This document shows, piece after piece, positions 1 to 61,688 of a stretch of DNA of 61,688 nucleotides. The first letter of the stretch is position 1, and the number at the start of each line of letters is the position of its first letter. The position numbers and the translations under genes were made by a program. The notes under the pieces were generated by a model. That model was not told the origin of the DNA and searched no databases. It saw only the letters and a program-made list of their open reading frames with translations. This DNA comes from a virus (Duplodnaviria; Caudoviricetes): positions 1 through 61,688 of the IMG/VR virus record IMGVR_UViG_3300034104_001758; one strand, given 5' to 3'.

Positions 1-1125
1 TCGGCAACAATTGTTAATTCTGGTACTTCGGGTTCAGCAATTTTTGATTTTACAATTCCCCGTGGCGATACTGGTGCTACTGGAGCCACGGGAGCCACAG
101 GAGCCACTGGTAGCGCGGCAACCATAACAGTTGGAACCGTAACAACAGGAGCGGCAGGAACTTCAGCAACAGTTACAAATTCGGGAACCACAGGAGCGGC
201 GGTTTTTGATTTTCAAATTCCTCAAGGTGTTTCTGGAGACCCAACCCCAACTGGTTCTGTAATAACTTTTGCTGGTTCTACTTCTCCAACTGGCTGGCTT
301 TTGTGTGATGGAACCGCTGTTGATAGAACAACTTATGCTTCACTGTTTGCTGTAGTTGGAACAACTTATGGAGCAGGTAATGGAACAACAACTTTTAACA
401 TTCCAAACTTGCAAGATAGGTTTGCTATTGGAAAAAGTGGCACTAGGGCTTTAGGTACAACTGGTGGAGCGTCTACATACACCTTAACGGTAAGTAATAT
501 TCCTCAACACTCACATTCTATTGACCACGACCATGCTTCATTTACTTCTGGCGCTGGCAGTGCTCACGGTCACACAGACACATTAGCGGCGCCCGCTCAC
601 ACGCACACTACAAACATTACTCACGGTCACGGAGATAGTTTAGCCGCTCCTGCTCATACGCATACAACTAATATTGCTCACGGTCACGCTGATACTTTTG
701 CGACTGCGGCTGATTCTCACGACCACGAAACCAATACCATTGGTGATAACGCATCATTTCTGTCTGGTTCTGGACAAAACTATCGTTACACTGGCACACC
801 TTCTACTCTTGCGACTGATTCTGATTCACACAGTCACACGATTACTGGTGGGGTTACTGCCCTCGGTACTACAAACGTAACTTCAACTGGAGCAAGCGAT
901 ACTGCGCTAACTGGCGCGGTTACTGCCCTTGGCGATACTGCTACGGCTTCAAGCGGTGCAAGTGCAACTGCCCTAACAGGCTCAATTAATAATGAATCCG
1001 CTCATACGCACTCAATAGATGTTCCTGCTCTTACTGGAACTTCTGGAAACTATGGAACAGCATCTCCAACCGCAGTTGACATTATTCCACCGTATCTATC
1101 ACTCAACTACATAATAAAGGTATAA
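1..1125 (+). CDS. C-terminal part of tail fibre (collagen-like repeats, tail collar domain, HxH-rich tip); continues from 60935 across the window ends
   Basis: Frame 1 is open from base 1 to 1125. GATGAT repeats, collar motif GWLLCDG...YASLFAVVGTTYGAGNGTTTFNIPNLQDRF, terminal PPYLSLNYIIK. Confidence 0.85.
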   Translation, partial: SATIVNSGTSGSAIFDFTIPRGDTGATGATGATGATGSAATITVGTVTTGAAGTSATVTNSGTTGAAVFDFQIPQGVSGDPTPTGSVITFAGSTSPTGWLLCDGTAVDRTTYASLFAVVGTTYGAGNGTTTFNIPNLQDRFAIGKSGTRALGTTGGASTYTLTVSNIPQHSHSIDHDHASFTSGAGSAHGHTDTLAAPAHTHTTNITHGHGDSLAAPAHTHTTNIAHGHADTFATAADSHDHETNTIGDNASFLSGSGQNYRYTGTPSTLATDSDSHSHTITGGVTALGTTNVTSTGASDTALTGAVTALGDTATASSGASATALTGSINNESAHTHSIDVPALTGTSGNYGTASPTAVDIIPPYLSLNYIIKV

Positions 1126-1130
1126 ATAAA

Positions 1131-1301
1131 ATGAAAATAACAGTAAAAAATCCAATTGATAATTCTGATATAGAGGTTGAACTAAACGTAACTACCAGTT
1201 TGTCAACTTTTGAAAATGGAAGCATGATGCTTTCTGTGCATGGTCGTGGTGAAGTAATGTTAAATGAAATAATTATTGATGAAGTAATTACTGAGAGTTA
1301 A
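1131..1301 (+). CDS. small hypothetical protein (56 aa)
   Basis: Hand-translated MKITVKNPIDNSDIEV...; starts directly after the fibre stop. Confidence 0.6.
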   Translation: MKITVKNPIDNSDIEVELNVTTSLSTFENGSMMLSVHGRGEVMLNEIIIDEVITES

Positions 1302-1328
1302 ATCAAAAGATTTAATTTTTGAGGGCAA

Positions 1329-1616
1329 ATGGAAATTATTTTAATGGTTGGTGCCGTAGTCGGCGCCATTTTAGTTGTTTTTGGTGGCGTTGTTTCTATT
1401 TATCGCCTTGTAAGGCGCATAGATAACTCAATTGGGCTAGACCAAGATGGTCGCACGGTTACTGACCGAATGGGCAGAGTTGAGCACCAATTATGGCCTA
1501 ATGGCGGGTCAAGTTTAGCCGATAAAGTCAATGAGTTAGACCGTCAAAGCCGTGAAACCTCTGGAGAAGTTAAAGTAATCCTAAACCTGTTGCAAATAAT
1601 GGTCGCTAAGGATTAG
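1329..1616 (+). CDS. membrane protein typical of actinophage tail-end/lysis regions
   Basis: N-terminal TM helix and PNGGSSLAD motif. Confidence 0.65.
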   Translation: MEIILMVGAVVGAILVVFGGVVSIYRLVRRIDNSIGLDQDGRTVTDRMGRVEHQLWPNGGSSLADKVNELDRQSRETSGEVKVILNLLQIMVAKD

Positions 1617-1622
1617 ACTGAG

Positions 1623-1693
1623 GGCGAGCCGTGAAGGGAGTGGACTCGGCTCGCCCCAGCCGAGCAAGTTGGGAACCCCTTACCAACTCGCTC
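1623..1693 (+). terminator. two tandem hairpins ending the late operon
   Basis: GGGCGAGCCG...CGGCTCGCCC and GAGCAAGTTGG...CCAACTCGCTC. Confidence 0.5.
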
Positions 1694-1758
1694 TCGCACT
1701 AAAAGATGTCAGTGCTGACTGCTAGTTTTTCATTCAAAGCATTACGTTACAAGCCGAG

Positions 1759-1805
1759 TTGACACATCTAAACCAAGGGTGTACTTTTGTATCTAACGAA
1801 GGGAG
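1759..1805 (+). promoter_or_regulatory. sigma70-type promoter with CTAAACC element and GAAGGGAG RBS
   Basis: TTGACA (1759-1764), 17 bp spacer, TACTTT (1782-1787). Confidence 0.7.
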
Positions 1806-1814
1806 AAATAAATT

Positions 1815-2357
1815 ATGGATGAATTATCTATAAATGATTTCGAAATAGAAGAACACGAAGAGTTGAAAGAATCTTTTCGCATTATTGATGACGCTGGCGC
1901 TGTTTGGGCTATGCGTAAGTTAGCAGTTCAACAAAAGCAGATTCACGACAATTATGAAATTGCTGACAAAGAAACCGCTCGCATTGATGAATGGTTAAAA
2001 AAAGTAAACGCCAAGCCACAACAAAGTGCTGATTATTTCACAGCAATTTTAATTGAGTACGCACGTTCCCAAAGGAACGAATCAGGTAGAAAATCTATTC
2101 AGTTACCTCATGGAGTAGTCAAGTCTCGTGTGACCAATCCAAAAATTAAGGTTGAAGATGTTGAACTATTTATCAAATGGGCTGAAACCAATAACCTTGG
2201 AGATTTAGTTCGCATTAAGAAAGAACCAGCCGTATCCGATTTCAAGACAGTATTTGAAATCTCAGGAGACAAAGCAGTACACGTTGCAACAGGTGAAATT
2301 GTTGAAGGCGTAACCATTGCACCAGAATCAATTAACTTCTCAGTAGAACCAGAATAG
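1815..2357 (+). CDS. Mu Gam-like host-nuclease inhibitor
   Basis: F.I.DD..A.WAMRKL, coiled coil, KSIQLPHGVVKSR, TGEIVEGV. Confidence 0.75.
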   Translation: MDELSINDFEIEEHEELKESFRIIDDAGAVWAMRKLAVQQKQIHDNYEIADKETARIDEWLKKVNAKPQQSADYFTAILIEYARSQRNESGRKSIQLPHGVVKSRVTNPKIKVEDVELFIKWAETNNLGDLVRIKKEPAVSDFKTVFEISGDKAVHVATGEIVEGVTIAPESINFSVEPE

Positions 2358-2365
2358 GACATCCC

Positions 2366-2980
2366 GTGTCAGAAACCCCAACAATAGTTCAAGCACTTGC
2401 CAAGGTAATGGAAGAAGTCCAGTCCGTAGGCAAGAAAGACCGCAACACATCCCAAGGATTTAGTTTCCGTGGTATTGACGCAGTTGTTAATGCCGTTGCC
2501 CCAGCCCTACGAAAGCACCAAGTCATTGTTGTGCCGAATGTTTTAGAGCACCATTACTCATCAGTTGAAATTGGTAAAAACCGAACACCAATGAGTCATG
2601 TAACCCTAAAAGTTTCATACAAATTTATTGGTCAAGGTGGAGATTGGATTGAAGCCATAGTTTTGGCAGAAGCCATGGATTCAGGGGATAAGGCTATCTC
2701 AAAGGCAATGTCAGTTGCTTTCCGTACAGCGCTACTTCAATCACTGGCTCTGCCAACGGATGAACCAGACCCAGACGCGAGTTCATACGAACGCTCAACG
2801 CCAAAGCCATCTGCTACATTGGACGACTACAACACTTTGCACGCAGGACTCCTCGAAGCAGACACCAAAGAATCCTTAACATCATTAGCCCAAAAAGTAT
2901 CTGAGTTCAATTTCTCTGAGGAGGAAAAGAAGTCCCTTCGTGTTGTATACACAAAGCGATTTACCGAACTCGAAGGATAA
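2366..2980 (+). CDS. erf: ERF-family ssDNA annealing protein
   Basis: [13 protein letters not shown]...[33 protein letters not shown]. Confidence 0.8.
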
Positions 2981-2984
2981 AAAC

Positions 2985-3755
2985 ATGGCTATCATCAGGG
3001 CAAAACGCCCAAATCAAAACTTCACGACCCTCAGAAATGAAGTATTACGCGACAAGCGTTTGTCATATAGGGCAAGAGGTATTTTGTCCTCAATCCTGTC
3101 TCATGTAGACGACTGGAAGACAAGCGCGGAATCCTTGTCTCGTGACGCTACTGAGGGTCGTGATGCTATCCGAGTTGCCCTAAAAGAATTAGAAGCATTT
3201 GGCTATCTCGTAAGGGAAAAGCGCCAAGAGCAAAGCGGTCATTGGGTAACAAATTGGTATGTCTATGATGAGCCAGTTTCAACCGACAGCGGATTTCCAG
3301 TCATCGGTGAACCAGCCATCGGTAAACCGACTGTCGGTGAGTCAGGCACTATAAGAAATACTAATATTAAAGACCAAGAAGAAAAGATATTACAACCTGC
3401 GGTTGTAACTGCTCAAACGGTTCTTGCCAGATACATAGATACTTGGCGAGAGTTGCACCAAGAAGAACCATTGAAAACCCAAATGGGGATTATTTCTCGC
3501 GAAGCCAAAAAGTTATTGGCAAACGGGGCTAACCCCGAAACGCTTTTAAGTTCAGCCCAGAAATGCGCTGAAGACGGTCACTCAAGGTTAGATGCGTCTT
3601 ACGCTTGGATAAAAGCAAGTGGAACCCGTACAGGAAATAAGTCAAAGCGTTTGACAAACATAAACCAAGGATTAGATTTAATCCAGCAGTTCGAAGCCGA
3701 AGAAAATCAACAGAGCGCCTACGAAGTATTGGAGTTGACCAGTGAAGAAGAGTGA
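2985..3755 (+). CDS. replication initiator, N-terminal HTH
   Basis: [23 protein letters not shown]...[18 protein letters not shown]; start moved to ATG 2985 after GAAGGA. Confidence 0.7.
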
Positions 3756-4077
3756 AATAGCCAAGATTCTTACAGTTGCCAAGTCTCTAGATGATTGGGT
3801 AACGGTTGACGAGCCGAGAATTATGGCTTGGCAATTAGCGTTGATTCCAGAGGTAACTTATGAGTTCGCTCTAGAAGCCGTAGGACGCCATTACAGCCGT
3901 TCTGACAAGCCGTTGATGCCCGTCCACATAAACGACCCTTGGAGGGCTTACAGAGCCGATTTACACGCTAGAAATAGTGTTCTACAGTTGGGCAACCAAG
4001 ATTCTGTACCGCCAACCGAAATTTACCTAAAAATGCGTCAAGCCCTACAACAGATAAGCGAGGAAAAGAGTGTCTAA
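3742..4077 (+). CDS. putative helicase loader/inhibitor (G39P-like)
   Basis: Follows the initiator; pattern AW..AL......A..AV..HY......MP. Confidence 0.5.
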
Positions 4078-4429
4078 GTCCGAGGGAGTAGATTCCTACA
4101 CCAGATTGCAGGTGCTAACACGAGCGCACTTTGCTTGTGAGCGTTGTGGGTCAGTTCAAGAACCTATGAGCGTTCATCACCGAACACCAAGAGGAATGGG
4201 TGGAAGTCGCAAGAAGGAAATTAACCAGCCCCAAAACTTATTGCTTTTGTGTGGCACAGGAACATCTGGATGCCACGGCTGGATTGAGAGTTACCGAGAA
4301 CAAGCGTATCTAGACGGATACCTTGTCAAGCGCGGGTTCAAGCCCGAAAAAATTCCAGTTGTAACACCTAAAGAATCAAGATTTGTAATTAAAGAAGATG
4401 GAACTAAGGAGTGGTTAGACAATGTTTAA
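4070..4429 (+). CDS. HNH endonuclease
   Basis: CERCG...HHR..RGMGG...NLLLLCG.GT.GCHGWIE. Confidence 0.8.
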   Translation: MSKSEGVDSYTRLQVLTRAHFACERCGSVQEPMSVHHRTPRGMGGSRKKEINQPQNLLLLCGTGTSGCHGWIESYREQAYLDGYLVKRGFKPEKIPVVTPKESRFVIKEDGTKEWLDNV

Positions 4430-4610
4430 GAAAAAAACAGATGAATACCAATTACGCCAAAGCATTGTGACCGAGATTTATAGAGTTCAACAAGACATTT
4501 TGTCGGAATCTATTTCTTGGTCGCCAGACAAGTTGGCAATTATCAGAGATTGTTTTGACATCTCAGCAAAAATAGCAAGTGGTTTTGAAACCAAAAGATT
4601 AAGTCTGTAA
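4422..4610 (+). CDS. hypothetical protein
   Basis: Overlaps the upstream gene, operon context. Confidence 0.55.
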   Translation: MFKKKTDEYQLRQSIVTEIYRVQQDILSESISWSPDKLAIIRDCFDISAKIASGFETKRLSL

Positions 4611-4636
4611 ACGAAATAAACGCAAGGGAGAAAATA

Positions 4637-4933
4637 ATGGCTAAAAAATTAACGGGCACCGAATGGTTACGCGCCCACATGGAAGATAACGGCTGGACAA
4701 CTTATGAACAAGTTGCTCAAAGATGCGGAATTAACAGAGGAAACTTACACAGGTATTTCTCATTTGAAACCCGTCCGAGTGTGGACATGATTCCAGTGCT
4801 ATGCAATGCGCTAAAGGTTGACATCCATGAGTTGCTTGATGCGCTTGAAGTTGAAAAACCTAAGCAAGTGTTTGCAAAGAAAAAGATTGCAAAGATTACG
4901 GGAGCAAAGCACCTTTCATTGGTTAAACGATGA
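4637..4933 (+). CDS. XRE-type HTH DNA-binding protein
   Basis: YEQVAQRCGINRGNLHRYFSFETRPS; AAGGGAG RBS. Confidence 0.75.
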   Translation: MAKKLTGTEWLRAHMEDNGWTTYEQVAQRCGINRGNLHRYFSFETRPSVDMIPVLCNALKVDIHELLDALEVEKPKQVFAKKKIAKITGAKHLSLVKR

Positions 4934-5133
4934 CGATGAACTGGAAATTTATGCTGGATTCCAAAGACAAAACCATTGACAGACTTTGGGACAGCGTAAA
5001 CCGAGTTCGAATGTTACACAGCCCTAGTTATCCAATTAGCAGGGAAGATAATCCTTGCCGTAAATGTGGGGAACAGTATCCGTGCTCAACCATAAACGCC
5101 TTGAAGGGAGACCCATTTCGTGATAAAACTTAA
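4930..5133 (+). CDS. small Cys/His protein (RVRxLH...CxxC...YPCxT family)
   Basis: Motif shared with 20987-21143. Confidence 0.6.
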   Translation: MTMNWKFMLDSKDKTIDRLWDSVNRVRMLHSPSYPISREDNPCRKCGEQYPCSTINALKGDPFRDKT

Positions 5134-5689
5134 ATTTTCTTCTTATGCTTTATCTCCAGAAGAAGAAGCGATAGTTGCAAAAGTTGGTTATCAAAGACAA
5201 CTACCTTATTTAGCAAGACCAGATAAAAACAGAAACTATAGCGAAGGTGACGTTTGGGAAATCTGGCAACATTCCATAGCGGCTGGAGCAGAGTTGGCTT
5301 TCGCGCGTATGTGCGGTCTTAATAATTTTGTGCCACACGTCAATAAATTTAAAAGCGAAAAAGATGTTGGAAATTATGAAATTCGCTATTCATTTCAAAA
5401 TAGAAATTTAAGGCTTTCAAAATACGATGACGAATCATCTGCTTATTTTTTATTAATTGACGGTTTGTTGCGTAAGTTTAAAAGAAATCCTGATAATGGC
5501 TGGATTTCAGAACCATACAGAGTTATTGGCTGGGCTACTGGCAAGGAAATAAAAGAACGAGGTAACTTAACCAAATGGGGTTCTTGGGAACTTCCAGCCC
5601 GCTTTTTAAACCAAATTGAGTTAAACGAAACGCCAACAGCCGAATTGCTAAAATCAACAAAAGGAGAACCATTTCGTGCACAAGATTAA
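5120..5689 (+). CDS. hypothetical protein, possible PD-(D/E)xK-like nuclease
   Basis: GAELAFA...DV..YEIR pattern. Confidence 0.45.
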   Translation: MIKLKFSSYALSPEEEAIVAKVGYQRQLPYLARPDKNRNYSEGDVWEIWQHSIAAGAELAFARMCGLNNFVPHVNKFKSEKDVGNYEIRYSFQNRNLRLSKYDDESSAYFLLIDGLLRKFKRNPDNGWISEPYRVIGWATGKEIKERGNLTKWGSWELPARFLNQIELNETPTAELLKSTKGEPFRAQD

Positions 5690-6101
5690 TAGCGTTGATG
5701 ATTATTTAAAAAATCTTTGGTTATGGGATGAATGGAAGTTCACCGAAAACTGGGATAATTGCACACTTAGCGATGTTGATGGGTTTCACTCACACATCAG
5801 TGAGCGAAACTCACATTTCATTCTTGTTGAGATGAAACACTGGGATGGAACGGGTCAACGCCCACAACTTAATAAAAATTCAGGACAGATAAGAGCGTTA
5901 AGACAATTGGGAGTATCAAACCCAAGATTTCTTGTAGTTTTTGGATTTGGGGATACTTCAGTTCATAAAGTTTTTGATTATGAGGTTGTTTATCAAGGAA
6001 AAGATTACAAACCATCTATAGAGTTCAAGCAAATGTTGGATTTATGGTGGAAATCGGCTAATACCGACACGCCAGTAACGGAATTGCTAGAATCAACCTA
6101 G
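5676..6101 (+). CDS. hypothetical protein, possible PD-(D/E)xK-like nuclease
   Basis: SDVDG...FILVEMK...GQ..AL. Confidence 0.5.
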   Translation: MHKINSVDDYLKNLWLWDEWKFTENWDNCTLSDVDGFHSHISERNSHFILVEMKHWDGTGQRPQLNKNSGQIRALRQLGVSNPRFLVVFGFGDTSVHKVFDYEVVYQGKDYKPSIEFKQMLDLWWKSANTDTPVTELLEST

Positions 6102-6119
6102 GTTGTTAAACTCAAGTTT

Positions 6120-6500
6120 ATGCCTGATACGCAGGAACGCATAAGTTACACCTTATGTTTTTCTCAAAAGCCGTGGACTACCAATGCTGAACGCGCTGGT
6201 AATCGGTGGCAACGGGCAGAACTGGTAAAGACTTGGAGAACCGCTTTCAAGTATTTAGCACAACAACAGAGAATCCCAATGCTCATTGATGTAACTATCA
6301 CCGCACAACCGCACCAGAAAAGTGGTCGGTTGCAAGATGTGTCTGCCTGTAACCCAGCAGTCAAAGCGGCGATAGACGGATTAGTGGACGCGGGAGTTAT
6401 GCAGGATGATTCCCCAGAGTTCCTAACAGCAATAACATTTCTACAACCAGTAAGAGCAGAGAACGCATTAACCCTACACATAACAGGAACACCAAAATGA
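6120..6500 (+). CDS. RusA-like Holliday junction resolvase
   Basis: QD......VKAAIDGLVDAGVMQDDS. Confidence 0.75.
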   Translation: MPDTQERISYTLCFSQKPWTTNAERAGNRWQRAELVKTWRTAFKYLAQQQRIPMLIDVTITAQPHQKSGRLQDVSACNPAVKAAIDGLVDAGVMQDDSPEFLTAITFLQPVRAENALTLHITGTPK

Positions 6501-6772
6501 TAATCGTGCCTAATAAAGACACTGACTTGCAATCTTCACTTGAAGAAGTCCGTGTACTAACAACACTGATGAATGAAAACAAAAACAAAATCAAGGAACT
6601 ACAGGAAAGACGCCTATCCGCAATTATCTACTTGCGCGAATCAGGAGTTACCTATAGCGAGATAGCAAAATACATGGGAACTACTTACCAAAGCATTTAC
6701 AAGGTGCTTAAAGATTCCAATGTAAAACCGAAGAAAACAGTTCGTAAGAAAACTTCTAAAAAGGAGAAGTAA
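6497..6772 (+). CDS. HTH DNA-binding protein
   Basis: GVTYSEIAKYMGTTYQSIYK. Confidence 0.7.
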   Translation: MIIVPNKDTDLQSSLEEVRVLTTLMNENKNKIKELQERRLSAIIYLRESGVTYSEIAKYMGTTYQSIYKVLKDSNVKPKKTVRKKTSKKEK

Positions 6773-6976
6773 ATGACAGCGACAACAATGAGCCTAGTCC
6801 GAGCATTAGCGTGCAGAGATGAAATCACTCAAGCAGAAGAAGATGTTGCACAAGTAGCAATCGAATGGTTTGCCAATTGGTTACGCCATAAAGCAGAAGC
6901 AGAACTTATTGATGGAGATTCAGCGGGTGCTGAGACATTGATTAAGACCGCTTACGCATTACAAAACATGGAGTAA
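6773..6976 (+). CDS. hypothetical protein
   Basis: AAGGAG RBS, adjacent to both neighbours. Confidence 0.6.
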   Translation: MTATTMSLVRALACRDEITQAEEDVAQVAIEWFANWLRHKAEAELIDGDSAGAETLIKTAYALQNME

Positions 6977-6981
6977 ATTTA

Positions 6982-8394
6982 ATGGGAGCCAACATACGGC
7001 TAACCGATACCGAAGTAGTCCCGATGATACTTTTGTTTCCCCATCCCGAAAATGCTAGACGGGGTGACGTGGATAAAATTGCTGACTCATTAAACCATCA
7101 CGGGCAGTTCAAGCCAATCGTGGTTAATAAGCGAAACAATTTGATTCTTGCTGGAAACCATACATTCTTAGCGGCAAAGAAACTTAAGTGGCGCAACATT
7201 GGCGTTGTTTGGGTTGACGTTGACGAAGTAACCGAAAAAAAGATTCTCATTGTTGACAATCGGACAACAGACTTGAGTTCATACAATGAACCAGCGCTAA
7301 AGTTCATGCTGGAAGAATTACCTGACCTTGAGGGTACAGGGTTCAACATTGACGACCTTGAGATGCTGGATGAATTGCTCAATCAGCCGTTTGAACCAGA
7401 TAACAGTTCGGTAACGCCACCGCAATCAGATGATGACGAATACAAACTAAATCTGTTTACCTTTAAGGCGACCATTGAAGCGGTTATGTATGAAGCATGG
7501 CGAGATGACGTACTGGAAGAAGCAGGGCAATCCAAGCCAAGGGCAGTTCAAATAATCAAAGACCGATTAAAGATTCCACAGCCTGAACCACGGATACGCA
7601 AAGACCCGTCAACATTGCTATCACCGCCAGATGAGTTGAAAACTTCTATGGTGGACATAAACCAATTGCACACCTATCCACATAATCCTCGTGAGGGTGA
7701 CATTGGTGCCATTGCTGATTCACTTGCGACCTTGGGACAGTATCGCCCAATCGTGGCTCGCAAAGACGGAACCATACTTGCGGGTAATCACACCTATCAA
7801 GCGGCGAAGGCTCTCGGCTGGGAAAAGATAGCAGTTACTTACATAACCTGTACGGATGACGAAGCATCGCGCATTGTGTTGGTAGATAACCGAACCTCCG
7901 ATTACGGGTCATACGACACAGACGCCTTGAAGCGCCTAATCACGTCATTGCCAGACTGGAAAGGTACGGGTTATGACGCATCAGATGTTTCTGAGTTGCT
8001 TGGAGGTGGAGCGCCTAAAGCATCGCCAAACACAACCAGCACAACCAATTGCCGTATTGGTGACTTCTCTTTTAGGTCAGACAAACCGACAATGGCTAGA
8101 TGGAGCGCTGGATTAACACTTGCAGATGTAGCAGAGCGACTAGGAATCCCAGACTTCTCGCTAACCGCTCACGAATTCGGTGCAGACCAATCGCGGGTTA
8201 ACACTTCACAGTGGAAAAAACTAAGACAGCAAACACTCGTAAGAGATGACTACAAGTGTCATTATTGCGGGGGAACAGCAAACGAAATAGACCACAAAAC
8301 CTCATACACTAACGGAGGAACAGATGAACCAAGCAATTTGGTTGCTACCTGTACCCCGTGCAATAGAGCAAAGGGGGCGAACAATGACTTTTGA
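6982..8394 (+). CDS. tandem ParB-like domains plus C-terminal HNH
   Basis: Two copies of P.N.R.GD...IADSL...GQ..PIV......ILAGNHT..AAK.L.W; C-terminal CHYCG....IDH......GG.....NLV..C..CN..KG. Confidence 0.8.
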   Translation: MGANIRLTDTEVVPMILLFPHPENARRGDVDKIADSLNHHGQFKPIVVNKRNNLILAGNHTFLAAKKLKWRNIGVVWVDVDEVTEKKILIVDNRTTDLSSYNEPALKFMLEELPDLEGTGFNIDDLEMLDELLNQPFEPDNSSVTPPQSDDDEYKLNLFTFKATIEAVMYEAWRDDVLEEAGQSKPRAVQIIKDRLKIPQPEPRIRKDPSTLLSPPDELKTSMVDINQLHTYPHNPREGDIGAIADSLATLGQYRPIVARKDGTILAGNHTYQAAKALGWEKIAVTYITCTDDEASRIVLVDNRTSDYGSYDTDALKRLITSLPDWKGTGYDASDVSELLGGGAPKASPNTTSTTNCRIGDFSFRSDKPTMARWSAGLTLADVAERLGIPDFSLTAHEFGADQSRVNTSQWKKLRQQTLVRDDYKCHYCGGTANEIDHKTSYTNGGTDEPSNLVATCTPCNRAKGANNDF

Positions 8395-8587
8395 TGAATG
8401 GAAAGAGTTGGTTCTGACAAGAAACCAAATCAAAGAAGCGCCAGAGCACTCACTAATCATGGAAGTAATCGCCAGCATGAAAAGCAATAGGGGAGACAGC
8501 CAACAGTGGGCAAAGCAGTTAGAAGACGCATTGGGTGTTGAGCCGATGACGGTTACAAACATTGATAAAGGTGATAGCAATGGTTAA
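8384..8587 (+). CDS. hypothetical protein
   Basis: ATG 8384 after AAGGGGG. Confidence 0.55.
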   Translation: MTFDEWKELVLTRNQIKEAPEHSLIMEVIASMKSNRGDSQQWAKQLEDALGVEPMTVTNIDKGDSNG

Positions 8588-8667
8588 GAAGTTTCAACCA
8601 AGAGAAGATTGTGAAGATTGCACGGATACCGTGTGTATGTGGCATTGGATGGCAGATGGTGGGACAG

Positions 8668-9231
8668 ATGACTGAGCCAAAGAAAGTCCCAGCCAAGAAA
8701 TCTGTACAAAAAGATGTACAAAAACCTGTACAGAAAAAGGCGACCAAAAAAACAGTTGGACGGGATACAAAACTTACCCCAGAGCGTCAAGAAACTATTC
8801 TTGAAGCGCTAAAAACTGGATGCTACATTGAAACCGCGTGCCTGTACGCAGGTATCTCAGTTGCCACAATGTATAACTGGTTTGAGCGCGGGAAGCGTGA
8901 AAGAGAACGGTTATTGGCGTTTCCAGACGAAAAAATAAATGAAACCGAGGTTGCATTTTTAGAATTCTTGGAAGCAGTAGAAAAAGCACGAGCCACAGCA
9001 GAACTTCGAGCAGTTGCACAGATACAAAAAGCGGCAAGCGAAGGCACATGGCAAGCGGCGTCTTGGTACTTGGAACGCTCCGCACCTAAGCGCTGGGGAC
9101 GTAAAGACTACACAGAACTTACGGGTGAAGATGGCGGTGCTATTCGCATTGACGTAGCCACAGATGAGTTAGAGCGCAAGATTCTTGAAATAGCATCACG
9201 GCGTACAGACGAAATCGAGATAGCAGACTAA
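8668..9231 (+). CDS. terminase small subunit (putative)
   Basis: HTH (ETACLYAGISVATMYNW), WQAASWYLER, directly upstream of the large subunit. Confidence 0.7.
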   Translation: MTEPKKVPAKKSVQKDVQKPVQKKATKKTVGRDTKLTPERQETILEALKTGCYIETACLYAGISVATMYNWFERGKRERERLLAFPDEKINETEVAFLEFLEAVEKARATAELRAVAQIQKAASEGTWQAASWYLERSAPKRWGRKDYTELTGEDGGAIRIDVATDELERKILEIASRRTDEIEIAD

Positions 9232-9240
9232 ACTTTAGTT

Positions 9241-10845
9241 ATGCGTTTAGTAGACCGATTAATCTCGGCTGACCCCAAAGAGCGGATGCACATTTACGCA
9301 TCGCTATCCCCACAGGAGCGCGGTGCCCTAAATGCGTTACTAGAAGACGAGATAAATAACCCGTGGTCACGGTTTGAAAAGAATCCAGTTGGATTTATTC
9401 AGGACGGCATGGGGGAAGTTCTATGGTCACGACAAAAGGAAATTGCTCAGGCATTAATTGAAAACCAGCGTGTAGCCGTACCCGCGTGCCATGGACCTGG
9501 AAAGTCTCACCTCGCCGCTCGTATTGTTGCTTGGTGGGTATCTTCACATCCAGTTGGAACATCTCTTGCAATTACGATTGCCCCTACACATCGTCAGGTG
9601 CGAAACATTATCTGGCCGCACATTCGTAGAGCGGCGTCACAGGCGGGGCTTGACGGTGAGGTATTAACCCAGACATGGAAACGAAACGGGGATACAGTTG
9701 CATACGGATTCTCCCCTGCTGACCACGATGAATCGGCGGTACAGGGTATCCATATGCCTAACCTGCTAATCGTTGTTGATGAAGCAGGTGGTATTGGTGC
9801 AAAAATTGGTCAGTCCCTTGAAGCGCTTATGACAGGTGGAAATACCCGATTACTACTATTGGGAAACCCACCGACAGACCAAGAGGATTCGTGGTTTGAG
9901 CGTGCTTGTAATTCTCCGCTATACAAAACGATTCCGATTAGCGTTTATGACACCCCAAACTTTACGGGTGAGGAAACGGGTAATTGCACATCTTGTCCGT
10001 CAAACATTCCTAAGCACAAAGTTTCGACACACCTTGTTGACCAAAGATGGACAGATGACGTCATTAGCGAATTTGGAGCAGATTCCCCATTCGTTGAAGC
10101 GCGTGTTCACGCAAGATTCCCTAGAGCGGTATCTAACAAAGTTATCCCATTCTTTTGGTGTGAGATGGCGTCAGAGAATGAACAACCAGCCCAATCAGAG
10201 GTTGTTCGCTTAGGAGTTGACGTTGCATCGGATGGCGGTGACGAATTCGTAATAGCCAAGATGGACGGATACGCGGTATCGGTAATTCATAAGTCCAGCG
10301 GAGCACAGAATCAAAACGCAATGGACGTAGCATCGGTAGTAGCGGAACAAGTAAAGAAAGCGGTGAAAATTCATGCTGAACGCGCTGTTGAACAACCAGT
10401 ACACGTCAAAATTGACTCTATTGGTGTTGGTTGGGGTGTCGTATCTATTTTGCAAAAGTGGAAAGAGGAGCAAAACTGGAACGCGAAAATAATTGGGGTC
10501 AATGTCGCCGAACGCGCTAACGACCAAGACAAGTTTAAAAACCAGCGGGCTGAAATGTGGTGGAACGGGCGACAGATGCTACAACCAGATGCAGAAAACC
10601 GACAAGATTTAAAGTTAGACATTGACCGTCCAACAATGGCTCAGTTATCGTCCCCTACTTTTAAATCCGATTCTGCTGGTCGTATTCAGATTGAAGCCAA
10701 GGCTGAAATGAAGCGCCGTGGTGTTACATCCCCTGACCGCGCTGAAGCCGTATTGTTAGCAATGTATGAACCAGCCAAGGGCAGAGAACCGCTACCAGTT
10801 GTTCCCGTTTCGCTTGGTCAAAGTAACGATTGGAAAATGTTTTGA
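9241..10845 (+). CDS. terL: terminase large subunit
   Basis: Walker A ACHGPGKS, Walker B LIVVDEA, GNP, nuclease GVDVA..GGD, SPDRAEA. Confidence 0.92.
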   Translation: MRLVDRLISADPKERMHIYASLSPQERGALNALLEDEINNPWSRFEKNPVGFIQDGMGEVLWSRQKEIAQALIENQRVAVPACHGPGKSHLAARIVAWWVSSHPVGTSLAITIAPTHRQVRNIIWPHIRRAASQAGLDGEVLTQTWKRNGDTVAYGFSPADHDESAVQGIHMPNLLIVVDEAGGIGAKIGQSLEALMTGGNTRLLLLGNPPTDQEDSWFERACNSPLYKTIPISVYDTPNFTGEETGNCTSCPSNIPKHKVSTHLVDQRWTDDVISEFGADSPFVEARVHARFPRAVSNKVIPFFWCEMASENEQPAQSEVVRLGVDVASDGGDEFVIAKMDGYAVSVIHKSSGAQNQNAMDVASVVAEQVKKAVKIHAERAVEQPVHVKIDSIGVGWGVVSILQKWKEEQNWNAKIIGVNVAERANDQDKFKNQRAEMWWNGRQMLQPDAENRQDLKLDIDRPTMAQLSSPTFKSDSAGRIQIEAKAEMKRRGVTSPDRAEAVLLAMYEPAKGREPLPVVPVSLGQSNDWKMF

Positions 10846-11546
10846 TGTCCTTTAAAAGCATCGTTGAGATGTTTAAGTATGATTCTTCAGAACAACCTTT
10901 CGTGGAGGAAGCAATGCGCTTAAAAAAAGCCGATGAAATAATGTCCGAGATTGAAGCACGGACACAAGCGCTACAAGAACGCCTTGCAAAGCACGGCACA
11001 CACGACCAAGAAGACCATGGTGGCAAGAATAAGCGCCCACGCCCAATGCCAACAACACCAGCGCCAAAGCCTGACCGCCCAAAGCCTGATGTAACACTGC
11101 CAACAAATCCAGCAAAGCCTGACCTTCCAAAGCCTTCTCCGAAACCAGAGCGTCCGAAACCAGAACGCCCAAAGCCCGACAAAACATTGCCAAGAAACCC
11201 AAACAGCCCAAGTCCAGAAGAACAGGCACGAGAGCGCCTTGAACAAGAGATTGAAGAAAAAAGGAAAAAAGACGAAGCGGCTAGACGAAAACTTGAAGAA
11301 CAAATGGGTCAAGTAAAAAAAGAACAAGGAATTAAACTTGGCTCAATGGTTACTTGGGGGTCAAGCGGTGGAACAGCAAAAGGTAAAGTTGTACGCATTA
11401 CCAAGGGTTCACTAGATGTTCCAGATTCCAGTTTCACAATTAAGGGTGAGGAAGATAACCCTGCCGTTTTAATTCGTATCTACAAAGACGGTAAGCCAAC
11501 AGACAAAATGGTTGGTCACAAAATGGATACTTTAAGAAAAATGTAA
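10845..11546 (+). CDS. protein with degenerate His tag, Pro/Lys-rich linker and C-terminal Tudor-like (DUF2945/Hva1-like) domain
   Basis: LAKHGTHDQEDHG; PKPERPKP repeats; VTWGSSGGTAKGKV...VGHK. Confidence 0.65.
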   Translation: MSFKSIVEMFKYDSSEQPFVEEAMRLKKADEIMSEIEARTQALQERLAKHGTHDQEDHGGKNKRPRPMPTTPAPKPDRPKPDVTLPTNPAKPDLPKPSPKPERPKPERPKPDKTLPRNPNSPSPEEQARERLEQEIEEKRKKDEAARRKLEEQMGQVKKEQGIKLGSMVTWGSSGGTAKGKVVRITKGSLDVPDSSFTIKGEEDNPAVLIRIYKDGKPTDKMVGHKMDTLRKM

Positions 11547-11548
11547 TT

Positions 11549-11947
11549 ATGCTTAAAGACAAACTAAAGCAGTTAGACGAGCGGATGAATTCACTATCCG
11601 AAAGCCTTAACAAAAGTGCTGACATTGATTTAAAGCCAACAGAAACCATGGCTAACAATGCCAAGCGCGGTCTTGAATTACGCAGAGAATTTGGACGCGG
11701 TGGTACAGCCGTAGGTGTAGCCCGCGCACGTCAACTTTCTAATCGCTCAGAGTTAAGCCCTGAAACCGTAGCGAGAATGTATTCATTCTTCTCTCGTCAC
11801 GAAGTAGACAAACAGGGTAAGGATTGGGACAACGCAGAAAGACCATCAAACGGAAAAATTGCTTGGCTCCTATGGGGCGGAGATTCAGGCTATGCTTGGT
11901 CTCGTCAAAAATGGGAAGCAATTAAGAGAGCACGAGGAGAAAAATAA
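11549..11947 (+). CDS. conserved phage head-associated domain protein
   Basis: GGTAVGVARARQL...RMYSFFSRH...IAWLLWGGD, recalled as often fused to head-morphogenesis proteins. Confidence 0.6.
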   Translation: MLKDKLKQLDERMNSLSESLNKSADIDLKPTETMANNAKRGLELRREFGRGGTAVGVARARQLSNRSELSPETVARMYSFFSRHEVDKQGKDWDNAERPSNGKIAWLLWGGDSGYAWSRQKWEAIKRARGEK

Positions 11948-12162
11948 TGGCTAAAACTTTTGAATGGTTCGATACTAACGACCTCTACTACGATGCCTAT
12001 TTGGTTTTTGAAGATGGCGTTCGTACAGGTGCTTACCTTGTACCAGAGGGCATAACTGGAGAGCAATACGATAATGCTTTAAATTCAGCAACAACAAAAC
12101 TTTTGGCTTTAGGTTTTACAGAATTAGAAATACAGGCATTACTAGGTAGACAACTTTTCTAA
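11947..12162 (+). CDS. hypothetical protein
   Basis: GAGGAG RBS; KLLALG.TE.EI.AL tail. Confidence 0.6.
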   Translation: MAKTFEWFDTNDLYYDAYLVFEDGVRTGAYLVPEGITGEQYDNALNSATTKLLALGFTELEIQALLGRQLF

Positions 12163-12269
12163 TGATTGAGTGCGATGCTTGCGGGCATTTCTTTTCTCCA
12201 GTAGCAACACGATGGTTATGCCCTAATTGCAAATTCAAGGCGTCATGCTGTGAGGGCGAACCACAATAG
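12162..12269 (+). CDS. small zinc-finger protein (35 aa)
   Basis: Hand-translated MIECDACGHFFSPVATRWLCPNCKFKASCCEGEPQ; TAATG coupling. Confidence 0.55.
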   Translation: MIECDACGHFFSPVATRWLCPNCKFKASCCEGEPQ

Positions 12270-12335
12270 GCGTGTCCACTTTGAAGTGTCATTGAGTTGA
12301 CTTAAAGTAAAGACGTCAACGAAAGTGGGGAAACT

Positions 12336-12587
12336 TTGGACATCTTAAAAGCACGTTCAATCATGGCTCGAATGGTTGCGCTTATCATCATGCAGATGAT
12401 GGGAGCAATTGGTTCTGGAGCAGTTTTAGGTTTAGAAGTATGGCAGTCGGCAGTAATGGCTGGCGTTATGGGTGTCGCAACCGTAGCCGAAGCACTAGCA
12501 CGCGCATACATGGTGGATGGAAACATAAGCACATCCGAAATTGACGCATCGTTTAACAAAATGAATAAGGGAGACACAGATGCCTAA
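12336..12587 (+). CDS. holin (putative)
   Basis: Two TM segments, directly upstream of the endolysin. Confidence 0.65.
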   Translation: MDILKARSIMARMVALIIMQMMGAIGSGAVLGLEVWQSAVMAGVMGVATVAEALARAYMVDGNISTSEIDASFNKMNKGDTDA

Positions 12588-13302
12588 TCCAGTTGCAAAA
12601 CCAAAAATTTCACAGCCTTGGGGACGTCCTAATCCACGTTACTCAGCAAAGCGTCACACTGGTATTGATTACGCCATGCCAGTGGGAACCCCAGTTCTTG
12701 CAGTTGCCGATGGTGTTATCTCCAACGTATTGACAGACAAATCATACGGCGAGGTAGTAGTGCTAAAGGCAGACAAGTATGAAATCTGGTATTGCCACCT
12801 ATCTGTTAAGGGTGCCAAGAAAGGTCAGAAAGTTTCTGCTGGACAGGAAATTGGAAAATCTGGTAACACTGGAAATTCCACAGGTCCTCATCTTCACCTA
12901 GAAACACGCATTGCACCTTTCCGTTATGGAAACGATGTCTCGTGCCCATTCATTGAAGACCCAGCAACAGTTGACCCAAAGGCTCCTGCTGACCGCAAGG
13001 TTAAATTACTTTCAAAGGTAGTTGCAAAGGTAACGCCTTCAAAGGCTCCTGCTACCAAAGTGGTAGTGGCTGGAAACGTAAAGTTCGGTGCAACAAATGA
13101 AGACATCAAGGTTGTTCAGTCTGCTCTTGTTGACCTTATTGGTGCGTCAATCACTATTGACGGCAAATACAGCGAAACAACAAAAGTCGCCTACAAAAGA
13201 TGGCAAGAAAAACTCGGTTACAAGGGCACGGACGCTGACGGCATTGCTGGCGCTAAGTCCCTTGGAGAACTGGGAAAGAAATACGGCTTCAAGGTTAACT
13301 AA
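12580..13302 (+). CDS. endolysin: M23 peptidase plus peptidoglycan-binding domain
   Basis: HTGID, YCHL, GNTGNSTGPHLHLE; C-terminal DG.Y...T...WQ..LG.....ADG.AG. Confidence 0.9.
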   Translation: MPNPVAKPKISQPWGRPNPRYSAKRHTGIDYAMPVGTPVLAVADGVISNVLTDKSYGEVVVLKADKYEIWYCHLSVKGAKKGQKVSAGQEIGKSGNTGNSTGPHLHLETRIAPFRYGNDVSCPFIEDPATVDPKAPADRKVKLLSKVVAKVTPSKAPATKVVVAGNVKFGATNEDIKVVQSALVDLIGASITIDGKYSETTKVAYKRWQEKLGYKGTDADGIAGAKSLGELGKKYGFKVN

Positions 13303-13769
13303 TGTCAGCAAAGAAAATGCTGATAATTGCAATTGTTACTAGCGCGTTATTAAGTTCTTCTGTTGCGTCAAAAGCGTCATCAGTAGAACCGTATCTTGTT
13401 GCTAAAGCAAAAGTAAGTGGCATACAAAAAAGTGAAAAAGACCAAAAGGCTAATGGCAAATGGCAAAACTTTGGTGGGATTGAACCGTTTAAATTAAATG
13501 GTAATCGCACATTATTTTTTGCACAGTTGCACATTAACTGCACTAAAAGACCTAAGTATGTAAAAATTCGTCTCGCTCGATTACTGCCAAACGGTAAAAA
13601 AGATACAACGGGTACAACTACTTGGTCATTTACTAAAGACACAACAAAAGACTGGCAAGGCTCACTATGGTGGGAGTCAAAAACGGAGTATCCGATTGTG
13701 GCTCAATTTAAAGTAGTGGGCGGTAAATGTTATTCAGACCAACGACAATTAAAATGGTGGCAACCTTAA
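13302..13769 (+). CDS. secreted hypothetical protein
   Basis: Signal peptide; weak similarity to 19393-19797. Confidence 0.6.
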   Translation: MSAKKMLIIAIVTSALLSSSVASKASSVEPYLVAKAKVSGIQKSEKDQKANGKWQNFGGIEPFKLNGNRTLFFAQLHINCTKRPKYVKIRLARLLPNGKKDTTGTTTWSFTKDTTKDWQGSLWWESKTEYPIVAQFKVVGGKCYSDQRQLKWWQP

Positions 13770-13770
13770 A

Positions 13771-15273
13771 ATGAAAAAAGCATTTCGACTAGCACTCGCT
13801 TCTTCTCTAGTTGGAATCTTCATGGTAATAACCCCAGCCCATGCTGATGTAGTTTGTAATACTTACACCTATACGGGACACGATGACAGCGCCTATTCAG
13901 CCAATCTGCCGTTTACGCTTAAATTAGGATTGACCGAATACGACCAAGTATTTATCACAACTAATGGCACATTAACTTTTGGTCAACCCGATGCTAATTT
14001 TTCGTCTTACCCAAATACCCCAAGTGTTTCAGTTGCAGGTTATGACTGGGTAACTTTTGGTGAAGGTGCTTATGTTTCGTTTGGGTCAACCGAAAATACT
14101 TTATGTGTTGAATGGAGCCTTCGCCCATACCCACAATCAACAGGCGACCTTACGCAAATTCGTTTAGTAATTAACAAATACCCGAATGGCACTTGGCACG
14201 GAGAAGTTACAACTTTTGGTTGGTTGCCAAATGATTTACGGCGTGGTATTCGTTACATTCAAGGGGAACCAGTTGTAACTATTGAAGGTGCCTTTGATGT
14301 TGGAGACGGCGGTGTGCCTATAGAAGTAACGCCAGCCCCAACGCCTTCATCATTTACAGAGCCACCAGTTGTCCCTACGCAAACACCCGAACCAACGGTA
14401 GAGCCGACTATTGAGCCAAGCCCTGAGCCTAGTGAATCACCAACGCCAGTAGTAACGCCAAGCGTTACCCCTGAGCCAACAGTTGAGCCTAGCCCGTCAG
14501 AAACTCCTGAACCAACACCATCGCCAACATTAACAGTGGAACCAACACCGACTCCAGAGCCAAGTACACCACAGCCAACACCAACAGAGACACCGACACA
14601 AACACCATTGCCAACGCCAACGCCAACAATAGTTGTAGAACCGTCTCTCGCACCTGTCGCTCCTGTAATAACCCCTGAGCCAACAATAGAGCCAACGGTA
14701 GAACCATCACCAGAACCGACACCGACAGCACCAAATTTAGAGCCAGATTTTGTGCCAACATCCGCTGAAGCGCAAGAAGTTATTGATGACGCAATTTTAG
14801 ACGGTGAGATTACAAGCGCCGAAGCAGAAATTGTTATTGAGAATCTTTTAGCCGATGGTGAGTTGACTACTAACGAAGTAGAAAACCTATCTAGCGATTT
14901 ACAGGCTGATGGCGTATTGAGCGATGATGAAAAAGAATTGCTGGCAGATTTGCTTACAGAGCAATACGCAGATACCTCAGTTCCGTTTGAAGCCTTTGAA
15001 GCATCGGGTTTGGATTACGAAGATTTGCCACCTGAGCAACCGATTACTTTGGAAAACGGCGTAATCATTACAGCCGTAGTTGCAGACGCTATTGAAATCT
15101 TTGACAGCGTAGGAGAAGCGCTAGGAACTATTTTTAGCGACCCTTCAAAAGCACTGACAGCCTTAACAAGTGTCGGAGCAGACATGACCCCTGAATCCCG
15201 CGAAACGTCTCAAAATGTCGTGGTGTCAGCGGTGGTCGTTGCCCAAATTGCACAAGTTAGGAAAATCAATTAA
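13771..15273 (+). CDS. exported Pro/Thr/Glu-rich protein
   Basis: Signal peptide (AHA-D), N-terminal beta domain, long EPT/PTP stalk, acidic C-terminal region. Confidence 0.75.
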   Translation: MKKAFRLALASSLVGIFMVITPAHADVVCNTYTYTGHDDSAYSANLPFTLKLGLTEYDQVFITTNGTLTFGQPDANFSSYPNTPSVSVAGYDWVTFGEGAYVSFGSTENTLCVEWSLRPYPQSTGDLTQIRLVINKYPNGTWHGEVTTFGWLPNDLRRGIRYIQGEPVVTIEGAFDVGDGGVPIEVTPAPTPSSFTEPPVVPTQTPEPTVEPTIEPSPEPSESPTPVVTPSVTPEPTVEPSPSETPEPTPSPTLTVEPTPTPEPSTPQPTPTETPTQTPLPTPTPTIVVEPSLAPVAPVITPEPTIEPTVEPSPEPTPTAPNLEPDFVPTSAEAQEVIDDAILDGEITSAEAEIVIENLLADGELTTNEVENLSSDLQADGVLSDDEKELLADLLTEQYADTSVPFEAFEASGLDYEDLPPEQPITLENGVIITAVVADAIEIFDSVGEALGTIFSDPSKALTALTSVGADMTPESRETSQNVVVSAVVVAQIAQVRKIN

Positions 15274-15449
15274 TGAAATGGGTTAAAAAATACCTAAAGG
15301 AAATTACCGCCGAGACTTACACTTTTGTCGGATTGCTAATCGCTTACTTTACGCTGGAAGGCTCCGCACGCAAGATTACTGGAATGATTATCATTCTTGG
15401 TCTGGGTGTCTGGTTGCTATCGTTGCCATTGAGAGACGAAGATGAGTAA
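15273..15449 (+). CDS. small 2-TM membrane protein (58 aa)
   Basis: Hand-translated MKWVKKYLKEITAETYTFVGLLIAYFTLEGSARK...; coupled to both neighbours. Confidence 0.65.
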   Translation: MKWVKKYLKEITAETYTFVGLLIAYFTLEGSARKITGMIIILGLGVWLLSLPLRDEDE

Positions 15450-15968
15450 ATGACTACACCGAATTTAATTACCAAAGGCGAAGGCTTAATTGGGAAACTA
15501 ATTACCAATAACGGAATTGTTTTTAACGATGCGACAACGCTTAACACTGGATTAGTAGAAAGCCCTTTTACCGTTGATGGCGGAACCAAGGGAACCGCTC
15601 CTACCTTTAATGGCGCTCCGTTATTTACTGGGTCGTACATAAAAATAGGAAACTTAGTTCATTTCGAAATTCAGGTAGACATGGACAACATCACAAGTTT
15701 TGGCACGGGTCAGTATTTTGTTTCTTTGCCGTTTCCAGCCAAGTATCCTTACAAGTTTCGTGAAGGTTGCTTGCACGACATTTCGGCTAGTAGAGATTAT
15801 GAAATCGGTGGACACGTCTTAGCCAATTCAACAGAGTTGCTGTTAAGCAGTGTAGATTCCCAAGGAAATACTACTTTTGATGTCGCCTTTACGTCTACGT
15901 CCCCGATAACTCTTGCGGTTGCTGATAATTTCCACGTTTCTGGAACCTACATTGCGAGCGATGATTAA
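15450..15968 (+). CDS. beta-rich protein resembling a tail-fibre C-terminal domain
   Basis: GSYIKIGNLVHF...G.GQY..SLPF...SGTY. Confidence 0.55.
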   Translation: MTTPNLITKGEGLIGKLITNNGIVFNDATTLNTGLVESPFTVDGGTKGTAPTFNGAPLFTGSYIKIGNLVHFEIQVDMDNITSFGTGQYFVSLPFPAKYPYKFREGCLHDISASRDYEIGGHVLANSTELLLSSVDSQGNTTFDVAFTSTSPITLAVADNFHVSGTYIASDD

Positions 15969-16005
15969 ATCGCTATACTAATTCTGGGAAGTTCGAAGAA
16001 AGACC

Positions 16006-16047
16006 GCCCACCTCTAATTCTTTCGGGACTTTAGAGGTGGGCTTTCT
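16006..16047. terminator. bidirectional terminator between convergent genes
   Basis: GCCCACCTCTAA / TTAGAGGTGGGC stem. Confidence 0.7.
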
Positions 16048-16049
16048 TA

Positions 16050-16199
16050 TTACTTTTTGCCAAGAGCCTTCTTGTGATTATCCCTAGCGCATTTACCACA
16101 AACAGTATTTGCAAAATAACCTAGAGCGTCCTCGTGACCGCAAGTTGCTTTTAGTTCAATTGGCTTATCGAAGCCAACACCAATAACTTGAATCTCCAT
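16050..16199 (-). CDS. small Cys/His protein (49 aa)
   Basis: Hand-translated MEIQVIGVGFDKPIELKATCGH...VCGKC; coupled to 16199-16456. Confidence 0.55.
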   Translation of the reverse strand: MEIQVIGVGFDKPIELKATCGHEDALGYFANTVCGKCARDNHKKALGKK

Positions 16200-16456
16200 T
16201 ACGCTTCCACCTTCTCTAGGATGTCCCAGCCATGCTGACGCAAATCGCTGTAGTGAATAAATAGGTCTTCCGATTCGACATTGATAATTTTGTATCCGAT
16301 GTCTGGAAGTTGTACGCCGTTATCAAGGATTCGTCCAGCCTTGGGGTAGTCAATAACTTTCCAGACGTCACCATTTTGATTAGCGATGTCGAAGTAACGA
16401 ACAAAGTCGTTTATGTCTGCGACACCATTTGCCTTGCGGATTGATTTAAATTTCAT
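16199..16456 (-). CDS. hypothetical early protein
   Basis: Preceded by the repeated promoter and GAAGGGAG on the minus strand. Confidence 0.7.
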   Translation of the reverse strand: MKFKSIRKANGVADINDFVRYFDIANQNGDVWKVIDYPKAGRILDNGVQLPDIGYKIINVESEDLFIHYSDLRQHGWDILEKVEA

Positions 16457-16462
16457 GTCTTG

Positions 16463-16499
16463 CTCCCTTCAGTTTGATAGTACCACAACCTTGGTTTAG
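16463..16499 (-). promoter_or_regulatory. CTAAACC repeat promoter
   Basis: Reverse complement CTAAACCAAGGTTGTGGTACTAT...GAAGGGAG. Confidence 0.7.
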
Positions 16500-16693
16500 T
16501 TGTGGCACTCACATTCACACTTAACAACTTGACCAGCCTTAGTTCCAAGCGAGTGAACAATCTCAGCAGGACAGCCCGCGTGATTTTTCACTTCCTCGAC
16601 ACCACCACACCAGCCGAACTTTTTAGATGGCTCAACGCCTTTTGGTAATGGACGCGGTGATAATCCCACTTCTAGCACTCCTGACTTTTTCAT
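16496..16693 (-). CDS. small Cys-rich protein
   Basis: WC...H.GC...CECECH; ATGA coupling with 16690-16830. Confidence 0.6.
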   Translation of the reverse strand: MKKSGVLEVGLSPRPLPKGVEPSKKFGWCGGVEEVKNHAGCPAEIVHSLGTKAGQVVKCECECHN

Positions 16694-16830
16694 ACCGATA
16701 CCTCCCGTTTGGACAACTCGAACAAAATTTCCTGAGCAATCTGCTTTTGCTTGGAAGCAAATTCTTCATAGACCTTGATAGCAACCTCGTAAGCCTTTTG
16801 GCTGGCTTCTTGGATTTCTGACTTGTTCAT
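16690..16830 (-). CDS. small hypothetical protein (46 aa)
   Basis: Hand-translated MNKSEIQEASQKAYEV...; GAAGGGAG RBS. Confidence 0.6.
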   Translation of the reverse strand: MNKSEIQEASQKAYEVAIKVYEEFASKQKQIAQEILFELSKREVSV

Positions 16831-16835
16831 CGTGA

Positions 16836-16950
16836 CTCCCTTCTATAATTATTCTACCCCAGTTTAGACATTCTAAACATTCCCCTTTAAACAAAGGGAT
16901 TTATTTGGTGTTTAACTAAACCAAAGTTGTGGTACAATATTCCTGAAGGG
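16836..16950. promoter_or_regulatory. divergent pair of CTAAAC repeat promoters
   Basis: Minus strand CTAAACTGGGGTAGAAT..GAAGGGAG; plus strand CTAAACCAAAGTTGTGGTACAAT..GAAGGG. Confidence 0.7.
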
Positions 16951-16961
16951 TGGTGGTCACA

Positions 16962-17129
16962 TTGGCTAAACAATGTGTTGTGTCAGAAATTCCATGCGAG
17001 CAGTGTGGAGCGGAGATGGTTTTGTTGGCAAAGAAAGTTGCTAACGGCGAAATCATTAATTGGTGGTCTTGCGTTGAATTCGGTATGCAATACCAGCACG
17101 TTGCAGTTTATGAAAAGGTGGGTGCATAA
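16962..17129 (+). CDS. small zinc-ribbon protein (55 aa)
   Basis: Hand-translated MAKQCVVSEIPCEQCG...; same GGTGGTCACA leader as 27096 and 50150. Confidence 0.6.
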   Translation: MAKQCVVSEIPCEQCGAEMVLLAKKVANGEIINWWSCVEFGMQYQHVAVYEKVGA

Positions 17130-17723
17130 ATGCTTAAAGCACAAATGGATGCTGACCCAGCGATTACTTACCAGAATTTGATGACGGCTATCAAAGCAGA
17201 AAAGAAAGCAAAGCAAGAAGAGCGAAAAAATCTAGATACTAAATGGCATGGCGACATGAACATAAACGCCGAAGCCAAAAAGATTTGGAAGATGCTTGAG
17301 CCGTGGCACAAAGGTAAGCCATTACCGCCAGTGCACATTGTTCAACACACTGGCAGGGGTCGCGTAGGTTGGGCACACGTCTCGCAACAATGGAAAGGAA
17401 TCTATGTAAAGAAAACTTCTAATCAGATTGATTTCTGGACAACGCTGTTGCACGAGTTGACCCACATGGCTGTCGGTAGTCGCAGAAACGACAACGGCGG
17501 TAGATGCTGGCATGACCGTGATTTCTACATGGCAATGCGCGAAGTCACCCAAAACAGGTGGAAGTGCAAAATCTCTTACGCCAAGGTTGGCAAGTGGGGC
17601 TATGACGTTGACAAGATGATTCGTGAGCAATTGCGCGAGCAGGATGCAATTAAGTTAAAGCCGAGAAAAGTGTCAGTGGTAGATGCCAAGATTGAATTAG
17701 TTCTTGAAGGGAGCAACGCATGA
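17130..17723 (+). CDS. SprT-like zinc metalloprotease domain protein
   Basis: TLLHELTH...WHDRDFY. Confidence 0.65.
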   Translation: MLKAQMDADPAITYQNLMTAIKAEKKAKQEERKNLDTKWHGDMNINAEAKKIWKMLEPWHKGKPLPPVHIVQHTGRGRVGWAHVSQQWKGIYVKKTSNQIDFWTTLLHELTHMAVGSRRNDNGGRCWHDRDFYMAMREVTQNRWKCKISYAKVGKWGYDVDKMIREQLREQDAIKLKPRKVSVVDAKIELVLEGSNA

Positions 17724-17917
17724 TTCAAAATCTAGAAGTGGGACAGACGGTCTCATACAAATTGTCCAGCGGAATAAACCGATGGTGTGAAGTTACACAA
17801 ATCGGTTTGGAAAACGGTGAGTGGTATTTCCTAGGCAATGACAACAGCAAGTCGGGAGTCTGGGGATACGTCTCGCAGATTACTTTGGTACTAGACAGGG
17901 AGTTGGTAAGCCAATGA
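17720..17917 (+). CDS. hypothetical protein (SH3-like)
   Basis: GAAGGGAG RBS, ATGA coupling. Confidence 0.6.
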   Translation: MIQNLEVGQTVSYKLSSGINRWCEVTQIGLENGEWYFLGNDNSKSGVWGYVSQITLVLDRELVSQ

Positions 17918-18096
17918 GTAGCATGACGGGTTCGGGATTCGATTCCTACACAATTGCCATGACGGTTGATTGCCCCAATGAGAAGTGTAAGTTTGACGGG
18001 CTGACCGATGTATTTGTTGATGATGATAAGAATTACTGGTTTAAATGCGATAAATGCGACTTTGACGACAGGCTGAAAGATGATGTTCCGTTCTAA
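17914..18096 (+). CDS. small zinc-binding protein
   Basis: CPNEKC...CDKC. Confidence 0.6.
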   Translation: MSSMTGSGFDSYTIAMTVDCPNEKCKFDGLTDVFVDDDKNYWFKCDKCDFDDRLKDDVPF

Positions 18097-18129
18097 ACCA
18101 AAGTTGTGCTACAATTTTAGTGAAGGGAG
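18093..18129 (+). promoter_or_regulatory. CTAAACC repeat promoter
   Basis: CTAAACCAAAGTTGTGCTACAAT...GAAGGGAG. Confidence 0.7.
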
Positions 18130-18135
18130 AAAGAC

Positions 18136-18429
18136 ATGAAACTACTAACAAAAGCAATCGAAAAGAAACTGCCAGCGCTTTACTCAACAGACGGTCAAGG
18201 CTACGAAGCCGTGGCTCAGGTAAAGTTCTTTGCACTAGGTAGCAGTTGGACTTGGTACGCAACCGAGTTTGACGGCAAAGATACTTTCTTCGGTCTAGTA
18301 GACGGGTTCGAAAAAGAACTTGGATACTTCAGCCTAAAGGAACTAGAGAGTGTAAAGTTTCTAGGAATCCAAGGTATCGAGCGCGACATCAACTGGGAAC
18401 CGCGCAAGTTATCTGAACTTAAAAATTAA
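18136..18429 (+). CDS. DUF2958-like protein
   Basis: KFF...SSWTWYATE.....FFGLV.G.E.ELGYFSL.EL......IERD. Confidence 0.75.
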   Translation: MKLLTKAIEKKLPALYSTDGQGYEAVAQVKFFALGSSWTWYATEFDGKDTFFGLVDGFEKELGYFSLKELESVKFLGIQGIERDINWEPRKLSELKN

Positions 18430-18479
18430 ATAGAGAATTCCGTTTATGGATTATTTTGGACATTCGTAAACGGAAATCG

Positions 18480-18652
18480 CAACCCCAAGGAATTAACCGT
18501 ATGTAGCCCCTTGGGATTTTTGGAGGTGGGTTGCTCCGCCACTTGCGAACACGGAGCGCATTATTCAGCGGGTTCTTTAGCCCCCTTTCTAACCCGCTGG
18601 AACCCCTACAAAGTAGGGATGTCCTGAGCAAAGACATTAAAAGGCTCACTTT
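18480..18652 (+). ncRNA. candidate structured RNA (hairpins plus H-type pseudoknot)
   Basis: Intergenic; several perfect stems and GATGTC/GACATT plus GAGC/GCTC pseudoknot before a U-tract. Confidence 0.35.
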
Positions 18653-18858
18653 TAAATACTAGAAAACAACAACACAATAAGGTAAGTTCTAACTAAACCC
18701 AAGGGAGAAAACATGAGTGAAGTATTAACAATCATCGCCGTTGCACTTTTTTTCGGTGGCTGTGGTTTCGTACTAGGCGCGACAGCAAACCACATGAGAG
18801 AAACACGCAAGCGCCAGACACCTATTTACGAAGTGCTGGACAAGAAGTACAAAGTGCA

Positions 18859-19095
18859 ATGAGTAATTACGCACCAATGTATGACGACCCAATTTTAGAA
18901 TTTGTCCGTATACGAATCTTGCAGGTTTACAAAAGCGAATTAACGGACGTTGACCCGTTGTTCATAATTCATCACACCCGTGAAGCAATTGCTATGCAGA
19001 TAAAAATGGAATGTGACCTTAATGCCAAATCAAAAGAAGCGTGGGATGCGTACCAGCGTTCGGCAAAAATCGCACAAGTCGGAGCGGTTAAATGA
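18859..19095 (+). CDS. hypothetical protein
   Basis: ORF in a coupled operon. Confidence 0.55.
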   Translation: MSNYAPMYDDPILEFVRIRILQVYKSELTDVDPLFIIHHTREAIAMQIKMECDLNAKSKEAWDAYQRSAKIAQVGAVK

Positions 19096-19406
19096 TTAAT
19101 TACCTGTATTTAGACACCGCTGATTATTCACGGGTTATGGGAATAGCATTAGAAAGTTATTTAGTAACCAAAATGGAAAGTGGGCACATTGAAGACTTGG
19201 CAATTAACAGCGCTGAGTTTTTTGAATCCTCTTATCACTGCGTAAGCGCTTTAAGTCAAGAGTTGCTTAAAAAAATAATGCCAATTTCAAAAACAATTAT
19301 AGAAATTGAAAAAATGCACGATTTATCAGATTTGGGTTCTGAGCGTAAAGATGTGCTAGAACAAGTGCTAAAAGTAATAGAAAGGAATTTAAATGGGGAT
19401 GCTTGA
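19092..19406 (+). CDS. hypothetical protein
   Basis: Overlapping start/stop with the upstream gene. Confidence 0.55.
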   Translation: MINYLYLDTADYSRVMGIALESYLVTKMESGHIEDLAINSAEFFESSYHCVSALSQELLKKIMPISKTIIEIEKMHDLSDLGSERKDVLEQVLKVIERNLNGDA

Positions 19407-19797
19407 AAAAACAGAATCAGGTGCAGACAAGATTATTGTTTTGCCAAAGACTTGGACATTTATTCATTTTGGTACTGCCAAAAAGTCTGAGTTTGCGCTC
19501 GCCGTAAAAGGCGTATACGAATGGAATGTAATCCTAAGAGTTGAATACCCAAAGGGTGCTACAGGAACAGTTCTTAGAGGTCGCTTAGAGCGCTATCCGA
19601 ATAAACCGAAGGCTGATGAAACTGGTCACGATGACAAAAACACATCTGGTTGGGCTGGTCAGACTTATCATTCACATTGGTCGCACTTTTTGACCTGCGA
19701 CAAGACAATGCCGATTGGTTTTAAAATCTGGCATAACGGAACCAAGCCAATTGTTGTTGATGGGCGACAAATCAAAGCAACAAAAGTTGGTGCCTAA
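19393..19797 (+). CDS. hypothetical beta-rich protein
   Basis: AAAGGA RBS; weak similarity to 13302-13769. Confidence 0.6.
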   Translation: MGMLEKTESGADKIIVLPKTWTFIHFGTAKKSEFALAVKGVYEWNVILRVEYPKGATGTVLRGRLERYPNKPKADETGHDDKNTSGWAGQTYHSHWSHFLTCDKTMPIGFKIWHNGTKPIVVDGRQIKATKVGA

Positions 19798-20150
19798 TGG
19801 ACAAAATTGTTTTTGAAAAGGCAGATGTAGGTTGTTTGCTTTCAAAAGAAGATGAAGGCAATAGTGGCTGGAACATTATTGGTCACATGATTGAGTTGGC
19901 TGTACGCGCTGGTTATCCGTGGGTACCGTCAGACAATTTAGCCATGCACGCCTTTTTTAAAGGACAAGAAAAGTTTCTAGACAGGTTTGGTGTTGAACAC
20001 AACGTACAGGAATGGGTTTTAGGAGTTGGCAACCTTGCTGACAGTGCCTTGGAATGGATAAACGATAATTCGGCACCTGAAGAAACAATCTTTCACTGGC
20101 ATGACGGAAACTTTTATCTTTCCGAAAAGGGAGAAGCCCCAAGTGCCTGA
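19797..20150 (+). CDS. hypothetical protein
   Basis: TAATG coupling; F.W.DG.FYL tail. Confidence 0.6.
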   Translation: MDKIVFEKADVGCLLSKEDEGNSGWNIIGHMIELAVRAGYPWVPSDNLAMHAFFKGQEKFLDRFGVEHNVQEWVLGVGNLADSALEWINDNSAPEETIFHWHDGNFYLSEKGEAPSA

Positions 20151-20316
20151 TGAACCAGAAAGCGACCCACTTAAAAGATTATTTGATTCCCCGTCTGGAA
20201 GTTTAGAAGAGGGAGCAGTAATTATGAATGAGTGGTTTAAGTCTTTGGTAGGCGCAGGGTTTACTAAAAAAGAAGCGTTGCGCTTTATGGCGTACATGAT
20301 GAAAGAGGAACAGTAA
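20143..20316 (+). CDS. hypothetical protein
   Basis: GTG after AAGGGAG; E.FKSLV.AGFT..EAL motif common in actinophages. Confidence 0.55.
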   Translation: MPDEPESDPLKRLFDSPSGSLEEGAVIMNEWFKSLVGAGFTKKEALRFMAYMMKEEQ

Positions 20317-20585
20317 TGGCTCCAGCAACTAAAAAAGGTTTTGTAAGAATTGTGCTTTTTGATGTAACAACGGACACAAACGAAAACCTAAATTATGACA
20401 GTGAGATTTTATCTCAAGTGCAATGTATGAAAATTCTAGACGAGTACAAAATTGCAAAGAATGAAGAAAAGATTTTTGATTTGTCGCTAAAAAGTGGGGC
20501 ACACATTTTCTTAGATTCAAAACAAATAAAAATGGCTTGGTTTATCCCAGAAAGTTTTTTAAACAATGATGAACATAAACATTGA
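20316..20585 (+). CDS. hypothetical protein
   Basis: GAGGA RBS, TAATG coupling. Confidence 0.55.
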   Translation: MAPATKKGFVRIVLFDVTTDTNENLNYDSEILSQVQCMKILDEYKIAKNEEKIFDLSLKSGAHIFLDSKQIKMAWFIPESFLNNDEHKH

Positions 20586-20986
20586 GCAAGAATCAGAAAT
20601 TTTAGTTCAGTGCTCGTGGTGTAGGCGCTTATCCTCGAACACAAGTGTTTGGGCTGGATGGAACATTCTTTGCCCAAGTTGCCTTAGAAGCGCAAGACAG
20701 GAGTGGACAGATGATGAATAACTTTATTGCTTTCGTAGTTATCGGAAGTTTATTAGCAGTTACTTTATGGATTAACCGTCACGATTGGTAAGGGAGTTTT
20801 AAATGGCTGGAACATTGTTCTGGGTTCAAATAGTTAGTCATCAAATTGTTTGCGTTCCGTGTGCTGGAAATACAAACATGATTGGTTGGATGGCGGTCAA
20901 TAAAGACATGAAGGCAAAGATGTATAAAAAAGATTATTTGCGTTGCTCAGTTTGTGGGGCCTACCGATGAAAATGAAAGTAAATGA

Positions 20987-21143
20987 CATGGCTAAAGCCA
21001 TCGAGCGCGTGCGTAAACTGCACTCTAAAAGTGAATTTGGAACCTGTGAATTTTGTATAGCGGGTTATTTAAAACCCTATCCGTATAACTATAAATACCC
21101 ATGCCCTACTATTCAGGCGCTAGAGGAAGAAAACCACCACTAA
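20987..21143 (+). CDS. small Cys/His protein (paralog-like of 4930-5133)
   Basis: IERVRKLH...CEFC...YPCPTIQAL; start uncertain. Confidence 0.5.
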
Positions 21144-21216
21144 ACGGGTGCACCTTTCCCACTATACATAGGTTAGCACAACCCCAGTTTAGACACAAAT
21201 CCCCCCGATTATGTAT

Positions 21217-21254
21217 CTCAACCAAGGTTGTGGTACGCTTTCCATAGAAGGGAA
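21217..21254 (+). promoter_or_regulatory. CTAAACC-like repeat promoter
   Basis: CTCAACCAAGGTTGTGGTACGCT...GAAGGGA. Confidence 0.65.
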
Positions 21255-21263
21255 GTGGTAAGC

Positions 21264-22241
21264 ATGGAAAACATCCGCGAGATAGCCGTAAAGACCGACA
21301 CAGAGTTGGCTGACCTTTATTGGAAGGCTTTCAAAGCCAAGGCAGAACTTAACGATTACGCTCAGGTAATTCATCGTATCTCTGGTAGTGAATACAAAAA
21401 GGGATACCGTTACGAGCGCATTTACATTCGCCCAATCGAAGAAGCGATTGAGTCTGGCGCTGAAAAAGAATGGGAACAAAATAGTTTCGAACAAGCAGTT
21501 GCTAAATTCAACAGCGCTAAAGCCCAATTGGAAAAGTACAGCATCGTGATTGACGAGTTGGAAAAGATTTACAAGAAGTACCTTTGGAACCGAGCCTTCT
21601 ACGTCCCTGCTGGTCACGTTCACAAAAGTCGGGATTGCTCAACCTGTTACGACAGCACTGAGTTCACTTGGTTGCCAAAATACTCAGGTGGTAGCGAAGA
21701 CGAAATTGTAAATGACGCTGGCGAAGAAGCGTGCACCGTATGTTACCCAAGCGCTCCTGCTGAAGTTCTTAACCGTCCATCGGTAATCGTAACCGCTGAC
21801 AAAATTGCTAAGGCTAAAGCCAAGGCAGAACGTGAGAGTGCAAAAGCCCAGCGCGAAGCAAAGCGGATTGCATCATCACCAACTGTTGATGGAGCGCCGT
21901 TGATTATCTCTAACGGTGAGCGCAAGACTCGGTACGACAGAGAATCTGGAAATTTCATCAAGTTGGAATCTTTCCAGCGGGAAGAATTAAAAACCGAGCG
22001 CACTGCAAAAATTTGGTACGTTGACCAATCGTCTTACTTGAAGAACAAGTCTGACGAGCAAGCAAAAATCATTCGGGAATCTTGCGAAATGATTGTCTCA
22101 GCACTTGCTGAAAAGCACGGGGTTGAACCAGAAGTTGTTCGCAACGAATTGAACAAGAAGGTTGAGACAAGATTCAAGAAAGAAGAAAAGGCTCGCAAGG
22201 AATGGGAAGCGCGACAGGCTCACTTCTTTGGTCAGAACTAA
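21264..22241 (+). CDS. conserved actinophage-type Zn-binding protein
   Basis: GHVHKSRDCSTC...CTVCYPSAP. Confidence 0.7.
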   Translation: MENIREIAVKTDTELADLYWKAFKAKAELNDYAQVIHRISGSEYKKGYRYERIYIRPIEEAIESGAEKEWEQNSFEQAVAKFNSAKAQLEKYSIVIDELEKIYKKYLWNRAFYVPAGHVHKSRDCSTCYDSTEFTWLPKYSGGSEDEIVNDAGEEACTVCYPSAPAEVLNRPSVIVTADKIAKAKAKAERESAKAQREAKRIASSPTVDGAPLIISNGERKTRYDRESGNFIKLESFQREELKTERTAKIWYVDQSSYLKNKSDEQAKIIRESCEMIVSALAEKHGVEPEVVRNELNKKVETRFKKEEKARKEWEARQAHFFGQN

Positions 22242-22274
22242 ACCAGAGTTGTGTTACTATCCAATAGAAGGGAG
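22238..22274 (+). promoter_or_regulatory. CTAAACC repeat promoter
   Basis: CTAAACCAGAGTTGTGTTACTAT...GAAGGGAG. Confidence 0.7.
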
Positions 22275-22280
22275 ATACCA

Positions 22281-22922
22281 ATGTCAGAAGTTAAAGAATT
22301 AATGGAGCGCTTGATTCAAGAGCGCAACGAAAAACTCCATCCTGACCTAGAGCCTTATCTGGAAGATGGAATTCTCGGTGCTCAGATTCGTCACCCGCTG
22401 GTCTACCAAGTTCCGCTGGTATCGAATGGAAATGCTAACGCTCAATACGCGCAAAAGAAACAGGGATTGGAAGATGCGCTGATTGCAGGTGCATACGGAA
22501 GATTCATTTTCTTGCACGAGCGCCCATACCGTTTAGAAGCGTTCAAACTAATCGCTGACAAATTGCCAGATGCAAAATACTGGTCATTGCTCAGTTCAAT
22601 TTGGACGGATACCGAAAACGGATGGCAGAACATCGAGCAGTGGAGAGAACTGTTTGGTTCGTCTCGTCCTAACCGAAATTTCTTGATGGACGAAGATGAG
22701 CAGTTTGCCTTTCAGAGGCTAGGCGACAAGTTCACGGTTTACCGAGGATGCCAAGAAGGTCTCAACGAGGACGGAATCTCGTGGACGCTCAAACGGGAAA
22801 AGGCTCAGTGGTTCGCCAATCGCTTTGAAAAGGCTGGCGTGGTACTGGAAAAGGTAATCACCAAACAGGACGCAGTTGCGCTGTTTATCGGGAGAAGTGA
22901 ATCAGAAGTGGTCGTTATTTGA
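22281..22922 (+). CDS. putative ADP-ribosyltransferase-fold early protein
   Basis: VYRG...ISWT...A.WFA...ESEVVV. Confidence 0.55.
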   Translation: MSEVKELMERLIQERNEKLHPDLEPYLEDGILGAQIRHPLVYQVPLVSNGNANAQYAQKKQGLEDALIAGAYGRFIFLHERPYRLEAFKLIADKLPDAKYWSLLSSIWTDTENGWQNIEQWRELFGSSRPNRNFLMDEDEQFAFQRLGDKFTVYRGCQEGLNEDGISWTLKREKAQWFANRFEKAGVVLEKVITKQDAVALFIGRSESEVVVI

Positions 22923-23043
22923 CCCTTTTAGAGCCACACAGAAGGCTCCAGAGAGGTTTTCCCTCCTTTCTGGTGCCTTTACCCCAGCCCCAAAATAAGG
23001 GGTCTCAAATTGGCTTAAAAATAGGTCGTGTTTTGGTGTTTAA

Positions 23044-23079
23044 CTAAACCGTGGTTGTGGTACGCTTCAAGTGAAGGGA
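23044..23079 (+). promoter_or_regulatory. CTAAACC repeat promoter
   Basis: CTAAACCGTGGTTGTGGTACGCT...GAAGGGA. Confidence 0.7.
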
Positions 23080-23089
23080 AGGGATGACA

Positions 23090-23230
23090 ATGATTGATTT
23101 CAAGGCTCTTAGTGCCGAAACTGTCGTATTGATACTTGCTCAAATTCACGAAGAGGTTTGCAAAAAACTTGATTGTGCTGAGTGCAATGTTTACCAAAAT
23201 GTAGGAATTAAAAACTGGTTGGAGCAATAA
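23090..23230 (+). CDS. small hypothetical protein (46 aa)
   Basis: Hand-translated MIDFKALSAETVVL...H...C...C..C. Confidence 0.55.
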   Translation: MIDFKALSAETVVLILAQIHEEVCKKLDCAECNVYQNVGIKNWLEQ

Positions 23231-23490
23231 TGAAAAACAATTACGCAATCATCGGTGACGATGTTCTTTTAAACAAGTTCTATGCACCAAATAGCCCAAT
23301 CGGGTTTGGGCGATTCGAATACCAAGTGGTGTTTGAAAATGATTTCGGTCATGTAGATGTCAAAAACATCTTTGTAAACAACATCGCTGATGCCAAGGGT
23401 ATCGCTTGGGAATTTGCGATTCGTTTGAAGAAGGGCAGTTGGAAAGTTCAATCTGTCAAGCGTGTGTCCAATAAAGAAAACAAGTGGTAA
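23230..23490 (+). CDS. hypothetical protein
   Basis: TAATG coupling. Confidence 0.6.
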   Translation: MKNNYAIIGDDVLLNKFYAPNSPIGFGRFEYQVVFENDFGHVDVKNIFVNNIADAKGIAWEFAIRLKKGSWKVQSVKRVSNKENKW

Positions 23491-23493
23491 TAA

Positions 23494-23534
23494 CTAAACC
23501 GTAGTTGTGCTACTATCAGAATGTCTGAAGGGAG
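23494..23534 (+). promoter_or_regulatory. CTAAACC repeat promoter
   Basis: CTAAACCGTAGTTGTGCTACTAT...GAAGGGAG. Confidence 0.7.
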
Positions 23535-23539
23535 ACAAA

Positions 23540-23944
23540 ATGAGTACAGCAGTAAAAGTTGATTATGCAAAAATCTGGGCTGAAGCCAAAGATGCAGGTT
23601 ACAAAGCAGTTGCCGACCTAGAAGCCAGTGCAGGTATCGTCCCAATAATTGTGGGAGAACCTACCACTCCGTTTGGTAGCGACATTGACTACAGCAAGCC
23701 GACTTACATCATCAATGATGGAGTTTGCGGATTCGCTCAAATTCGATTCGCTGGTAACACTGCGTTTGGTCGGTGGGCAAAAGCCAATGAGTTGGCTAGT
23801 AAGGATTCCTACTACGGCGGTCTATACGTCTGGGTTGGCGAATTCAATCAATCGTTCCAGCGTAAAGATGCTTACGCTCGTGCGTTTGCTCAATCATTAA
23901 AAGAAAACGGCATTGATGCCTACTCGACAAGCAGATTGGATTAA
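23540..23944 (+). CDS. conserved phage protein
   Basis: GVCGFA...QS..RK.AYA.AFA..L...GI......RLD. Confidence 0.7.
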   Translation: MSTAVKVDYAKIWAEAKDAGYKAVADLEASAGIVPIIVGEPTTPFGSDIDYSKPTYIINDGVCGFAQIRFAGNTAFGRWAKANELASKDSYYGGLYVWVGEFNQSFQRKDAYARAFAQSLKENGIDAYSTSRLD

Positions 23945-23948
23945 TCAA

Positions 23949-24254
23949 ATGGATGTTTCAGAATTCCTAGGACAGGAAACTGTCAACGCCGAAAAGGTTC
24001 GAGCGCTGGTTAAGTGGTCAATGAATTACGACATCAGGAAAGGAACGCCGTACCAAATCTTTCTAGACTTGATTGGCTACAGCGTAGAAAACTTTGGTGA
24101 AACAATTGTCAAAGACGTCACAAAGGTATCTATTGGTTACAAAGAACTTGGATTCCTTGGAGAAGCGCTAACGGAATACTCAGACAGTCCAAAAGATGTT
24201 ATGGATTGGATTGAAAAACTAGACGACTTAGAAGGGAGTCGAGATGAAGACTGA
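23949..24254 (+). CDS. hypothetical protein
   Basis: FLDLIGYS...IGYKELG.L..AL.EY; start taken at MDVSEF. Confidence 0.6.
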   Translation: MDVSEFLGQETVNAEKVRALVKWSMNYDIRKGTPYQIFLDLIGYSVENFGETIVKDVTKVSIGYKELGFLGEALTEYSDSPKDVMDWIEKLDDLEGSRDED

Positions 24255-24447
24255 AATAGAGCCACAGGTTTATCTGTTTAAAAACTGGTGGAAGGTTGCG
24301 TCCCACGGACATCCAAGTGGGGTGAACTTTTGGGTAGCAGAAAAAGTTGATGAGACTCTTTCATTCGACCATCCACTATCAAAGACGCGGATTTTTCGCG
24401 ACAAGGAAAGCGCAGTTCAATACGTTAAGGAGAGCATAAATGAATGA
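24244..24447 (+). CDS. hypothetical protein
   Basis: GAAGGGAG RBS. Confidence 0.6.
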   Translation: MKTEIEPQVYLFKNWWKVASHGHPSGVNFWVAEKVDETLSFDHPLSKTRIFRDKESAVQYVKESINE

Positions 24448-24572
24448 CTACGTTTCATTACCAATTGATTATGTTATTTCAACCATTAGTAAATGGCAGA
24501 GCAACGAAATTACAGCCGAAGATGCACTTGAGCAATTGTTAACCGCTCAAGACAAAATTAAGGAGGAACAGG

Positions 24573-24959
24573 ATGCAGATGAACATTAGCGAATTCCTAT
24601 CGCTACCTTATGCAGGAACATCAGGTTGGTCAGGTTCAGAAACTTCGCGTGAGCGGGCTGAGGATTTAGACAAGTCTGGAATCACTATCAAGCGCCAGCA
24701 GTTCGTACTTTCAGAATTGCTAATGAGCGGTAAATACGGAATGACTTGGCGTGAGTTAGACCAGTATTTTTCACATCATGGAGTTTCAACAGCCTTGCTT
24801 TCAGTGCTCCATAAAGCAGGAGCCGTTGAGCGCCTTTCTGAGCGCCGTAACCGTTGCTCGGTGTATGTGTTGCCAGAGTTCGTTTACGGGCGTGAGACGC
24901 AAGCACAGGGTCGTAAAAAGGTAGTAAAAGCGTGTAGCAACTGTGGACATGAGGAGTAG
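24573..24959 (+). CDS. winged-HTH-like actinophage protein
   Basis: PYAGTSGWSG..TS..RA...G.TW.EL....HHG.....LS.LH..G. Confidence 0.65.
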   Translation: MQMNISEFLSLPYAGTSGWSGSETSRERAEDLDKSGITIKRQQFVLSELLMSGKYGMTWRELDQYFSHHGVSTALLSVLHKAGAVERLSERRNRCSVYVLPEFVYGRETQAQGRKKVVKACSNCGHEE

Positions 24960-25226
24960 GAATGAGACTTACAAAGCGTGGCGAGAATCTATTGATGGTC
25001 GTGCAGTTAATTTTGTTTTTCCTAGCAATGGGAATTCTTGGTGGCATAGAAGTTGGAACAATTCCATTTCCTTGACCTGTGCGTGTCGCAAAAACTGTGG
25101 ATAGCGAATAACGTCTGCCCTGTAAAGGAATAACACAACAGGCTGAGTTCGTTATTCACAGTTAAAAAAATTATTATCCGACAAAGTTTTTTATCGTGAG
25201 AAAATTAATGTGAAAGCGAGGTTCCA

Positions 25227-25640
25227 ATGTCAATCAGAAAAACCTTAGCGATTACTACAATCGTTTTATTTTTTACATCCATTCCTACACAAGCAAGTCC
25301 AATGCCAACATCAGCAGTGCTGGTTAAACCAATTACAAAATCACAAATCATTGCACACGCTAGACAAGAAGTTTACAAATACGGCTGGAATACTAAACAG
25401 CATCAATGCCTAGTTGTTTTATGGAACAGAGAATCAGGCTGGAATCACAAAGCCGAAAATAAGTCTTCTGGGGCTTACGGAATTCCTCAAGCCTTACCAG
25501 CGTCCAAAATGAAATCGGCTGGGGCTGATTGGAAGACAAATCCGATAACTCAAATAAAATGGGGGCTAAAGTACATTAAGATACGTTACCAAACCCCTTG
25601 CGGAGCACTCTCCCATTCCAACAAAAAAGGCTGGTACTAA
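25227..25640 (+). CDS. secreted lytic transglycosylase (SLT-like)
   Basis: Signal peptide; RESGW...N.SSGAYGIPQALP..KM......NP.TQI.WGL.YI..RY. Confidence 0.85.
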   Translation: MSIRKTLAITTIVLFFTSIPTQASPMPTSAVLVKPITKSQIIAHARQEVYKYGWNTKQHQCLVVLWNRESGWNHKAENKSSGAYGIPQALPASKMKSAGADWKTNPITQIKWGLKYIKIRYQTPCGALSHSNKKGWY

Positions 25641-25775
25641 TGACATCTGACGAACGCTGGATTACTAGGTGCCCGCTATGTGGAAATCTATCGGATTTTA
25701 AAATTCTTTTAATTTCTGGGTGTGTTGTATGCCTGAAACTTAAGAAGGTGTCTGTTAAAAGATAAACTGTTCGCC

Positions 25776-26051
25776 ATGAGCGAGCAGGAATCTGAAGATA
25801 GAAAAACCATCAGGGCGCAGAACGAAAAGACGCCAGTTGACGCAATGCTCGGTCACATACAGACCAATATGTTTCCAGAGGGAGCAATCCCAACAGCGTG
25901 GGTATTGGTTAGCGAGTGGATTGACCTTAACGGTGAATACTACGCGCTAACACTTACCGATGATAAGGCTCCGCCTTGGCACCATGTTGGTTTGCTGGCA
26001 AAATCCCAAGTTGAGTTGGATGAATACTTGGCTGATGAGGATGACGATTAA
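25776..26051 (+). CDS. hypothetical protein
   Basis: WVLVSEW...PPW...GLL. Confidence 0.6.
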   Translation: MSEQESEDRKTIRAQNEKTPVDAMLGHIQTNMFPEGAIPTAWVLVSEWIDLNGEYYALTLTDDKAPPWHHVGLLAKSQVELDEYLADEDDD

Positions 26052-26054
26052 GTT

Positions 26055-26381
26055 TTGCATCCTTATCCAGATTTTGACGGTACACAGCCCTGCACACAAG
26101 TAGATTCAGAAGCATGGTTCCCAGAAGGTACGTTGCGATACGCCAACCGTGTTGCGATTCAGATTTGTGAATCTTGCCATTATCAAGAAGAATGTCGGGA
26201 CTATGCGTTAGCATACAGAGTAGACGGAATCTGGGGAGGTACGACAGTTCCACAAAGAAAAGTTCTTAGAAAAGAACGTGGGATTATCGCACTTCCAGTA
26301 GTTGCAATTTTTTCAACTACACCAGAAGCCATAAAAGCACGAGAGAGACGTGCAAAAAAAAGAGAAGAAGAATCCCACTAA
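26055..26381 (+). CDS. whiB: WhiB-family transcription factor
   Basis: C....WFP...IC..C.....C..YAL.....GIWGG.....R. Confidence 0.9.
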   Translation: MHPYPDFDGTQPCTQVDSEAWFPEGTLRYANRVAIQICESCHYQEECRDYALAYRVDGIWGGTTVPQRKVLRKERGIIALPVVAIFSTTPEAIKARERRAKKREEESH

Positions 26382-26396
26382 AAAGGAATAGATACA

Positions 26397-26831
26397 ATGA
26401 GCGCAAACATAACAGTAATAGGAAATCTAGCAAGCGACCCAGAACTTCGTTTTACAAAAGATGGTAAAGCAGTTTGTTCATTTACGGTCATTACATCAAC
26501 ATCAAAAAAGAATCTCGCTGGCGAATGGGAATCAACAGACGCAACCCCATGGCGCGTAACAGCGTGGGACAAAATTGGTGAGCACGCATCAGAATCTTTA
26601 ACCAAAGGTTCTCCAGTTATGGTTTACGGAAAAGCCGTATTGGAATCTTGGGAAAAAGAAGATGGCACCAAGGGAAGCACTATGAAAATCACTGCCTACA
26701 ATGTTGGCGTTGATTTGAAGCGCGACCCAGTTAAAATTCTTAAAGGTCAAGGCAAGCCTTCATCCCAATCTGTAGCCCCAGCAACAGACCCATGGATTGC
26801 CGAAGCCAAAGATGACATTCCTCCGTTCTAA
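26397..26831 (+). CDS. ssb: single-stranded DNA-binding protein
   Basis: ITVIGNL..DPELRFT..G; acidic DDIPPF tail. Confidence 0.92.
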   Translation: MSANITVIGNLASDPELRFTKDGKAVCSFTVITSTSKKNLAGEWESTDATPWRVTAWDKIGEHASESLTKGSPVMVYGKAVLESWEKEDGTKGSTMKITAYNVGVDLKRDPVKILKGQGKPSSQSVAPATDPWIAEAKDDIPPF

Positions 26832-27040
26832 TGATTACTAGGACTGCCCTAGCGGTGATGGTGATTATTGGTGTCGTTTATTGGCGCCAATACACCATCC
26901 CTGTTATTGGCTGGATTTCTTTCTTTTTGTGGTCAGTTGCTTGGCTGACTCTTGCCCTGAGACCTCGAATTCGCCAAAAATCCTTATACGAAAGCATTTA
27001 TCCCGAAGATTGGGAAGTCGAAAAAAGGTCTCCTAAATAG
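26831..27040 (+). CDS. small membrane protein
   Basis: Two hydrophobic segments. Confidence 0.5.
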   Translation: MITRTALAVMVIIGVVYWRQYTIPVIGWISFFLWSVAWLTLALRPRIRQKSLYESIYPEDWEVEKRSPK

Positions 27041-27046
27041 GTTTAT

Positions 27047-27095
27047 CTAAACCATAGTTGTGGTATCCTTTTTATAGAAGGGAAGGGTGGTCACA
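27047..27095 (+). promoter_or_regulatory. CTAAACC repeat promoter and leader
   Basis: CTAAACCATAGTTGTGGTATCCT...GAAGGGAAGGGTGGTCACA. Confidence 0.7.
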
Positions 27096-27245
27096 GTGGC
27101 TATTAAAATGCCAGTTCAGGAAACTGTAGTTTGTGTAAGTTGTGATTCGGTTCAAGAAGTTATGTGGTCAGAATACGGAGCAATTGCTCCGTGTATAGAT
27201 TGTGACGGAGCGCCAGTTTACTTGGTAAAGGCTTGTGACCTATGA
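27096..27245 (+). CDS. small zinc-ribbon protein (49 aa)
   Basis: Hand-translated MAIKMPVQETVVCVSC...CIDC. Confidence 0.6.
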   Translation: MAIKMPVQETVVCVSCDSVQEVMWSEYGAIAPCIDCDGAPVYLVKACDL

Positions 27246-27568
27246 AATGGTATTCAAGTCCTGAAAGCCGTCAGATGGACATTAATTCAGAAGCCGTAGG
27301 CGACCTTGGGATTGACGAAGGCTTTATTGCGTCAGGCAAGATTACTGCTAACGGTTTGAGACAAGCGGGCAGTTGGCTTGGAACTTACTGTGCAGAATTT
27401 CTTGACCAAGAAGAAAAGCAAGAAATGTTTGACGCATACGTCTGGTTGATGGAAGAAGCAGATAGGCGCGATTCCCGTAAAGCAACCAACGAAGCAAAAC
27501 GACAGTTTGCTCAAGAAAACGGAATTCCATTTAGTCAAGTTCGAGTATCTAAGAAAGTGGGAGTGTAA
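27242..27568 (+). CDS. hypothetical protein
   Basis: ATGA coupling. Confidence 0.6.
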   Translation: MKWYSSPESRQMDINSEAVGDLGIDEGFIASGKITANGLRQAGSWLGTYCAEFLDQEEKQEMFDAYVWLMEEADRRDSRKATNEAKRQFAQENGIPFSQVRVSKKVGV

Positions 27569-27753
27569 TGGAAAATCTAGTAGGAAAAATTATTTCTTAT
27601 GAATCTGGAGAATTATCAAACGATGAAATCTATGAGTTCTTTCAGGAACTTATAGATACTGGAATGGCTTGGAAGTTACAAGGTTCTTATGGTCGCGTTG
27701 CTCAGGGCTTAATTGAACTGGGAATCATAGAACCGAGCGTAAGCGTTGGATAA
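27568..27753 (+). CDS. conserved small phage protein
   Basis: YE.GEL......FQ.LIDTG.AW.LQG.YGR.A..LI..G. Confidence 0.7.
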   Translation: MENLVGKIISYESGELSNDEIYEFFQELIDTGMAWKLQGSYGRVAQGLIELGIIEPSVSVG

Positions 27754-27919
27754 TTTGGATAGCGCTCCCGTTGGAGTTCAATTTATTTTTGACAATGAAG
27801 ACGGTAGCCAAGTTCTTGTAACCGTTTGGGGCGAGACCGATGCTCGCATTGCTCTACGCCCTGAGCCGTTTAGCAGTTGGTCTCCTCCAGTATTTCCGAC
27901 CAAGGTTGAAAAGATTTAA

Positions 27920-28921
27920 TTGAAATTTATTGAATTGTTTGCTGGCATTGGTGCTTTCCGTTTAGGCTTGGAAAACACTGGTCACGAATGTGTATGGGCA
28001 AATGAAATCTTGCCAGCCCCTAGGAGAATTTATGAACGACAGTTCGGACACGCACCAGACCCACGAGATATTAGAAATGTTTCCGCTGGAGACCTACCAG
28101 ACGCAGACTTGCTTTGTGGAGGATTTCCTTGTGCCACTTTTAGCGTTGCAGGAAAACGTACAGGGTTCTCATTGGAAGACACGAGAGGAACTCTCGCTTT
28201 TGAAATGTTTAGGCTCGCACGGGATAAGCGAATACCATACATTCTCTTTGAGAACGTCAAAGGATTACTCAACCACGATAACGGACGAACCTTCGCAGTC
28301 ATTCTCGGAGTCTTGGATGAGATGGGGTATGACTGTCAATGGGAATTGCTTAACAGCGAAAACTTCGGAGTCCCACAACACCGAGAACGAATCTTCGTTG
28401 TGGCAAATCTTAGAGGACACCCCAGACCCAAAGTATTTCCTATCGGAAGAACGGGTTCAAAAAATGATAGAGACAGCGAATCAGAAGAAAGAGCGCAAAT
28501 CTCTGAGTGGAGTCGAAGAGACGGAGCCTTTAGACACCACGGAACAATCGCACCTACTCTTTTAGCGGCGATGGGAACGGGTGGCGGAAACGTCCCTTAT
28601 GTAACTGTCAAACCAGTTCTAACAGTTAACCGCGATGAGAAGCGCCAGAACGGGCGCCGAATAAAAGACGATGGTGATTCTGCGTTTACATTGACGGCTC
28701 AAGACCGACATGGAGTTGCTCTTGATGACGGAGATAAAACCGTAATCCGCAAACTAACCCCGCTTGAGTGTGAAAGACTGCAAGGGTTCCCAGATGAGTT
28801 CACTAAGTATTACGAAGACGGCTCACTGGTTTCAGACAACGTAAGGTACGAGCGTCTTGGACGCACCATAACAATCCCAGTAGTTGAAGAGATAGGTAAA
28901 GGACTTCATGTTTTCTTTTGA
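27920..28921 (+). CDS. C5-cytosine DNA methyltransferase family, predicted carboxymethyltransferase
   Basis: Motifs I FAGIG, IV GFPC, VI ENVKG, VIII QHRERIF, IX RKLTPLECERLQGF, X YERLGRTI (Arg at the usual Asn). Confidence 0.9.
   Translation: MKFIELFAGIGAFRLGLENTGHECVWANEILPAPRRIYERQFGHAPDPRDIRNVSAGDLPDADLLCGGFPCATFSVAGKRTGFSLEDTRGTLAFEMFRLARDKRIPYILFENVKGLLNHDNGRTFAVILGVLDEMGYDCQWELLNSENFGVPQHRERIFVVANLRGHPRPKVFPIGRTGSKNDRDSESEERAQISEWSRRDGAFRHHGTIAPTLLAAMGTGGGNVPYVTVKPVLTVNRDEKRQNGRRIKDDGDSAFTLTAQDRHGVALDDGDKTVIRKLTPLECERLQGFPDEFTKYYEDGSLVSDNVRYERLGRTITIPVVEEIGKGLHVFF
27990..28565 (+). CDS. nested +1-frame ORF resembling the M.EcoHK31I beta polypeptide
   Basis: W..WGM..NG...T...SE.......SL..ILE......KYFLS; true start uncertain. 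Confidence 0.45.
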   Translation: MYGQMKSCQPLGEFMNDSSDTHQTHEILEMFPLETYQTQTCFVEDFLVPLLALQENVQGSHWKTREELSLLKCLGSHGISEYHTFSLRTSKDYSTTITDEPSQSFSESWMRWGMTVNGNCLTAKTSESHNTENESSLWQILEDTPDPKYFLSEERVQKMIETANQKKERKSLSGVEETEPLDTTEQSHLLF

Positions 28922-29540
28922 GACCATAGATAATTTTGACGACCACATTGCAAGTTCAATTCCAAATTATGACTTGCTTAATGAATCAGTGTTAAGCCTT
29001 TCAAAGTTTTTTGTTGTTCCAGAAACTAGGGTCATTGACCTAGGTTGCTCTACAGGTAAGTTGCTAAAGGCAATTGAGCACTCTGGAATAAAGTTTGGAA
29101 TTGATAAAGCAGAAAATCTTTTGCCAGAAGATGAAATCAATACTCTTTTTGTAGATTGCCCGATTGAAGACTTTAGAGAGTTTGGAAATACGAGTTTGGT
29201 GCTATCGCTTTTTACACTTCAATTCATGCCTAGAAAGTCTCGTTTAGATGTCCTGTGTCGAATCCATGACGGGATGATTGACAAGGGAGCGTTTATCTGG
29301 GCTGAAAAGGTTTACGCAACTAGCGGGGTTGAACAAGATTTAATGAACTTCGCGCATTACGACTTCAAGCGAAAAAACTTTACTGCTGAAGAGATTCTGA
29401 GTAAAGAAGAGGACTTGCGCTCCATTATGCGTTTAAACACATCGGATGAAAATGAGCGCTTGGCTCGTGAAGCAGGATTTGGTAAGGGAATAAAATTCTG
29501 GAAATTCTTTAATTTTGAAGCCACGCTGTACGTTAAATAG
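28908..29540 (+). CDS. CmoA-like (carboxy-SAM synthase-like) class I methyltransferase
   Basis: F.F....FDDHI..SIP.Y, DLGCSTG, FTLQF, EK, K...L...M, W...NF. Confidence 0.75.
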   Translation: MFSFETIDNFDDHIASSIPNYDLLNESVLSLSKFFVVPETRVIDLGCSTGKLLKAIEHSGIKFGIDKAENLLPEDEINTLFVDCPIEDFREFGNTSLVLSLFTLQFMPRKSRLDVLCRIHDGMIDKGAFIWAEKVYATSGVEQDLMNFAHYDFKRKNFTAEEILSKEEDLRSIMRLNTSDENERLAREAGFGKGIKFWKFFNFEATLYVK

Positions 29541-29611
29541 CGCGAGTTGTCAGATAGTATTGCAAGAATACCAGAGTATTATGCAGTGGTATTCGCTGGC
29601 AGGATGGAAAA

Positions 29612-31021
29612 ATGGCAGAAAAATTAGACCTATCTGAATTAGGTTCTACTGGTCTGCGTCACGCAGGTGGCACGGTTTATGAAGAGTTCCTTGTAGCCCT
29701 TCGCGCCCAAAATGGTCAACGTGTTTACCGTGAGATGGCTGACAATGACCCTGTAATTGGTTCCATCCTTTACGCCATTGAAAAAGTTATTGTTCGTCTT
29801 GATTGGCGAGTTGACCCCTACCTAGAACCCAATTCTGAAGGTGCCCCAAAAGATGAGGATGCTGAAGTAGCAGATTTCATTGAATCCTGCATACACGATA
29901 TGTCAGATTCATGGGATTCAACGCTTTCTTCAATTCTTTCCATGCTCCCATTTGGTTTTTCATTCCACGAACTTGTTTACAAGCGCCGTATTGGACCTGA
30001 AGAAAAAGATAGTTCACGCAAGTCAAACTACACCGATGGAAAAATTGGCTGGCGCAAATTTGCTATTCGTAGCCAAGAATCTTTAACCCGCTGGCACATT
30101 GCTGAAGATGGTGGCATCGAAGGTTTGACCCAGAATGACCCTTCAGGTGGTGGCACTCACACAATTCCTATTGAAAAGGCTTTGTTGTTTCGTACTACAG
30201 CGACTAAGAATAACCCTGAAGGTCGCTCCTTACTTCGTAACGCTTATCGCCCTTACTACTTCAAGAAGCGCGTTGAAGAAATTGAAGCAATCGGTATTGA
30301 GCGCGACCTTGCTGGACTTCCAGTTGCCTACGTTCCACCTGAGTATTTATCGTCAACCGCTACAGACGCTCAAAAGGCAGTTCTTAACAGCATCGTTGAC
30401 ATTGTTCAAAACATCAAGCGTAACGAGCAAGAAGGCGTAGTTTTCCCTGCTCAGTATGACGAATCAGGTAAGAAACTATTTGACCTAACATTGCTTTCCA
30501 CTGGTGGCAATCGTCAGTTCGATACAGACAAAATTATTTCTCGCTACGACCAACGCATTTCAATGTCTGTTCTATCTGACTTTATTTTGCTTGGTCACGA
30601 GCAGGTTGGTTCATTTTCACTTGGTACCGCAAAGATGGATTTGTGGTCAATGGCAGTTGACGCTATTGCCAAGAACATTGCTGAAACAATTAATCAGCAC
30701 GCAATTCCGCGCTTGCTTCGCTTAAACGGAATGGACGCTTCACGTCTTCCAGTTCTTACTTACGGCGAGGTTGCACACATTGACCTAACCGAAATTAGCA
30801 ACTACGTTACAAACTTGGCTAACGCAGGAATTATTGTTACCGACCCTAACCTTGAAGATTACTTGCGTCAGTTGGGTGGATTACCTCCAGCAGAGCACGA
30901 TGCAGAATCCACAGGTGCAGTTGACGGTATGCCAGCAGAAATGCCAGCAGATGACGAAACTGAAGATACAACTACAGATGACATGACCGAGGAAGACTTA
31001 ACTTCGGATAACGCTTTCTAG
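29612..31021 (+). CDS. portal protein (DUF935-like)
   Basis: ELG.TGL, NPEGRSLLRNAY, EAIGIERDLAGLP, GSFSL; position before MuF. Confidence 0.85.
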   Translation: MAEKLDLSELGSTGLRHAGGTVYEEFLVALRAQNGQRVYREMADNDPVIGSILYAIEKVIVRLDWRVDPYLEPNSEGAPKDEDAEVADFIESCIHDMSDSWDSTLSSILSMLPFGFSFHELVYKRRIGPEEKDSSRKSNYTDGKIGWRKFAIRSQESLTRWHIAEDGGIEGLTQNDPSGGGTHTIPIEKALLFRTTATKNNPEGRSLLRNAYRPYYFKKRVEEIEAIGIERDLAGLPVAYVPPEYLSSTATDAQKAVLNSIVDIVQNIKRNEQEGVVFPAQYDESGKKLFDLTLLSTGGNRQFDTDKIISRYDQRISMSVLSDFILLGHEQVGSFSLGTAKMDLWSMAVDAIAKNIAETINQHAIPRLLRLNGMDASRLPVLTYGEVAHIDLTEISNYVTNLANAGIIVTDPNLEDYLRQLGGLPPAEHDAESTGAVDGMPAEMPADDETEDTTTDDMTEEDLTSDNAF

Positions 31022-31029
31022 GGGCAAAA

Positions 31030-32019
31030 GTGGGACACATAGTTCGCAAAGCCCGACCCCGTGTTTCTTCGGCGCCGATGTTTACTGGGGCTGAACAGCA
31101 AATTTACGAAATTATTAAGACTTCGCTTTATCGCATGGGTCGCACTGTTGACGCTGATGCAATGGCTCGCGCAATTATTAACTTGCAACCAGATGTCTTA
31201 ACAAAAGTTTTAACCAGTTTAACTATTGGTGAATTGCAAGCAGTTTTACGTCAAGGAATTCTTGCGGTCATAAACAACGCTGGCAAATTAGCAGTTGACG
31301 AAATTCAACCAGTAATTTCTGCTACTCCGTCTTGGGGAAATGCTTTCACAGTTACAGGTAAGCCAAATACCAAACTTCGCTTTAACGTAAACAATCCCCT
31401 TGCAGATGATTTTGCAGACAAACAGGCTGGACGCTTAGTCACAGCAATTGACGAATCAATGCGCTCGGCTATCCGAACCGTAATTAGTGAATCATTCAAG
31501 AATCAGATTCCAGTTGACCTTACGGCTTCAAGGCTTCGGCAATTTGTTGGTTTGCACCCGCGTTGGGCATTGGCTGTAGACCGCTATTTCACGCGCCAGT
31601 ACGAAAGTCTTAGGAATAATGGCGTTACCCACGCAAAAGCGCTTGAAAGGGCTGAGGTGGTCACTGAGACCTATCGTAGGCGCTTGATACGGGCACGCTC
31701 GTCAATGATTGCTCGAACCGAGATTCAGATTGCTCAAAACTGGGGTCGTCAGTTGGCTTGGCAACAGGCTTCAGACGGTGGTTGGGTTGACCCAGACGCT
31801 CAAAAAGTTTGGAAAACCGCTTCCGCAACTATGGGCGGAGTTCCCCCGTGTGACCGTTGTGCCCCTATGGAGGGCGAGAGCGTGCGTTGGAACCAATCTT
31901 TCTCTAATGGTCTACTAATGCCACCTGCTCATCCACATTGTCGCTGTACGGCGTTCCTAATGCCACCTGACAGAGGTTTAAATGATGCTGAGTACATTCG
32001 GACGGGCATTGTTCGATGA
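31030..32019 (+). CDS. MuF-family head morphogenesis (minor head) protein
   Basis: IARTE...K.W......C..C.......PPAHPHCRC. Confidence 0.85.
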   Translation: MGHIVRKARPRVSSAPMFTGAEQQIYEIIKTSLYRMGRTVDADAMARAIINLQPDVLTKVLTSLTIGELQAVLRQGILAVINNAGKLAVDEIQPVISATPSWGNAFTVTGKPNTKLRFNVNNPLADDFADKQAGRLVTAIDESMRSAIRTVISESFKNQIPVDLTASRLRQFVGLHPRWALAVDRYFTRQYESLRNNGVTHAKALERAEVVTETYRRRLIRARSSMIARTEIQIAQNWGRQLAWQQASDGGWVDPDAQKVWKTASATMGGVPPCDRCAPMEGESVRWNQSFSNGLLMPPAHPHCRCTAFLMPPDRGLNDAEYIRTGIVR

Positions 32020-34040
32020 AATCCGTATTTGTATTTCCACCACTTCGTAAACATCAAGCGGGTCAACATGACCAAGAAACTCACGGCTCTTGGGCAACTG
32101 GGAATTTTACTTCAGCAGGTAAAGATGGTTCTTATGATGTTTATGACCACCCAAGTGGCTCAAAGATTTATTTTCAAACTAATCCAGCCATCTTAGATAC
32201 AACTACAGAAGACATAAGAATTAGGCGCGAAGAAGCAATTGGTTATGTTGATGATTTGCTTACTAAATACCCCTTGTCTGACGTAACATTTGTATTTGGT
32301 AATGGAGTTGATGAAAAATACCGCGCAAGTGGAGTGACGCTACCCTACTTTGGAGAACAAGGAAAAGAATCTTGGGGCTTTCCTCTAGATTCAGAAAAAC
32401 CAAACTCTCCAGAAATTATTGACAGTTGGATTAGCACTAACGTACCTAACATTTCGCGTGAAAAAATTAAAGGTGCTTTAGTTGTTTTTCAACCTGAAAT
32501 GTTTGGTAGGAAAAAAACAGGAACACCAAAAACTTTTGGAGAAGTTGCTGAAGAACATTTTATGGCTTTTTCAAATTCTGATTCTCATGTTGGCTGGAAT
32601 GAAAATGGTCTTAAAACAATTATTACCCACGAGTATGGTCATCTTTTAGACCAAAGAACTTATGAAAAATCAGTTAGCGATTTTGGTTCTTTTTCACTTG
32701 AATCCACATCTGATTATGGGCGTAAAAACAGTCGAGAATTATTTGCTGAAACTTTTACCGCTTGGGAATTAGAACGAGATAATCCCAAGTATCAAGCAGG
32801 GTTTGAGATTTTTAATTTTGATAATTTAAGTTCTCTAGTTAAATCTATTTCAGGTTTTCATATTCAAGAATCTTTAGACCCTAATTTTTCTTATGTTTTG
32901 ATTGAATTTGGTGGGATGCAAAAGCACCAAGCAGGAAACCATGACCAAGAGTCACATGGAAGTTGGGCTGTTGGTAGCGATGGCATGGATACTGACTACC
33001 GAATGTCTCACCGTCCACCTGACCCAGAGGACGGCGCTCCAGCGCATGACCTAACTGGTGGCGGTGCTATTTACCCAGAAAATGTTTACGACAAAGATGG
33101 CGCACGCATTTACGCTGGCGGAGAGCCTGAAATGGCTAGACGAGTTCATTCGATTATTACTTCAATGCGCGGAAACCCAAATGCCAAGGTGCAGATTTAT
33201 CGAGCAGTTCCCAAGGGCACAAGACAAGTTAACGTGGGTGACTGGGTAACTATTGACCGCGAGTACGCTGAAGTGCACGGTCAAAGCAACTTAAACAATG
33301 ACTATGACATTCTCAGCAACACAGTTAACGCTGACGAAATCTACACTGACGGTAATTCTTTGTATGAGTGGTCTTACCACCCACGAGTTCAAAAACATCA
33401 AGCGGGTCAACACGACCAGACCACACACGGGTCATGGGCAACTGCTAACGGATACAAACTTGCATCAAAAGATGACCTTCCGTCTCTAGATTCAGCAAAT
33501 TACGATTCAACGGTGCGAAACGCCAGAGATAATTACGTTGGTTTTGGCTACACATGGATGAACGCCTACCTTCGTGATGGATACATTGAAGACACAGTAA
33601 AAATAATTATGAGCGATGAGATTTCAAAAGATGAAGCAATCGGTCAAATAGAGTCTTTAAAAAGCGCCTTGTACGAAACACAAACAACACAAGATTTAAC
33701 CGTAACTAGATGGACACGAACTGGCGAAAGCATTATTGGAGAAAAATTTTCCGAAACGTCAGATTTTGAAAGCCTTATTGGAAAGACTTATCACGCTAAG
33801 GGCTTTACATCTACTTCCGCTAAACCCCATGAGAGCGTAAACGATTCTTACAAGGCACAATCAAAGGTTTTAGCAAACATTCATATGCCAGCAGGTACTT
33901 ATGGCGCTACCGTTGGCAATGACCGAGAAAGCGAATTTATTCTTGCCCCAGATACTTTTTTTGTAGTTATGGGAGTAAACGATATAGGCGAAGGTAGAAT
34001 TTCATTAGACCTTTTAGTGACGGGACAGGGCAATGGATAG
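32016..34040 (+). CDS. three-tag polyprotein: zincin, ART-like domain, VIP2-type ADP-ribosyltransferase
   Basis: HEYGH..SDYG..N..E.FAE; YRAV..GDWVT..EW; MNAYLR..VTR..FTSTS..ESEFIL. Confidence 0.75.
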   Translation: MKSVFVFPPLRKHQAGQHDQETHGSWATGNFTSAGKDGSYDVYDHPSGSKIYFQTNPAILDTTTEDIRIRREEAIGYVDDLLTKYPLSDVTFVFGNGVDEKYRASGVTLPYFGEQGKESWGFPLDSEKPNSPEIIDSWISTNVPNISREKIKGALVVFQPEMFGRKKTGTPKTFGEVAEEHFMAFSNSDSHVGWNENGLKTIITHEYGHLLDQRTYEKSVSDFGSFSLESTSDYGRKNSRELFAETFTAWELERDNPKYQAGFEIFNFDNLSSLVKSISGFHIQESLDPNFSYVLIEFGGMQKHQAGNHDQESHGSWAVGSDGMDTDYRMSHRPPDPEDGAPAHDLTGGGAIYPENVYDKDGARIYAGGEPEMARRVHSIITSMRGNPNAKVQIYRAVPKGTRQVNVGDWVTIDREYAEVHGQSNLNNDYDILSNTVNADEIYTDGNSLYEWSYHPRVQKHQAGQHDQTTHGSWATANGYKLASKDDLPSLDSANYDSTVRNARDNYVGFGYTWMNAYLRDGYIEDTVKIIMSDEISKDEAIGQIESLKSALYETQTTQDLTVTRWTRTGESIIGEKFSETSDFESLIGKTYHAKGFTSTSAKPHESVNDSYKAQSKVLANIHMPAGTYGATVGNDRESEFILAPDTFFVVMGVNDIGEGRISLDLLVTGQGNG

Positions 34041-34917
34041 ATTTACCGATTCATTTCTGTCTGAAGTAAGTCCAGACAAGGCTTTACAACATCGCATACG
34101 CGCCGAAGTAATTCTTGGTCGCTCGCTTTTGACAAAGCACCTAGCGGGTCAACACGACCAACGCACTCACGGAAGTTGGGCTGGCGGTGGTGCTGGAGTT
34201 GACATTACCGCTGACGTGGACAAACTTTTTTACAATCCAGACGGAAGCGTAAATAAAGAAACTCAAGATGTTATTAATCAAATGACCGAAAAAGAATTAG
34301 CAAACGGTCATCGCTATGGCGATAATGCTTTAAAAATTATTGCTGAACGTCAAGGATTTACAGGAAAACCTAAAACAGTTTCTACGGTTGCAGAACTAAA
34401 AAAATTGCAAGAAACAGAAGGCGGAATGATTGTTTATAGAGGTATTTCAGAGTGGAAAAGACTGGAAGTAATACCAGAACCTTATACACCGACAGTTATT
34501 ACTTACACGGCAGAACAGGCTGTAGAGCAATTCAAAAGAGGTGAATACTACGCTGGTTTTGGAGCGTTTGGAACTGGCACTTATACAACAGTAAAAGGAG
34601 ACGAAGCGTCTGCTTACGCTAATGACAAAGACGAAGATAATGACACTTATGGCAACGGAAAAGTTATGGCTATTCACATTCCAAAAAATGCCAAAATTCC
34701 AACACAAGAACAAGTAACTAGAGCCATGAAAATGGTTAATTATGATGATGGACCTAATGTAACAACCTACAAACAAAATGTTGCTCGTATTTTAGCGGCG
34801 CAGGGTTTTCAAGTTTACAATGCTGGTTTGTTACAGGACGACAAGAAAGATTATTTTGTTGTTTTAGACAGGTCTATGCTTACGGTTGCAGACCAAGATT
34901 GGATGATTGGATTATGA
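34033..34917 (+). CDS. tag plus ART-like domain
   Basis: VYRG...G.GAFG.G.YT......A..YA. Confidence 0.55.
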   Translation: MDRFTDSFLSEVSPDKALQHRIRAEVILGRSLLTKHLAGQHDQRTHGSWAGGGAGVDITADVDKLFYNPDGSVNKETQDVINQMTEKELANGHRYGDNALKIIAERQGFTGKPKTVSTVAELKKLQETEGGMIVYRGISEWKRLEVIPEPYTPTVITYTAEQAVEQFKRGEYYAGFGAFGTGTYTTVKGDEASAYANDKDEDNDTYGNGKVMAIHIPKNAKIPTQEQVTRAMKMVNYDDGPNVTTYKQNVARILAAQGFQVYNAGLLQDDKKDYFVVLDRSMLTVADQDWMIGL

Positions 34918-35705
34918 TGACTCCAACCGAATCACGCCGTTACGGTCTTATGGTCAGAGACTTTACTCCCGATGAAGCCAAGGCTTACAACGACCACCTT
35001 CTTGCAGGTAAAAGGGCAGAAGACTTTTTTGCCAAGATGGAAAAGCACCTTGCTGGTCAACACGACCAGAGTTCGCACGGGTCATGGGCTATTGATACTT
35101 TTGATGATTTAGGTGTTTGGGTTAAAAAATCAGAAGAACAATACGGAATAAATAGAAGAACAATTCAAGCAGAAATTGAGTTGCAACAAGTTGCCCAAGG
35201 ATTTAATTCAAGTTCTAATCCTGAGTATGCAAGTTCTGTTTCTATCTATCAAGAAAAATACGGAACTGTAATTAATGAAGCGCTAAGAGACCCATTAATT
35301 TCTACGCAGGGAGTTGAAAAACAAATTGCAGACTTAGACAAAGTATTAGATAGCGCCCCACCTTTAAAAGAACAAATTCTTGCGTATCGAGGAATAAATG
35401 GTGAAGGTCTTGAGTTTTTTGAAAACCTAAAAGTTGGCGATGTATTTCAAGATAAAGGATATGTGTCTACAACTTTAAACCCTAAAACTGCTGGGACTTT
35501 TGCTAATTCTGATTTATCTTCTTATGCTCAAGGAATGGTATTGCAATTCCATTTACCTAAAGGAACCAAAGGATTGTTTCCTACTCCGTTTTTAGGAATA
35601 GGGACGCTTTCATTCTCGGAATTAGAATTTTTATTACCGAGAGACACCAAATTTAAGGTAACGCAAATTCGCGGTAAAGTCATGGACTTGGAGATAACCC
35701 AATGA
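34914..35705 (+). CDS. tag plus VIP2-type (R-S-E) ADP-ribosyltransferase
   Basis: INEALR, AYRG, DKGYVSTT, ELEFLLPRDTKFKV. Confidence 0.8.
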   Translation: MMTPTESRRYGLMVRDFTPDEAKAYNDHLLAGKRAEDFFAKMEKHLAGQHDQSSHGSWAIDTFDDLGVWVKKSEEQYGINRRTIQAEIELQQVAQGFNSSSNPEYASSVSIYQEKYGTVINEALRDPLISTQGVEKQIADLDKVLDSAPPLKEQILAYRGINGEGLEFFENLKVGDVFQDKGYVSTTLNPKTAGTFANSDLSSYAQGMVLQFHLPKGTKGLFPTPFLGIGTLSFSELEFLLPRDTKFKVTQIRGKVMDLEITQ

Positions 35706-37228
35706 CCCCTGAAGTTCAAAAATTTGGCTATGACTCTGCTCAGGGTCTAAGTCTTGTTTTAGAAAAACCAAAATCTGTTTATGTAGTTCCGCCACTAGCC
35801 AAGGCTGTTGACGATGACTACAACCCTCTTGCCAAATACACAAAAACTGCTCACGTTGCTTTAGGTCGCTCACTTGGAATCAAGGCTGGTGAGTTCATAA
35901 CCGAAAAACATCAGGCTGGTAAGCACGACCAAGAAACTCACGGCAATTGGGCTGGTGACAGATTCAGTCCAGATTCAGTTAAGTCTGCCCGTGATGGAGC
36001 AAAAGAGTACGCCTTTAAGTTTGGAATTAAGCAAGATGACAGCATTGAGTATGACGAAGTGGTTGCAAACCGCGCTCGTGCATCCAAGATTGCTGACGCT
36101 TATGACGACCTACCGAAGTACGACAAAGACGCTGTAGATGAGTACGAAGCCCTAGCCACCGAAGTCGAACAACAGTATGACTACATGACCAAAACCCTTG
36201 GCATCAAGGTTGAGTTCATTTCGGAAGACCCATACAAGACATCTAAAGAAATGTTTGCTGAAGTTTCTACTGGCAAACTACGGGTTCTTAAAACGGAATC
36301 TACTGGAGCACACCCATTATTTAGCAACCAGCAAAACGATAAGTTCCGTGCAGTTCACGATTACTTTGGTCACGCGGCTACTGGTCGAGGGTTTGGGCAA
36401 GACGGCGAAGAAGCGGCGTGGGTTCATCACTCACAAATGTTCGGCAAAAAGGCTCGTGGCGCTCTAACTACTGAAACCCGTGGGCAGAATTCTTGGTACA
36501 ACACCCGCAAGAATGGTTTTGCTGACCAAAAGGTTGCGTTACTTCCTGAGCAGTATTGGGAAGTTCCAGCGGTGTTTGCAAAGCATCAAGCAGGTCAACA
36601 TGACCAATCTACGCACGGCAGTTGGGCTACTGGAATTGCTGAAAAGATTTCTTTGAAAACTGCTAGTCTTAAAGACCAAGGTATAACGCAAGAGTTCATA
36701 AAAGACCCAAAAAGAAAAGCAGAATTATTTGTAAATTTGGAAAATGTCGCTCTTTCTGCAATTGAATCAGATAAAAAATTAAACCCTGAATCAGATTTAG
36801 ATTTAAGTGAAATTTTGTATACTCAAGAATTTTTAATGACTTCTAGAGCAATGGATTGGGAGAATGATAATCCAAAACTTGCTTTTAAATCTGTTTTATT
36901 AACCAATAAAGGAAATGTTGCTGGAGCGATGGCTGTATCACTTGAAAGCAATTCTAACGGTGAACCCATTGTTGAAATTCATTACTTAGGTACAACTGGA
37001 ATAGTAGACGGTGCTGGAAGTATGCTTTATGGGCAAGCAATTAATTATGCCTACAAAAATAAAATGGGCTTGCAGTTGTATCCATTAGACAAAGCAGTTC
37101 CTTTTTGGATAAGCATGGGTTTTGAGCGTGACACTTCTGATTCTAATTATTTGCAAATACCCGCCAATAAAATTGAATTACTATGGAAAGAATTAACAAT
37201 AGTAGAAAGTGCGATGCCTAATGTCTAA
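35702..37228 (+). CDS. two-tag polyprotein: HDxxGH/TETRGQ domain plus GNAT-like acetyltransferase
   Basis: FRAVHDYFGH..GEEAAW..TETRGQNSW; IHYLG....GAGSML.......AVPFW..MGF. Confidence 0.65.
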   Translation: MTPEVQKFGYDSAQGLSLVLEKPKSVYVVPPLAKAVDDDYNPLAKYTKTAHVALGRSLGIKAGEFITEKHQAGKHDQETHGNWAGDRFSPDSVKSARDGAKEYAFKFGIKQDDSIEYDEVVANRARASKIADAYDDLPKYDKDAVDEYEALATEVEQQYDYMTKTLGIKVEFISEDPYKTSKEMFAEVSTGKLRVLKTESTGAHPLFSNQQNDKFRAVHDYFGHAATGRGFGQDGEEAAWVHHSQMFGKKARGALTTETRGQNSWYNTRKNGFADQKVALLPEQYWEVPAVFAKHQAGQHDQSTHGSWATGIAEKISLKTASLKDQGITQEFIKDPKRKAELFVNLENVALSAIESDKKLNPESDLDLSEILYTQEFLMTSRAMDWENDNPKLAFKSVLLTNKGNVAGAMAVSLESNSNGEPIVEIHYLGTTGIVDGAGSMLYGQAINYAYKNKMGLQLYPLDKAVPFWISMGFERDTSDSNYLQIPANKIELLWKELTIVESAMPNV

Positions 37229-38288
37229 AGGAATAGCAAGTTTTACTGACGAACCGTTTTTGCTTAACATGATTAACAAAAAGCAGTTGGCTAAACACTA
37301 CGCAGGACAGCACGACCAGTCCACGCACGGCAGTTGGGCGCACGGTATGGGTGGCGATACCTTTTCAGACGACCCTAGGTACCAAGAAGCATTAAAAGAA
37401 TATGGAAAGTTAAGCGAAAACGATAAAGTTTTGTCTACTTCAAATGATGTTTTTTGGGACAGTCCTATAGGAAAACTTATTATTGAATACGCAGATAAAA
37501 AGTTTCCAAATAATAAAACAATTAGCAGTGCAAAAAATAATGACAAACCAGTAAAGAAAAATTTAGAAATAAGAGAAGGTTTAAAAACTCGTTTTATAGA
37601 TGAAGGTCTTGCACAACAAGATTATGAGGAATCAGGAATCTATAAAATGTATTTTGAAACTATTTATCCTGACATCATAAATGTTGTTACAAGCGGAAAA
37701 CTTGCAATTGCTATGGACGTAGGCTCTTTTCGAAATATGATAGAAAGTGGAAAAAGCGAATTTAAAAATCAATTTCAGACTAAATCCTCTAATGGTCTTC
37801 TTGACCCATCCATGAGAAAAAAGGGAGAATTGGCTAATCAGTACATCCCCGTAGAAGTAAAACCAAGTGACAGACCTATTTATGGGTATGTATCTCCAGA
37901 TGACTCCTTAGATAACGTAACTTCTCTTGGAACATTCCAATACGGAGAAGTAAAATTTGTATTAAAAGATTCCGTAAGAGATAGAGCAACTATGACTATT
38001 GGTGATTCTCTTGGTACTAGGGCTTTTCCTATGAAAATAAATAAAACTCCAAGTGTAAAAGATGTAATGAACGCGACAGCCAGAATGATAAGACAAGCCT
38101 ACGGCAGGGGCAACAGAGATTGGAACGGGCAAGATAGTTTTGCTGAAACAGAATACTTTGAAGCACAAATTTTTGGTGGCGTTTCTGCAAAAGACATTGA
38201 AATGATTTATGTCCCAAATAACTGGGATTTACCTTCTAATTTTGCTTCTGTTTTTCCCAATATTGAAGTTGTCAGATACGATTCATAG
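37221..38288 (+). CDS. tag plus DUF3626-like (possible ART-fold) domain
   Basis: KNQFQT, RPIYG, YG.V.F.LK..VR.R.T.T.GDS, YFEAQIFGGV...DIE. Confidence 0.65.
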   Translation: MSKGIASFTDEPFLLNMINKKQLAKHYAGQHDQSTHGSWAHGMGGDTFSDDPRYQEALKEYGKLSENDKVLSTSNDVFWDSPIGKLIIEYADKKFPNNKTISSAKNNDKPVKKNLEIREGLKTRFIDEGLAQQDYEESGIYKMYFETIYPDIINVVTSGKLAIAMDVGSFRNMIESGKSEFKNQFQTKSSNGLLDPSMRKKGELANQYIPVEVKPSDRPIYGYVSPDDSLDNVTSLGTFQYGEVKFVLKDSVRDRATMTIGDSLGTRAFPMKINKTPSVKDVMNATARMIRQAYGRGNRDWNGQDSFAETEYFEAQIFGGVSAKDIEMIYVPNNWDLPSNFASVFPNIEVVRYDS

Positions 38289-38302
38289 TAGAAGGGAATA
38301 AA

Positions 38303-38479
38303 ATGATAAAAGGACAAGTAATCGCAGTAAGGGCTGACGGCGCTCAGTTCGTTTTTGATTCTATTGATGAACAGGAAACTATTTCAGGTTTTTTGATTTT
38401 AAAAAACGGCGCCCAAACTGAAATCGGTCTTATGGATATGTTTACCAAGGTCGGAGACTGGGAGCGAGTTGACCAGTAG
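38303..38479 (+). CDS. small protein (58 aa), candidate immunity protein
   Basis: Hand-translated MIKGQVIAVRADGAQFVF...KVGDWERVDQ; GAAGGGA RBS. Confidence 0.65.
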   Translation: MIKGQVIAVRADGAQFVFDSIDEQETISGFLILKNGAQTEIGLMDMFTKVGDWERVDQ

Positions 38480-38509
38480 TTAGCAATCCTCATGGGGTAA
38501 TCTATCCTC

Positions 38510-40048
38510 ATGTCACGCGCTAACCGTATTGCTCGCCTTGTCGCCATCCAGCAGGGCACTGAGTTCATTTTGCTCAAGCACCAACAAGGTAAGCACGACC
38601 AAGCCACGCACGGTTCATGGGACACAGACCGAAGCAACAACAAATCTGATTTTAAATACCCAGTTCAAGACGCAATTGATAAAGTTATTAAAGGCGAAGT
38701 TGGCAAAGTAGTTCCTGCCGATGCTGAGTTTTTGCTAGACAAAATGGCTGACCGCGAAGACAACCCAGACTTAACCAATCTTGAAATTGTTGGTACCCAG
38801 TTATTTACTCGCGACAATCTTGGAATTATGCGCGACCAGATGCCACAAGTTCCTAGCGGAGCCAAGGATGAGTTCCTTGATGAAATGACTAAGCGCGGTA
38901 TTGGGGTTAAGAGAGAAGATGTATCTCCTCAAAAACTGCACCCGATTCAGGCTGAAATTTCCGCTTCCAAAACTGGAAAGATTCTTCGTGACCTAAATCA
39001 GAACGGTCACAAAAAAGGTGATGGCGCCAGAATTGTTGTTTCTTCAGATAACTATGTAATTGACGGACACCACCGCTGGGCGGCTTCTGCCTTTATGTCT
39101 TTAAACGATGGCGATGAAAAGATTCCTGTATTGCGCGTTGACATGACACACATGGAATTAATTGATGTTGTTCGGGCTTGGAATAAAGCGATGGACATTA
39201 AACCAATTGGCATGGGGGAAAGCAACACCTTTAAGAAGGCTTGGGTTGAGTTCGAATTAGCGGTTATCAAGGGAATCCTTACAACCGAAATGCAAAAGCA
39301 CCTAACAGGACAACATGACCAAGAAACCCATGGCAGTTGGGCACAGGGACGTGAATACGTTGCTGGTCAATGGGAACCAGTTGAAACCGATAAATTAGTT
39401 CAGCAAGATGTTGATTGGTATAAATCAGAAAACCCCAACGCAACGCCTAGTCAAATCTCAGCACTTAAATCAAGAAGTAAAAAGTATTACAAAGATAGAA
39501 CAGTTGTGAGCAATGGAAGCACTGTAGTAACTTTTGAAAACAGAATTGACAAAAATAAAACTGGTGTTGATGAAAATGACAGAAAAACAATTCTTGAACA
39601 CATTGATTACTTACAAGAAAATTATCCTTTAGAAAACATTTCTGTTATAGCGGATAGCCAAGGCGGAAGTTCGGTTTGCTCAATGACTGAAAATGGAAAC
39701 GCTATTCGAATATCTCAAGTATGGGCACAAAAATCTAAAAAATTTGCGTACATGGGTTCTAAAGACAAACTCTATCCCCTTGATGAAGGAGAATTTGGTT
39801 TAGAATTTACTTTGTCACATGAATGGGGACACGCCTTCAATAATCCCTACAAACAGTTAAGTCAAAAATACGGAAAATTTATTGAAAAACACAAAAATTT
39901 ACTAGACACAGTTAGCACTTACGGTAGAAAATCTGAAGGAGAAGGTTTTGCCGAAACTTTTGCTCAAAATTCTTTAGAAAATAAATATGGTATTGAAAAA
40001 ATGGAAATAACTAAATTATTTGAAGTGGAGGTACTTGGAAATGTCTGA
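38510..40048 (+). CDS. two-tag polyprotein: ParB/Srx-like domain plus zincin
   Basis: R.QMPQ..L.P.Q.EI..YVIDGHHRWAA; HEWGH..STYG....E.FAE. Confidence 0.7.
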   Translation: MSRANRIARLVAIQQGTEFILLKHQQGKHDQATHGSWDTDRSNNKSDFKYPVQDAIDKVIKGEVGKVVPADAEFLLDKMADREDNPDLTNLEIVGTQLFTRDNLGIMRDQMPQVPSGAKDEFLDEMTKRGIGVKREDVSPQKLHPIQAEISASKTGKILRDLNQNGHKKGDGARIVVSSDNYVIDGHHRWAASAFMSLNDGDEKIPVLRVDMTHMELIDVVRAWNKAMDIKPIGMGESNTFKKAWVEFELAVIKGILTTEMQKHLTGQHDQETHGSWAQGREYVAGQWEPVETDKLVQQDVDWYKSENPNATPSQISALKSRSKKYYKDRTVVSNGSTVVTFENRIDKNKTGVDENDRKTILEHIDYLQENYPLENISVIADSQGGSSVCSMTENGNAIRISQVWAQKSKKFAYMGSKDKLYPLDEGEFGLEFTLSHEWGHAFNNPYKQLSQKYGKFIEKHKNLLDTVSTYGRKSEGEGFAETFAQNSLENKYGIEKMEITKLFEVEVLGNV

Positions 40049-41507
40049 AATAATTGATTTAGAAAATTTATCAGATGACGAATTGTACTTTTTTGCTACA
40101 AATAAAGTTAAAAAAGTAATGCCTTTATTTATTTCTAGTTTGACTTCTGTTCAAAAGCACTTAACGGGTCAGCATGACCAGTCCAGCCACGGCGCTTGGT
40201 CTACAAAATTAAACCCAGATGTGGCTTCTGACATTGTTAGATTTACTCAGGAATGGGGCGGATTATCAATCAACATGGTTGATGGTTCGATGCCTATATC
40301 TGGTTACATGGTGGCAAAACCGCCAGAATTCGGCAGAATTGTGGACGAAGTTGACTTTGTTAACCCAGTTAAGGGTCCAAAAATCCTTTCTGATTACATG
40401 AAAACCCATAAAAATGACCTAGGTAATGGAAGAAACTATCTTGGCACATGGCTAAATGATAGTAAGGTGTATCTTGATGTTTCTGAAAACATTCAGGAAT
40501 TGTTTGAAGCAATAAGAAGAGGTCGGGAACGTAACCAGAAAGCAATCTGGGACGTTGCTAACCTAAGTGAAATAGACACAGGAGGGACTGGTCTTGTCAA
40601 AGAAAGAAATCAAGATGGTGGAGTTGAAGAACATCTCGGAGATGACAGACGCGGAGATAGACGAGTACGCACTGAAAATCTGGGGAAGTCTTCAGGAGAA
40701 GAAAGATTAACAGTATTTGTTAAACCTCCAGTTGTAAAACATTTGGCTGGTCAACATGACCAGAGTTCCCATGGCAGTTGGGCTGGAACAACAAGCCTTG
40801 GTGCTGGTTCTGGTTTAAGCGCTCAAGAAATAAGAAACTTAAAAATAGGTGCAGGAACACAAGAAACTCAACAACAAGAAGTTTACAAAGCCGAAAATCT
40901 TGCAAGAGAAGAAATTTCACCAATTGATAGAAATTTAGAAGAACCAAGTTTTTCTTTTCCCAGTCCGTTTCGTTCTCAACCATTTGTTTACACCAGTGCT
41001 GAAGAAAAAGCATTTAAAAAGGCTTGGAAAAAATGGGAAACAGAAAGAAAAAAGTATATTGAATCTGAGTTGGGAAACAAACATTTAGATGGGACTATTG
41101 GTGGAGTAAGAAATTATGTAAACGAAGTTATTGATTCTGATTGGTTTAGAGAAGAATACGGCGTACCAAGCACATTCAGCATAGATAATGGTAAAAAGTT
41201 TGCAGAACACCAACCAGAAATAAAAACTCTTACATCTAAAACATACGGTGGATTGTATAGATTTAGAGATTATTACATACACGGGAAAAGAAGTTCAATA
41301 GAAATTAGAAATGATACTCTTAAATATGAACCCACCATTCTTCACGAAATTGCTCATTATGCTACTGCTATTAGCGCAACTAATAAGCACTCAGGTCATG
41401 GTAAAGAATTTGCTTTTAATAATCTAAAAATTGCAAAACAATTTATGCCAAAATACGCTATTGCTCTTGAGAGATACTATAAAGAAATGGGAATTTCATA
41501 TGAATGA
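40041..41507 (+). CDS. two-tag polyprotein: unknown domain plus SprT-like zincin
   Basis: GY.V...GTW.....YLDVS....A...G....Q.AIWD; ILHEIAH....HSGHGKEF. Confidence 0.65.
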   Translation: MSEIIDLENLSDDELYFFATNKVKKVMPLFISSLTSVQKHLTGQHDQSSHGAWSTKLNPDVASDIVRFTQEWGGLSINMVDGSMPISGYMVAKPPEFGRIVDEVDFVNPVKGPKILSDYMKTHKNDLGNGRNYLGTWLNDSKVYLDVSENIQELFEAIRRGRERNQKAIWDVANLSEIDTGGTGLVKERNQDGGVEEHLGDDRRGDRRVRTENLGKSSGEERLTVFVKPPVVKHLAGQHDQSSHGSWAGTTSLGAGSGLSAQEIRNLKIGAGTQETQQQEVYKAENLAREEISPIDRNLEEPSFSFPSPFRSQPFVYTSAEEKAFKKAWKKWETERKKYIESELGNKHLDGTIGGVRNYVNEVIDSDWFREEYGVPSTFSIDNGKKFAEHQPEIKTLTSKTYGGLYRFRDYYIHGKRSSIEIRNDTLKYEPTILHEIAHYATAISATNKHSGHGKEFAFNNLKIAKQFMPKYAIALERYYKEMGISYE

Positions 41508-41625
41508 CAAAGAACCAGAAGACTTTTATTTTGAAATAACTGAACCATTACCGCCAGATTATGTTCCGTTTCCAGAACTTGCTGGGCGTTTAATCGAGAA
41601 ACACGAACAAGAAACAGGGTCATAG
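41500..41625 (+). CDS. small acidic protein ending in a decayed tag
   Basis: MNDKEPEDFYFE...LIEKHEQETGS-stop. Confidence 0.55.
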   Translation: MNDKEPEDFYFEITEPLPPDYVPFPELAGRLIEKHEQETGS

Positions 41626-41676
41626 TACCTAGCGTGCACTAAAGTGGCATAAGGTTTGTCACCACTAGGAGTTCTC

Positions 41677-43041
41677 ATGTCTGTAGGTTTCTCGCATCTT
41701 AACGATGCTGAGTTGGAAACACTGCATAAATCACTGCACACTGATGTGGCAAACCCAGCAGTTCTTGAAGCCCATCACTCTGTAACTACCGAAATCCTTG
41801 CACGCGGTCTTGAGCACGGTCACGAAGATGACGAGTGGAATCGGGCAGTAGTTGAGTTGGAAATAGAAGACCAAATCCCAGTTTCTAAGGCTATTGCCGA
41901 AATGCCAACCGACATTGCCGAGCAGGTAATTGAATCTTTGGGCAATCCTGAGTTCGTTAAAAAGACTACATTGCTTACCGTTGATGGTTACACCTTAAAG
42001 TTTGACGCTTTTGAAAAGTCCGAAGAAGTAGAAATGCGTCTTAACGAAACCCAGAAAATGCTTTACGAAACCCTTGAAGCCGTTGTTGAGCGAGTTGGTG
42101 CTTTTGACCAAGGTGCAGGTGCTAACGGCGCTCACTACATGGAAAAAAATCCTTTTGTAAAAGAGGGAATGATTTGCGCCAACTGCGTCTTTTACGAAGG
42201 CGGTCAGGGCTGTGAGATTGTTACTGGGTTAATTGACCCAATGGCTTTATGTAAGTTCTGGATTATTCCTGAAGATTTACTTGATTCTTCAGTTAGCAAA
42301 CACCGAGCAGGACAACACGACCAAAAATCCCATGGGTCATGGGCTGGAAACAAAATACCTAATTTAGCACCAAACAAAATTGACGAAAGTAATCAGTATG
42401 GGGACGAAGCAAATTCTTTAGCAAGGGAATTGCGCGAAAGAATGATTTTAGCAGAACCACAATTAACTGCCGACATGGTTGAAATCGCAGATGCTAATTT
42501 TGGAACAATGCAAGGATTGGAAAATCGTGTAAAAAGCGAAGAATCTCTTGCCCGCAAAATTAAAAATGATTCTCTAGAATACGGTGGAGACATGAGACAG
42601 GCTACTCAAAAAGTTAGCGATGGCTTACGCTACAGCGTTACTTTTGATGAAGAAAATTACGCCGAAAGTGTTGTTTCTACTATTGCTACCTTGCAGGATA
42701 AAGGCTATCAAGTTTCTCGAACAAAAAACTTTTGGCAAAAAGGTGATGCCTACCAAGGAATTAACGCAAAAATCATTCACCCAAGCGGTTTTGAAGTAGA
42801 GTTACAATTTCATACTCCAGATTCTTGGGATGTTAAACAAAACAAAAGCGAAGAAATTTATCAAATGTATCGAGTTGAAACAGATAACAAAAAACGCTTT
42901 AAGCACTGGAAGTCAATGGCTAAAATGTTTGCTCAAGTTGCCGTTCCTATTGGAGTTGCGTCTATTGGAGACCCAGCAATTCAAGCCTTTACTGCTGGTG
43001 GAAAACAATTTATTTTTAAGGCTAGAGCGAGGAAAATGTAA
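41677..43041 (+). CDS. His-rich domain, HiPIP-like Cys domain, tag, and RelA/SpoT-fold Apk2/Tas1-like (p)ppApp synthetase
   Basis: EP.LT.DM..GLE.R.K..ESL.RKI..D.LRY..KN.W..Y.GIN..ELQFHT..S...K..Y..YR. Confidence 0.8.
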   Translation: MSVGFSHLNDAELETLHKSLHTDVANPAVLEAHHSVTTEILARGLEHGHEDDEWNRAVVELEIEDQIPVSKAIAEMPTDIAEQVIESLGNPEFVKKTTLLTVDGYTLKFDAFEKSEEVEMRLNETQKMLYETLEAVVERVGAFDQGAGANGAHYMEKNPFVKEGMICANCVFYEGGQGCEIVTGLIDPMALCKFWIIPEDLLDSSVSKHRAGQHDQKSHGSWAGNKIPNLAPNKIDESNQYGDEANSLARELRERMILAEPQLTADMVEIADANFGTMQGLENRVKSEESLARKIKNDSLEYGGDMRQATQKVSDGLRYSVTFDEENYAESVVSTIATLQDKGYQVSRTKNFWQKGDAYQGINAKIIHPSGFEVELQFHTPDSWDVKQNKSEEIYQMYRVETDNKKRFKHWKSMAKMFAQVAVPIGVASIGDPAIQAFTAGGKQFIFKARARKM

Positions 43042-43778
43042 TGCGCTATTTTTACCGTGTTGATTCTAGCGACATTGTTACCTCTGCCTATCGGTTTATG
43101 GTTGACGAAGAGTCAGAAACCATAACTGATGAAAAGTGGACACCAAATGGTTGGATTGATTCTGGAGATAAAGTAGTTGAATTTTTAATTACTGGTCTTG
43201 GCAACCTAGAAGAAGTAACCGAAGAGGACATAAAAAGGTACAGCCCTGAAATTTTAGAACTTCCAGAAGTTTCTTATGTGTCTAAATCTGCCGAAGAGCG
43301 CCGTTACACACTAGGTCCAATGTACGTTCCAGACCGAATTGACGCTCATAACGAATGGACAGATTCACTTGAGTTGCAAAAATCTGTTTGGGATTATGTC
43401 CGTAGCGGAGACCGCCGAATTCGCCTACAGCACGACAAAGAAGTTGTTGCTGGAGAATGGGTAGAAGTTATGGCGTGGCCGTATGAAGTGGCAGTTCCAA
43501 TGCAAAAAGCAGACGGAACTTCAGCACAAATTACATTCCCACAAGATACGGTTTTTCTTGGAGTTATCTGGGAGCCATGGGCTTGGGAAATGGTAAAGGC
43601 TGGCAAACTTCGTGGTTACTCAGTTGGTGGACGCGCTCAAAGACTAGAAGTTGATTTGCCAGTTAGCAAAGAAGCAATGGCAGTTGACGGTCCAACCGTA
43701 GAATCAGTTCACGAAGATACTTTAATGGCACCTAAGCGCCGAAAGAAAAAGAAAGACGAGTCGGAAAAATCCGAATAG
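43041..43778 (+). CDS. XkdF-like prohead serine protease with N-terminal immunity-like domain
   Basis: RYTLGPMYVPD..DAH, LQH, W..VK.GKLRGYSVGG from about residue 83. Confidence 0.8.
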   Translation: MRYFYRVDSSDIVTSAYRFMVDEESETITDEKWTPNGWIDSGDKVVEFLITGLGNLEEVTEEDIKRYSPEILELPEVSYVSKSAEERRYTLGPMYVPDRIDAHNEWTDSLELQKSVWDYVRSGDRRIRLQHDKEVVAGEWVEVMAWPYEVAVPMQKADGTSAQITFPQDTVFLGVIWEPWAWEMVKAGKLRGYSVGGRAQRLEVDLPVSKEAMAVDGPTVESVHEDTLMAPKRRKKKKDESEKSE

Positions 43779-43917
43779 GCGACACGCCGAATCCATTGCG
43801 ATTAGCACAATAGTGGTGTAATCCCATTGTGTTATTTTGAATCAATCAAGACTAGCGGAATGTTGCCCTGTTCAATAACAGGAACGGCACCCGCTCTGTT
43901 TACGCATAGGAGTTAGT

Positions 43918-44730
43918 GTGGCGTTTTCTCGCACTCGCAAAATGGTCAATCTCAACATTGAGGAAACCAGCGGAGTAGATTACCCAGCCCATTTACATGA
44001 TGGTTGGTTAGTTATGAAAGCGGCAAACCCTTCAGACGTGCAGACAGTTCTTGAATCATCCGTTTCCAAGGAGGACTCCATGTCGGAGAGCATTGAAAGT
44101 CGGCTAGATGAAGCGTTAGAACTTCTGACAAAGGCTGAAGAACGTATTGCTGAACTGGAAGATGGCACCGAAGAAGTTGCAGACGAAACTGAAGCCAACA
44201 AAAAGAAAAAGAAAATGGCTAAAGAAGAAGATGCAATGGATTCCTCAGAAGAGGAAGAGGACGTAATGAAGTCCATGCCAGAACCAGTACAAAAAGCATT
44301 TGAAACCTTGCGTAAGCAAGCAGAAGAAGCACAGGCAAAGGCTGATGAAGCCGAATCTGTACTTCAAACAGAGCGCGAAGCACACGCAGATGCCGAAGCG
44401 ATTGAAAAGGCTCGTGGTTGGTCACATCTATCACTAGACGCACAAGAAGTAGGCCCAGCCCTTCGCCGTCTAGCACAGATTGACGAAACACTAGCAAAGT
44501 CAGTAACAGAAGTTCTTGAGAGTGTAAACGCTCAGGCTGAGTCTGCTGACATTTTTGCCGAGATTGGTCGCACGACTGGTACTTCTGGCAACGCATTTTC
44601 CCAGTTGGAATCAATGGCTAAGTCTGCTGTTTCCGAAGGTAAAGCGTCAACTGTTGAGCAAGCACTTGCTGACCTTGCAGTTGCCGAACCATCACTGTAC
44701 TCACAGTACCTAAACGAGAAGGGTGCCTAA
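43918..44730 (+). CDS. capsid scaffolding protein
   Basis: S.VD.PA....W..MK N-terminus, acidic coiled coil, C-terminal P.LY.QY; upstream of the capsid genes. Confidence 0.75.
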   Translation: MAFSRTRKMVNLNIEETSGVDYPAHLHDGWLVMKAANPSDVQTVLESSVSKEDSMSESIESRLDEALELLTKAEERIAELEDGTEEVADETEANKKKKKMAKEEDAMDSSEEEEDVMKSMPEPVQKAFETLRKQAEEAQAKADEAESVLQTEREAHADAEAIEKARGWSHLSLDAQEVGPALRRLAQIDETLAKSVTEVLESVNAQAESADIFAEIGRTTGTSGNAFSQLESMAKSAVSEGKASTVEQALADLAVAEPSLYSQYLNEKGA

Positions 44731-44733
44731 CTC

Positions 44734-45126
44734 ATGGCATACGAATTCAGTAACTATAGCGTTAAGGCAACACTCGTTGCGGGTGCAGACCTTTCCGCAA
44801 AGCAATACAACTTCGTTAAGTTGAATTCATCTGGACAGGCAATCGCCGTAGCCGCCGCTACCGACCTTCCAATTGGAATTCTTCAGAACGCACCAACATC
44901 AGGACAAGAAGCAGAAATTCTTATCTCTGGTGGTTCTAAGTTGGTTCTTGGTGGCACCGTTGCCGCCGCCGCAATTGTTAGCCCATCGTCAACTGGCGCT
45001 GGTGTAGCAATCGTTCATGGAACTGACACAACCAAGTACGCCGTAGGTCAAGCCATCACTGGTGGGGCTTCAGGCGAAATCGTAACCGTAGTCGTGAACT
45101 GCTCATCCGCAGGTCGCGCGGCTTAA
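44734..45126 (+). CDS. capsid cement/decoration protein
   Basis: A..DL...QY.FV......GILQN.P..G..A, Gly/Ala-rich. Confidence 0.75.
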   Translation: MAYEFSNYSVKATLVAGADLSAKQYNFVKLNSSGQAIAVAAATDLPIGILQNAPTSGQEAEILISGGSKLVLGGTVAAAAIVSPSSTGAGVAIVHGTDTTKYAVGQAITGGASGEIVTVVVNCSSAGRAA

Positions 45127-45147
45127 CCGAGAAAAGGATAATCACCC

Positions 45148-46125
45148 ATGGCACAGCCACATTTGAATAGCGTCCACGTTGACGCAATTCTGACAAACAT
45201 CTCGGTAGCATATATGCAAAGAGCCGAAAATTACATTGCAGACAAGGTATTCCCAGTAGTACCTGTTGACAAGAAGAGCAACAAGTTCTTCAAGTACACC
45301 AAGAACGATTGGTTCCGTGACGAAGCACAGCGCCGTGCAGATGCAACTGAATCCGCTGGTTCGGGCTACAGCCTAACCACCGATTCATACAATGCTGACG
45401 TATGGGCTTTCCACAAGGATGTGGGCGACCAGACACTTGCTAACGCAGATGCTCCGTTGTCACCACTTCGCGAAGCCGCTGAGTTCGTCACCAACCGCCT
45501 ACTTCTTCGCCGTGAGATTCAGTTCGTTTCTGATTTCGTCACAACTGGCGTATGGGCAAATGACGTAACTGGTGTTGCAGGTACTCCTTCAACTGGAGAA
45601 GTTAAGCAATGGTCTGACTTTGCTAACTCTGACCCACTAGAAGACGTAGAAGCAGGTAAGGAAACCATTCTTGGAACTACAGGATACGAGCCAAACACAC
45701 TTGTTCTTGGCTATCAGGTATTCCGTAAGTTGAAGAATCACCCAGACCTAGTTGACCGCATCAAGTACACATCATCCAACGTAATCACCGAAGAAATGAT
45801 TGCTCGTATGTTTGGTGTAGACCGCGTGCTTGTCGCTAAGTCAGTAAAGGCAACAAACAAGGAAGGCGCCGCAGACGCAATGGCATTTAATGTCGGCAAG
45901 TCTGCTCTTCTTTGCCACGTTGCTCCAACTCCAGGCCTAATGACTCCATCCGCAGGTTACATCTTCTCTTGGAATGGTGTATCTGGCGGTCTTGGACAGA
46001 CCATTGGTACTTCACAGTTCCGTATGGAAACCATTAAGGCAAGTCGTGTTGAAGCCGAAGTCGCGTTTGACAACAAGGTTGTTGCCGCTGACCTAGGTTA
46101 CTTCTGGACTAGCATCGTAGCGTAA
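45148..46125 (+). CDS. major capsid protein
   Basis: HVDAILTNIS.AY......AD..FP.V.V; 325 aa; position. Confidence 0.88.
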   Translation: MAQPHLNSVHVDAILTNISVAYMQRAENYIADKVFPVVPVDKKSNKFFKYTKNDWFRDEAQRRADATESAGSGYSLTTDSYNADVWAFHKDVGDQTLANADAPLSPLREAAEFVTNRLLLRREIQFVSDFVTTGVWANDVTGVAGTPSTGEVKQWSDFANSDPLEDVEAGKETILGTTGYEPNTLVLGYQVFRKLKNHPDLVDRIKYTSSNVITEEMIARMFGVDRVLVAKSVKATNKEGAADAMAFNVGKSALLCHVAPTPGLMTPSAGYIFSWNGVSGGLGQTIGTSQFRMETIKASRVEAEVAFDNKVVAADLGYFWTSIVA

Positions 46126-46355
46126 TGCCTACGAAGCAGTATCGTGAGGTACTGCGCCCATTCGAACAGGGTGGGACTCTGCTAAAAGTCGGAGATGCCG
46201 TTGAGGTATCAGGCTGGAAGCACACCGATAAGTTAGTAACTATGCGGTATCTGAGTCCCACTCTTTTGAAGGGTGTTGAACCCACAGAAGAGAAAAGCAC
46301 GCCAAAGGCTCCTGCTAAAAAGAAGGCAGTTGCCAAGGAAGATTCCGAAGCATAA
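46125..46355 (+). CDS. small head-associated protein
   Basis: Coupled to the capsid gene; Lys/Ala tail. Confidence 0.6.
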   Translation: MPTKQYREVLRPFEQGGTLLKVGDAVEVSGWKHTDKLVTMRYLSPTLLKGVEPTEEKSTPKAPAKKKAVAKEDSEA

Positions 46356-46361
46356 GCAGTG

Positions 46362-46390
46362 GGGCGACCTTCACGGAGGTCGCCCTTTCT
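46362..46390 (+). terminator. intrinsic terminator after the capsid genes
   Basis: GGGCGACCT-TCACGG-AGGTCGCCC-TTTCT. Confidence 0.75.
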
Positions 46391-46409
46391 GTTTCTAGAA
46401 AGGCTTAAA

Positions 46410-46829
46410 ATGACATTTACCTATTCAGGCAATCCATCTAGTTCTAATTTGGATTTAGTACGTTTCCTTTTACAGGATACGGTTTCAACTGATGAACTTT
46501 TAAGCAATGAAGAAATTACTTACTTACTTACCGCTTGGGGAAACCCACACGAAGCGGCGCGAGTTGGAGCAGAAACTATTGCTAGTCAGTTTACTCGCCT
46601 TGCAGATTCAACCTCTAAGTCTGTAGCAGATTTATCTATTTCCAAGTCTTACTCAAATAAGGCTAATCAATACCGTGAGTTGGCGCTTTCAATTGCTAAC
46701 CAGCGTGCTCGTTTGTATCCGTCAGCCCCAGTTGTAAACTTAAATTCACTTAAAGGAACTAGGGAACGCACCTTTGATTCCCGTAAGAGCGATTTCTACG
46801 TTGGTATAGACGACAACAGGGGTAGTTAA
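46410..46829 (+). CDS. head-tail adaptor
   Basis: FTYSG.P.....D.VRF...DT......L..EEI. Confidence 0.7.
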   Translation: MTFTYSGNPSSSNLDLVRFLLQDTVSTDELLSNEEITYLLTAWGNPHEAARVGAETIASQFTRLADSTSKSVADLSISKSYSNKANQYRELALSIANQRARLYPSAPVVNLNSLKGTRERTFDSRKSDFYVGIDDNRGS

Positions 46830-46831
46830 CC

Positions 46832-47164
46832 ATGGCTATTGACCCTGAGTTGGCTGAAATGATGCAGGATAGTGCAACATTTTTTGCTGAAAGTTCCCGT
46901 GACGCTTACGGTAAAACATCATTTTCTGGCACATCCCAGACTGTAACTGGACGCCTTTCCTACAAAACTCAAATGATGAAAGACATGAATGGTCGGGATG
47001 TTGTTTCAGTTGGAAAGTTTTCCAGTTATGGCGCCGTGTCCCCTTCAGTAACCGTTAAGCACAAAATGGTTGTAGACGGAATAACCGTTCCAATTATTGC
47101 CGTTGATAGCATTACTGACGAAACTGACTTAGAGCATCACGTCATTGTTTACTTTGGGGCTTAA
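46832..47164 (+). CDS. head-tail stopper
   Basis: Position and beta-rich pattern (D.YG, G..VVS). Confidence 0.6.
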   Translation: MAIDPELAEMMQDSATFFAESSRDAYGKTSFSGTSQTVTGRLSYKTQMMKDMNGRDVVSVGKFSSYGAVSPSVTVKHKMVVDGITVPIIAVDSITDETDLEHHVIVYFGA

Positions 47165-47608
47165 ATGGCTAAAGCATCAATCAATACTAAAAAGAATTCC
47201 AAACTTTCACCAAACATTCAGGTTGAAGGTTTAGCCGAACTTGTAAATGGCTTGGTTCAGGCTGGCAGAGAAACAGATGTCCGTAATTCCTTTGCTTTGG
47301 CTCTAGCCGAGGAAGCGTCAGTTGTTTTTGCTCGCTCTCAAATGCTTGTTCCAGTTGATACTGGTCTTTTAAGAAGTTCTGGATACGTTTCTCCAGTTCA
47401 AGCCGATGGAAAAACTTCTTATGTTGAAATTTCTTACGGTGGACCTGCTTCGGCTTACGCAATGATTGTCCATGAAGGATTTGCACGTCACGCAGAACCA
47501 ACCCAACGCAAGTATCTAGAACAACCTCTTTACGAACGCGCTCCAACATTTAGCAGAAACATTGGTATGAGAATGAAAGACATTTTATTAAGGATTCCTC
47601 GTGGCTAA
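47165..47608 (+). CDS. HK97 gp10-like neck protein
   Basis: VPVDTG.LRSS..YA..VHE..KYLE.P. Confidence 0.75.
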   Translation: MAKASINTKKNSKLSPNIQVEGLAELVNGLVQAGRETDVRNSFALALAEEASVVFARSQMLVPVDTGLLRSSGYVSPVQADGKTSYVEISYGGPASAYAMIVHEGFARHAEPTQRKYLEQPLYERAPTFSRNIGMRMKDILLRIPRG

Positions 47609-47999
47609 TACAATTTTAGAAGCAGTTGGCAATTACTTAGTTGCTCAGGGTCAAGGCACTCTTGGAACAAATTTGTTCCTTAGCCGTATGCCAGAAACCC
47701 CAGATGCGTGCGTTTGTATCTACGAAGGCGAAGGCGGTTTGCCTGAGTTCACCATGGGAACCACAATCCTAGATAATCCAGCAATTCAGATTATTGTCCG
47801 AGGTACACGGGAAGATTACGTCACCGCCAGAGACAAGGCTCAAACCATACGGCTTTTGCTGGCGTCCGTGGCTAACCAGACTTTATCTGGAGTTACGGTT
47901 CTTAGAATTGCTCCTATTGGCTCAGTTTTGCCTATGGGTCTTGATAAGAATGACCGTCCAATGATTAGCACAAACTACAGGGCTATTGTTTCAACATGA
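47601..47999 (+). CDS. tail terminator-like protein
   Basis: P.IQI.VRG...G.D.N.RP..S.N. Confidence 0.7.
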   Translation: MANTILEAVGNYLVAQGQGTLGTNLFLSRMPETPDACVCIYEGEGGLPEFTMGTTILDNPAIQIIVRGTREDYVTARDKAQTIRLLLASVANQTLSGVTVLRIAPIGSVLPMGLDKNDRPMISTNYRAIVST

Positions 48000-48223
48000 C
48001 CCCTAGAGAGTTAGCCTGTATCCAAGCCATAGATGCCTGTATCGCACAGTTGCACGCTATTCGGCTTGCATTAGCAACGACTCTTGCAGAACCAAAAATT
48101 GAAGAAAATAACGACACGCCAGAGGTCTGTACTCACTCAAAACTACAAACAGTTGCAACAATGGGTGGAGGAAAGGTGTCATTTTGCCTAGATTGCGAAG
48201 TGCAATTTGAGGTGACACAGTGA
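47996..48223 (+). CDS. small Cys/His protein
   Basis: C.H......TMG......C.DC. Confidence 0.55.
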   Translation: MTPRELACIQAIDACIAQLHAIRLALATTLAEPKIEENNDTPEVCTHSKLQTVATMGGGKVSFCLDCEVQFEVTQ

Positions 48224-48241
48224 CCGAAGGGAAAGACCCAT

Positions 48242-48610
48242 ATGGCAAGAGTGAAAGAACTGATGACCTCCCTAGATGCTGGAGATGCAACAGAATTATC
48301 GCCCTCTCAGTTACAAGACCTTGGAGTATTAGATGCTCAAGGTGCAAAGCAGAAAACGGCGCTAAATAACGACCTTGAATCCCTGATTCAACGAGGAACA
48401 AGTGGACGAGTTCAATGCCCCGTTTATTTTGTTTTTGAAGAAGTAGATTCCGAAATTCACAAAAAACTAACAACCCTTATAGATGAAACTCCAGTTTCAG
48501 CAAGTCAAATTTCTGGATTACTTACAAAGCATGGATTTTCTGTTAGTCACTATGCAATTCAACGCCACAGACGAAGATTTAAAGATGGCGGTTGTAGGTG
48601 TCCTAAATGA
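48242..48610 (+). CDS. putative DNA-binding protein
   Basis: C.V...I...L...G..VS...IQRHRR....C.C. Confidence 0.55.
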   Translation: MARVKELMTSLDAGDATELSPSQLQDLGVLDAQGAKQKTALNNDLESLIQRGTSGRVQCPVYFVFEEVDSEIHKKLTTLIDETPVSASQISGLLTKHGFSVSHYAIQRHRRRFKDGGCRCPK

Positions 48611-49806
48611 CATTTGACGAAGAAGTAAATCAACTTCTTGAACCCGTAGAAGCGGGCAAAACCCTAGAACCCAATCGCAAGAAAAGCGCAGATTGGTCAT
48701 CTGGATTCCAATGGAACGGTGATGCTGGAACCGTAACCACCGACCCAATTGCAGGAACCGACCCACCACAATGGAACGCTGTTCTATCTATCTTTGAATT
48801 AAACCCTGATGAGTTCGAAATTGTTGAACCAGTGCTTTTCAATGCTTGGCACGGTGGCTCCCCAGAGGGTCCAGTTTTGTATCGCCAGTGGAAAGCCAAG
48901 GTAATCCGCAAAGTTCGGCAAAATACCGTTGATGTATCAGAACTTATTGACGAGATTAAAAAGCATAAGCCCGCAAAGAAAGAAATACCCACAGCCGAAG
49001 GTTCTTTCTGTGTAGTTCTAGCCGATTGGCAGATTGGTAAAGAAGGAACCACCGCTACAGTTCACCGAATTCTTAAGGCTATTGATGACGTAGAGAATCG
49101 CGTCAAAGAGTTACGCAAACTTGGACGACCACTAGGTTCTCTGTATGTTCTATGGACTGGAGATGCCGTTGAAGGCTGTATTGGTCACTACGAAATGCAG
49201 GTATTTTCTACTGAGTTGGACAGACGCGAACAAGTAAAAGTCACAAGGAGATTGCTCCGAGATGCTCTTATCCGCTGGTCAAAGATGTTCCCAGAAGTTG
49301 TAGTTGTAGCAGTTGGCGGTAATCACGGCGAGAACCGAAGTGCGTCTGGCAAGGCATACACATCATTTGGAGATAACGATGACTTGGCAGTTGTTGAGCA
49401 GGTTGCTGAAATCTTGGCTACCAATCCTGAAACCTACGGACACGTCAAGTTCATAATTCCAAAAGACCATTTAACCGTCACAGTTGAAATCGCTGGTTGG
49501 ATTCTTGGATTGACTCACGGTCACGTTGCCCGTTCAGGCTCCAACGCCGAAGCCAAATTGCACGCTTGGTACAACAAGATGGCTGGCGGAAAACAAAGCA
49601 TAGGAAACTCGGACATTCTAGTTACTGGTCATTACCATCATCTTCGTCAGGCTGATTGGGGCGGTTGTATGTGGCTCCAAGCGCCGTCCTTGGATTCTGG
49701 CTCGGAATGGTGGCTTATCGTTAGCGGTGAGTCCAGTGAAGCGGGAGTTTTGACATTTGCTGTCTATCCTGAACGCCGTGTAGCAGATTTGGAAGTTTTA
49801 AAATGA
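48607..49806 (+). CDS. calcineurin-like metallophosphoesterase
   Basis: ADWQIG, GD..EG, GNHGE, THGH, GHYHH. Confidence 0.8.
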   Translation: MTFDEEVNQLLEPVEAGKTLEPNRKKSADWSSGFQWNGDAGTVTTDPIAGTDPPQWNAVLSIFELNPDEFEIVEPVLFNAWHGGSPEGPVLYRQWKAKVIRKVRQNTVDVSELIDEIKKHKPAKKEIPTAEGSFCVVLADWQIGKEGTTATVHRILKAIDDVENRVKELRKLGRPLGSLYVLWTGDAVEGCIGHYEMQVFSTELDRREQVKVTRRLLRDALIRWSKMFPEVVVVAVGGNHGENRSASGKAYTSFGDNDDLAVVEQVAEILATNPETYGHVKFIIPKDHLTVTVEIAGWILGLTHGHVARSGSNAEAKLHAWYNKMAGGKQSIGNSDILVTGHYHHLRQADWGGCMWLQAPSLDSGSEWWLIVSGESSEAGVLTFAVYPERRVADLEVLK

Positions 49807-50111
49807 TTGACCCACGAGACATAGCCGATACAGCCGTAGAACTGGTCTTTGGAGACCGTAATGACGACTATGGGCACCCATTAGACAACCTAGACAGAGC
49901 GGCGCGTATCTGGTCTGTAATCCTTGGAATAGAGGTCACAGCGGAGCAGGTTTGCCTATGTATGGAGGGCATGAAAATAGCCCGTGAAATCCACAAGCCG
50001 AAGATGGACAATCCAGTTGACGGCATTGGATATTGGCTTACTTTAGCCATGATTAGGCAGGAAAGATTAGAGCGCGAAATCCTCAAAAATGAGGGTTTAT
50101 CTAAACCGTAG
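49803..50111 (+). CDS. DUF6378-like protein
   Basis: GDR..DYG.P..N..R.A..WS......V...M...K.AR......D..VD..GY. Confidence 0.7.
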   Translation: MIDPRDIADTAVELVFGDRNDDYGHPLDNLDRAARIWSVILGIEVTAEQVCLCMEGMKIAREIHKPKMDNPVDGIGYWLTLAMIRQERLEREILKNEGLSKP

Positions 50112-50149
50112 TTGTGGTACACTTCTTATAGAAGGGAAGGGTGGTCACA
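50101..50149 (+). promoter_or_regulatory. CTAAACC repeat promoter and leader
   Basis: CTAAACCGTAGTTGTGGTACACT...GAAGGGAAGGGTGGTCACA. Confidence 0.7.
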
Positions 50150-50620
50150 GTGGCTAAATCAGCGTTTTGCGTAAAATGTGGAAGTAACGAGGTTTTCTGG
50201 TACCAAAATCGGAACCAAAAATGGGTTTTGTGTGAGCAGAAATCTCAAGATTATGAATTCGGAAAAGGTGGCTGGACTGCCCCTCACTATTGCGATGGCA
50301 ATGGCTTTAGCGTTGAAGAAATGATTCAATCTTACGAATCTTGCATTGAAGCCATCTTTAGCCAACAATTTGAAAACTTTGACTACGGAAAATTGAACGG
50401 TCAATTGAAGTCTTTGCGGAGCGCTCTTAAAGAAAACGTCCCAAGTATCCCAGTTGAAGTTTTTAAGGGTCGGAAAGTTCCAGTGGGAACTGTCGGAGAA
50501 ATCTCATGGGTTGGGATTGACCAGTTTGCAAACGTCAAAGTTGGAATAAAAGACGCTCAGGGCGAAGTTCATTTCACTGCCGTGAGCAACGTGAAATTGG
50601 TTGAGTTTGCAGAAAACTAA
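50150..50620 (+). CDS. early-type hypothetical protein
   Basis: CVKCG; V.KGRKVP.GT.G...W.G. Confidence 0.7.
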   Translation: MAKSAFCVKCGSNEVFWYQNRNQKWVLCEQKSQDYEFGKGGWTAPHYCDGNGFSVEEMIQSYESCIEAIFSQQFENFDYGKLNGQLKSLRSALKENVPSIPVEVFKGRKVPVGTVGEISWVGIDQFANVKVGIKDAQGEVHFTAVSNVKLVEFAEN

Positions 50621-50684
50621 ATAATCATCTAGGGTAAAGGTAATTCCTAAAGGGAATTGCTTATCACTCCCTTCATTGTGATAA

Positions 50685-50721
50685 AAACGCCGAGTCTCAA
50701 AAAGACTCGGCGTTTCCTTTT
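50685..50721 (+). terminator. intrinsic terminator
   Basis: AAACGCCGAGTCT / AGACTCGGCGTTT-CCTTTT. Confidence 0.75.
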
Positions 50722-50843
50722 GGCGTGTCGCGTACTAATCGTATGCTTTGAACAGCGAACGTGACCTCGTGTCCCCAGCCATTTCTCGTGCCCAATGTGG
50801 TCTTATGGCAGGGGTTTCGCCTTGCCGTAAGAGAGGACAAGAA

Positions 50844-51098
50844 GTGGCTAAGTATCGTGTACTTGTTGGCTTGGATTATCCACCTAACAAGCGTGCTGAA
50901 GCAGGGGACGAAGTATCCGACCTGCCCAGTTCCTCAATCACATGGCTTTTGGCTGACGGTCTAATTGAAGCAGTTGAAGGAACCAGTAAGTCTTCCAAGA
51001 AAACTGTTGTTGCTCCAGAGCCAGAACCAATTGAAGAAACAGTTGAAGAAACTGTCGAAGTTATTGTTGAAGAACCCACAGAAGAGGTGGCTGAATAA
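50844..51098 (+). CDS. small virion-associated protein
   Basis: GTG after GAGAGG; KYRVLVGLDYP....EAGD...WL...G.IE. Confidence 0.65.
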   Translation: MAKYRVLVGLDYPPNKRAEAGDEVSDLPSSSITWLLADGLIEAVEGTSKSSKKTVVAPEPEPIEETVEETVEVIVEEPTEEVAE

Positions 51099-51820
51099 TG
51101 CCAACATTTCGTCATGGTAAAAAAACAGCCGTTCTTTTTGGCGATTACAACCTTTCTTCATACTTAAATGAAGCGTCAATGTCCAGTTCATCCGAAACTT
51201 CTGAAACTACAGCATTTGGCGATGACGCAAAAACCTACATTACATCTCTAAAAGATGCCACGGTTTCTTTGAGTGGAATGTTTGAGGGTGAAGTAAATGA
51301 CACAACTCTAAACGATGCTTTAACAAACACAGATTCTACGCTTGTAACTATTTGCACTACTGGATTAGTTGCTGGAGAGCCTTGTTTCTTTGGAGTAACT
51401 CGCTCAAACTCATATGAAATTTCCTCACCAGTTGCAGACGTGGTAACAGTTACCTCAGATTTGCAATTAGATGGCGGAATAAATGCAGGAAAAATCATTG
51501 TTGGCGGGGCTTCAATTGCCGCAGGTGCAACAGTTAACTCAACATCTAATGACAATTCTGCAAGTAGCAATAATGGATTAGTAGCAAATCTGCACGTTAC
51601 TGCAAATACTGGAAATGGTTCAACAACTATAAAGTTGCAACATTCTTCAGATAACAGCACTTTTGCAGATTTAATTACTTTTACAGTTGCTTCTGGCGGA
51701 AATAACACGTCAGAACAAAAATCCGTATCAGGAACAATCAATCGTTACTTGCGTGGGAACGCAGTTGACGATGGTTCTTCTGGTGCAATCACCTACTCAC
51801 TGGCAATCTCACGGAGGTAA
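51098..51820 (+). CDS. tail tube-like protein with C-terminal extra domain
   Basis: MPTFRHGK..ETTAFG..AK.YI..L.DAT.S.SG..YE.S..V.DVVT. Confidence 0.75.
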   Translation: MPTFRHGKKTAVLFGDYNLSSYLNEASMSSSSETSETTAFGDDAKTYITSLKDATVSLSGMFEGEVNDTTLNDALTNTDSTLVTICTTGLVAGEPCFFGVTRSNSYEISSPVADVVTVTSDLQLDGGINAGKIIVGGASIAAGATVNSTSNDNSASSNNGLVANLHVTANTGNGSTTIKLQHSSDNSTFADLITFTVASGGNNTSEQKSVSGTINRYLRGNAVDDGSSGAITYSLAISRR

Positions 51821-51827
51821 CACCACT

Positions 51828-52265
51828 ATGCCAACATTTCGTCACGGTAAATCCGCCCGCTTTGAATTAGACAACGCGGCTGGCTCACTTGTAAATCTTT
51901 CTGATGTAATTGAAGACATTTCGTTTTCACAATCATTAGAAACTGCTGAAACCACAACTATGGGTTCCAGCGCAAAGTCCTACATCACTGGTCTATCCGA
52001 TGCAACCATTTCTATTTCTGGCAAATTTGACGCAACTATTGATGCTCAGATTAACGCTGTTCAAGCCGCTTTGTCTGCTGGAACTGTAAGCAGTTCCTCT
52101 TGGACTTACCGCGCTAACAGCGGTGCCATTGCCTCAGGAAACCCTGAGTATCAGGGTGAAGCACTCATCACATCTTACGAAGTATCCGCTTCTGTTGGTG
52201 ACGTTGTAACCTTCTCACTTGAGTTGCAGGTTACTGGCGCCATCACACGCGATGTTACTGCGTAA
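51828..52265 (+). CDS. major tail tube protein
   Basis: MPTFRHGK..ETTT.G..AK.YITGL.DAT.S.SG..SYE.S..VGDVVTFS.ELQVTG. Confidence 0.8.
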   Translation: MPTFRHGKSARFELDNAAGSLVNLSDVIEDISFSQSLETAETTTMGSSAKSYITGLSDATISISGKFDATIDAQINAVQAALSAGTVSSSSWTYRANSGAIASGNPEYQGEALITSYEVSASVGDVVTFSLELQVTGAITRDVTA

Positions 52266-52319
52266 TAAATAACTAAATAAAAAACGTGGCTTTAGTGCCC
52301 CTAACCTCAAGGAGAAAAA

Positions 52320-52691
52320 GTGTCCATCCGTGACCAAATCTTAGCAACAGACGATATTCCAAAGAAAATCGTAGAAGTCCCTGAATGGGGAATGTCTATC
52401 GAAGTTCGCGGAATGACTGGTGCTGACCGTACAGCAATTCTGGAAAGTGCAGTTAATCCGACTACTGGAGCAGTTGATTTAAAAATCATGTATCCAGATA
52501 TCGTAATTGCTTCTGCACATGACCCAGAAACGGGTGAGAAAATTTTCTCTCCTTCAGACCGAGATTTACTAATGGCTAAATCTGCCACTGCTTTAGACCG
52601 TTTGGCTGAAGCAGGTATGCAGGTCGGAGGTTTGTCAAAGGAAGCAAGCGATGATGCAGGAAAGCGATTTCCTGACTCATCCGACTCGTAG
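52320..52691 (+). CDS. tail assembly chaperone
   Basis: IL..DD.....VEVPEWG...VRG.TG..R; position before the tape measure. Confidence 0.8.
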   Translation: MSIRDQILATDDIPKKIVEVPEWGMSIEVRGMTGADRTAILESAVNPTTGAVDLKIMYPDIVIASAHDPETGEKIFSPSDRDLLMAKSATALDRLAEAGMQVGGLSKEASDDAGKRFPDSSDS

Positions 52692-52854
52692 ATTCGTCTT
52701 TGACTTAGCCGAAAAATTGGGTAGGACGGTGGGGGAACTGTTATACGGTTCCCCCAACCATCGTCCCATTACAGCCTATGAGTTGATGGAATGGGAATCC
52801 TTACACAATTTAAGGGCTGAAGAGGAACGTAGAGCCAATAAACGGAAAGGTTAG
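52669..52854 (+). CDS. frameshifted extension of the tail assembly chaperone
   Basis: RF.F.LA..LG.TV.EL.......EL.EW; +1 frame overlap. Confidence 0.6.
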   Translation, partial: FLTHPTRRFVFDLAEKLGRTVGELLYGSPNHRPITAYELMEWESLHNLRAEEERRANKRKG

Positions 52855-52857
52855 AAA

Positions 52858-55800
52858 GTGGCAGACGCAATCGTAACGGATGTACTAGCCCGTATTTCCG
52901 CTGACGCTTCTAACTTTGTTCGTAACATGAACCAAGCGGCTCAAACCGCAGATAATTTTGGTGGTTCGTTAAGAAACGCTGGCAATGCAATAAATGGTAC
53001 TAACCAGCAAATTCAAGGTTTGGCTGGGGGCGCCAGCCTTGCCCACAAAACAATGATGGGTCTTGGTACTGTAACCGCAATTGCTGGTGGCGCCATGATT
53101 GCTTTTGGCGTTAAATCATTTTATGCCGCGGCGCAAGTCAACGAAATGGACGTTGCAATGCGGGCAGTTGGAAATTCAACTGGTCTTGGCTATACCGCAA
53201 TGCGTCAAGCCACTATTGCAGTTCGTGACAACGGTATTGAAATGGCTTCCGCGCAACAAATGGTTTTGTTGTATGCCAAGGCTCAGTTAAATTTGGCTGA
53301 CGCATCCAAGGTTGCTCGTGTTGCTCAGGATTTAGCGGTTTTGTCTGGTGCAAACTCTACTGAAACCGCAATGCGCTTGACTTACGCAATTATGAATCAA
53401 GACACCTTGATGTTGCGTCACTTAGGTATTACCAAGACCGCATCACAAGCCTTTGAAGAATACGCTCGTGCAAACAATACAAGTGCTAAAGCCCTAACTG
53501 AGTTCGAAAAGAAACAAGCAATTACTAACATGGTTGTTGCTGAGGGCGGTAAAGTTTTTGGAGTTTACGAAGCGGCTATGAAAGAACCAGCCAAGGTTCT
53601 GCGTTCGTTCCCACGTTTGTTTAATGAAATGCAAGTTTCAGTTGGTCAAGGATTAACAAAAGCATTTGGGCCGTTAATTCTTAGCACCTATAATGCCGTT
53701 AAAGCATTTACAGCATTAGTTAATGAAGGTGGTGCGCTTACTCCAATAGTTGACGCTATTGGTAGGGCATTTGTTTATGCAACTGCCCCTATTACTGCTG
53801 TTATGGAAGCAATTGGAAAATTTCTTACCAAGATGCAAGTTTTAAGCAAGGGGGCAGAAAGAGTCAAAGAACACGTTTATGGTGTTGCTGGCTCAGCAGA
53901 AATGCTAGAAGCAAAAACTAAAGCGCTTTCAGAAACTTTTGCTAAATTCCTTCCACTTATTGCCGCAGTTGGAACTGCTTTAAGTCTTAAAGTTGGTAAA
54001 GAACTTACCGCTGGAATACCAATTTTAGGACGTTTTGTTAGCGCATTTCACCCTCTTGTAGGAGCCCTTCTTGCATTTGTATTAACGTCTCCAGCAATAC
54101 AAAATGCGTTAGGTAATTTAATTAGTGCTTTTTCCCCACTTATAGATTTATTTAAGGGTTCAGCAGATACTATTGGTGGAGCATTTACTGGAGCAATAAA
54201 CATAGTTGCTGGAGCAATAAATGTTTTGGCAAGTGGAGTTCGAACTGTTACCGAATTTATTGCCCGTAATGCCGAAACTGTAAAAATCTTAGTTGGAGTT
54301 TTACTTGGTGCTTATGCCGCTTACAGATTAATTACTGGAGCGATGGTTGTTTACAATACTATTTTGCGTATTGTGCAAACGGCTCAGTTGCAATATCACC
54401 TATTAATGATGGGTACTACTACCAGTGTAGGTAAATTAACAAAAGCAATGGGACTATTAAAAGCCGCTTTCTTAGCAAATCCAGTTGGAGCCATAATTGC
54501 TGGTATTGCTATTTTAGTTGCCGCGTTTGTATTGGCTTGGAAGCGCTCAGAAACTTTTAGAGATGTAATGACTGAAGTATTTAACACAGTTGCTAAATAT
54601 GCTGGAATTTACATTGCTTATCTTTTAAGAACACTTGCCAAAATTATTGGTGCTTTTGGAAGTTTAATGGAACAAGGAAATGTTTTTAGAAGCATTTTTG
54701 TTGGTTACATAAACACAGTTGCCAAGGCTTATGGGTGGGCAATTTCTACAATTCTTGGTGCTTTTGCAAATTTCATTGGCGGAATAAGCAGACTTCTTGA
54801 ATCTAATGAAGGTTTAAGAAAAGGATTAATTACAATTATTAATGGGTTTGCCAATGCTTATAGATTTGTATTTGGAGATATGCTTGGAGTTCTTGCCGAT
54901 TTTATTTTAAAACTTGCAGACTTCTTAGGTTCAAATGAAAGATTCCGAAAAGGTTTTGTTGTCATTTTTAATGGCGTAGCAAAAGCACTTGGTTATGTTG
55001 TTGGATTTTTATTAGATTCTTTAGCGTTTTTCCTTACTGGGCTTGCAAACGTAATTGGAAAAGTAAGTGGTTTTGGAAAGGGAATGGTTTCTCTATTTAA
55101 CGCCATAGGAACTGGTGTAACTAAAGCACTTGGAAATCTTTGGGATAAAGTAAAGGGATTCTTTAATAAACTAACAACTCCAGTTAAAGCAATACTAAAT
55201 GCTCTTGGATTTGATAAAATTGCTAAAGGAATTGAAACTGTCGCTGGCAGTTTAGGTTCTTTCACTAAGGGAGTTTTTAATTTTGCTGATAAGTCTGAAG
55301 CCGCATTAAGAAGCATGGCTAAAACTTTGGGAACTGCCGCAGACAACGCAAGAAAATTTACTGCAAAAGATTTTGGTTCAGCCATTTACGACAGTACAGT
55401 TGCCGCTTTAACCAAAACTGGAACTGCATTAAAAAAGTTTTCCGATAATGTTAAAAAGAGCAATCCGTATAAAGATGTTGGTACGGGTATGGTTTCCAGT
55501 ATAATTTCTGGATTTGCTAAGGCTGAAACAGTAATTCAGGGCTGGGCTAACAAAATAAAAACATTTAGCGAAAAAGATTTTGGTGGTGCCATTGCTGACT
55601 ATATTGTTAGAGCCGCTCAAACCGCTTCTGATTGGTTAAACAGCGCCGCAGATAAAGTCTTGGAATTTACTGGCGAAGATTTTGTTGGAAATGTAGCCGA
55701 AGCAGTTGGAAACTTTACCGATTTAATTGGTGGAATGTTTGACGACCTAACCAATGCTGGCGAAACAATTGAAACTATATTCGACAATGTTGGCGATGGT

Positions 55801-56460
55801 CTTGATGATGTTGCCGATGGCGTAGATGACGCGGCTCAAAGAGCGGCTGACCGACTTAAAAGAATTACAGATGCGGCTAAGTCTGCATTGGCTGAAATTC
55901 AAAAACAGGCTCAAGAAGTATTATCTTTTTCAGACACAGTTAAAAAAGCAATTACAGATTTTGGCGGTATTTCAAGTTTGGCTCCTGAGCAAGGAGTTCC
56001 AGTTACCGCAAACATGATTATTGACAATATGCGTCAGCGTCTTGCCAAGATTACTAAATTTGGTAATGACTTGCGTGCTCTTGCTGGAATGGGTCTTAAT
56101 AACGCATCGCTTCAGGAACTTATTCAAGCAGGTCCTATTGCTGGTGGCACAATGGCGGCGGCGTTGCTTAAAGAAGGTCAATCAGCCGTTACTCAGGTTA
56201 ATACTTTCCAAAGCGGTATTGACCTTGCAGGTTCAGCGGTTGGTGACATCGCCGCTCGTTCTCAATTTGGTATGGGAACGGTTGAAGCCCAAGGCGTAGT
56301 AAATACAAGAATTGAAGTTAAAGAAGGCGCAGTTCAAATTGTATTTGGAGAAGGAATTGATTCCGAAACTAAGACAGACATAAGAGAAACGGTAAATGAC
56401 GCTATTAAGGAAGCAATGGCTGAATTAGCACGCGAAATAGCAAATTCGAGGACTGCATAA
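52858..56460 (+). CDS. tape measure protein
   Basis: 1200 aa, Ala/Gly amphipathic repeats, ANPVG..I, W..SETFR. Confidence 0.9.
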   Translation: MADAIVTDVLARISADASNFVRNMNQAAQTADNFGGSLRNAGNAINGTNQQIQGLAGGASLAHKTMMGLGTVTAIAGGAMIAFGVKSFYAAAQVNEMDVAMRAVGNSTGLGYTAMRQATIAVRDNGIEMASAQQMVLLYAKAQLNLADASKVARVAQDLAVLSGANSTETAMRLTYAIMNQDTLMLRHLGITKTASQAFEEYARANNTSAKALTEFEKKQAITNMVVAEGGKVFGVYEAAMKEPAKVLRSFPRLFNEMQVSVGQGLTKAFGPLILSTYNAVKAFTALVNEGGALTPIVDAIGRAFVYATAPITAVMEAIGKFLTKMQVLSKGAERVKEHVYGVAGSAEMLEAKTKALSETFAKFLPLIAAVGTALSLKVGKELTAGIPILGRFVSAFHPLVGALLAFVLTSPAIQNALGNLISAFSPLIDLFKGSADTIGGAFTGAINIVAGAINVLASGVRTVTEFIARNAETVKILVGVLLGAYAAYRLITGAMVVYNTILRIVQTAQLQYHLLMMGTTTSVGKLTKAMGLLKAAFLANPVGAIIAGIAILVAAFVLAWKRSETFRDVMTEVFNTVAKYAGIYIAYLLRTLAKIIGAFGSLMEQGNVFRSIFVGYINTVAKAYGWAISTILGAFANFIGGISRLLESNEGLRKGLITIINGFANAYRFVFGDMLGVLADFILKLADFLGSNERFRKGFVVIFNGVAKALGYVVGFLLDSLAFFLTGLANVIGKVSGFGKGMVSLFNAIGTGVTKALGNLWDKVKGFFNKLTTPVKAILNALGFDKIAKGIETVAGSLGSFTKGVFNFADKSEAALRSMAKTLGTAADNARKFTAKDFGSAIYDSTVAALTKTGTALKKFSDNVKKSNPYKDVGTGMVSSIISGFAKAETVIQGWANKIKTFSEKDFGGAIADYIVRAAQTASDWLNSAADKVLEFTGEDFVGNVAEAVGNFTDLIGGMFDDLTNAGETIETIFDNVGDGLDDVADGVDDAAQRAADRLKRITDAAKSALAEIQKQAQEVLSFSDTVKKAITDFGGISSLAPEQGVPVTANMIIDNMRQRLAKITKFGNDLRALAGMGLNNASLQELIQAGPIAGGTMAAALLKEGQSAVTQVNTFQSGIDLAGSAVGDIAARSQFGMGTVEAQGVVNTRIEVKEGAVQIVFGEGIDSETKTDIRETVNDAIKEAMAELAREIANSRTA

Positions 56461-58259
56461 TGGCTGTAACAACTATTCGTCCAGATGCCGATGGTACTGG
56501 AGTTGCAAACTTTTTAAAAGTTGGCGCGGCGGCAACTAAAGTTGCTGGTCTTGCTGACGATGTAAATACCACTGGAATTAAAAAAGATGGTTCGTTAACT
56601 GGAACTCAAAAATGTTCTTTTTTGTTTCCAAATACAGTAACTCTTTCTGCTACTGAAAAAGTAAGGCAAGTTCGCCTACGAGTAAAAGTTAAAACACCAG
56701 ATAACACAGGAAAGTTTGATGCTCAGTTAGGTATTTTGCTTTCAGGAACTTCAAGTTATACAACCCCTATTGCAGTACGAGGACAATTTACAACTGAAAC
56801 TCTTTTTACTGGGGCTTGGTATTCCAGTGCTCCTGATGGACAAGAGTGGACACAATCTAGATTAGATGGCTTACGCGCTCAATTTAGTGAGTACAGAGAA
56901 GATACATTTCAAGCGACTTTAAATGAAGTTTACATAGACATTGATGTTGCAAGCCAACCAACTGTCAATGTAACTTCGCCAACTTCTGCTACTGATTTAA
57001 GCACCGCTACAATTACGATTGCTTCTCCAGCAGTTATTACTAATAATGCACATGGATTAACTCTTGGAACACCCGTATTCTTTACAACAACAGGTGCACT
57101 ACCAACTGGTTTAATACAAAACAATGTTTATTATGTAACAAATCCAGCCACAAACACTTTTAATCTTTCAACTACTTATGCAAATGCAGTTGCAGGAACA
57201 AAAATAAATACAACTGGTACTCAATCTGGTACCCATACCCTGTTTTCAATGTCAGTTGTTTCAGCAACTTCATCTCCTACACTCGAATGGACTTACACAG
57301 ACAGCGATGGAGACCAACAAGACTATTATCAAATTAAAATTTTTAGTTTTGCTCAATACACAACAGTTGGTTTTAACCCAGTTTCATCTGTTCCAGTTTA
57401 TGACTCTGGAGAAATTGCTTCAAATGATTTAAGCACTGGTGTTACTGATGGAACTTTGTTAGAAGACGGAGTTTATCGTGTTTACATTCGCGCTGGTAAA
57501 GTTATTGCTGGAAACATTCTTTACTCAGATTGGGATTATAGTCAATACGTTCAAGACGTTGCTCCGCCAACAGTACCAACTTTAACCGCTACTTATGATT
57601 CAAATTCTAATTATGTAACCCTTAATGCAACTGGCGCGAGTATTTCTGGTCTAGGTTTTGATTCTCAGTATTTCAAAATTATGCGCTCTGATGACGGAGC
57701 AACTAATTGGGTTAATGTAAGAGGAGCGATAAATGTTGTCCCAGATGGCTCTTTTATAGTAAGCGTTATTGACCACGAAGCCCCAAGAGGTCAAAGTGTT
57801 TTATACAGAGTTCATTCTGTTGGTGTTGATGGCGAAAATCTTTCTGTTTCAAACTGGTCGTCTAGCGTGTCTGTAAATGTTACTAATGACAAAACTTGGT
57901 GGTTTAAAGCAGTTAACGACTCTGATTTAAACATCGGTGGAGTAAAAGTTGCTAATGGAACACAAGAAGGTTTTGTGGAATCAGTTGCAATTTTTAGACC
58001 TTTGGGAAGAACCACTCCAGTAGTTGTTGCTGGTTATGTTTATGGAAATGATGGTCAATATACAATTACGGCTATAAGTGATTCTGAGTTCAACAGTCTT
58101 GTTCCAATACTACGCTACCAAGGAAAATTGCTAGTTCAAGACCCATACGGAACACAAAAATACGTCCGTTTATTAAGTCGCTCTTGGCAAGCAGGTGGAA
58201 CTTCTGGAAGGCGTTTACGAAGAATTTCAGTTGATTATGTTGAAATTGAGGCGTTTTAA
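56460..58259 (+). CDS. minor tail protein
   Basis: Beta-rich, FN3-like repeats, D.EAP, follows the tape measure. Confidence 0.7.
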   Translation: MAVTTIRPDADGTGVANFLKVGAAATKVAGLADDVNTTGIKKDGSLTGTQKCSFLFPNTVTLSATEKVRQVRLRVKVKTPDNTGKFDAQLGILLSGTSSYTTPIAVRGQFTTETLFTGAWYSSAPDGQEWTQSRLDGLRAQFSEYREDTFQATLNEVYIDIDVASQPTVNVTSPTSATDLSTATITIASPAVITNNAHGLTLGTPVFFTTTGALPTGLIQNNVYYVTNPATNTFNLSTTYANAVAGTKINTTGTQSGTHTLFSMSVVSATSSPTLEWTYTDSDGDQQDYYQIKIFSFAQYTTVGFNPVSSVPVYDSGEIASNDLSTGVTDGTLLEDGVYRVYIRAGKVIAGNILYSDWDYSQYVQDVAPPTVPTLTATYDSNSNYVTLNATGASISGLGFDSQYFKIMRSDDGATNWVNVRGAINVVPDGSFIVSVIDHEAPRGQSVLYRVHSVGVDGENLSVSNWSSSVSVNVTNDKTWWFKAVNDSDLNIGGVKVANGTQEGFVESVAIFRPLGRTTPVVVAGYVYGNDGQYTITAISDSEFNSLVPILRYQGKLLVQDPYGTQKYVRLLSRSWQAGGTSGRRLRRISVDYVEIEAF

Positions 58260-59531
58260 ATGTATCCAGTAACCCCTGAATTTTTAAAAGCCATAAGATA
58301 CACTCATAATTCTACCGTGCGTGTTGAGGTTCGTTCTGCTGGAAGAACAGTATTAATTCTTTACCCTAATAACGGTTCTGTAAACGTAGATTCAAGAAAT
58401 CTTGCTCGAAGAACAATGAATTTAACTCTTTCGGATGATTCAACAAGAAGCACTTTAGTGAGAGTTCCTATCTTTAACACTTACTCTGATGTTGCTACGG
58501 ACTATGTTGATTATGATTCTGTCTTAGATTTTGCTTCTGCTTATCCAGTAATTAAATTTATTTCAAGATTTGATGTTGATTTACCTCCCGCAGAATTTGT
58601 TCCAGAAACGGGTTTTTCCCCATTAAGTCCATTCGGTAACGAAATTTACATTTGGCGAGGTATCGAATACTCAGATGGTTCTGTAGAAGATGTTCCACTT
58701 GGAGTTTTTATTATTACCAATGTAGAAGTTACAGACAATGACCAAGGTGTAACAATAAGCGTAAATGGAGTTGACCGCGCTTTAAAAGTTGCTAGAAACA
58801 GATGGACTGCCCCGTATGTTGCCGAAGAAGGAAATTTAGTAGACATACTTACTGATGTTCTCGTAGATAGATTTACAGACATAGAAATAGATTTTCCAGA
58901 AATAGATTTACAAATTAATCAAGTTGTTTTTCAAACTGGTTCTGACCCTTGGGCTGGAGCAGTATCAGTTGCAGAAAAATCTGGATACGATTTGTTTTTT
59001 GACGCGGAAGGAGTGTGTAAATTAGAGCCTTTCCCTGACCCATCTACTGCTACCGCTTCGACTTTTTACATAGAAAACGAAGAAGCAATGCTTCTTGGCA
59101 TAAATAGAAGAATTACTACTGAGTACACTTACAATGGAGTAATTTTAACTGCCGAAGGAACAGCAATGCTTGAACCTTATCGAGCCGAAGTTTGGGATGA
59201 TGACGTCAACTCTCCTACTTACCGATACGGTCCATTTGGCGAAGTTCCAATTTTTTTAACTTCCACTCTTTTAACAAGTATTGAAGTTGCTCAATCTACT
59301 GCTCAAAAATTGTTAGGACGTTACACAGGAGCGGCTGAAGAGATTTCTTGGGCGCAGGTAGTAAATCCAGCCCATGATGTTTATGACATTGTTCAAATTC
59401 AAAATTCTGGAGCCAGAGTAAACGTGGTTTTAATTATTGATTCCATGACAATTCCCTTATCTCCAACGGATTCCATGTCAGCAAAAGCACGCGCAGTTCG
59501 TTTCTTAGCGGCAAACGTAGGGCTTAACTAG
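58260..59531 (+). CDS. minor tail (hub, DUF5047-like) protein
   Basis: MYPV...F..A.R, P.GNE...RG..Y.DG..E.VPLGVF, SPT...GPFG.VP. Confidence 0.75.
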   Translation: MYPVTPEFLKAIRYTHNSTVRVEVRSAGRTVLILYPNNGSVNVDSRNLARRTMNLTLSDDSTRSTLVRVPIFNTYSDVATDYVDYDSVLDFASAYPVIKFISRFDVDLPPAEFVPETGFSPLSPFGNEIYIWRGIEYSDGSVEDVPLGVFIITNVEVTDNDQGVTISVNGVDRALKVARNRWTAPYVAEEGNLVDILTDVLVDRFTDIEIDFPEIDLQINQVVFQTGSDPWAGAVSVAEKSGYDLFFDAEGVCKLEPFPDPSTATASTFYIENEEAMLLGINRRITTEYTYNGVILTAEGTAMLEPYRAEVWDDDVNSPTYRYGPFGEVPIFLTSTLLTSIEVAQSTAQKLLGRYTGAAEEISWAQVVNPAHDVYDIVQIQNSGARVNVVLIIDSMTIPLSPTDSMSAKARAVRFLAANVGLN

Positions 59532-59566
59532 GTAAAATTATGAGATTCGCAAAAGGAGATTTGTAA

Positions 59567-60931
59567 ATGGCAACAACAACAAGCGGGTTTAGATACCCCG
59601 TTTCTGCTGATGACCCAGACATCCCACGCGACATACGCCAGTTAGCGGAAGACATTGATAATTATTTAAACGCTACTGGCAGTGGTGCTTTTAATGGAGT
59701 TTTACCCGTTATTGACATTAACGGCAACTCAAGTACCGCAACTAAGTTAGCAACCTCTCGAACGATTTCTCTTGGCGGAAGTCTTTCAGGTACAGCATCT
59801 TTTGACGGTTCTGCAAACATTACTATTTCCGCAACAGTTGACCCTGTAGCGGGAACCATGCCAGTTGGTGCAATGACTCAGTATTTAGGAACAACCGCTC
59901 CAACTGGTTGGCTTTTGTGTGATGGCGCGAATGTTTCTCGTTCTACTTACGGTGGTCTTTTTACTGTTTTAGGCACTAGGTATGGCGCTGGTGATGGTGC
60001 CACTACATTTGCTTTGCCTGATTTGCGTTCTCGTTTTGCTAGAGGTTCTGCAAGCACAGCAAGTTTGTCGGGAACTGCTGGCGGTTCTGCTACTCACCAA
60101 CACACTAATACTGGTTTATCTACTGGTTCTGCTGGTGGGCATAATCACGAAGTTGACGTTCCTTCTTTTGATATAACTGGCGGTAGTCACGGGCACACTA
60201 TTACTGACCACACACATACAGGTCCTTCTCATACGCACCCTTTAACTGCCCACGACCACGCAGGTCCTTCTCATACACACCCTTTAACTGCCCACGACCA
60301 CACAGGTCCAAGCCATACTCACACAATGGCTCACGACCACACATTCAACCCAGTAACCACTACTTCGGACTCTGATTCACACAGCCACACAGATACTACT
60401 GGAACTCCGTCATATAGTGGAACCGCGGCGTTTGGAAGTACATCTGTAATTCCTGGGGTCCAACACACTCACTCGGTAAGCACTAGTTCAGATAGTCACA
60501 ATCACGATACCAACATTGGTGAAGGTGATACAGGTGCGTCAAGTGCCGCTAACACTGGTTCAAGTGGTACTGCCGTAACTGGTAGCGGTGCATTTGACGG
60601 CGCTTCTCCCGCTGGTGGTTCAGACAATACTCCTTTTGACATTACCGAAGCAAGTGGAACTGGTTCAACTGGAAACGGTTTATTTGATGGCGCTTCTCCC
60701 GCTGGTGGTTTGGACAATACCGCTTTTGACATTACCGAAGCGGGCGGAACTGGAAATACTGGACTTGGTGGCAATGATGCAAACACAAACACTAGCCATA
60801 CACACACAGTTAATCCTGCGGCGTTTAATACCTCTGGCGGAGAAGGTGCACACACTCACGGTCAAGGAACAAGTGATTCAGTTTCTAACATCCCGCCTTA
60901 CATTGACGTAAATTACATAGTTAAGATTTAA
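59567..60931 (+). CDS. tail fibre with collar domain and HxH repeats
   Basis: P.GWLLCDG..VSR.TY..LF..LGT.YGAGDG.TTF.LPDLR; PPYI.VNYIVK. Confidence 0.85.
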   Translation: MATTTSGFRYPVSADDPDIPRDIRQLAEDIDNYLNATGSGAFNGVLPVIDINGNSSTATKLATSRTISLGGSLSGTASFDGSANITISATVDPVAGTMPVGAMTQYLGTTAPTGWLLCDGANVSRSTYGGLFTVLGTRYGAGDGATTFALPDLRSRFARGSASTASLSGTAGGSATHQHTNTGLSTGSAGGHNHEVDVPSFDITGGSHGHTITDHTHTGPSHTHPLTAHDHAGPSHTHPLTAHDHTGPSHTHTMAHDHTFNPVTTTSDSDSHSHTDTTGTPSYSGTAAFGSTSVIPGVQHTHSVSTSSDSHNHDTNIGEGDTGASSAANTGSSGTAVTGSGAFDGASPAGGSDNTPFDITEASGTGSTGNGLFDGASPAGGLDNTAFDITEAGGTGNTGLGGNDANTNTSHTHTVNPAAFNTSGGEGAHTHGQGTSDSVSNIPPYIDVNYIVKI

Positions 60932-60934
60932 GTT

Positions 60935-61688
60935 ATGGCTAGAACAAGCCCGCAACCAAACAGACGCCCTTCCGTTAGCGGAAATTTTGATTTATTAAAA
61001 AGGGCACTCGCCACCGAAGGCAATTCAGTTCGTTTTCGCCAAGGTAAAATTATTGCTTATAGTTCTGGCACAAATACCATTGATGTTCAAATTGGTGGCG
61101 CTCTTGATTCTTTTGGAAATCCAGTTGTAACTCAGGGCATTAAACTATTTGGAAATTTTAGCCCTGACATTGACCAAGCGGTTTGGTTAGTTACTGACGG
61201 TCTTGACATTTTTGCTGTTGGTCAATTGGCTCCTTATGGAGGAGCAGTTGGAGCCACAGGAGCGGCGGGCAGTTCTGTTCTTAACGGAACAGGGGCGCCA
61301 ACTTTAGGAATTGGCTCAGTCGGAGATTTTTATATTGATACTGCTACTTATCAAATTTACGGTCCTCGAACTTCTCTTTCTTGGGGTAGCCCAACCTCTT
61401 TAATTGGTGCCACGGGTGCTACTGGTGCTACTGGAGCCACAGGTGCCACAGGCGCTACAGGAGCCACAGGAACAGCGGCGACTATCGCAGTTGGAACAGT
61501 AACCACTGGTTCAGCGGGTACTTCCGCAACTATCACAAATTCTGGCACGTCCAGTTCAGCAATTTTTGATTTTGCAATTCCTCGCGGTGACACAGGTGCC
61601 ACTGGAGCCACAGGTGCTACAGGAGCAACGGGTAACGCGGCGACTATCGCAGTTGGCACGGTTACTACTGGTAGCGCTGGAAGTTCGG
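60935..61688 (+). CDS. N-terminal part of collagen-like tail fibre (continues at base 1)
   Basis: ATG 60935, open to the window end; GDFYID.....YGP and GATGAT repeats. Confidence 0.8.
   Translation, partial: MARTSPQPNRRPSVSGNFDLLKRALATEGNSVRFRQGKIIAYSSGTNTIDVQIGGALDSFGNPVVTQGIKLFGNFSPDIDQAVWLVTDGLDIFAVGQLAPYGGAVGATGAAGSSVLNGTGAPTLGIGSVGDFYIDTATYQIYGPRTSLSWGSPTSLIGATGATGATGATGATGATGATGTAATIAVGTVTTGSAGTSATITNSGTSSSAIFDFAIPRGDTGATGATGATGATGNAATIAVGTVTTGSAGSS

Follow-up and report, generated by a model that had tools for sequence, protein, structure and literature searches.

An IapK-like domain fused to the prohead protease as predicted immunity partner of an Apk-type synthetase in the head-cargo region of an uncultured phage

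The locus described here is part of a stretch of 61,688 nucleotides that was analysed as a whole and is called the window (IMG/VR virus record IMGVR_UViG_3300034104_001758; Duplodnaviria, Caudoviricetes). The gene order is portal, MuF, cargo genes c1-c8, protease, scaffold-like, head protein and major capsid, and the prohead protease is situated between the cargo genes and the scaffold/major capsid genes, as membership in the XkdF type requires. The features are summarized in Table 1. The final cargo protein, c8, is composed of an N-terminal domain without a known family (a Pfam scan of these 229 aa yielded none), a linker motif and an alarmone-synthetase domain, a probable toxin, in this order. 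The conserved form of the linker motif in c8 is K-H-x-x-G-Q-H-D-Q-x-x-H-G-S-W, and position 42343 is the first base of the codon that follows it. The start codon of the protease gene overlaps the stop codon of c8 by one base (TAATG), and an AGGA sequence is present about 10 nt upstream of the start. A blastn search of the locus against cultured phages gave no match. Neither a tyrosine nor a serine integrase was found in the record, which is rated 100% complete by CheckV, and the phage with this toxin-immunity pair is apparently non-temperate.

Table 1. Features of the locus and the evidence for them (positions in the window).
Feature	Position	Strand	Evidence
MuF-like gene, separate from the synthetase	31030..32019	+	PF04233 29.3 bits, slightly below the 29.6 cut-off; PHROG head morphogenesis families
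c8, final head-cargo gene (461 aa)	41656..43041	+	ORF; PHROG 2859, 7625 and 2841 match the C-terminal part
Linker motif K-H-R-A-G-Q-H-D-Q-K-S-H-G-S-W, boundary of carrier and toxin domains	42298..42342	+	One of 12 copies of K-H-x-x-G-Q-H-D-Q across cargo genes c1-c8
RelA/SpoT-type small alarmone synthetase domain, Apk-like	42343..43038	+	PDB 8vx3, tblastn, BLASTP, invariant motifs
Prohead protease ORF (245 aa) with N-terminal immunity-like domain	43041..43778	+	PF14550; PHROG head maturation protease 3017 and 33677
IapK-like N-terminal domain, protease residues 1-72, predicted synthetase partner	43041..43256	+	Fold model, hhalign, complex model, context
Low-confidence linker, protease residues 75-86, with V-S-K (80-82)	43263..43298	+	pLDDT <50; alignment
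XkdF-type (Peptidase_S78_2) protease core	43269..43649	+	Pfam, residues 77-203; invariant columns
Protease C-terminal tail	43650..43775	+	Alignment; pLDDT <50

The RelA/SpoT motifs that an earlier note on this DNA had reported for the last cargo gene (R-x-K-x-x-E-S-L-x-R-K, D-x-L-R-Y, Y-x-G-I-N and E-L-Q-F-H-T) were all recovered in the C-terminal part of c8. The Pfam family RelA_SpoT scored 19.6 bits on this domain, under its cut-off of 27, and an extracellular alarmone synthetase of known structure (PDB 8vx3) matched over 181 residues with an E value of 1.3e-12. Homologous sequences were found in 131 phage records (tblastn, E <= 1e-3), including the C-termini of MuF proteins of Streptococcus (E 1e-24 to 7e-27), Pasteurella and Mannheimia phages, and a BLASTP comparison with the MuF C-terminus of Streptococcus phage IPP46 gave 33% identity (E 4e-32). 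All 21 relatives share the motif residues R62/K64/S68/K72, D93-R96-Y97, Y137-G139-N141 and E153-Q155-H157 (domain numbering) unchanged. Together with the 8vx3 match, these syn motifs, with the catalytic Asp in syn2 and Glu in syn4, place the domain in the RelA/SpoT (RSH) synthetase fold, toxSAS group. According to PMC12226406, Apk-type enzymes are distinguished from (p)ppGpp synthetases by GxN in syn3, RY[T] in syn2 and an aromatic residue followed by H in syn4; the window has G-I-N, R-Y-S and F-H at these sites. The C-terminal domain of c8 is probably an Apk-type alarmone synthetase, whose product, formed from ATP, is most likely (p)ppApp.

The earlier note had called the enzyme an Apk2-like (p)ppApp synthetase. 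The likeness stands with respect to the homology to Apk2 toxin domains and the Apk-type residues, but not with respect to the module as a whole. By definition an Apk2 has MuF at the N-terminus of its own polypeptide (PMC12226406), and the toxin domain of c8 is not strictly an Apk2, its carrier protein lacking MuF. Known Apk2 enzymes are toxic when expressed, use ATP exclusively to make (p)ppApp, and have iapK and aph1 behind their gene. In addition, the Aph1 hydrolase is absent from the genome (best tblastn E 0.31; PF13328 and PF01966 not found), and the canonical set of two immunity proteins is incomplete.

The protease ORF matched PF14550 (XkdF) over residues 77-203 with an E value of 5.2e-10 and 39.8 bits, the cut-off being 24. 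D101-A-H103 and G-Y-S194-x-G-G are invariant in the core of all 28 aligned proteases, and H103 and S194 are probably the catalytic His and Ser. A Foldseek search of PDB with the model of the whole protease (pLDDT 63) gave no match at E <= 0.001; the herpesvirus proteases 1vzv and 1ief appeared as weak matches at ranks 11 and 34 (E >0.1). The C-terminal tail, which possibly serves capsid targeting, contains a second V-S-K at residues 208-210, a conserved V-H-x-D-T-[IL]-M and a Lys-rich end.

The N-terminal part of the protease had been described earlier as an 82-aa extension that ends in V-S-K. Its sequence features were all found, i.e., the start M-R-Y-F-Y-R, A-Y-R-F, two W, E-F-L-I-T-G and L-E-E-V-T-E-E-D. 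V-S-K is indeed located at residues 80-82, position 43286 being the last base of K82, but the true extension comprises only about 72-76 residues and is followed by a linker (the PF14550 match starts at residue 77). Folded alone, the extension was modelled with a pLDDT of 91.6 and a pTM of 0.78 (pLDDT 79-88 within the full-length protease model), and the predicted order of elements is four beta strands, a helix, a strand and two helices. The proposed resemblance to IapK was examined by profile comparison. With large profiles hhalign gave 86.1% (E 5e-6, 63 columns, secondary structure not used), the reversed control 0.1% and the best of 30 column shuffles 2.6%; with small profiles it gave 23.5% over 21 columns. 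In pairwise searches no IapK match reached significance, the weak tblastn match at 43152-43241, within the extension, having an E value of 0.35. Taken together, the profiles are suggestive of a distant, divergent IapK relative.

Searches for other relatives of the extension were less informative. Pfam yielded nothing meaningful for the extension and five free homologues, neither the extension profile nor the IapK profile found a solved relative among PDB sequences, and a Foldseek search of PDB with the extension alone gave no match at E <= 0.001. A likeness of both profiles to Kelch/lectin propeller blades was confined to short beta-hairpins and was taken as chance at the motif level. In BFVD, two unnamed proteins of 236 aa (E 6e-7, TM 0.88) and 92 aa (E 1.4e-3) matched the extension; these matches say nothing about IapK. 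The extension was also considered as a degenerate remnant of a 2H phosphoesterase, and this was rejected, the BLAST alignment with Arthrobacter phages over residues 13-75 being almost without identities.

A flexible linker is predicted between extension and core. Its K82 is unchanged in all 28 aligned proteases, also where the N-terminal domain is a different one, and V-S-K occurs 5 times versus 1.7 expected (P 0.026). V-S-K is a weak candidate for a cleavage site of the protease, as the enrichment is marginal and the Lys of the scaffold site is not conserved, being Glu in many relatives. That the protease releases the extension, or thereby controls the activation of the toxin, is speculation.

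The gene context was analysed in a census of 85 related loci, 79 of which have the N-terminal domain, with 3 of these 79 beginning at a contig end. The synthetase domain is encoded directly upstream of the IapK-like domain in all 76 scorable loci, those with upstream sequence. This is the placement of IapK, a small protein of about 70 residues encoded right behind its toxin gene; in the window the partner forms part of a 245-aa protein. The IapK-like domain trails the synthetase in five architectures. In 72 loci and the window the domain stands behind a c8-type carrier as a fusion to the protease. In L052, L084, L085 and L087 a MuF-synthetase protein is followed by the domain as a free ORF, in L083 and L086 a MuF-synthetase-DUF3626 protein and a 64-aa ORF precede the free ORF, and in L020 the free ORF follows a protease with a C-terminal synthetase. 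The domain is thus a free ORF of 78-81 aa in seven loci. In five of these (L083-L087) an XkdF-type core was not found, and the next large ORF has an unrelated protease-like N-terminal part, as judged by eye. Of the 80 loci in which the protease could be ascertained, 72 retain the fusion, and this holds for cores as little as about 60% identical and for domains close to 30%; the IapK-like domain is present in 100 of the 120 protease homologues listed. As a separate observation, the N-terminus of the L052 protease carries a c8N-like region.

Six loci (L005-L010) have protease cores with 76-96% identity to that of the window, and in them the C-terminus of c8 is a Zeta_toxin domain instead of the synthetase (E 5.5e-28 and 7.5e-19 in the two loci scanned). 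Together with the synthetase, the protease extension is replaced by a different domain, which also occurs free as one 98-aa protein; the S-[YL]-V-S-K junction is present in these loci as well. The same N-terminal site of the protease is thus used at least twice for extensions.

The divergence of the parts was compared by correlating pairwise identities in a set of 68 sequences. The correlation was 0.946 between the synthetase and the IapK-like domain and 0.83 between either of them and the protease core (partial r 0.825), and these values, like the linkage, are confounded by adjacency, because the domain sits between the synthetase and the core and a single recombination tract would move both. 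In 65 pairs the cores are at least 93% identical and the synthetases less than 70%, and the domain is 58-65% identical in the 15 pairs listed. As far as identities can tell, the IapK-like domain diverges with the synthetase and not with the protease core to which it is fused.

The complex prediction proposed earlier was run with the synthetase domain and the extension. It placed the extension over the catalytic motifs with ipSAE values of 0.77, 0.80 and 0.81, compared with 0.00 for the best of 3 controls; the partner had a pLDDT of at least 83, and at least 64% of the contacts were common to the runs. In a calibration of the tool the mark was reached by 58/80 solved complexes and 2/110 mismatched pairs, which is a rough guide for own alignments. 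The predicted interface includes D93, D135-Y137, N141 and Q155 of the synthetase. Recall of a solved complex is unlikely, because no solved fold resembled the extension in the Foldseek search of PDB. The earlier claim of a putative immunity domain fused to the protease is therefore strengthened by several computational lines, namely the context in five architectures, the joint replacement with the toxin, the co-divergence, the IapK profile match and the controlled complex model. They support the view that the extension is an immunity domain for the synthetase, binding and neutralisation being predicted.

We consider it likely that an Apk-type cargo toxin is held inactive by an IapK-like domain that is fused to the adjacent prohead protease. 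From the domain identities, the conserved catalytic motifs, the strict linkage, the joint cassette replacement, the co-divergence and the predicted interface we infer a course of events that extends to the product of the synthetase, its toxicity, inhibition, packaging and proteolytic release. The synthetase of c8 would probably travel in the phage head, as other cargo of the MuF region does. Residues 1 to about 72 of the protease would bind it across the catalytic and acceptor-nucleotide motifs and keep it inactive in the cell that assembles the phage. The genes of c8 and the protease would be translationally coupled, and the toxin would never be made without its inhibitor, because of this coupling and because the inhibitor is part of a protein needed for every capsid. 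Within the maturing capsid the inhibitor could then be removed by the protease, or by its self-digestion, via the flexible linker, and the packaged enzyme would thereby be free upon injection. Altogether, the data hint at a link between capsid maturation and toxin arming.

A fusion without mechanistic meaning is the most serious competing explanation, and it is conceivable but less likely than not. The stop codon of a free immunity gene would have disappeared, joining this gene to that of the protease, and the product would act like a free IapK and never be processed. Free and fused forms do both occur, the linker is predicted to be long and flexible, and a conserved cleavage site could not be established. 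On the other hand, the fused form is retained in 72/80 loci across deep divergence of core and domain, and an unrelated second extension stands at the same place beside the Zeta-toxin variant. It also appears unlikely that the extension is chiefly a packaging adaptor, which would drag the synthetase into the procapsid via the capsid-targeting signal of the protease, with inhibition as a side effect or absent. The predicted binding would suit an adaptor, and the N-terminus of the protease holds other probable cargo (the 2H phosphoesterase in Arthrobacter phages, the c8N-like region in L052). However, c8 has a carrier domain and linker motif of its own, as do the other seven cargo proteins, the domain is free and joined to no capsid protein in seven loci, L083-L087 being without a detected XkdF-type core, the predicted interface lies on catalytic motif residues, and the domain is similar to IapK, which is known as an inhibitor.

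A pro-domain or regulator of the protease, unrelated to the synthetase and co-occurring with it through shared ancestry only, is a highly improbable reading of the extension. Its position N-terminal to the catalytic core is that of many protease pro-regions, and its presence in most of the protease homologues listed would be in line with such a role. However, loci with unrelated proteases have the domain as a free ORF next to a synthetase, it stays behind the synthetase where the latter is joined to the protease C-terminus (L020) or to MuF (L052), it is lost along with the synthetase in L005-L010 despite the similar core, and its divergence tracks the synthetase. The pro-domain reading is largely refuted by these context data.

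The predicted inhibition of an Apk-type cargo toxin by an adjacent fused domain was compared with known systems. Apk2/IapK/Aph1 modules are reported for MuF polymorphic toxins of temperate phages of Streptococcus pneumoniae, Mannheimia haemolytica, Pasteurella multocida and Bacteroides (PMC12226406, PMC11699363, PMC10083569). The window shares with them the homologous toxin domain, the Apk-type motif residues, the head-morphogenesis region and a partner of about 70 residues that is encoded right downstream, with overlapping stop and start codons, and has a profile suggestive of IapK; the predicted covering of the active site is also the mechanism reported for IapK, which neutralises its cognate toxin by binding to it and occluding the acceptor site (PMC12226406, PMC11699363). 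In contrast to these modules, the toxin of the window is located on a non-MuF cargo protein, MuF being a separate gene, its gene is one of eight consecutive cargo genes, its partner and the prohead protease share a single reading frame, and the genome has no Aph1 hydrolase and no integrase was found in it. Apk1 (Tas1)-Tis1 is an effector/immunity pair of type VI secretion (PDB 6OX6; PMC12691689), in which a (p)ppApp synthetase toxin is likewise neutralised through blockage of its active site by a small protein, as predicted for the window, but it differs in its delivery by a PAAR/T6SS carrier. The synthetase domain had no match to 6OX6 at E <= 1 in a search of PDB sequences, and the 50 Foldseek PDB matches listed for the extension do not include Tis1.

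Runs of enzymatic domains beside portal and MuF have been described as polyvalent proteins or MuF-region cargo, for which packaging and injection are predicted (Iyer et al., 2017; PMC5512222). ADP-ribosyltransferase, ParB-like, zincin/SprT peptidase, RelA/SpoT and 2H phosphoesterase domains are common to that cargo and the window, but in the window they are distributed among eight genes, with the repeated K-H-x-x-G-Q-H-D-Q motif between them, and immunity domains on prohead proteases are not among what the available text of that study describes. XkdF-type proteases of Arthrobacter phages (Laroyevirus) have the same core (45-58% identity) and an extra N-terminal domain as well; in contrast to the window, it is a 2H phosphoesterase enzyme (PF13563, annotated as 'RNA ligase') and not an IapK-like binder, and these phages are absent from the 131 tblastn records of the window-type synthetase. 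Given this example and the c8N-like region in L052, the N-terminus of XkdF proteases may be a tolerated fusion site. More tentatively, and with some doubt, it might be a general 'immunity slot', to which the cognate inhibitor of the last-cargo toxin, be it an Apk-type synthetase or a Zeta-type kinase, is fused, so that the toxin would be silenced, escorted into the procapsid and armed by self-digestion of the protease. If true, this would explain how packaged polymorphic toxins are harmless during assembly and active at delivery.

Phage toxins of the Apk2 type and IapK are already known. For a head-maturation protease that bears an immunity domain, no precedent was found in the literature searched, supplementary files aside. 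What MuF-region toxins do biologically is stated to be unknown (PMC11699363), and the available texts on Apk2/IapK give no account of how a tightly inhibited toxin turns active for delivery (PMC12226406, PMC11699363). In a large clade of uncultured phages the candidate inhibitor is fused to an enzyme that is activated and destroyed within the maturing capsid, and a second toxin type has the same layout; taken together, they make the possible link between capsid maturation and toxin arming concrete and testable. The toxin-immunity pair would be extended to apparently non-temperate phages and to non-MuF carriers. The IapK-like family seems to be broader still, with members beside synthetases in Chloroflexi genome bins: when genome contigs were probed with the synthetase alignment, the ORF following the synthetase in three Chloroflexi loci matched the HMM of the extension (E 3e-6 to 6e-4).

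All motifs that the earlier note had quoted from the last of the eight head-cargo genes (c8) and from the following prohead protease gene were found in the translations where it had placed them. The synthetase domain begins at position 42343, the first codon after the last copy of a conserved linker motif, and the segment 42343-43038 matched PDB entry 8vx3 with an E value of 1.3e-12. Homologues were present in 131 cultured-phage records, every one with less than 60% identity, including 35 Streptococcus, three Pasteurella and two Mannheimia records; the matching parts are C-terminal in 'minor head' proteins of the MuF type. The identity to a protein of Streptococcus phage IPP46 was 33% over 188 residues (BLASTP, E 4e-32). 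Four syn motifs could be recognised, and their residues were invariant in an alignment of 21 relatives. In the accessible text of PMC12226406, Apk enzymes are distinguished by GxN, RYT and YH from (p)ppGpp synthetases, which have SxH, AVR and IR. The window domain carries G-I-N, R-Y-S and F-H at these positions, and because of these matches it is, as judged from homology and signatures, Apk-like, with a putative product assignment. The proposal of an "Apk2-like (p)ppApp synthetase" was supported as to an Apk-like domain, but not as to Apk2 as the accessible text of PMC12226406 defines it, with MuF on the same protein, whereas MuF is a separate gene in the window. The N-terminal 229 residues of c8 matched no Pfam family.

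The protease ORF overlaps the c8 stop codon by one base (TAATG), and AGGA lies about 10 nt upstream. The protease had been proposed to start with an 82-residue extension up to V-S-K. Its end was placed correctly, 43286 being the final base of Lys82, but the Pfam protease model spans residues 77-203, and therefore the extension proper comprises only about 72 residues plus a linker. In a model of the full-length protease, residues 1-72 had pLDDT values of 79-88, and residues 75-86 were below 50. Of 120 protease homologues listed, 100 matched the first 80 residues with their N-terminus (BLASTP, E <= 0.001), and the closest cores with less than full coverage had different N-terminal content. A model of the domain by itself, computed with 24 sequences, had a pLDDT of 91.6 and a pTM of 0.78, with a predicted order of four strands, helix, strand and two helices; Foldseek yielded no PDB match at E <= 0.001. 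When 1.84 billion representatives were searched exhaustively with HMMER, 24 homologues were found (E <= 0.001). Half of them (12) are free proteins of 72-85 residues, of which P0121 may be truncated, and in one protein of 316 residues the domain precedes the linker motif, behind which lies a GNAT-like domain. The extension is a separate, widespread domain.

The domain was compared with IapK, the small immunity protein of Apk2 toxins, which it had been said to resemble. In three cultured phages the ORF directly after the Apk2-type gene encodes a protein of 69-72 residues, and an HD hydrolase gene comes next, matching the iapK-aph1 gene order described in the accessible text of PMC12226406. An hhalign comparison of three IapK with 24 domain sequences gave only 23.5% over 21 columns. 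With larger profiles (72 of 90 collected IapK relatives, 126 domain sequences) it gave 86.1% (E 5e-6) over 63 columns, nearly both full lengths, while a reversed profile yielded 0.1% and the best of 30 column shuffles 2.6%. Twelve bacterial-genome loci found via the synthetase were also examined. One from Streptococcus suis had clear IapK and Aph1, and in three Chloroflexi bins a post-synthetase ORF of 68-96 residues matched the domain HMM (E 5.6e-6, 3.2e-6 and 5.9e-4). The small ORF was unmatched in four loci, and a convincing small ORF was not found in the other four, whose synthetases have hydrophobic N-termini and are taken to be exported enzymes like SaEAS. The homologous synthetases of L094, L095 and L097 (Selenomonas) and L102 (Ruminobacter) have about 275-355 residues, a hydrophobic N-terminus and no IapK-like neighbour; they resemble the exported alarmone synthetases in the accessible part of PMC12691689. 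On the basis of the profiles and of these loci, the domain probably belongs to one broad, fast-evolving IapK-like family.

To characterize the gene context, 85 related loci, 80 collected via the protease and five via free forms of the domain, were scored with HMMs of the domain and the synthetase. The domain was present in 79 loci, and in 76 of these the synthetase was encoded upstream on the same strand; in the others (L024, L051, L080) the sequence starts 11-52 bases before the domain, and the upstream region was unscorable. A synthetase without the domain was found in none of the 85 loci. Synthetase and domain lie less than 160 bases apart in 74 loci and about 1.3 kb apart in L083 and L086, with a DUF3626 domain and a 64-aa ORF between them. 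The two stay together in five layouts, including the fusion to the protease as in the window (72 loci), MuF-synthetase followed by a free ORF of 78-81 residues (L052, L084, L085, L087), MuF-synthetase-DUF3626 followed by the 64-aa ORF and the free ORF (L083, L086), and a protease that itself ends in the synthetase, with the free ORF behind it (L020). The scoring found no XkdF-type core in L083-L087; judged by eye from translations, their next large ORF begins with a protease-like part that is unrelated. In several relatives, though not in the window, a Dps/ferritin-like ORF or domain adjoins the protease.

Complex predictions of synthetase and domain yielded ipSAE values of 0.77, 0.80 and 0.81, compared with 0.00 for the best of three controls; the partner pLDDT was at least 83 and the runs shared at least 64% of contacts. 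In the calibration of the tool, 58 of 80 complexes of solved structure reached the mark, as did 2 of 110 mismatched pairs; it is valid only roughly, because own alignments were used. The confident interface covers the catalytic motifs, with residues 92-93 (syn2 Asp), 135-137 and 141 (syn3), 155 (syn4), 165 and the helical segment 173-196 of the synthetase, and includes the conserved W33, G52 and E58 of the domain. Active-site occlusion has been reported for IapK, and the model has the same geometry. Recall of a solved complex is unlikely, because the partner has no solved look-alike. The predictions support that the domain binds the synthetase.

Synthetase and domain were also lost together. 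In L005-L010 the protease cores are 76-96% identical to that of the window and the c8 N-terminal domain is retained, but both synthetase and domain are absent. The c8 C-terminus is instead a Zeta_toxin domain (PF06414; E 5.5e-28 in L005, 7.5e-19 in L007), and the L005 Zeta part matched all six loci (phmmer). In all seven Zeta loci (L005-L010, L020) the N-terminus of the protease is a different domain, about 90 residues long, of which P0234 (98 aa) is one possibly free form. In L020 the two pairs occur together: the protease with this second extension is preceded by a Zeta-toxin protein (PF06414, E 3e-22), and its C-terminal synthetase is followed by the free small ORF. The Zeta domain and its extension may be a second toxin-inhibitor pair in the same protease slot.

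In 68 sequences with all three parts complete, the mean pairwise identity was lowest in the domain (0.485), higher in the synthetase (0.559) and highest in the protease core (0.788). Pairwise identities correlated with 0.946 between synthetase and domain, compared with 0.831 (synthetase-core) and 0.832 (domain-core), and the partial synthetase-domain correlation given the core was 0.825. In 65 pairs the cores were at least 93% identical and the synthetases below 70%; domain identity was 58-65% in the 15 listed of these. Between L015 and L048 the cores are identical, but the remaining two parts match at only 66% and 64%. This indicated a common history of the domain with the synthetase rather than with the core of its own protein. 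As the three parts are adjacent, one recombination tract could also explain the co-divergence, which agrees with a partnership but falls short of proof.

Taken together, the computation supports that the cargo protein c8 ends in an intact Apk-like synthetase and that the next, translationally coupled ORF encodes an IapK-like partner. The partner would inhibit the synthetase in the producing cell, c8 would be packaged in the head, and the partner, being part of the prohead protease, would enter the procapsid and be cut away as the protease digests itself along with its substrates, so that the enzyme would be active when injected. There is little direct evidence for proteolytic removal in the capsid. 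A flexible linker is predicted, and all 28 proteases compared share K82, but K82 falls within the Pfam protease model, V-S-K is only marginally enriched, and the scaffold Lys matching this site is Glu in many relatives. The fusion may instead be neutral, or it may serve packaging; in Arthrobacter phages the protease N-terminus carries a 2H phosphoesterase.

The pair of synthetase and putative inhibitor is of the known Apk/IapK kind. What appears to be new is that inhibitor and head protease are fused in frame in a large clade of uncultured phages, that a second type of toxin uses the same slot, that the carrier is not MuF, and that Aph1 and any integrase are absent. No published description of an immunity domain fused to a head protease was found; supplementary files, which were outside the search, might list such architectures.

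The record is 100% complete according to CheckV (61,688 bases), and all long ORFs are on the plus strand. Tyrosine integrase, serine recombinase, HD_4, HD domain and tRNA were not found in it. It starts within a tail-fibre-like gene and ends in tail genes, and the terminase is distant from the portal. The gene layout is similar to that of Arthrobacter Laroyevirus phages, despite a G+C content of only about 43%. The cargo genes encode two ADP-ribosyltransferase domains, ParB-like regions, DUF3626 and a SprT-like zincin, with the synthetase last.

Coordinates of features in the window and in related loci (L numbers)
Feature	Coordinates	Strand	Remark
Tail-fibre-like gene	1-1125	+	
Terminase	9241-10845	+	
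Portal	29612-31021	+	PF06074
MuF-like gene	31030-32019	+	
Eight cargo genes, c1 to c8	32016-43041	+	
15-residue motif, copies 1-6	32049-32093, 33393-33437, 34135-34179, 35043-35087, 35906-35950, 36581-36625	+	
15-residue motif, copies 7-12	37293-37337, 38576-38620, 39296-39340, 40155-40199, 40737-40781, 42298-42342	+	
ORF after DUF3626	38303-38479; L083:5804-5998; L086		58-64 aa
c6	38510-40048	+	C-terminal H-E-W-G-H
c7	40020-41507	+	C-terminal H-E-I-A-H; PF10263, E 8.3e-7
Small acidic ORF	41431-41625; L005:7935-8129		window start probably near 41500
XkdF-type protease	43041-43778	+	
Scaffold-like gene	43918-44730	+	
Small head protein	44734-45126	+	
Major capsid protein	45148-46125	+	
Tail genes	52858-61687	+	
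Dps/ferritin-like	L007:10533-11030, L010:10518-11015, L052:10474-11034		by eye only
Dps/ferritin-like, within protein	L020:2807-5827		Pfam Ferritin, E 6.7e-15
Zeta cargo and protease	L005:8160-10513, L006:8256-10603, L007:7635-10546, L010:7719-10531, L020:2807-7395		

Twelve copies of the 15-residue motif K-H-x-x-G-[QK]-H-D-Q-x-[ST]-H-G-x-W are spread over the eight cargo genes, at N-termini or between domains, and a variant, H-P-G-H-P-D-Q, divides domains in L020. The copies are 80% identical in amino acids and only 72% in DNA, and the motif is therefore conserved at the protein level. The motif may serve as a signal for cleavage or for targeting to the capsid; no published description was found, supplementary files being outside the search. 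The small ORF directly after the DUF3626 cargo domain has a similar domain in P0132 (146 aa), fused ahead of an IapK-like domain. It matched no Pfam family and may be another immunity-like partner. The small acidic ORF between c7 and c8 is kept in L005. The zincin-type motif of c6 and the SprT-like motif of c7 mark domains that are alternative candidates for cargo-protein processing.
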